The translations under genes were made by a program, and so were the position numbers. Shown one piece after another: positions 1 through 20,000 of a DNA stretch of 20,000 nt. The notes beneath the pieces were generated by a model that had not been told where the DNA came from, made no database searches, and saw nothing but the letters and a program-made list of their open reading frames with translations. Origin of the DNA: an uncultured virus (IMG/VR IMGVR_UViG_3300009512_000012). Its lineage: Duplodnaviria > Heunggongvirae > Uroviricota > Caudoviricetes. The DNA lies in IMG/VR virus record IMGVR_UViG_3300009512_000012, one strand, 5' to 3'. Numbering within the stretch: the stretch's first letter is position 1; every line of letters begins with the position of its first letter.

Positions 1-3000
1 TTGTGTGCTGAGAAGATTAACTTAATAGCAGTTGCTGGATTTTCCAATGCAACTTTCTTTGTAATATAAATGAATGCGTTTTGGTCACCGCTAGGTTGTG
101 TTGAATCTTTGTAATTAGTTGTAGGGAAGACATCAGATGAACTATCAATGTTATTAATTCTATTTGCGACAGCAATAAATGATGCACGACCTAAATCAAT
201 TATAGGTGTGATATCTGAATTTTGACTTGTTAGTGTTAATGGAATGAATAATGATTTGATACCAGCAAGTTCATTTGTTTCATTTATATCAGATGCGATT
301 ATACTTGTTGTTGATTTATTAAAGTTTTCATTGAAAGGAATGGAAATCGCATTACCTAGTGTTCTTGTTGAGAATGATGTCTCTGTACCACTTGGTGATG
401 TACCTGTAGTGTCTCTTAATGTAGATGCAATTTTTGTATTACCTAGTTCAAGAGAACCAATAATTGTTTTAGCAGTTTCGTATCGATAGTTTTCTGAAGC
501 ATATATATTTATTCCACCAACTTCAGCAGTTGTAGAACCACCCGAAACAGTTGGAGCATTTGTAAGAGTAACAGTATAAGAATCTATTCCTATGTTTGCT
601 ATTGCAGTATGAATTTTGTTAATTTCTACAAGTGACGTACCTAAGATTTGATAGAGTTCAATTGTTGCGTTTGCGTCATGTATTGCAGCTGTTGAACCAC
701 TAGTACCTCTTGTAAGTGAAGATACTGTGCCTGAACTATTTGAACCTGTAATAATTTCATTTCCAATTTTAAGAGTTATTGCTCCAGCTGGGAAGTTTGT
801 ATTAGAAGTTAAAACTAATGAAGTTCCAGCCGCAGTTATACCTGCACTTAGTGTTGTACTAATACCTGAACTAACACCCGTAATTCTTACATTATTTGCA
901 GTTGAATACATACCATGGTCGATATGTTTTACTTTTAGTACAGTTGAACTATTTGTCATAGTTAATGGATTAGCTGTTAATCTCTTTCCATACACAGTTG
1001 TACCCAATTCATTTGTTACTGCATCACCAATAATATCATTTTGTAAAGTTAAGTTACCTGCGGCAGTTGTATCAAATACTGCTTTGTTTAAAGTAAATTT
1101 TAAATCCTCTGATTGAGAAGCAGTCCAAGCAGTATTGTTTTGTGATTTAAACAATACCCCTAAATGTGGTTGTTTTGATACTACTCTTAATCCACCAATA
1201 TCAGTTTCACCCATTCTTGAAATCCAAATTTTAGGTTGAATAGTATGAGCCCTAACAACAATACAATATTCTGTTCCACCCTTAACATAGATAGGTGAAT
1301 CAAACGTAAATGTTGTTGCTGTTGAAGCATCAGTTGATACATTAATTTCTGAAGGTTTTAAAACTTTTCTGCCAAATGGAAGAATTTTAGGACCGGGATA
1401 TCCATTAATAACATTTCTTAATTCAATCCAAATTGGACCATCATTATCTCTTGTTTCAAAATAAAGGTCAACTGAAGTTAAAAAACAACCATCTGGGTCT
1501 TCTACTAAAAATGTTTGTGCAAGAGGGTCAATCTTTTCACCTCTCTCTATAGCAGCTGCTCTTAGGGCCTCTCTTCTTTCTTTACCATCACTATTATCTC
1601 TTTGAGCAGTTTGACTGATAATTCTAGCAGAGGTATCAAGAACGGAAGTAGTTTGAGTAACATCTGTTTGTACAACTTTTGCGTTTCTTGTTGCAATAAT
1701 TGTTTCTTGCTCTGTTTCTAATATTCCTTTTGCAGAATATATTACTGAACCAGAAGTTATTGGTAATGGACTAACTAAATTTGTTGCACTTGCTGTAATT
1801 TTAAATTCTAACTCACCAGTTTTAAATTTAGGAATATTTTCTTGACCTTTAAATTTATAGTCAGGAATTGCAAAGGTTCCGTTAACATCACCAAGACCAT
1901 CTGTAACAAGTTGAATACCTGCGGCTGGTGTAACAGCACCTTCGGTATATGTAGATGATTCTGCTGTAACATAAGCGTTAACATCGGTACCATCAAAAAA
2001 TACATAAACTTTTGTATTAGGATAAAAACCTTCACCTGTAAATGTAATTGTTCTAGGTCTTACCCATGGTATAAGTGCTTTTGCAATAATTCTTGTACCT
2101 GAAGATTCTTCATCAATTTGTTCTATAACATTTGTTGCAATACCAGAACGAGTTAAATCGGAACGAGTTGTTTGAATTGCTCTTGTAATTATTCTATTAC
2201 CTTGACGAGTAGTTTCTTGTCTTGATGCAATAACACCAGACCACTGAGTTTCCCAAGCATTCCAAAGTGTACCAATTCTATTTTCATTAGCAGCTAAAAC
2301 TGAATCAAAGTTTCCGTCCACATTAATAATTAAATCGGGTGCAGTTTCAGTCTCAAACCACTCATCACCTTCTGGTGATAGTTTAATCATGCCTACCCAG
2401 TTTGGAACATAAACAGGTTGTATTCTTTCAACTCTTGTTGCATATGGATTTTCTGAATGCATTGTAGATGTATATGGAAGTGTTAATAAGTCACCTGTTT
2501 TTGCGTATCCTAAAGCAGCTCTTTCTGTATCAGTTGAAACAGTTTCTATAAGGCCTGCGGCTCTCATAACACACTTTGGTCTTAATTCTTTAAACTGTTG
2601 GTCTATTGCATTTTTATAATCTGTATTTTTAACATCACCTACTCTGTGACCTGAAAAGTTATCTACTACAAAACCAGATTTAAATCTGTTTAATCCATTT
2701 GCATCTGTAATTTCAAATGATTCGGCATCTCTTTCAAGTAAAGATAAGTTTGTATAATACTCAAGGTTTTGAATTCTGTTCTGTAATTTACCAATATCCT
2801 TCATAGTAAATCTTTGATTTCTTTCTCTTGAAATTTGAATATCAGTAGGTCTAAATGTAAAGGCAGGTATAAATGCACTTGCAAGTTTCATTGCTCCGTC
2901 AATTTGTTTAGGTTCTGTTGGAACTTCAGCAGACGGACCTTCAACGATTTTAAATGTTCCGTCTTGACCAAGATATACAGCAATAATTTTATTTAAATAA

Positions 3001-6000
3001 AATTCAAAGTCAACTGTTCCTAGTGTACCTGGTTTTGGTGTATCAACTGTCGAAGAACCTGCACCATCAAATTGTCTATGAAAGAAATCAAATGATTTGT
3101 CAGTCAATGTATCAATAGCAGATTCCGTATCACTTGCACCAGTAACATTTTCACATGTTGGTCTAAAATCTAAACAATCTGTTAATTCAAACTCACCAGT
3201 TGGTTCTGGTTCATCTGGGTCAACTCTTGTAGCAGTATAAGTTGGAATATCATCGTATTGCATTCTTTTAGCTGCATCTTGATAAGAATCTACACTAAAG
3301 AAAGAACCTGAAGAATGAGAAAAGAAATCAAATACTACTAACAGTCTTCCTCTTGGTTTTGCAGAATTAGATTTTAATTCTAGTCTTGATATGTCGTAAT
3401 AGTTATCTCTTTGACCTGTGTCTAAAACATAGTGAGATGTAATAACTCTTGAACCAGCAGCTATTGATGATACAGTTGCAATTGCAGTTGAAGATGCACC
3501 TGTGATTATTTCGTTAGCAGAAAAATCAATAGCACCATCTCCATTTTGTAAGTAGTAAGAAATTGGTGATGTAGGACTAACAACAATACCTACTGCACCA
3601 GAAGAACTACCAGTAATTCTTTCGCCTCTTGTAAAGGTACCAGTAGCACTTGTTAATGTTAAAGTTGGAAGGGTCGCATCAGCACTAGTACTTTCGGAAT
3701 CTAAAACTACTCCTAAATTAAATACGTCAGCTCTTCCTAAAGAAATTACTTCGTCAGTTGCTTTTGTTCCAAATGCACCAGCAGTTACTCCAGCTACTTT
3801 TACTTGTTTTGATAATTTTGTATTTTTAATTCTTTGTGTTACGCCAGTTTTTAAAATGGTTGCAGTTAAAAGAACTTTTGAAGAATCGCCAAGAGCAGAG
3901 TTGTCTGTGATTGTAATTGTTGATGTACCTGCGCCTGTAATATTACCACTTACTGAAACAATATCACCTTGTGCGGCAGTACCATCACCTGCTGTTAGAA
4001 CACTTAATGTATAATCTTTTTCTGTGTGCGTTAAGAATGATTCATTTGCACCTGCTGTAAATGAAATACCACCACTTGAGTTTGTTGTGCCAATAAACTG
4101 TCTTCTTATTGTTATTGAAGTATCAGACGCACCATCATTAGCAGTTGTTAAAAGTGTCTTAATAGTTTTTTTAGAAAGTCTATATATGGCAACATTCTTT
4201 TCAGAATCTATAAGTTTTGCATCTTGTTTTGTTTCTAACGCTAATGTTGAAGTATTGTCTGTTTCAGAAACAAAGTTTGCATTTTCATTTGTTCCATTTG
4301 CGTCTGATTGGTTTGCAATAAGAGAACCTACTATTGTACCACTTAAATCAATATCAGCAGTAAAGTCTTGACCTGCATCAGTATCATCTTGAAATAGTGA
4401 ACGAGTTTCGGAAAGTGTGTGTGTAACAACATCTAAAACTGTAACATCAGCGTTAGCAGCTGTTTCTACAATTTGGTCTGTCTCTGCACTATCAGAAGCA
4501 ATTAATTTTTCACCTGTAAGAAAATTACCAGAAACATTTGTTAAAACAATAGTCACGGCCGATGTTAAATTTCCAAATATAAACCCAGTTGCACCTGTTG
4601 TAGCACCAGTAATTCTTACACCACCATTTGCATGATTAGATATTAAAGTTGCTGACGGTACACCTGATAAAGTTAAATAAGTAAATGGTCTAATATCAAA
4701 AAGAAATAATTTGTATATCGCATCATCATTTCCAGCAGAACCAGAATCGTATTCTATTGTTCTTGCTCTGGCAAGACCAATCTGTCTACCTGATGCAACT
4801 CCTTTAGTATGTGTAACATCATCATGTAATTGAATTGTTTCGTAAGCACCTTGTTCACCACTGATTGCACTAACTTTAGGTTGATTGTATAATTTTTTAA
4901 TTTTAATAAAGTTACCTAGTTCAGTATTAACTGTACCAGTATTGACAGTATCAAAATCTCTTGCTTTCTTAATATCTTTAAATGTAATTGCAGTCTTTTC
5001 AATTTCGTAACCACGAACATATGCTTTACCTGGTGATATTGCTAAATCGAAAAAGTCCTCTGCAGCTGTATTACCATCGGCAGTTAAAACACCAGCAGTA
5101 TAAACACCTCTAAACTCTGTGCCTTTGTGTCTATTTGAAATCTGTTCTCTTGCATCTATTTGAAAAGGCCTTACAGTATAGTCACCTGATTCATCAAATG
5201 TTCTTCTTGCAAGTGTATCACCTAATACTGAATATTCAGTTGGTCTAGCATCTGAATCTACTTTACCTTCGGAAACTCTAGTTATCTCTACAAACTTATC
5301 GTCACTTGTAGAATCAATAGGTAATGATGTAAGAACTAAATCAATTTTAAGTCTATGAGCACCTTTGGCTGCAAAGTTTGATGAACCTGTTGCATTATCT
5401 GTAAGTGAAGCATCATCTTCTGGTGCCGCTAAAGTTTCTGTTATTGTAAATCCGATTCTACCACTTGCTATTTGTGATGCGTCATCTAATACTAAAGTCT
5501 GTTCTTCCATTTGAACAAAAGTTCCACGCACAAAATAAACACCATTACCTGCTGTTATAGCAGTACCTTTTTGGGCTGCATTTAAATTATGAGTAGTAGC
5601 AGAATTCGAATTAATCGCATAACTTGTTGTATGAGTAATAGCTGTATCAGCAAAGATATTTTCATCATCTGCAAATATATTAGTTTCTAAATCTGAACCT
5701 GTTGAAATATATTGAATGTATAATAATGGTTGAGATGTAGTTGTTGCAGCTTTGACGCCAATAACTTTTGCTTTAACGCCAGTTGTAGCACCAACAATTG
5801 TGATGGGTGATGTTGCACTATAATATTGATTAATATCAATTGCTTCAGATGCAAAAGTAGAAGCTAATAAAACAGATGAGTAACTTGTATTTACACTAAT
5901 TCCACCAGGTATTACAATTGAACCCTCTTGAAAAACATGTGAACCAAATCTTTCAATTTGATTTTGAAGTATTGATTGTAGTTGTGTTAATTCTCTCGCT

Positions 6001-6101
6001 TGAACAGCGAACCCTGGTCGAAACAATATACGATGAAAATTCTTATCTTCTTTAAAATCATCATAATATGGTGCGACATTTAAATCTGTTTTTTGTGCCA
6101 T
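1..6101 (-). CDS. vrlC: VrlC-like / DUF4815 large virion structural protein (3'-truncated by window edge, >2,030 aa)
   Basis: Absent from the ORF track because its stop lies outside the window. ATG at 6101, immediately after the gp8 stop, reads MAQKTDLNVAPYYDDFKEDKNFHRILFRPGFAVQARELTQLQSILQNQIERFGSHVFQEGS, the hallmark N-terminus of this family. Internal motifs include LARRTFDESGDY, RFKSGFVVDNF and DPLAQTF. The same frame still reads YITKKVALENPATAIKL at base ~20. It follows gp8, as in marine T4-like phages. Confidence 0.9.
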   Translation of the reverse strand, partial: MAQKTDLNVAPYYDDFKEDKNFHRILFRPGFAVQARELTQLQSILQNQIERFGSHVFQEGSIVIPGGISVNTSYSSVLLASTFASEAIDINQYYSATSPITIVGATTGVKAKVIGVKAATTTSQPLLYIQYISTGSDLETNIFADDENIFADTAITHTTSYAINSNSATTHNLNAAQKGTAITAGNGVYFVRGTFVQMEEQTLVLDDASQIASGRIGFTITETLAAPEDDASLTDNATGSSNFAAKGAHRLKIDLVLTSLPIDSTSDDKFVEITRVSEGKVDSDARPTEYSVLGDTLARRTFDESGDYTVRPFQIDAREQISNRHKGTEFRGVYTAGVLTADGNTAAEDFFDLAISPGKAYVRGYEIEKTAITFKDIKKARDFDTVNTGTVNTELGNFIKIKKLYNQPKVSAISGEQGAYETIQLHDDVTHTKGVASGRQIGLARARTIEYDSGSAGNDDAIYKLFLFDIRPFTYLTLSGVPSATLISNHANGGVRITGATTGATGFIFGNLTSAVTIVLTNVSGNFLTGEKLIASDSAETDQIVETAANADVTVLDVVTHTLSETRSLFQDDTDAGQDFTADIDLSGTIVGSLIANQSDANGTNENANFVSETDNTSTLALETKQDAKLIDSEKNVAIYRLSKKTIKTLLTTANDGASDTSITIRRQFIGTTNSSGGISFTAGANESFLTHTEKDYTLSVLTAGDGTAAQGDIVSVSGNITGAGTSTITITDNSALGDSSKVLLTATILKTGVTQRIKNTKLSKQVKVAGVTAGAFGTKATDEVISLGRADVFNLGVVLDSESTSADATLPTLTLTSATGTFTRGERITGSSSGAVGIVVSPTSPISYYLQNGDGAIDFSANEIITGASSTAIATVSSIAAGSRVITSHYVLDTGQRDNYYDISRLELKSNSAKPRGRLLVVFDFFSHSSGSFFSVDSYQDAAKRMQYDDIPTYTATRVDPDEPEPTGEFELTDCLDFRPTCENVTGASDTESAIDTLTDKSFDFFHRQFDGAGSSTVDTPKPGTLGTVDFEFYLNKIIAVYLGQDGTFKIVEGPSAEVPTEPKQIDGAMKLASAFIPAFTFRPTDIQISRERNQRFTMKDIGKLQNRIQNLEYYTNLSLLERDAESFEITDANGLNRFKSGFVVDNFSGHRVGDVKNTDYKNAIDQQFKELRPKCVMRAAGLIETVSTDTERAALGYAKTGDLLTLPYTSTMHSENPYATRVERIQPVYVPNWVGMIKLSPEGDEWFETETAPDLIINVDGNFDSVLAANENRIGTLWNAWETQWSGVIASRQETTRQGNRIITRAIQTTRSDLTRSGIATNVIEQIDEESSGTRIIAKALIPWVRPRTITFTGEGFYPNTKVYVFFDGTDVNAYVTAESSTYTEGAVTPAAGIQLVTDGLGDVNGTFAIPDYKFKGQENIPKFKTGELEFKITASATNLVSPLPITSGSVIYSAKGILETEQETIIATRNAKVVQTDVTQTTSVLDTSARIISQTAQRDNSDGKERREALRAAAIERGEKIDPLAQTFLVEDPDGCFLTSVDLYFETRDNDGPIWIELRNVINGYPGPKILPFGRKVLKPSEINVSTDASTATTFTFDSPIYVKGGTEYCIVVRAHTIQPKIWISRMGETDIGGLRVVSKQPHLGVLFKSQNNTAWTASQSEDLKFTLNKAVFDTTAAGNLTLQNDIIGDAVTNELGTTVYGKRLTANPLTMTNSSTVLKVKHIDHGMYSTANNVRITGVSSGISTTLSAGITAAGTSLVLTSNTNFPAGAITLKIGNEIITGSNSSGTVSSLTRGTSGSTAAIHDANATIELYQILGTSLVEINKIHTAIANIGIDSYTVTLTNAPTVSGGSTTAEVGGINIYASENYRYETAKTIIGSLELGNTKIASTLRDTTGTSPSGTETSFSTRTLGNAISIPFNENFNKSTTSIIASDINETNELAGIKSLFIPLTLTSQNSDITPIIDLGRASFIAVANRINNIDSSSDVFPTTNYKDSTQPSGDQNAFIYITKKVALENPATAIKLIFSAH

Positions 6102-6102
6102 A

Positions 6103-7596
6103 TTAAAACTCTATAATTAATTTTATGTCTTCGGTTTGGTCTGAAACTCTTTGTATTGGTTGTCTGTTTTCTAAGTACACAATGTTACCACTATCTGGTT
6201 GTAACTCGGGTGTTGCATAACCACTAGTGAAGGTAATAGTATTTCCACCAGTAAGTGTAACTGTATTCGAACTATCAGAAATTGGGGCAGCAACAGCACT
6301 TGAAGTAGAACCTGTTACATTATTTGTGCCACTAAATGCTACAAACGATTGTGTTGTAGTTGCAGTTCCATAAGTTGAAAATCTTTCTTGTTGATAATAT
6401 AATATTTTGTTAGTAGAATCCCACTCAACAACTCTACCAATAGCACCAGTAGTTGTTTGAGTAATTTGTTCATCGACTGAAAATGTACCAGATGCTGAAG
6501 CAAATTTAACAGCATAAGTCATTCTAGCTGTTGATGCAGTTGCCACTGTTGTTGTACCATAAGTCGTAGGGTCTACAACAAGTCCAACATTTCTAAAATC
6601 ATTTGCAGTTGTTACGTCATCACCCTCTGCTTGTGTTAATGTTGTATTGGTCATTACAAAGTGTCCACCTAATTCATTTATCGCATTGTTGCCATGACCG
6701 TCAAAAGGTGAGATAACTATTCTTATTGCTCCACCAGAACCTGAACCAATACTTGTTGAAGAAGATAATGCTGTATCAGAAAAGACATTTGTTAATGAAA
6801 CGTTTCCAAAAGTATAATTTGTACTACCTGCATGAATTGTTGTATCAGTTCCAGCAGTTAAACCAAATGAAGCAATAGCCCCACCTGCAATAGTAATACG
6901 TACAATACCACCAGAAGATGTTCCTTGACTTGTACCATCACCAAAAATTGGAGAGTAGTATGTTCCGTTTGTATAACCTGAACCTGCTGTTACTATAAGA
7001 GATTCAATTTTACCAGCTACGGCCGCAGTAGAAACAGTTGTATCTGTAGATACTGGCATATAATCATTAGTTAAAAATTTTGCACCTTGTGATGCTGTAA
7101 TATTGTACATGTATTTTAAAACATATCCACCAGATGAGAACGGTGATGTACTAGTAGAAGTAGGTTCTGAACCCGAATAAGCAATTCCACCATTGTTATC
7201 TAATACTTTATAGACATTTTGAGTTGATGTTATAAAGTAAAAATTACCTTGATATATCGAAGAGGCACCACTTGTTGTTGTATTTGATGCTGAGATTGTA
7301 TCATCATACATATCGTAAACTGTATTGTTAGCCCAGTTAACTCTTGGAAGAGCGTTAGAGATATTTGAACTTGAAATATTTTTTGCAGCTATCATAGCAT
7401 CCCATGAATAAAACTCACCTGAAACTGAATCGGCAGGTGTTGGAGGTGCTGCGTCTGTTCCCCCTGATGTGCCTGATGTGTAAGGCATTGATTTACCTAT
7501 AAAAAGATAATATGTTGATTTTGAAGTTTCAGAGAATGATTCAACGAATTGTGTGGCGTTGTGTAATCTGAATTTTTCTGTAATAATAGCTGTCAT
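6103..7596 (-). CDS. gp8: Baseplate wedge subunit gp8-like
   Basis: 497 aa with MTAIITEKFRLHNA, YYLFIGK, PRVNW...YDMY, VYKVLDNNGG, GYVLKYMY, GHGNNAINELGG and the C-terminal YLENRQPIQRVSDQTEDIKLIIEF, all typical of T4-like gp8. Synteny fits. Confidence 0.9.
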   Translation of the reverse strand: MTAIITEKFRLHNATQFVESFSETSKSTYYLFIGKSMPYTSGTSGGTDAAPPTPADSVSGEFYSWDAMIAAKNISSSNISNALPRVNWANNTVYDMYDDTISASNTTTSGASSIYQGNFYFITSTQNVYKVLDNNGGIAYSGSEPTSTSTSPFSSGGYVLKYMYNITASQGAKFLTNDYMPVSTDTTVSTAAVAGKIESLIVTAGSGYTNGTYYSPIFGDGTSQGTSSGGIVRITIAGGAIASFGLTAGTDTTIHAGSTNYTFGNVSLTNVFSDTALSSSTSIGSGSGGAIRIVISPFDGHGNNAINELGGHFVMTNTTLTQAEGDDVTTANDFRNVGLVVDPTTYGTTTVATASTARMTYAVKFASASGTFSVDEQITQTTTGAIGRVVEWDSTNKILYYQQERFSTYGTATTTQSFVAFSGTNNVTGSTSSAVAAPISDSSNTVTLTGGNTITFTSGYATPELQPDSGNIVYLENRQPIQRVSDQTEDIKLIIEF

Positions 7597-7614
7597 GAAC
7601 TCTTCCTTTACATG

Positions 7615-7622
7615 TATTTATA
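7615..7622 (-). promoter_or_regulatory. T4-type late promoter TATAAATA (proximal)
   Basis: Exact TATAAATA on the minus strand, 18 nt upstream of the gp8 ATG. Confidence 0.8.
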
Positions 7623-7626
7623 CAAA

Positions 7627-7634
7627 TATTTATA
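7627..7634 (-). promoter_or_regulatory. T4-type late promoter TATAAATA (distal, tandem copy)
   Basis: Second exact TATAAATA offset 12 bp from the first, in the same 44-bp intergenic gap. Confidence 0.7.
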
Positions 7635-7640
7635 CTATAT

Positions 7641-8822
7641 TTAGGTCCTTGTAATAATAACCGAACTACGTGTTACAGGTTGCATTCCTATCGCTGCATC
7701 GTTGTTAGGTATACCTTGATTTACTCCTAATCCATAGTTTACACTAGGGATTTGTCCTACTTCTAGTATCTTTGTTGATTCTTCACTTATTAAATGATTA
7801 AATTCTGCTGCAATATCTAAAAAATCAGTTTCTATTAAAACTGCAAAGTCATCCTCTAGAGTGATTTGGTCAGATTCTAACCCACCACCAGTACCAACTT
7901 CTAATTGAATTCCGTCTTTAGGTTCTGGTTGTAGAGATGTTTCTAATTGTATTCTCTGATTTGATTCTGTTGCAAGTGTTCGTTTCAGTGAACGTGTATC
8001 ATATTCTTCTAAAATTAAAGAACCATTGTCCTCTAATAAAAATCTAAAGTTATCTTCACTCTTTAGTTGTGAATCTAAATCACTTGAAGATTCATCTGTA
8101 CCATCTAAAGTAAGTACACCACCACTTTCTTCTAGTTCAAAACCATCCTCATCAATAGAACCAGAGTTAATATCACCCTGACCTGCGATTGTAGAACGAT
8201 TTGGATTTAGTTTAGTATCATCAAACTGTTCTTGCAAACTATCCTCTGCTGTTAAAATTCTACCATCTTCAGCATTTAGTCTTGTTAATGCAGGTACAGT
8301 TCCGTCTTCAGATATAAGAGCATGGTCGCCATTAAAAAGAATCGTATCTTCTAGTGTTATAACTCTACCATCTTGAGATGCGATAGGTGTTGTACCATCA
8401 AACTCTGCAACAAGTTTATTATCAAGTTCAAATCCTTGTATTGAATTTGGTTGTTCTGATAATATCTTACTTGGTCTAAGTACGTTAGATATATTAATGT
8501 TACCGATTTGTTGAAAATTAAATGTTGATTGATTTGTAGGATTATCTTGTAATAATCTATCTCCAACACTTTGAACTTGAAAGGGTGTAAATGTTAAAAC
8601 AGAAGTTTCAGCAAGAAATCTATTTGTGTCTTGACCTACAGTTCCAAACTCAGCAATAAAATTATCACCATTTGTTTCGTCAACAATAAAATTAGTTTGT
8701 GGTGTTGGTGGAATTCCGTCTAAAATAATTCTTTCTGTTAAACTACCTTCAAGTTGAATACCATCACCATCTTGTTCTCCAAAAGGATTTTGTGCTAAAT
8801 GTAAAAATAAATTTTGTGCCAT
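7641..8822 (-). CDS. Very acidic repeat-rich putative structural protein (baseplate-associated, hypothetical)
   Basis: 393 aa. The start overlaps the gp7 stop (TAATG). It has many [IL]x[LA]E[DTS]G-like repeats and lies between gp7 and gp8. Confidence 0.75.
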   Translation of the reverse strand: MAQNLFLHLAQNPFGEQDGDGIQLEGSLTERIILDGIPPTPQTNFIVDETNGDNFIAEFGTVGQDTNRFLAETSVLTFTPFQVQSVGDRLLQDNPTNQSTFNFQQIGNINISNVLRPSKILSEQPNSIQGFELDNKLVAEFDGTTPIASQDGRVITLEDTILFNGDHALISEDGTVPALTRLNAEDGRILTAEDSLQEQFDDTKLNPNRSTIAGQGDINSGSIDEDGFELEESGGVLTLDGTDESSSDLDSQLKSEDNFRFLLEDNGSLILEEYDTRSLKRTLATESNQRIQLETSLQPEPKDGIQLEVGTGGGLESDQITLEDDFAVLIETDFLDIAAEFNHLISEESTKILEVGQIPSVNYGLGVNQGIPNNDAAIGMQPVTRSSVIITRT

Positions 8823-11800
8823 TATCTTGCCCTCGCTGCTCTAGATACTCTAGAAATTTTAGACACAGGTACAAATACTAATTCTTGTTTACCACCTTGT
8901 ACAGAAGCTGTTTCTGCAAATATTCTGTTACCTTTACCATACATTGTAATTGTACCATCTTCACATAATATACTAACACCTGCATTTTGTGACAATACAC
9001 TTTCTGCTATTAAGTTATCACCTGTCTCTGCAAGTAAATCATCGCCCCCAACTTCTTGAGCAAAAGTTGATGTTGAAGAACCATCGATTGTAACTTTATC
9101 AGTTCTACTTCCTATTCTTGCTGAAGGTCGTACGACATAATGTCGTCTAGGAATATGTTCATCAAATATTTTATTAAATGTAGAAGCAAGGATTGGTGAG
9201 AATGTACCATCAGTATCAACTCTTGCATATTCTTTACCAGCATTTTTAATTGATAATGAAACAAATGATGCAATAGAAACTTTACCAAAAGGATTAAATC
9301 CAGCAGGGTGAACTGCTCTTTTTAATTCGTTTAAATAAGTTGCAGCTGATTGACCAACTTGAACTTCATAAGAAAATGCTTGATAGTAATATGAATCTTG
9401 TATTCTAATTAAATCTTCATCTATTAAAGATTGTACAGAAATATAATTACCATCTGTGTCTTGAGTAATATCTACAATGGTATTTGCTTTGGCAATGTCT
9501 GCTAAAAGAATTGTACCAGATGCACCACTAGAATCCGTTATAACAATATCTTCTTTAGAGAAATCTAATTTATCTTGAGTAATAATATTTGCGTCTGCAT
9601 TGTTTGATGAACTATCTGTACCATCTAAAGCAATGTAGTCACCAATAGAAACGCTATCCTCTGTTTCAAATAATAATGTAAAACCATCCTCAAGAGTTAA
9701 TTTATTACCTTGTTGTTCAGTTCGTAATCTTTGACCTGTCTCACCACCTAAAAATCTAGTACCAATATTAACGTCACCATCAAGAATTAATTTACCATTT
9801 TCACCTGCGATAAGAGCATTAGTAGATTCTAAAAGTATATCTCCACCATCATCTTCTAAATCTAAACCAGTTAATTCGTTTCCACCAGGTTGTGTACCTG
9901 AATCAAGTAACATTTTATGTTTAGTTCTTGTTATAGAATCAAAAACAATATTACTACCTTCATCTGCTATAATTGTATTTCTACTTCTAGTTTCCATAGT
10001 TCCACCATTACCAGAATGATTAGTACCATAATAATATAATGTTGGTGCATTAGTAGGAACAACTATTTGAATATAAGCACCTGCTGTTCCAATTAAAGTT
10101 GTAATTGGTGAAGATGTAACGCCAGAAGTAAACGCAACGCCACCACCGTGAGTACCATCTGGTGTAGAAGAAAATCCAAGTGAATGGTTAAGTGTAATAT
10201 CTTCGTTGTATAATAAGGGGTTAGATAAATCAAATTTGTAAGTACTGCCTTCTTTTAATAATATTTGTTTTTGTCTTTCACCATTTATTATAAAATACTC
10301 ATCACTTGAATCGTTAGGATTTTGATAATGTTTTACATCAATTGTAAAAACTCTAATTGGTTCAAGTTTTGCACTTGTTCCGTCTAAGATAATATTGTCA
10401 TCATCTGTTAATGGTATAATTTGAGTATCCTCTGCAAGTATATTATGATGATTAACATTAGGTTCTTGGTCTTCAAGAATAAATGGAATACTTACAGCAG
10501 TACTACTTTCCATTTCAATTTTTTCAGAATCTTCAAATGTCACATCTAATTGTTGAGTTGTTGAATCATAACCTTGAACTGTACCAACATGAGTTGTTAA
10601 AGTATTGTTAACTGCAAACGTACCAGTAACATCTTTTAAAATAAAGTGTGCTTGTAATGTTATGTTTGGTAAATCAGTTTCATCATAATTAAAACCAGAA
10701 TCTTTTATTCTTAAAGAATTTACAGCACCGATATCATTTGTCAATGCTAAAAGTTTTGCACCAGTACCACTTTCAGATGTAACTGTAATTGTTGGAAGAC
10801 TTGTATAACCAGTACCTGGTGTTTGTAAAAATATTTGATTGATAGCTGTCTTTTCTGCTTCTGTATCAAATGAAGCTTCTTCAAGTATGATTCTTTCATC
10901 ATCATTTGTAAGTGTGTCTAAAGAAACTTGAGTTTGATTTGTTATTAATTTATCACCAGCATTTAAACCGTTACTATCTGTTCCTTCTAATATAATATTA
11001 TCTTCAGTTTGTGGTGGCCATGAAAGATATGTTTCTGAATCATATGAACCTGTTGGTTTGGCAACTAGTCCATGATTCATTTGACCTTTTGGCATATAAA
11101 AAGTTGTGCCAGGAAATTCTATAAATGTATGTGGATGTGATTCAGTTGTACCACCTGCAGCTACAGCAGTTAAAAATAAAGGATAAAAATATCCTGTTTT
11201 ACCAGCACCTAACTGATTGTACTCAGCAGTACCATAAACATAGTAAGGGCCATCAGCAATTTCTTTTGTTTCTAATGCAACATTAAATGGTAAGTCAGAA
11301 AGTTTAGAAGCCGTTTCTCTTTGCATACCATCACCGTCTTCAAATAAAAGTGAACCTCCTAAAGCAGATACTACACCAGTAGCAGCTATAACCCCATCTC
11401 CAGCTGAAAACTCAAGTTTGTCACCAACTTCATAACCAGAACCTGGTGTTTGCACAAATACTTTTGATATAGAACCTTCTTTTATATTGTTAACTTCAAT
11501 TTCAGCAAAACCATTACCTTTGTCAGCATCAACGGTTGCAGTTTCAGTTAAAGAATGTAATATACCATCATTTGTAATTTCAGTATCAGATACTATAGAT
11601 TTTATTGTAAAACTTATACTAATATCTTTTGTGTTTGAAATGACATCAATAATTTCTCCTGTTTGAAAATTTGTTACACCTGGTATTATATTTTCAAGTT
11701 CAAATTCAGAAACAGAATCATCACCTTGAATAAATGTTGACGCTGCATCTATTACTGCTGTAGCGAAAGAAGTTCTTCCTGTGATAACTTGACTTAAAGC

Positions 11801-12559
11801 TTCTGAACCAGTTCCTTGTCCATTTGATACACAACGTAATTTTTTCTTTGTAGACCATTTTCCGTCAGAAAGACGTAACATATTTTGATTAGGATAAAAT
11901 ATATTAGAACTTTCATTAAGTAATAAACGCATAAAAAGTTTATGACCTTGAGATGTACCTTTGGCAGCATACAGGTCTCTAATATTTTTTATAAGATTTC
12001 TTTTTGATACACCTGTTGCAAGTGTATTAGGTATAACTTTTAAAAACGATTCTCTAAATTGCGTAAAGAATTCATTAACAGTATTGTCAATATCAGCGTA
12101 GTCTAAAAGTTGTTGAATGTTTTGTACTGGGTTACCTTTGTATTCAGTAAGTTCAGCTTCTGCACCAGATGTCAATCCTTTAATTATTTCGCCAACTTCA
12201 AATCTTTGGTTAGAAGTTGTGTATAAAGAAGCGTTACGAACATCTTCAACTATGATAGTTGTTTCAGCACCTGATGTTTGTCCTTTAATAATTTCACCAT
12301 TTTGAAATTCTGTAGAATCTTCAAGAACCATTCTATCAATGGCTGCACCAAGTACTCCATTTTCAGATAAGACATATGCTTTTGTTTCTGGTTCTAGAGT
12401 AAGATAGTTTGTACCAGTTTTATATTTTAATCTGGCAGATTCTAAAAACTTATAGAAGTCGGTAACAAATGCAGAGTAAACGGCATGGTCTTCGTCTTGA
12501 AGAAAATCTGGTAGTTGTCCTCTTATTAATGGTGAGAGTTTATTATCTATTATTGCCAT
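8822..12559 (-). CDS. gp7: Baseplate wedge initiator gp7-like
   Basis: 1245 aa. The N-terminus has QLPDFL, FVTDFYKFLE, LIKNIRDLYAAKGT...KLFMRLL and YPNQNMLRLSDGKW. The C-terminus has IQDSYYYQAFSYEV...LKRAVHPAGF. These are signature motifs of marine T4-like gp7, and it follows gp6. Confidence 0.88.
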   Translation of the reverse strand: MAIIDNKLSPLIRGQLPDFLQDEDHAVYSAFVTDFYKFLESARLKYKTGTNYLTLEPETKAYVLSENGVLGAAIDRMVLEDSTEFQNGEIIKGQTSGAETTIIVEDVRNASLYTTSNQRFEVGEIIKGLTSGAEAELTEYKGNPVQNIQQLLDYADIDNTVNEFFTQFRESFLKVIPNTLATGVSKRNLIKNIRDLYAAKGTSQGHKLFMRLLLNESSNIFYPNQNMLRLSDGKWSTKKKLRCVSNGQGTGSEALSQVITGRTSFATAVIDAASTFIQGDDSVSEFELENIIPGVTNFQTGEIIDVISNTKDISISFTIKSIVSDTEITNDGILHSLTETATVDADKGNGFAEIEVNNIKEGSISKVFVQTPGSGYEVGDKLEFSAGDGVIAATGVVSALGGSLLFEDGDGMQRETASKLSDLPFNVALETKEIADGPYYVYGTAEYNQLGAGKTGYFYPLFLTAVAAGGTTESHPHTFIEFPGTTFYMPKGQMNHGLVAKPTGSYDSETYLSWPPQTEDNIILEGTDSNGLNAGDKLITNQTQVSLDTLTNDDERIILEEASFDTEAEKTAINQIFLQTPGTGYTSLPTITVTSESGTGAKLLALTNDIGAVNSLRIKDSGFNYDETDLPNITLQAHFILKDVTGTFAVNNTLTTHVGTVQGYDSTTQQLDVTFEDSEKIEMESSTAVSIPFILEDQEPNVNHHNILAEDTQIIPLTDDDNIILDGTSAKLEPIRVFTIDVKHYQNPNDSSDEYFIINGERQKQILLKEGSTYKFDLSNPLLYNEDITLNHSLGFSSTPDGTHGGGVAFTSGVTSSPITTLIGTAGAYIQIVVPTNAPTLYYYGTNHSGNGGTMETRSRNTIIADEGSNIVFDSITRTKHKMLLDSGTQPGGNELTGLDLEDDGGDILLESTNALIAGENGKLILDGDVNIGTRFLGGETGQRLRTEQQGNKLTLEDGFTLLFETEDSVSIGDYIALDGTDSSSNNADANIITQDKLDFSKEDIVITDSSGASGTILLADIAKANTIVDITQDTDGNYISVQSLIDEDLIRIQDSYYYQAFSYEVQVGQSAATYLNELKRAVHPAGFNPFGKVSIASFVSLSIKNAGKEYARVDTDGTFSPILASTFNKIFDEHIPRRHYVVRPSARIGSRTDKVTIDGSSTSTFAQEVGGDDLLAETGDNLIAESVLSQNAGVSILCEDGTITMYGKGNRIFAETASVQGGKQELVFVPVSKISRVSRAARAR

Positions 12560-12569
12560 ATTGCTTCAT

Positions 12570-14540
12570 CTAGTAAGAACTGCTTGAACTTGAACTGCTT
12601 GAACTTGATGAAGTACCACTTGTTGTTCCACCAGAAGTAGTTACAGTCGTTGATGCGCTACTACCACTACCTGTTGTCGTAAACGTTGACCCTGAAGCAG
12701 ATTGTGTATCTGTGTTGCCTGTTATAGTTGTATTAAAAAAATCTATTTCTAAGATTTGGTTTCGAACAGGTACAATATCATTTGAGTTTGGTATTACAAC
12801 TAATCGTATTGTTGTGGATATTGAACCATCTACATCTGAAATAGCTGTAATATTAATATTACTAACACTAATGGCTCCTGTGTCATAGTCTATTGTTCCA
12901 GCTTGTTCATCAATATAAGAACGTGCTGTACCAACAATAGCATATCTTCTTAGATTGCCGTTACCATCATCATCAAAAAAATATTCTGTTACTGTATCAG
13001 TACCAACTTTAAAACCTGTTGATGATACAACTCCTCCAACACTAGCAAGATAACCTGCCTCAGGGTGAAATAAAGCGTTATTAAATGGTATGTAATAAGA
13101 GATTGTTGTACCTTGAGAAGGTAAAAAGTTCTTTGTTAATTTTACAGTTGTAGTATTATTTAGAATTGATGGGTCGGCAGAATCAATAAGTCTTGAAACT
13201 TCGGATGCTCTAAACTGTGAATTAAATTGTTGTAGTGTGTCTGTGTTGTAATTTGTAATAGCAGTTGTAATTGCTGAATCGATAGCTGAAGAAAGTTTAG
13301 TTGTCGCTGATGTATCAAAAGAATATCCAACTGCCAATTGAATAAAAGTTGTGTCTGGGTCAACAATAACAGGTGTAATAGAAGCAACTGTGTATGGTGC
13401 TAACTCTGTTACCAATTGAGACTTTTGCGTAGATGTTAAAATAGAACCTGTTGTTGATTTGATTGAAATAAAAACTTTACCATATTCGGGTGTTGAACTA
13501 ACACCAGTTGATGAATCATAACTTCCGTCTTCTCCACCAAAAACTGAAACAGCTTGTGTGTTTGGAAATAATCTTTTTGTAAGGACTTCAAAGTCAGAGG
13601 TTGTTACGGCACGACCTTGTGTTGCATAATCAAGAGGTGCATTTGTTTTAATAGATTTTAAAGATTCTGGTTCAGCTCCACCCTCTGCTCTTAAAACAGT
13701 AGTAATGGTAACGTCAGATTCATCACCAATAGAACTTGGTGGACTAAATTGAAATGCGCCATTGGCTTCTGTTTTATTAGTTACAACATATTGTAGTAAA
13801 ACAATATTACCATCTTCAATAGCTTTAGATATAATACCATCTCCAAAATAAACTTCATGTTTTCCACCTTCAACTTCTTGTAAAAAGTAAACAGTAGATG
13901 TATTAGTCAACTGTGTAATGTCAGTTGCCTTTGTAAAAGTTGTTGTTGCTGAATTGGTAGAAGAGTTAATAACCTTAACTGTTAATGTTGATGTGTCAGC
14001 ACGATTATCTCTTAATAAAAATCTTTGTTCAATGTCAGATGTATCTGTTGTGTAACGAGTTGTTACGAAGGTACCTTCGTGAACAAAAATAGAATCAAAG
14101 TTTATCGAGTTACCAAATTTTGTAGAAGTCTGGTCTTGAGATGTAACAAAGTTATAAGATGTACCATCGTAGCTTGTAGAAAACTTTGTACCTGCTGGCA
14201 TTGTAATAGATGTTTGGTTTGTTCTAATAGAAACATTGATAATTGCTTTTGCAGCTCTTGCTGATTGAACTTCATATCCTAACATTTTAGCATGTGACAC
14301 TACAGACGAACGTAATGATGCTGAATCTAAAAACATTTCATTCGCTAACATGTTAGCGTTGAAACCTAAGTAGTGAGTATTGTATGCAAGTGTATCAAGT
14401 AGGATATTAAAACCAGAACCATCAAAGTCATAATCTTTAAAAGTGTCTTGGGCTTTTAAAAATATTTTTAAGTTCTCTTTGATTTGGTCAAAGTCTAGTT
14501 CGGTAATTCTTAATCTTTTTTTATTAACAATGGTTGCCAT
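12570..14540 (-). CDS. gp6: Baseplate wedge subunit gp6
   Basis: 656 aa with ELDFDQIKENLK..F.DYDFDGSG..ILLDTLAYNTHY..NE.FLDSA.LRSSVVSHAK.LGY, YFGDG, QGRAVTTSD and YGKVFISIK. It ends in a Ser/Thr/Gly-rich tail (SSSY). Confidence 0.95.
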   Translation of the reverse strand: MATIVNKKRLRITELDFDQIKENLKIFLKAQDTFKDYDFDGSGFNILLDTLAYNTHYLGFNANMLANEMFLDSASLRSSVVSHAKMLGYEVQSARAAKAIINVSIRTNQTSITMPAGTKFSTSYDGTSYNFVTSQDQTSTKFGNSINFDSIFVHEGTFVTTRYTTDTSDIEQRFLLRDNRADTSTLTVKVINSSTNSATTTFTKATDITQLTNTSTVYFLQEVEGGKHEVYFGDGIISKAIEDGNIVLLQYVVTNKTEANGAFQFSPPSSIGDESDVTITTVLRAEGGAEPESLKSIKTNAPLDYATQGRAVTTSDFEVLTKRLFPNTQAVSVFGGEDGSYDSSTGVSSTPEYGKVFISIKSTTGSILTSTQKSQLVTELAPYTVASITPVIVDPDTTFIQLAVGYSFDTSATTKLSSAIDSAITTAITNYNTDTLQQFNSQFRASEVSRLIDSADPSILNNTTTVKLTKNFLPSQGTTISYYIPFNNALFHPEAGYLASVGGVVSSTGFKVGTDTVTEYFFDDDGNGNLRRYAIVGTARSYIDEQAGTIDYDTGAISVSNINITAISDVDGSISTTIRLVVIPNSNDIVPVRNQILEIDFFNTTITGNTDTQSASGSTFTTTGSGSSASTTVTTSGGTTSGTSSSSSSSSSSSSY

Positions 14541-14986
14541 TATCGTAATCTCTCTAAAAATAAATCCATTTCTACCATCTCGGTAGGTGTATTTCTAACA
14601 TAGAAATCTACAGTCACACTGTAAGCATTTCTGTCATAATCAGGTGTGCATCTTACAGCTTGTAATTTAGCACGAGGTTCGAAGTTACGAATAACATCTT
14701 CAACTTTTCTTGCAAGGACAACACCAGTAATAGGTGTCATGTTTTCAAATAACATATCACGTATACCAGAACCAATTTCTGGGTGAAAATGTTTTTCAAA
14801 TGGATTCAATAATACTAAATTACGTATAGAACGTTTGACTGCCTGTACGTCTTCAATAACATTGATATCTGAGTTTGAGTTTTTCCTAGCAAAAAATAGG
14901 TCTAAATCAGAATATACTTTTGTAACTTTACTTGATGCATTGGTTGACTGTGCATCAGAACCTTTATCACCTACAATATGTGTCAT
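14540..14986 (-). CDS. gp25: Baseplate wedge / sheath initiator gp25
   Basis: 148 aa with YSDLDL, AVKRSIRNLVL, EKHFHPEIGSGIRDMLFE and IRNFEPRA, ending in LERLR. The stop overlaps the gp6 start (TAATG). Confidence 0.93.
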   Translation of the reverse strand: MTHIVGDKGSDAQSTNASSKVTKVYSDLDLFFARKNSNSDINVIEDVQAVKRSIRNLVLLNPFEKHFHPEIGSGIRDMLFENMTPITGVVLARKVEDVIRNFEPRAKLQAVRCTPDYDRNAYSVTVDFYVRNTPTEMVEMDLFLERLR

Positions 14987-15007
14987 AGAGCCACTCTCCT
15001 ACAAGAG

Positions 15008-15015
15008 TATTTATA
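15008..15015 (-). promoter_or_regulatory. T4-type late promoter TATAAATA
   Basis: Exact octamer between the gp5 stop and the gp25 start, followed by a GGAG Shine-Dalgarno. Confidence 0.8.
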
Positions 15016-15018
15016 CAG

Positions 15019-15876
15019 TTAATCTCCAATGATAACAGTTTTAGAGGATGAAGTTATACTTCCAATATCGTTTCCGTTTAATTCAGTATCATTGTCTAAT
15101 GTTGTATCTGATAATCTTGCGGCTCCGTTTTCACCAGAGTTTAAATTAATAGTTTTATTTACACCACAATCGATTTTGATATTACCATCTGCTTTAATTG
15201 TTAAATCACCAGTCACATGAATGTTATCATTGCCCGTAACTGTTCTAAATCCGTTCTTATGTTGTGTTACGACATCACCGTTAGGATGAAATTCAACAAA
15301 AGACCCTGATTTGTGATAGACATGAATTCTTTCTGCGTCCGTTGTGTCATCAATTTCAATGACATGACCTGATTCGGATTCAAAAACATGATTGTTTGGA
15401 TACACAGCATTGTAAGGATTGTCAGGTTCGCCTGTAATTATATCAGGTGTTTTCGTTATTGTGTTCGTTCCTCTTGCAAGTTTATTAACATCTGATTGTA
15501 ATAACTCTTTAGGGTACTTTGCATTCGGGTCATTAAATCCTTTTGCAATATCAATCTCTTGTGTAGGAATACCTGGCAAACTTCCCATAACAACGAGTTG
15601 TTGTTTTTCTGGGTCCATAAAAAATCCTACAACCCATGTGCCTTCGATAATAAAACTTGGTGAAGTTCCTATGCCTGAGTTGGCTGAACTTGTTGTTGGG
15701 GTCATGACTTGGGCCCAAGGTAAATCTTGTGTTGGTAAATCAACTAAATCGTCTGTATGAAATCCAAGACAACGAACTTGTACACGTCCTAATTGACTAG
15801 GGTCTTGTCGTGATTCTACAACACCGACAAACCAATGAAAACCATCCATGCCCATAAAGTTTTGAATTTTGTCCAT
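15019..15876 (-). CDS. gp5: Baseplate hub / central spike gp5 (OB-fold plus short beta-helix, no lysozyme domain)
   Basis: 285 aa with WFVGVVESRQDP..LGRVQVRC.G.H, DLPWA, GTWVVGFF.D and YPNNHV.ESESGHV.E.DDT...ERI...HKSG. It is too short to include the T4 lysozyme domain. Confidence 0.92.
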   Translation of the reverse strand: MDKIQNFMGMDGFHWFVGVVESRQDPSQLGRVQVRCLGFHTDDLVDLPTQDLPWAQVMTPTTSSANSGIGTSPSFIIEGTWVVGFFMDPEKQQLVVMGSLPGIPTQEIDIAKGFNDPNAKYPKELLQSDVNKLARGTNTITKTPDIITGEPDNPYNAVYPNNHVFESESGHVIEIDDTTDAERIHVYHKSGSFVEFHPNGDVVTQHKNGFRTVTGNDNIHVTGDLTIKADGNIKIDCGVNKTINLNSGENGAARLSDTTLDNDTELNGNDIGSITSSSKTVIIGD

Positions 15877-15881
15877 ACAAG

Positions 15882-15889
15882 TATTTAGT
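15882..15889 (-). promoter_or_regulatory. Variant late promoter (ACTAAATA)
   Basis: TAAATA core in the 14-bp gap before gp5, 5 nt from the ATG, with no Shine-Dalgarno in the gap. Confidence 0.5.
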
Positions 15890-15890
15890 C

Positions 15891-16547
15891 TTAGGAATTA
15901 TATTTAATCACGTCTTCTATACTAGAGTTTTGAAAATTTCTAGGAGATGACCATTGTGTATTGTACATATTTCCAGCAATCATAATTCTTTCACCTTCGA
16001 CAGGTTTCACTTCATGTTGTATGAAGCCTGGAAAAACTATCAGGTCACCGACTTTAGGATTGTATTCATAGTTCGCAGTAGGAAAGATAATAGGTGCATA
16101 CTCTGGCATCTTTACATAATATCCAAATGCAAAAGTATAAGGAAAATGACTGTGACGTTTTGCTGAAGTTTTTTCTGTGTAGTGAATACCCCATGATTCA
16201 TTGCAATACATTTTTGTTGGGGCTAGTCTTAAACAAATTTGTTCTGCAAGACGACACGCCTGGTCAGTAATCCATTTGATACTTTCAAATTCTGTATGTA
16301 AATGCCAATCGGTCATTCGAGCTTGCACATTAGACGTTCGAATTACACCACACTTTTCTAATATGGATAATTCACAATCAATGTGTAGAGGAACTTCTTG
16401 ACCAGAATGTCTTTTAATCGTATGAGACATTGCGTCATCATAGATATTACGAATTGCAAAAGGATATCTTTCTGCAACTTCAATATAATCTTTAGGTCGA
16501 TTTAAATCGGATAGGGATATTTTCTTATCGATATTAGCGTTCTTCAT
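15891..16547 (-). CDS. Putative 2OG-Fe(II) oxygenase (TIGR02466 / 2OG-FeII_Oxy_5-like)
   Basis: ESWG..Y......HSH....AFGYYV....P..GDLIVFPGFIQHEV....ERIMIAGN gives HxH...H iron ligands and the 2OG-binding Arg of the double-stranded beta-helix fold. An AAGGAG SD is present. Confidence 0.85.
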   Translation of the reverse strand: MKNANIDKKISLSDLNRPKDYIEVAERYPFAIRNIYDDAMSHTIKRHSGQEVPLHIDCELSILEKCGVIRTSNVQARMTDWHLHTEFESIKWITDQACRLAEQICLRLAPTKMYCNESWGIHYTEKTSAKRHSHFPYTFAFGYYVKMPEYAPIIFPTANYEYNPKVGDLIVFPGFIQHEVKPVEGERIMIAGNMYNTQWSSPRNFQNSSIEDVIKYNS

Positions 16548-16576
16548 AATATAAACTCCTTTAAAGGATTCAAATG

Positions 16577-17362
16577 TTAGGATGCGATGTAGTTATTGTA
16601 AGTATCAACCCATCCATGCCATGTTGATTCTGTTACAGGGTCAGCTCCCATAAATGTACAAAGTGCTTCGTAGTGTGTCGTGTTCTTTGCAATAATTAAA
16701 TCTTGACAAAGTTGAAAGTTTTTGCTATCATCAGGATGCAATGTTTTTAATTTTATCATTGCTTCTGTGCGTTGTGCCCACCATGCATCGGTGATGTCTG
16801 TATTAGAATCTTTTGTACGAGATGCTTGTTCACGAGCTTTGAAAGTTGTTGTCCAAGACGCATGAGTAAAATCATCCCAAGTTAAAAAGATAACTTTTGC
16901 TCCAGCACCTGTGATAGTATCATAAGTGTTTGCAATATTGGAAGGTGTCCATGTTATACCTGTTGGGTCAATCACACCAGGGTAGTGTATACCACCTCCA
17001 TAGATGTCATTAGACATTGCACCTTGATAAATGAAAGGAAGGTCTTCGACAACTGTAGGACAAGCACTTCCCTTATCCCAATCAGCGTCTATTGTATTTT
17101 GAACTTGTTCGTTTGTATCTGCAAGTTTTCCACTCAAGAAAGATGAGTTAAAGGTTTCAGGATTTGCTGGGCCGTACATAACATTTATGTATGTGTTGTC
17201 TTGAATTTTCCAAGATTTAAAAGGAGCTTCAGGTCTATCACCTTCTCCGTCATTATTTGCTTTTGCAATCCAATCATCCGTATAGGATAAAGTCTTTGCA
17301 ATAATATAAAAATTTAAATCAATAAAATCATTATGATTATGTGATAAACAAAAATACGCCAT
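16577..17362 (-). CDS. Hypothetical protein, possibly a degenerate sulfotransferase-like fold
   Basis: 261 aa with an AAGGAG SD and a late promoter upstream. GAKVIFLTWDD and YEALCTFMG resemble sulfotransferase C-terminal motifs, but no PAPS-binding loop is recognisable. Confidence 0.6.
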   Translation of the reverse strand: MAYFCLSHNHNDFIDLNFYIIAKTLSYTDDWIAKANNDGEGDRPEAPFKSWKIQDNTYINVMYGPANPETFNSSFLSGKLADTNEQVQNTIDADWDKGSACPTVVEDLPFIYQGAMSNDIYGGGIHYPGVIDPTGITWTPSNIANTYDTITGAGAKVIFLTWDDFTHASWTTTFKAREQASRTKDSNTDITDAWWAQRTEAMIKLKTLHPDDSKNFQLCQDLIIAKNTTHYEALCTFMGADPVTESTWHGWVDTYNNYIAS

Positions 17363-17380
17363 TAGTAAGAACTCCTTTAG

Positions 17381-17482
17381 TTAAGTTACAAGTTTATTTA
17401 TAATGCCAAAAGGCCCCAACAACAGAAATACTATCAAAGAAAGAAAACGCTCAGAACGCTTCGCTCGGAAATCGATATTCAT
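17381..17482 (-). CDS. Putative 33-aa hydrophobic peptide
   Basis: MNIDFRAKRSERFLSLIVFLLLGPFGIINKLVT. The start overlaps the zf-CHCC stop (ATGA). It has a basic N-terminus and a hydrophobic stretch, and it spans the late promoter. Confidence 0.4.
   Translation of the reverse strand: MNIDFRAKRSERFLSLIVFLLLGPFGIINKLVT
17395..17402 (-). promoter_or_regulatory. T4-type late promoter TATAAATA
   Basis: Exact octamer 32 nt upstream of the 261-aa ORF start. Confidence 0.75.
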
Positions 17483-17628
17483 TTCTTAATAAACTTTCTA
17501 TTACAATACCCACAGACAACCTCAGATTGTTTCTTGAGAGAGTAATAGACAGTCGGATGTCCTAAGTCACCCTCTCCTCCGTCACACTTGATACTGTCAG
17601 ATGTTACATAGAGTATTTCAAATGCCAT
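17479..17628 (-). CDS. zf-CHCC zinc-finger protein (NDUFS6/NUMM complex I accessory subunit-like), 49 aa
   Basis: Manual translation gives MAFEILYVTSDSIKCDGGEGDLGHPTVYYSLKKQSEVVCGYCNRKFIKK. It has the exact C-x8-H-x14-C-x2-C spacing with the CDGG...LGHP.VY...CGYC...F signature. It is shorter than any ORF in the track. Confidence 0.88.
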   Translation of the reverse strand: MAFEILYVTSDSIKCDGGEGDLGHPTVYYSLKKQSEVVCGYCNRKFIKK

Positions 17629-17701
17629 AGAATAATAATACGGAAATCAGTATGAGAGACATGACCATATACTTTTGATATTGTTTCTTTGGGTCTTGCA
17701 T
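17618..17701 (-). CDS. Putative 27-aa single-pass membrane peptide
   Basis: MQDPKKQYQKYMVMSLILISVLLFYGI. It starts 4 nt after the upstream stop and overlaps the zf-CHCC start by 11 nt. Confidence 0.5.
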   Translation of the reverse strand: MQDPKKQYQKYMVMSLILISVLLFYGI

Positions 17702-17705
17702 AATA

Positions 17706-17891
17706 TTACTTATATGTTAACATACCAAATTTGTTAAACTTATATAATCTTTCTGCAATTGTGACACCATCCTGTCCAAATTCCTCTTGACATGCTTTGA
17801 TACAAGATTCCTTAGAGACGTTACTGTCTTTTAACGATTGTGCAAACTCTGTTATAATCTGTTCTTTAGTTGTGAGTTTTGGTATTGACAT
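17706..17891 (-). CDS. Hypothetical protein (61 aa)
   Basis: ORF with a GAAGGAG SD inside the upstream gene, in a tightly packed operon. Confidence 0.7.
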   Translation of the reverse strand: MSIPKLTTKEQIITEFAQSLKDSNVSKESCIKACQEEFGQDGVTIAERLYKFNKFGMLTYK

Positions 17892-18084
17892 GAAAGTACT
17901 CCTTCAACCAATCTTGCAAATAATGTATAGTATCATCATAGCCAACCAAATCCCATGACTGGTTAGATTGTAAACAGTTCTCAACTGCTGTGTCTAGAGA
18001 AATCTCTTGAGATTCTATTCTCTTGATTTGTGCGTTAAGAAAGTTCTCTGCTTCATCCCAAAAATATGCCATTGTTTTACTCAT
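17866..18084 (-). CDS. Hypothetical acidic early protein (72 aa)
   Basis: Has an AAGGAG SD and its own sigma70-like promoter directly upstream. Confidence 0.75.
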   Translation of the reverse strand: MSKTMAYFWDEAENFLNAQIKRIESQEISLDTAVENCLQSNQSWDLVGYDDTIHYLQDWLKEYFHVNTKTHN

Positions 18085-18116
18085 AGTGTATGTACTCCTT
18101 ATTGTTGATTCATTCT

Positions 18117-18145
18117 ATTGTATCAGTAATTGTTTATGTTGTCAA
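18117..18145 (-). promoter_or_regulatory. sigma70-type early promoter
   Basis: TTGACA-17 bp-TACAAT with an extended -10 TG and an upstream A-tract. It overlaps the last codons of the upstream ORF. Confidence 0.85.
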
Positions 18146-18302
18146 GTTTTTTAACAGTAAATTTAACTCCAAGACTTTTCAATCTTGCATTTTCTTTTTC
18201 AGCATCTTCAGGTGTCTGAAAAATATGTTCTACTTGTTCATCTTCTAAATCTAGATTTAAAGTATTCTCTTCGTAAGTTCTTTGATATAAGTGTATATTC
18301 AT
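18123..18302 (-). CDS. Hypothetical early protein (59 aa, start revised to MNIHLYQ)
   Basis: The ATG at 18302 follows a GAGG SD and lies downstream of the promoter. The longer ORF-track start falls inside the -35 box. Confidence 0.7.
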   Translation of the reverse strand: MNIHLYQRTYEENTLNLDLEDEQVEHIFQTPEDAEKENARLKSLGVKFTVKKLDNINNY

Positions 18303-18333
18303 TATGTAACCTCTCGTTTCATTGATTAATTTT

Positions 18334-18362
18334 ATTGTACCAGAAATTCTTCTCATTGTCAA
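18334..18362 (-). promoter_or_regulatory. sigma70-type early promoter
   Basis: TTGACA-17 bp-TACAAT with an extended -10 TG and an upstream A8 tract. Confidence 0.85.
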
Positions 18363-18400
18363 GTTTTTTTTATATGCATTTAAGTGTAAGAGTTAGCGCT

Positions 18401-18520
18401 AGTTTTAAGGGGGGTGGGGTGTGACAAGTTGTACTGGTTGTAAAATAGTACAGAATAGTATAGGGAATCTACATTGCATTTATAGATTACATATAACACA
18501 CCAGTTTAAAGGGTGGGGGT
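18401..18520 (+). repeat. Two imperfect direct repeats ending in G-tracts
   Basis: AGTTTTAAGGGGGGTGGGGT (18401-18420) and AGTTTAAAGGGTGGGGGT (18503-18520). Confidence 0.7.
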
Positions 18521-18524
18521 TACG

Positions 18525-18776
18525 GTAGCATATAGCACAACGGCCCTTCGCATAGTTAGACGACTAACATCAAAAGGGCCATATGCTTAGACACAAAGGT
18601 CTTACAAGGGGCCGAGACACTCTCAACTTCCACCCCACACTCTGATATCGAGAACTTTCAGGCATCACCATAACTAGGAGGTCAAAGAATGCCTTACGTG
18701 GGCCACCAAACTACCTTAATGAGAGAGCCTCGGTGGTAATCATCTGGTACTTTTGCAATTGCTCAACCATATGATG
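18525..18776 (-). ncRNA. Candidate structured non-coding RNA (family not recognised)
   Basis: Lies directly downstream of a strong promoter, is GC-enriched and has no long ORF. It has about six adjacent helices whose imperfect pairs are G-U on the minus strand. The boundaries are approximate. Confidence 0.55.
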
Positions 18777-18781
18777 TCTTT

Positions 18782-18810
18782 ATAGTAACATAACTCTACG
18801 TATATGTCAA
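18782..18810 (-). promoter_or_regulatory. sigma70-type early promoter
   Basis: TTGACA-17 bp-TACTAT with an extended -10 TG and an AT-rich upstream region. It points into the non-coding structured region. Confidence 0.8.
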
Positions 18811-18843
18811 GGGTTAATTAAATAAAAAAAATATTCATTTTAC

Positions 18844-19059
18844 TTATATTGATAATTTTTCGTATTTAACTTCTTCAAGACCACAAGGTCCACCAACAAG
18901 TAGGTCTTCTCCTACGTTTAACATAGCAAAATCTTTTTCCCACTCGTCTCCCATGTAGGCGTCTAAACCAAAATCTTTGATTTCTTCAAAAGAAAAAACC
19001 TTAGATGTGCCATCTGCATCGCCATAACCAGATAACCAAGTAACTTTAAAATTGTTCAT
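18844..19059 (-). CDS. Hypothetical acidic early protein (71 aa, start revised to MNNFKV)
   Basis: The ATG at 19059 follows an AAAGGA SD. The ORF-track start lies within the promoter. Confidence 0.75.
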   Translation of the reverse strand: MNNFKVTWLSGYGDADGTSKVFSFEEIKDFGLDAYMGDEWEKDFAMLNVGEDLLVGGPCGLEEVKYEKLSI

Positions 19060-19086
19060 AATGTATCCTTTCGATTTCATAAGATT

Positions 19087-19115
19087 ATAATACATGGTTT
19101 TAGGGTAAATGTCAA
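19087..19115 (-). promoter_or_regulatory. sigma70-type early promoter
   Basis: TTGACA-17 bp-TATTAT, with an overlapping TATAAT shifted 3 nt downstream. Confidence 0.75.
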
Positions 19116-19138
19116 GGGTTTAGTTGGTTATTAATGTC

Positions 19139-19254
19139 ACATGTACTGTATATACCTCTTTATCAGCTAGAACGAAGCGCTGACCTCGAGATGGAACAGC
19201 TGTAATTGCAGTAATCATATGAATGCTATAGCTATACCCCTCAGGTACAGTACC
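19139..19254. repeat. Palindrome-dense element bounded by an 8-bp inverted repeat (possible small RNA or DNA element)
   Basis: GTACTGTA (19143-19150) and TACAGTAC (19246-19253) form the ends, and eight perfect palindromes of 6 bp or more lie within ~115 bp. Confidence 0.6.
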
Positions 19255-19255
19255 T

Positions 19256-19283
19256 ATTATACACAGAATGTCAGGCTTGTCAA
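19256..19283 (-). promoter_or_regulatory. sigma70-type early promoter
   Basis: Perfect TTGACA and TATAAT with a 16-bp spacer. Confidence 0.75.
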
Positions 19284-19383
19284 GGCCTTTCTTGGTTATT
19301 CTCGTATTATTTGTGAGTATGTGTGGAAATATTAGCCGATAGGCCGCAGACTTTAATCACATAGACCGGTCGAACACCTATGT

Positions 19384-19557
19384 TTATTTAAGCCTTTTTC
19401 TTAACTGTCCGAAATGGGTGTATATTCGATAAAATACATGTGGTACATACATTGGATAACTCATATTCCCTTTGATATGCCATAGACATCCAAAGAATCT
19501 ACCCTCAATATGACTATATCCAACGATTCGGAAAATATTACTTCTATTCTGTATCAT
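19384..19557 (-). CDS. Hypothetical basic protein (57 aa, start revised to MIQNRS)
   Basis: The ATG overlaps the 3' end of the upstream ORF by 14 nt. The longer start would overlap it by about 100 nt. Confidence 0.5.
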   Translation of the reverse strand: MIQNRSNIFRIVGYSHIEGRFFGCLWHIKGNMSYPMYVPHVFYRIYTHFGQLRKRLK

Positions 19558-19735
19558 TTCTCTTTTTAGGTAAGCAATCAGGGTTTCTAGCTTGTATACT
19601 GTCAAATAGGTCTTTTCTTGGTGATTTTCCTTTTCTCTCATCTCTCATTCTTTTGGAATGTTCATAAGAGATTCTTAGTATTTCTTCTTCTTTTGGAAAC
19701 TCTTCGTCAAAGTACTTTGTTTCTTCGTTCATCAT
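19544..19735 (-). CDS. Hypothetical protein (63 aa)
   Basis: ATGA overlap with the upstream ORF; charged sequence. Confidence 0.65.
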   Translation of the reverse strand: MMNEETKYFDEEFPKEEEILRISYEHSKRMRDERKGKSPRKDLFDSIQARNPDCLPKKRNDTE

Positions 19736-19926
19736 AGGAATTCTTTCTCATCATTACTATACTTCATAATGTAATCGTACATGAACTGATGAGCCATTGC
19801 GTTAGGATGTTCTGTCTTCAGCGCTTCGTGTCCTGTTGTATTAGCAATGTCATCTGATATAGGGCCGATGAAGTTTCGTATTCTCCATTCGCCATTGGGA
19901 AATGCTTTTCTTAATTCATGTTTCAT
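19732..19926 (-). CDS. Hypothetical protein (64 aa)
   Basis: GAGGA SD and ATGA overlaps at both ends. Confidence 0.65.
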   Translation of the reverse strand: MKHELRKAFPNGEWRIRNFIGPISDDIANTTGHEALKTEHPNAMAHQFMYDYIMKYSNDEKEFL

Positions 19927-20000
19927 TGTTGTTCCTCATACCTACTCCATGCCGGCATGAGAAAGAGTATTTTGTCATAGTTCTCATTGTGTTTTACATA
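19923..20000 (-). CDS. C-terminal fragment of a hypothetical protein (5'-truncated)
   Basis: The open frame ...YVKHNENYDKILFLMPAWSRYEEQQ* ends in an ATGA overlap with the next gene. Confidence 0.5.
   Translation of the reverse strand, partial: YVKHNENYDKILFLMPAWSRYEEQQ

Follow-up and report, generated by a model that had tools for sequence, protein, structure and literature searches.

Marine phages carry host genes that keep the energy supply running during infection. The locus described here raises the question of whether a very small zinc-finger gene belongs among them: is it a real gene, from which bacteria did it come, and could its product act on respiratory complex I of the host? The window (the whole 20-kb stretch of DNA analysed, 20,000 nucleotides) comes from an uncultured virus, and an earlier note on it had pointed to a hidden zf-CHCC protein resembling the complex I subunit NDUFS6/NUMM.

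Identification of a zf-CHCC gene

The gene has an ATG start, and its product in the ORF listing is MAFEILYVTSDSIKCDGGEGDLGHPTVYYSLKKQSEVVCGYCNRKFIKK (coordinates of this and other features are in Table 1). The 49-aa ORF with C-x8-H-x14-C-x2-C described in the earlier note is present on the minus strand exactly as quoted, both the string and the spacing (C15-x8-H24-x14-C39-x2-C42). A comparison with the Pfam zf-CHCC profile, named there as a check, was run here and gave a match far above the cut-off (PF10276, 56.3 bits against a curated cut-off of 27 bits; E 3.1e-15, profile positions 3-37 of 37). PDB chains named NDUFS6 matched in a sequence search with E-values of 1.2e-10 to 2e-7 (5e-7 for Paracoccus 8qby_R), and 624 proteins were recovered at E<=0.001 when the 49-aa query was run with phmmer against 1.84 billion representatives. 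In a 25-row alignment the putative zinc ligands H24, C39 and C42 are invariant and C15 almost invariant. Judged by these matches, the phage protein is a full member of the zf-CHCC family with all four metal ligands present, and it presumably binds zinc. It is very short: 14 residues only lie N-terminal to the first ligand, and only two of the 150 best relatives are shorter.

The AF2 model of the protein has five strands (pLDDT 85.2). All eight Foldseek matches to this model at E<=0.001 are zf-CHCC/NDUFS6 chains; the top matches are 2jvm, 8qby_R and NDUFS6 chains (TMq 0.72-0.78), and 8qby_R overlays the model with a TMq of 0.76, an rmsd of 1.9 A and 40% identity. The protein is thus predicted to be a small beta-sandwich like solved zf-CHCC members. 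The family assignment made in the earlier note is borne out by the Pfam score, the matches to NDUFS6 chains in the PDB and the fold overlay.

Cytochrome oxidase subunit COX5b was considered as another identity and rejected. Its chains reach E-values of 0.15 and 0.96 by sequence, compared with 1e-10 for NDUFS6 chains, and Foldseek E-values of 0.019-0.027, compared with 1e-4.

Genomic setting and expression

The window corresponds to the baseplate module of a marine myophage that is T4-like and has pelagimyophages among its relatives, in agreement with the phage setting first given to the gene. Within the 20-kb window, Pfam and PHROGs revealed no other respiratory genes, and neither an Rfam family nor a tRNA was found. 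A GC-richer, ORF-free stretch (18370-18775) has a fold z of -1.5, giving no support for a structured RNA.

Table 1. Features in and around the small-gene region, in window coordinates.
Feature	Position	Strand	Basis or remark
zf-CHCC (NDUFS6/NUMM-type) gene, 49 aa, ligands C15/H24/C39/C42	17479..17628	-	ORF, Pfam, AF2, Foldseek, pN/pS
27-aa ORF, hydrophobic C-terminal half, reality uncertain	17618..17701	-	ORF; no Pfam match
33-aa ORF, hydrophobic core, reality uncertain	17381..17482	-	ORF; no Pfam match
61-aa gene, AAGGAG ribosome site, directly upstream, same orientation	17706..17891	-	identical in L002; no Pfam/PHROG match
72-aa gene, AAGGAG ribosome site, same orientation	17866..18084	-	identical in L002; no Pfam/PHROG match
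sigma-70-like site TTGACA-17-TACAAT, 11/12, TG before -10	18117..18145	-	placed relative to the 72-aa gene
sigma-70-like site TTGACA-17-TACAAT, 11/12, TG before -10, ahead of 59-aa gene 18123-18302	18334..18362	-	
TATAAATA, 33 nt upstream of a 261-aa ORF	17395..17402	-	exact match to late-promoter consensus

The stop of the 27-aa ORF falls 8 nt inside the zf-CHCC gene, and the ATG of the 33-aa ORF overlaps the zf-CHCC stop (ATGA), an overlap that is kept in phage contigs L001 and L002. In L002 the 27-aa ORF is retained, with two synonymous changes and one replacement, and an indel alters the tail of the 33-aa ORF, which is still hydrophobic. Unlike its neighbours, the zf-CHCC gene has no Shine-Dalgarno site; its translation would depend on coupling to the doubtful 27-aa ORF.

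The earlier note had placed the gene under early promoters. Two 11/12 sigma-70-like sites do lie on the same strand, 500-730 nt upstream, and no terminator-like site was found between them and the gene. After the gene comes TATAAATA, which we take to be the T4 late-promoter consensus; this copy bounds the small-gene unit on its downstream side. All four exact copies in the window are minus-strand ones that sit in the gaps preceding structural genes (four against a mean of 2.6 in shuffles, which is not an excess). This arrangement makes early promoters plausible, but the total of promoter-like sites in the window is not above that of shuffles.

One RNA-library run contains three 151-nt pieces at >=99% identity, one of them over 17425-17575, for which DNA carry-over is possible. 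In a second run (X20) cover is confined to 18050-18460, at <95% likeness. The stretch 16500-17370 is uncovered in the RNA runs, which proves nothing.

Selection and occurrence in phages

From its counterpart in contig L002 the ORF differs at 10 bases, with nine changes synonymous and one a replacement (pS 0.305, pN 0.009, pN/pS ~0.03, Fisher p 1.3e-6, a figure drawn from this one diverged phage relative). Three differences separate it from L001, all synonymous, and two DNA read runs showed no further variant within the gene. The excess of synonymous change indicates that the gene is under purifying selection, which the earlier note had named, for related phages, as a criterion. We conclude that 17479..17628 is a genuine gene rather than a chance ORF.

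None of the three nearest isolates (Mosig, Melnitz-3 and HTVC008M) has the gene (0/3), so it is not among the core requirements of these phages. Searches with tblastn of 50,697 phage records gave no match to the 49-aa protein at E<=0.01 or E<=10, and none to a typical 63-aa relative (P0005) at E<=1. These negatives carry little weight because they are empty even at E 10, which suggests low power due to the short query and the low-complexity filter. PHROGs has no family for the protein.

The single-protein search of IMG/VR returned three loci. The gene is present in two of them (at 100% and 98%), and L003 was rejected as a carrier, having only an 11-residue match. Scanning IMG/VR with the 25-row alignment gave 79 pattern matches, one of which was confirmed and is the same near relative. 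A DNA motif for C[DN]GGxGxxGHP found two stretches, one of them a chance match in an unrelated ORF of a GC-rich phage, and a wider motif (GG-x4-GHP-x13-CxYC) found one, the near relative; both motifs miss other loop lengths, and the motif scans may leave out records near the window. The best representative (P0002, 57%) was not found in viral contigs. Of five loci in metagenome contigs, three are bacterial and two are mere 11-residue matches, and the nearest record (G001, 12.7 kb) is without zf-CHCC. Within the phage catalogues searched, then, the gene was found only in near-identical IMG/VR contigs. The marine T4-like phage that carries it is widespread: 15 DNA runs contain at least half of the sampled words of a 2-kb stretch, and 11 such runs, from 11 studies, are left when the possible source study is excluded.

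Confinement to one narrow phage lineage, a location in a variable small-gene region and the missing ribosome-binding site are what would be expected of a recently captured passenger with no role in infection. We consider this very improbable. The ratio of nine synonymous changes to one replacement speaks against it, as do the intact gene in all three phage contigs seen (3/3) and the presence of the stretch in runs of 11 independent studies. Moreover, at the DNA level the closest cellular genes are only 64-75% identical, so the capture was not recent.

Cellular relatives and likely source

A scan with a 6-row alignment as query found zf-CHCC matches in 291 of 401 sampled alphaproteobacterial genomes. 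The four best genomes (61, 60, 64 and 52% identity) are all in one order. Bit scores are 67-73 for the top five cellular rows, 62 for the next one and 49-52 for six SAR11-order proteins; SAR11 proteins are 42-45% identical to the phage protein. In the tree, the phage protein adjoins the best cellular rows inside a 34-row clade (support 99/93), and two of these rows, from single-cell genomes, are filed under f_HIMB59 in a published table. Isolates named in the literature for this clade are LSUCC0245 and HIMB59. The residue after the fourth ligand is N in the HIMB59-family and phage proteins, G in family GCA-002718135 and S in the SAR11 order. A DNA search of window positions 6000-20000 against 187 HIMB59-order genomes had the zf-CHCC gene as its sole match, in one genome (106 nt at 75%). 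No phage contig corresponding to these positions was found in the 187 HIMB59-order and 401 SAR11-order genomes, with two candidates scored per genome.

From these similarities, the gene was most likely acquired from HIMB59/AEGEAN-169 bacteria. The earlier note had suggested an alphaproteobacterial host such as SAR11 or SAR116 and a phylogeny as a check. The alphaproteobacterial source is supported, but the nearest homologues belong to family HIMB59 (AEGEAN-169), whose rows share the 99/93 clade with the phage protein, and not to SAR11.

The oligonucleotides 441R and 732R, which we take to be SAR11 probes, matched 0 of 5 genomes, 0 of 10 small genomes and 0 of 187 genomes of the HIMB59 order; an exact match in G574 (1/401) provides a positive control for the SAR11 probe. 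This probe-positive genome is without zf-CHCC, yet keeps NDUFS4- and NDUFA12-type genes, and zf-CHCC occurs in only 51 of 101 SAR11-order genomes. In some relatives, then, complex I can do without this protein. In HIMB59-family genomes its gene follows htpG, with a 4-nt overlap, and not the nuo operon. Four genomes of this lineage all encode NuoG and NuoI (4/4) and an NDUFS4-type protein (4/4), and two of the four an NDUFA12-type protein.

The zinc ribbon might instead serve a partner other than complex I, either in the host's respiratory or chaperone machinery (cytochrome oxidase, clients of HtpG) or encoded by the phage itself, with the likeness to NDUFS6 a matter of ancestry only. Coupling to htpG would fit such a role, as would the lack of the family in half of the sampled SAR11-order genomes, all of which are expected to respire. 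The role of a bacterial zf-CHCC protein is known to be demonstrated in Paracoccus only. One paper (PMC10411912) gives zf-CHCC in a table as the precursor form of subunit Vb of cytochrome oxidase, and PDB COX5b chains match weakly (E 0.15 by sequence, 0.02-0.03 by Foldseek). Sequence and fold are, however, far nearer to NDUFS6 (E 1e-10; TMq 0.72-0.78) than to COX5b, and all of NDUFS4, NDUFS6 and NDUFA12 are represented in the putative donor lineage. We regard another partner as unlikely.

Predicted complex I docking and proposed role

According to PMC11522691, Pd-NDUFS6 coordinates zinc, has NDUFS1 and NDUFS8 as its main binding partners and gives stability to the N-module. This supports, for the Paracoccus protein, the earlier statement that an alphaproteobacterial homologue is a complex I subunit. 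Docking was predicted for the phage protein with NuoG and NuoI of a HIMB59-family genome. The score was 0.55 (runs 0.55, 0.57 and 0.52), compared with 0.06 for the best of three controls, and because similar complexes are already solved this pass may be memory. The runs share >=92% of contacts, with a partner pLDDT of >=75. Of 157 solved complexes, 116 attain the docking mark, as do 2 of 215 mismatched pairs. Among these passes, scores of <=0.60 came from only 18 of the 157 and from both mismatched pairs. The prediction shows likeness to solved complexes, not that the phage copy binds, and it hints faintly that the phage protein may bind host NuoG/NuoI.

In our view the gene is genuine, was derived from a host, and is a candidate auxiliary gene with complex I as its putative target. 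Our preferred reading, held tentatively and at a little less than even confidence, is that it is a functional host-derived zf-CHCC copy that is made with the small genes, docks on host complex I and supports the NADH module. The gene would be a small alphaproteobacterial zf-CHCC protein (the bacterial NDUFS6/NUMM), trimmed to the bare zinc-binding beta-sandwich. It would be transcribed with the neighbouring small genes from the sigma-70-like promoters, ahead of the late baseplate genes. The protein would dock at the interface of NuoG (NDUFS1) and NuoI (NDUFS8), the seat of NDUFS6 in Paracoccus, and help to hold or complete the NADH-oxidising module, and NADH oxidation and membrane potential could thereby last through infection. 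We infer, rather than observe, any effect of the phage protein on host respiration, and the direction of the effect (support, not damage) is the least secure step.

From the same seat, the trimmed protein could have the opposite effect, competing with host zf-CHCC or filling an incomplete enzyme and so lowering or re-tuning complex I (e.g., less reactive oxygen or redirected NADH). The docking prediction cannot separate help from harm, and an early-type position fits host take-over. Compared with HIMB59-family proteins it is also shorter by 8-12 residues at the N-terminus and by one at the C-terminus, and nearly all of the 150 best relatives are at least as long. Against this, the missing ends are unconserved and probably disordered, and a core 55-64% identical to cellular proteins under strong purifying selection is what retention of the native function predicts. 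Interference of this kind appears quite improbable to us.

There is also a broader reading, which as a whole we think somewhat unlikely. The gene would specify a structural subunit of respiratory complex I, the first one encoded by a virus. Its product would be made early, possibly with two coupled mini membrane peptides encoded beside it, and placed at the NuoG/NuoI seat, where it would keep or re-tune the NADH module. Since the gene would be from family HIMB59, this widespread myophage would also be the first phage to be recognised for the AEGEAN-169/HIMB59 clade. In a bolder and speculative variant, the phage infects SAR11 lineages without zf-CHCC and returns the missing subunit to them.

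Comparison with known systems

Our literature search found no paper on a phage-borne complex I zf-CHCC/NDUFS6 subunit, and no title among the matches listed concerned a phage of the AEGEAN-169 clade. A pelagimyophage survey (PMC7029224) makes no mention of NADH or respiration, and of zinc only in an unrelated sense.

A close counterpart is Paracoccus denitrificans NDUFS6 (PdNUMM; PDB 8QBY chain R, 62 aa). Like the phage protein it is a single zf-CHCC domain without the mitochondrial N-terminal domain, as an excerpt of PMC11522691 also notes for the gene, and the two have the ligand pattern and predicted beta-sandwich in common. The phage protein is 13 residues shorter, and its first loop is C-x8-H rather than C-x9-H. 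Pd-Asp48 (C47-D48 in 8qby_R) bridges Ca2+ to NDUFS8, a feature of the Paracoccus enzyme and not of the whole zf-CHCC family, whereas the phage protein has C42-N43, with Asn as in the HIMB59-family proteins. Paracoccus NDUFS6 is a complex I subunit, while the phage copy is virus-encoded and its association with complex I putative.

HIMB59-family (AEGEAN-169) proteins, for example those of AG-333-K07 and AG-313-A14 (loci L008 and L009), have the top identity of any cellular protein in the searches (55-64%, 67-73 bits). GDLGHPxVY and the ending YCN[RK]KFIKK are common to them and the phage protein. They differ in being 56-60 aa long with an N-terminal extension and in being encoded after htpG, whereas the phage gene lies among small phage ORFs.

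Mitochondrial NDUFS6/NUMM (13-kDa) has a homologous C-terminal zinc domain (Drosophila 8b9z_R, E 1.2e-10, residues 11-49). The mitochondrial chains listed have 89-139 residues and an extra N-terminal domain contacting NDUFS4 and NDUFA12, which the phage protein is without; PMC11522691 describes mitochondrial NDUFS6 as acting together with NDUFS4 and NDUFA12 to attach the N-module. If our reading is true, the phage encodes a natural 49-residue minimal NDUFS6, useful for probing the role of this disease-linked subunit.

The ancestry of the gene also offers a host lead, tying the HIMB59/AEGEAN-169 clade to an uncultured myophage of wide distribution. Cyanomyophages carry auxiliary photosystem and electron-transport genes for host energy metabolism. 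As in those phages, a host-derived gene here occupies a variable part of a T4-like marine genome and plausibly sustains host energy. The difference is in the target, which would here be an accessory subunit of respiratory complex I; if the protein does seat on that complex, energy manipulation by phages would extend to the assembly and stability of the chief respiratory NADH dehydrogenase in abundant heterotrophic plankton.

Identity and conservation of the zf-CHCC gene

We identified a gene for a 49-amino-acid protein, starting with ATG, upstream of the baseplate module and within a run of small ORFs on the same strand (see table). The ORF is as the earlier note had read it, and the amino acid string quoted from it is exact. 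The ligand spacing is C15-x8-H24-x14-C39-x2-C42. The protein belongs to the zf-CHCC family, as had been claimed; it matches Pfam PF10276 with 56.3 bits (E 3.1e-15, curated cut-off 27 bits) over profile positions 3-37 of 37. A phmmer search of 1.84 billion representative proteins returned 624 relatives at E<=0.001 (57-62% identity for the best). In an alignment with 24 relatives, H24, P25, C39, Y41, C42 and the GG of CDGG are invariant, and C15 nearly so. The term "minimal homologue" is fair, as all but 2 of the 150 best relatives have at least 49 amino acids (median of the 150, 68).

The gene and the gene order around it recur in two IMG/VR contigs, with protein identities of 100% (L001) and 98% (L002). 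All three base differences from L001 are synonymous. Ten bases differ from L002 (gene at 3963-4112), nine of them synonymously and one with replacement (L5I), giving pS 0.305 and pN 0.009 (Fisher p 1.3e-6). The L002 comparison shows the purifying selection in related phages on which the earlier note had staked its reading; these counts speak against the rival explanation of a passenger gene. The ORF is evidently a retained gene and no chance frame. Flanking genes have a pS against L002 of 0 to 0.13 (61-aa and 72-aa genes, 0; oxygenase, 0.07; gp5, 0.12), well below the value for this gene. Recombination with a more distant phage seems to have introduced the L002 allele, yet with the protein unchanged. 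The surrounding 2-kb stretch was nearly whole in 15 DNA runs from marine or seawater metagenomes (11 runs of 11 studies when a possible source study is excluded).

Ancestry of the gene

Scanning one genome per species gave 558 confirmed relatives (80 best kept), and the best two of the 558 (61% and 55%) are from AT-rich single-cell genomes of Alphaproteobacteria. In an even sample of the class, 291 of 401 genomes match the phage protein (including G227 and G426, bacterial genomes flagged as unpublished, on which no other result rests). The four best of these (61, 60, 64 and 52%) are from the same order as the top relative of the genome scan. Domain scores by blastp are 67-73 bits for the five best cellular rows, 62 for the one after them, and 58-61 for the second family of the HIMB59 order. 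A maximum-likelihood tree (116 rows, 49 columns) places the phage beside the five best cellular rows. A 34-row clade (support 99/93) comprises the phage's neighbour rows, 21 from the second family and 8 others, and so few columns do not resolve its finer branching.

SAR11 was rejected as the nearest relative. Six zf-CHCC proteins of the SAR11 order have only 42-45% identity to the phage protein and score 49-52 bits, against 67-73 for the HIMB59-family rows. In 187 HIMB59-order genomes, window positions 6000-20000 match at the DNA level only over the zf-CHCC gene (106 nt at 75%), and no match was found in 401 SAR11-order genomes. Judged by its sequence, the gene is one acquired from a HIMB59-family-like bacterium, and the capture was not recent because DNA identity is 64-75%. 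As a lead, such bacteria may be the phage host. The host guess of the earlier note, SAR11 or SAR116, is better moved to HIMB59/AEGEAN-169, the SAR11-order proteins being less alike.

Probe SAR11-441R, which we take to be a SAR11 marker, has an exact match in 1 of the 401 class genomes (G574) and in 0 of 187 HIMB59-order genomes. In the order of G574, zf-CHCC is above cut-off in 51 of 101 sampled genomes; its distribution is patchy, and genomes with and without it alternate in the genome table as if there were two sub-groups. G574 itself (1.3 Mb) has none above cut-off, and keeps NDUFS4-type and NDUFA12-type genes despite this absence. PMC10734472 gives f_HIMB59 and f__GCA-002718135 as the two GTDB families of order HIMB59, and its supplement file 7 lists AG-333-K07 and AG-313-A14 under the former and AG-891-P06, AG-894-D03 and AH-287-M11 under the latter. 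The HIMB59 group is equated with the AEGEAN-169 clade in PMC10308909.

The zf-CHCC profile matches both IMG/VR relatives (2/2) and none of the complete genomes of Mosig, Melnitz-3 and HTVC008M (0/3). No PHROG family was found for the protein, and tblastn against 50,697 phage records, a search that was probably underpowered, gave no match. Three IMG/VR scans with alignment-derived or hand-written motifs identified near relatives only, plus one chance match. We found no phage-borne zf-CHCC/NDUFS6 gene in the literature searched, including part of PMC7029224.

Gene context and expression signals

The long ORFs are all on the minus strand and together form a T4-type baseplate module (Pfam/PHROG). 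In gp6 identity, the closest isolates are the Pelagibacter phages Mosig (50%) and HTVC008M (48%) and Methylophilales phage Melnitz (48%); cyanomyophage gp6 has 36-37% identity. The 2OG-Fe(II) oxygenase lies within the structural module, flanked by the 261-aa ORF and gp5, and Mosig has a similar gene in a variable region, the gp5-gp25 interval. The Mosig counterpart of the DUF4815 protein is annotated as "putative VrlC protein". The 261-aa ORF (266 aa in L002, with indels) has a good ribosome site, is preceded by TATAAATA, and heads an apparent late unit before the oxygenase and gp5.

Features around the zf-CHCC gene and in the baseplate module
Feature	Position	Strand	Remarks
DUF4815 protein	3-6101	-	>2033 aa, runs off window; PHROG 358, 1673 bits
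gp8		-	Pfam/PHROG match
gp7-like		-	1245-aa protein
gp6		-	PHROG 219, 584 bits
gp25		-	Pfam/PHROG match
gp5		-	OB domain
TATAAATA	7615-7622	-	exact copy
TATAAATA	7627-7634	-	exact copy
TATAAATA	15008-15015	-	exact copy
2OG-Fe(II) oxygenase	15891-16547	-	Pfam match; PHROG 81, 78.5 bits
261-aa ORF	16577-17362	-	no Pfam/PHROG match
33-aa ORF	17381-17482	-	
TATAAATA	17395-17402	-	exact copy
zf-CHCC gene	17479-17628	-	49 aa
27-aa ORF	17618-17701	-	
61-aa gene	17706-17891	-	
72-aa gene	17866-18084	-	
Sigma-70-like site	18145-18117	-	perfect TTGACA, 17-nt spacer, TG-TACAAT
Sigma-70-like site	18362-18334	-	perfect TTGACA, 17-nt spacer, TG-TACAAT
ORF-poor stretch	18370-18843		~470 nt
Promoter-like site	18810-18782		TTGACA-17-TACTAT

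No ribosome site was found in the sequence at the zf-CHCC gene, whereas AAGGAG is present at the 61-aa gene, the 72-aa gene and the 261-aa ORF. The stop of the 27-aa ORF comes 8 nt after the zf-CHCC ATG, and the zf-CHCC stop shares ATGA with the ATG of the 33-aa ORF. Both bracketing ORFs encode a polar head and a 16-residue hydrophobic stretch (in L002 the tail of the 33-aa ORF is rewritten by an indel, with hydrophobicity kept). They could be mini membrane proteins co-made with the zinc finger, or may not be genes.

Four of the five sigma-70-like sites at 11 or 12 of 12 are on the minus strand, in gaps before small ORFs. No terminator-like site was found between the two tabulated sigma-70-like sites and the zf-CHCC gene. 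Directly 3' of the gene is one of four exact copies of TATAAATA, the T4 late-promoter consensus. All four are on the coding strand in gaps before structural genes (gp8 twice, gp25 and the 261-aa ORF), in a number not above chance (4 vs mean 2.6). From this layout the gene may reasonably be read as "under early promoters", but the 14 promoter-like sites in the window are no excess over shuffles (mean 15.1). From the anatomy we infer that the protein would be made early, before the late genes. Three pieces of 151 nt from an RNA-library run match the window at >=99%, one spanning 17425-17575, possibly from DNA carry-over.

The ORF-poor stretch, which lies behind the TTGACA-17-TACTAT site, is without a minus-strand ORF of at least 45 aa. 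By eye it is G+C-richer than its surroundings, with runs such as CCCCACCC; it has no Rfam match, and its fold z-score is -1.5. A comparable gap occurs in L002 at about 2543-3228.

Predicted structure and proposed relation to complex I

By sequence, the protein matches Drosophila NDUFS6 (8b9z_R, E 1.2e-10), the stand-alone bacterial proteins 2jvm (E 1e-9) and 2jrr (E 4e-7), mammalian NDUFS6 (various chains, E about 3e-8) and Paracoccus complex I (8qby_R, E 5e-7). The AlphaFold2 model (25-row alignment) has five strands and a mean pLDDT of 85.2. All eight Foldseek matches at E<=0.001 are zf-CHCC/NDUFS6 chains, 8qby_R with TMq 0.76 and rmsd 1.9 A over 47 columns. A closer likeness to cytochrome oxidase 5b was rejected, as its chains appear only at E >=0.15 by sequence and >=0.02 by fold.

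According to PMC11522691, the Paracoccus denitrificans subunit, Pd-NDUFS6, is a Zn2+-coordinating sandwich of four strands that stabilises the N-module and has no counterpart of the mitochondrial N-terminal domain; its main contacts are NDUFS1 and NDUFS8, with a Ca2+ bridge from Asp48 to NDUFS8-Asp88. In the alignment, Asp48 is the residue next after the fourth ligand; the phage protein instead has Asn43, and HIMB59-family proteins also have Asn.

All four HIMB59-family genomes compared encode nuoG and nuoI within a nuo operon, and an NDUFS4-type gene. Two of the four have an NDUFA12-type gene (those without it are partial assemblies of 1.0-1.1 Mb). The accessory trio is the same as that of Paracoccus. 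The cellular zf-CHCC gene is outside the nuo operon, with no link to it, and overlaps by 4 nt with the directly preceding htpG (Hsp90), an arrangement present at 2109-4153 of locus L008 and 1130-3147 of L140. Its opposite flank carries a LysR regulator and SelO.

We co-folded NuoG (677 aa) and NuoI (162 aa) of a HIMB59-family genome (G002) with the phage protein (25-row alignment) and a zinc ion. The outcome was weak support, with a score of 0.55 (runs 0.55, 0.57 and 0.52; best of three controls 0.06), and the pass may reflect the folding model's acquaintance with complexes of such kind that are already solved. Contacts agree by at least 92% between runs, and partner pLDDT is at least 75. Of 157 solved complexes, 116 reach the docking mark, as do 2 of 215 mismatched pairs; with a score <=0.60, only 18 of the 157 reach it, together with both passing mismatches. 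The result shows likeness rather than binding: to the folding model, the phage protein is still NDUFS6-like.

The most economical explanation would be a host-derived complex I accessory subunit retained by the phage. From homology and the weak fold result, it is plausible that the protein seats at the interface of NuoG and NuoI in complex I of the infected cell. Rival explanations are a decoy acting at this same seat, or a protein with another partner altogether. For a retained accessory subunit, the complex I mechanism proposed in the earlier note, to stabilise or perturb the host enzyme, is plausible, and any sign given to the effect would be a guess based on what auxiliary metabolic genes generally do. 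The gene would thereby join the host-derived energy-metabolism genes already known in marine T4-like phages.

Follow-up and report, generated by a model that had tools for sequence, protein, structure and literature searches.

A structured RNA family with its own promoter in the tRNA and early-gene region of marine T4-like phages

What does a strong sigma-70-type promoter produce when the roughly 400 bases that follow it are free of open reading frames (ORFs)? This question is raised by a locus on the minus strand of the window, meaning the whole stretch of 20,000 nucleotides analysed here, from an uncultured virus (IMG/VR IMGVR_UViG_3300009512_000012). A preliminary description, made from the sequence of the window, had proposed that the locus encodes a promoter-driven non-coding RNA of about 250 nt with several helices. 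The explanation favoured here, with a probability of roughly 0.45, is that the locus is a gene in its own right, for a stable and highly structured non-coding RNA that would act in trans, its fixed loop and junction binding a protein of the expression machinery. This RNA belongs to a family found in marine T4-like (pelagimyophage-related) phages, and its anatomy is that of a gene; its maturation, stability, and partner are what we infer.

The locus, its promoter, and its neighbours

Genes for the baseplate hub, the baseplate wedge, and related structural proteins, as assigned with PHROGs, occupy the minus strand of the window, and these baseplate genes identify its source as a marine T4-like myophage. 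The closest isolates by DNA are Pelagibacter and Methylophilales myophages and cyanophages, with 65–75% identity in short stretches of baseplate genes only, and the nearest virus record is a 12.7-kb fragment from which the RNA region is absent. Upstream of the structural genes lies a run of small ORFs, each preceded by a sigma-70-type promoter; promoter-like sites within 17000–20000 number 11 against 13.5 expected from shuffles and are thus not enriched. The small proteins around the RNA element fall into no informative Pfam or PHROGs family, except for a zf-CHCC domain and a 2OG-Fe(II) oxygenase downstream. Among the small early genes, a 49-aa ORF (17479–17628, minus strand) carries a zf-CHCC zinc-finger domain with an E value of 3e-15.

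Two promoters delimit the locus:

18782–18810, minus strand: sigma-70-type early promoter (TTGACA, 17-nt spacer, TG-extended TACTAT; 10/12)
18334–18362, minus strand: promoter of the next cassette (11/12, with TG), which is the outer limit of the RNA and not part of it

The first of these is the promoter named in the preliminary description, TG extension included, and it is conserved across the family: of the distinct upstream regions, 17 were long enough to judge, and each of these has a TTGACA-17-TAnnnT promoter 57–79 nt upstream of the internal-loop block. Its spacing predicts a transcription start near 18775. The longest ORF between the two promoters has at most 39 aa, in agreement with the earlier statement that no long ORF is present, and the raised GC content that had been noticed amounts to 0.48 in 18500–18724 versus about 0.28–0.38 in the surroundings. 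The choice of the minus strand also holds, since the 251-nt RNA folds with −78.5 kcal/mol (z −2.16) on that strand and with −59.6 kcal/mol (z −1.28) on the plus strand. As had been argued from the imperfect pairs, many of the conserved pairs are G-U wobbles, and on the opposite strand these would read A-C.

The neighbourhood of the RNA is far less constant than its promoter. Directly upstream, a gene for a 71-aa protein (18844–19095), with a promoter of its own, is missing at the same site in L021, a relative 95% identical to the window. Relatives of this gene occur in 20 other viral loci with varied surroundings; as none of these loci holds the RNA, the latter counts as an independent cassette. 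Downstream, its partner differs by locus and can be a small ORF, tRNA-Arg, tRNA-Asp, or tRNA-Ala, while the 261-aa downstream protein, used as a search anchor, led to just three close relatives. The RNA thus moves as a cassette among differing neighbour genes. The early region itself shows shuffling of promoter-bearing cassettes, as seen for the 71-aa gene between the window and L021. Further upstream, in the stretch 19110–19290, a perfect sigma-70 promoter (19283–19256, minus strand; 12/12) is followed by about 140 bases without an ORF. These bases open with a short G-rich motif that is conserved in other sequence types, where it lies directly upstream of the RNA cassette, behind an equivalent promoter. 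On the minus strand, the stretch could encode another small transcript or represent a very short leader.

A family with a covarying core

Relatives of the element come from contigs of uncultured viruses and from marine metagenomes. An exact 39-mer search returned two near-identical contigs, one of them without the 71-aa gene, and an 18-mer from the G-rich segment returned a divergent relative type, in which the syntenic flanking proteins are 31–41% identical and the non-coding blocks 72–82%. Gapped patterns yielded 17 viral loci, 16 of them true members, and 29 metagenome loci; a second, relaxed viral scan later added one more true member, L115, together with five unrelated loci. These five (L105, L106, L107, L112, and L116) share with one another a different well-conserved stretch, which precedes a small cysteine-rich ORF; they do not match the family model and are unrelated to the RNA. 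The covariance model R1, built from 24 distinct cores, matches 36 loci of roughly a dozen sequence types, including all 29 metagenome loci, and gives 74.5 bits to L115, which lies outside its training set. None of six chance loci is matched. One metagenome locus shows no difference from the window in the 410-nt core region that was compared. Among bacterial and archaeal genomes (185,579 species), the patterns gave eight hits, about the number estimated for chance, and model R1 matches none of them. The whole genome of the Methylophilales phage Melnitz is not matched by R1 either. In the collection of isolated phages, a blastn search with two family members found the promoter alone, in Prochlorococcus phages, or chance hits, so that at blastn sensitivity no cultured phage there carries this RNA.

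The core of the family measures about 120 nt and consists of the helix P2, an invariant purine-rich internal loop, and the helix P3 with a three-way junction. In the window it lies behind a 5' hairpin, as follows:

18739–18775, minus strand: P1, hairpin starting at the predicted 5' end (minimum free energy, MFE, fold)
18720–18733, minus strand: P2, 5' strand of the long-range closing helix, pairing with 18625–18612
18703–18719, minus strand: J2/3, purine-rich internal-loop strand UUAAGG..GUGG (near-invariant alignment columns)
18634–18702, minus strand: P3 (18702–18697 with 18639–18634), closing a three-way junction (covariation alignment) and enclosing P3a (18694–18660), the junction strand GAAAGUU (18659–18653), and P3b (18652–18640)
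18626–18633, minus strand: J3/2, 3' internal-loop strand GUGGAAGU (invariant in the alignment, but required by the search patterns)
18612–18625, minus strand: P2, 3' strand (consensus fold and covariation)

RNAalifold, run on a plain MAFFT alignment that had not been fitted to any structure, returns four helices: P2, P3, P3a, and P3b. In this alignment 95.5% of cells are paired, compared with 70.4% in shuffles, and the covariation score of 0.660 (0.218 in shuffles) is reached by 0 of 500 shuffles and falls to 0.05–0.13 when the partners are slid by 1–3 columns. The homologues do carry compensatory changes, with 15 of the 23 consensus pairs changing on both sides. In P2 these are eight of nine pairs, with 94% of cells paired and up to four pair types at a position, and both-sided changes are also found in all four pairs of P3a and in three of the four of P3b. 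P3 itself does not vary, and the search patterns prescribed its 3' strand, so that the alignment is consistent with this helix and lends it no further weight. The hairpin P1 has counterparts elsewhere, as 14 of the 16 distinct leaders folded have a 5'-terminal hairpin of unrelated sequence in their MFE structure, and one can be read by eye in the L064/L073 type.

Contrary to the helices, which covary, the nucleotides of the loop and the junction are fixed. The internal loop between P2 and P3 is asymmetric, and both of its strands, like the junction strand GAAAGUU, scarcely vary. Part of this invariance was imposed, given that the junction strand, the 3' strand of P3, and J3/2 were required by the search patterns. 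The main patterns did not require the block of J2/3, which makes the invariance of this 5' loop strand informative. L115, found with a pattern that did not require J3/2, carries a variant there.

Folding energy contributes little to this picture. The 251 nt do fold better than shuffles (z −2.16), the check proposed in the preliminary description, but the signal comes from one lineage-specific hairpin: by segment, the long hairpin has a z of −4.78, the 3' part of −1.28, and the conserved core of −0.02. Thermodynamics alone is therefore insufficient to make the case, and since the core folds no better than shuffles, it is covariation alone that carries its structure. Seen against the consensus, about half of the fold first proposed was wrong. 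The CCCAC/GUGGG helix, which is P3 (18702–18697 with 18639–18634), and its inner AGGCAU/AUGCCU hairpin are present throughout the family. Two other proposed helices, CCACCGA/UUGGUGG and GUUGAGA/UCUCGGC, are alternatives that are not kept in relatives and that the comparative data reject: their strands belong instead to P2 and to the invariant single-stranded loop. The AGAC/GUCU helix is confined to the window's own sequence type.

The covariation also bears on whether the locus works as an RNA at all. The 19-codon ORF noticed at its 5' end (18770–18711) exists and overlaps P1, P2, and the internal loop, but it has no counterpart in other sequence types. The locus might be a decayed or tiny protein gene, such as this ORF, or a recombination spacer between promoter cassettes, as the cassette-shuffled early region would allow. 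This explanation is already disfavoured and scarcely credible: compensatory changes are seen in about a dozen types, the nucleotides are better conserved than the flanking proteins, and no ORF is common to different sequence types in the leaders compared, those of L065 and L079 (distinct, though of one sequence type) lacking any ORF of 15 or more codons.

The 3' region, nested tRNAs, and RNA libraries

Beyond the core, the window contains a long hairpin and three conserved blocks:

18534–18587, minus strand: long hairpin in the first variable region (z −4.78)
18504–18520, minus strand: block D, a C-rich tract followed by UUUAAAC, with position and make-up conserved across types
18464–18490, minus strand: block E, a 12-nt invariant sequence including TATAAA (invariant alignment columns)
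18409–18419, minus strand: block F, a second C-rich tract repeating D just before the next cassette (conserved)

These three blocks follow the core in every member of full length. The preliminary description had ended the RNA at 18525, and the element is larger than that, as its conserved blocks run 3' to about 18409. Block E is present in 34 of 35 distinct loci, the single miss being a locus that ends at a contig edge, and the 20-kb window has no further C-rich tracts like D and F. A helix on both sides of block E, suggested by visual reading of several types, was dropped because the consensus fold of the D-E-F region contains 0 pairs and single-sequence folds disagree.

Two regions of the element are variable, from the core to D and from E to F, and both are filled with lineage-specific inserts such as the long hairpin of the window, about 100 nt in the L067 type, or tRNA-Asp in L115, L070, and L053. 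The long hairpin of the preliminary description is real and very stable, with 0 of 200 shuffles as good, but it is restricted to the sequence type of the window. In the other types its position is taken by a short linker, different inserts, or a tRNA, and judged from these sequences it is a lineage-specific insert. It does not appear in the terminator scan as an intrinsic terminator, and its stem is followed by about 20 bases that are not U-rich. No usable terminator was found between the RNA and the next promoter in scans of the window, L086, and L077.

The RNA is located in the tRNA and early-gene region, and tRNAs are sometimes nested in its variable regions. Genes for tRNA-Asp(GUC) are nested at two different sites, between the core and D in L115, and between E and F in L070 (384–458) and L053 (167–241). 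A tRNA on the same strand follows within 1.2 kb in at least 13 of 35 distinct loci (nine Arg(UCU), two Ala, and two Asp), a lower bound because some loci end early; the 20 kb of the window hold no tRNA or tmRNA gene according to ARAGORN. D, E, and F accompany the core, and a tRNA can separate them from it, as in L115. From the nested tRNAs it follows that the primary transcript would be cut by tRNA-processing enzymes, parting the core from D-E-F, which argues for the core as a self-contained unit.

Two further motifs deserve mention. TATAAATA motifs at 7616–7634, 15009–15015, and 17396–17402 (minus strand), 20–40 nt upstream of three gene starts (a baseplate wedge gene at 7596, a gp25-like gene at 14986, and the 261-aa ORF at 17362), look like T4-type late promoters. 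They comprise four TATAAAT sites, two of them in tandem, with A as the eighth base. Block E, with its TATAAA, might be read as a late promoter of this kind too, but it has G at the eighth position, and several family types have TATAAAG there. UGUUCU is repeated two or three times before block F in L061, L063, L071, L074, and L087, and such repeats also follow tRNAs in L044 and L046. This repeat may serve the phage group as a signal for processing or termination.

RNA libraries give weak support to the presence of an RNA of about 250 nt. Part of the stretch is contained in 20 of the 23 runs listed, 11 of those 20 being recorded as RNA. In each of four RNA runs, taken from four different studies, there is one short contig of 171–218 nt lying wholly within 18510–18761, from P1 to block D, at a depth of 2.8–5; the RNA-library contigs as a whole have depths of 2.6–5. 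These runs were chosen for containing the stretch, such libraries can hold DNA, and the contigs give no ends, strand, or level. Differences between the contigs and the window lie in loops or junction strands or are the same as variants in relatives. One RNA run holds an additional contig on the next gene, and a single contig, an anecdotal case, ends exactly after block D. The parts of the window without contig cover, 18350–18509 and 18762–18850, carry no weight as evidence.

The position of the RNA directly behind a promoter, the absence of a terminator of its own in the scans, and the C-rich tracts that come after the core, rare in AT-rich DNA, would also suit a cis-acting leader. In such a case, the structured RNA would modify or gate transcription into the downstream tRNAs and early genes, either by processive antitermination in the manner of HK022 put or boxA/nut elements, or as a sensor controlling the access of Rho to D and F. 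Block D may be loosely similar to boxA, and in L081 and L070 no sigma-70 promoter is visible by eye between the element and the next tRNA. However, in the window and in most types a strong separate promoter follows the element immediately, which makes read-through unnecessary, and the genes that follow show no conservation. Models for put, boxA, and riboswitches give no match, and the RNA-library contigs stop within the 5' domain, a weak point in the same direction. A cis-acting role is therefore considered unlikely.

Ribozymes and ligand sensors show conservation centred on the junction at least as typically as protein-binding RNAs do, and variable covarying helices with fixed junctions, as found here, are the usual signature of a ribozyme or aptamer. 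The invariant nucleotides could then be an active site or a ligand pocket. In one version, the G-rich loop would guide cleavage at the C-rich blocks D and F, maturing the transcript of the RNA and the tRNAs; every full-length member has both the G-rich loop strands and C-rich tracts complementary to them, and tRNAs are nested next to D and F. Nevertheless, no known ribozyme or riboswitch model matches, and in L115 the change of the loop motif from GUGG to AUUG is not accompanied by a matching change in the C-tracts, so that this single sequence does not support pairing between the loop and the tracts. A catalytic or ligand-binding RNA, in either version, appears somewhat less likely still than a cis-acting leader.

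A promoter followed by G-rich RNA segments and C-rich tracts is also what a replication-origin or primer transcript could look like, with a persistent hybrid forming at the G/C-rich tracts, by analogy with oriF and oriG of T4 or RNA II of ColE1. The excursion of the GC skew is merely local, arising from the C-rich tracts, without a lasting change of trend in 17000–20000, and both the nested tRNAs and the cassette-like presence or absence among close relatives better fit an accessory RNA gene. An origin transcript would be a very improbable explanation.

Relation to known RNAs and proposed function

The claim that the RNA is not a tRNA, tmRNA, RNase P, SRP, or riboswitch RNA agrees with Rfam 15 and ARAGORN, neither of which gives such a match. 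None of the 4227 Rfam models matches the whole window at the gathering threshold. In 18200–19000, at E ≤ 10, three weak matches appear (E 1–10, 9–15 bits against gathering scores of 37–100), mainly over the promoter and the upstream gene, outside the body of the RNA. Tested on 20 family loci, Rfam matched tRNAs alone, and ARAGORN found no tmRNA on 35 family loci, the tRNAs found there being separate genes.

By context, the closest analogue would be the stable RNAs of T4, rnaC and rnaD (species 1 and 2), non-coding RNAs located in the tRNA region of T4 beside tRNA-Arg and on the same strand. In the family described here, tRNA-Arg(UCU) follows the RNA in nine of 35 distinct loci. Contrary to the T4 RNAs, which follow tRNA-Arg, the family RNA precedes it and has its own promoter, and it lacks the tRNA-like T-arm sequence present near the 3' end of rnaC. 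Model R1 does not match the T4 tRNA-region locus at E ≤ 1.

Other comparisons are looser. GOLLD and ROOL are far larger than the family RNA, and their Rfam models do not match it. The likeness lies in their being ornate structured RNAs, often borne by phages and adjoining tRNA genes (cf. bioRxiv 10.1101/2024.12.08.627333). A closing stem with a large internal loop recalls 6S RNA, and by this analogy a redirecting of sigma-70 polymerase would be plausible, but the family RNA has a distal three-way junction and a core of merely about 120 nt, and the Rfam 6S models are unmatched. Among related marine myophages, Melnitz and pelagimyophages have a two-piece tmRNA gene directly behind an early promoter, as reported in PMC9004378. 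The family RNA shares this placement, yet it shows no T-arm or tag frame, and neither ARAGORN nor Rfam identifies it as a tmRNA.

Covariation in uncultured viral contigs is also the basis of a set of 8,495 candidate structured viral RNAs with models of 29–151 nt (PMC10690425), drawn from IMG/VR, the data source of the window as well. Two family motifs do not occur in six supplementary files of that study, a set that excludes its alignment and model files, and parts of the element could be among its candidates. The family is therefore uncatalogued in the sense that Rfam 15 and the isolate phages hold nothing of it, while a prior listing in print, in PMC10690425, is possible.

The reading as an independent gene for a stable RNA, tentative at the probability given above, draws on the conserved promoter of its own, the 5' hairpin, the covarying fold, the independence from neighbouring genes, and the tRNA and early-gene region. 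In this model, the host RNA polymerase would transcribe the RNA immediately after infection, and the primary transcript would head a unit of small RNAs and tRNAs. Trimming would leave a stable species of about 200–260 nt ending near block D, in the manner of T4 species 1 and 2 beside tRNA-Arg. The mature RNA would act in trans, with the fixed internal loop and the junction as the binding surface for a host or phage protein of the expression machinery, forming a ribonucleoprotein or serving as a decoy, and would not act by base-pairing with the neighbouring gene. Of the functions suggested in the preliminary description (decoy, antitoxin, ribozyme, or primer), no single one is favoured by any particular result of the analysis.

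The T4-like phages of streamlined marine heterotrophs are among the commonest viruses of the sea, and their early genes are almost all unexplained. Here a strong early promoter is spent on RNA instead of protein, and exact loop and junction nucleotides are kept while helices and neighbouring proteins diverge widely, a pattern that points to an RNA-based step in the takeover of the host or in the tRNA economy of the phage. What results is a defined fold, about 120 nt long, for which a working covariance model and 36 examples are available, and a second case, beside the long-unexplained species 1 and 2 of T4, of stable RNAs by phage tRNA genes. To our knowledge, the AsiA/MotA switch is absent from related marine T4-like phages. 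A more far-reaching possibility, and a long shot on sequence evidence, is that the core, produced within minutes of infection, has a functional fold new among RNAs and either is catalytic or binds the transcription or translation apparatus of the host with high affinity. As a ribozyme, it might use a guide to cut at the C-rich tracts and so mature the RNA and tRNA operon; as a binder, it might be a 6S-like trap for sigma-70 polymerase that replaces the AsiA/MotA switch. If the RNA is indeed catalytic, or binds polymerase or ribosomes, it would represent a new class.
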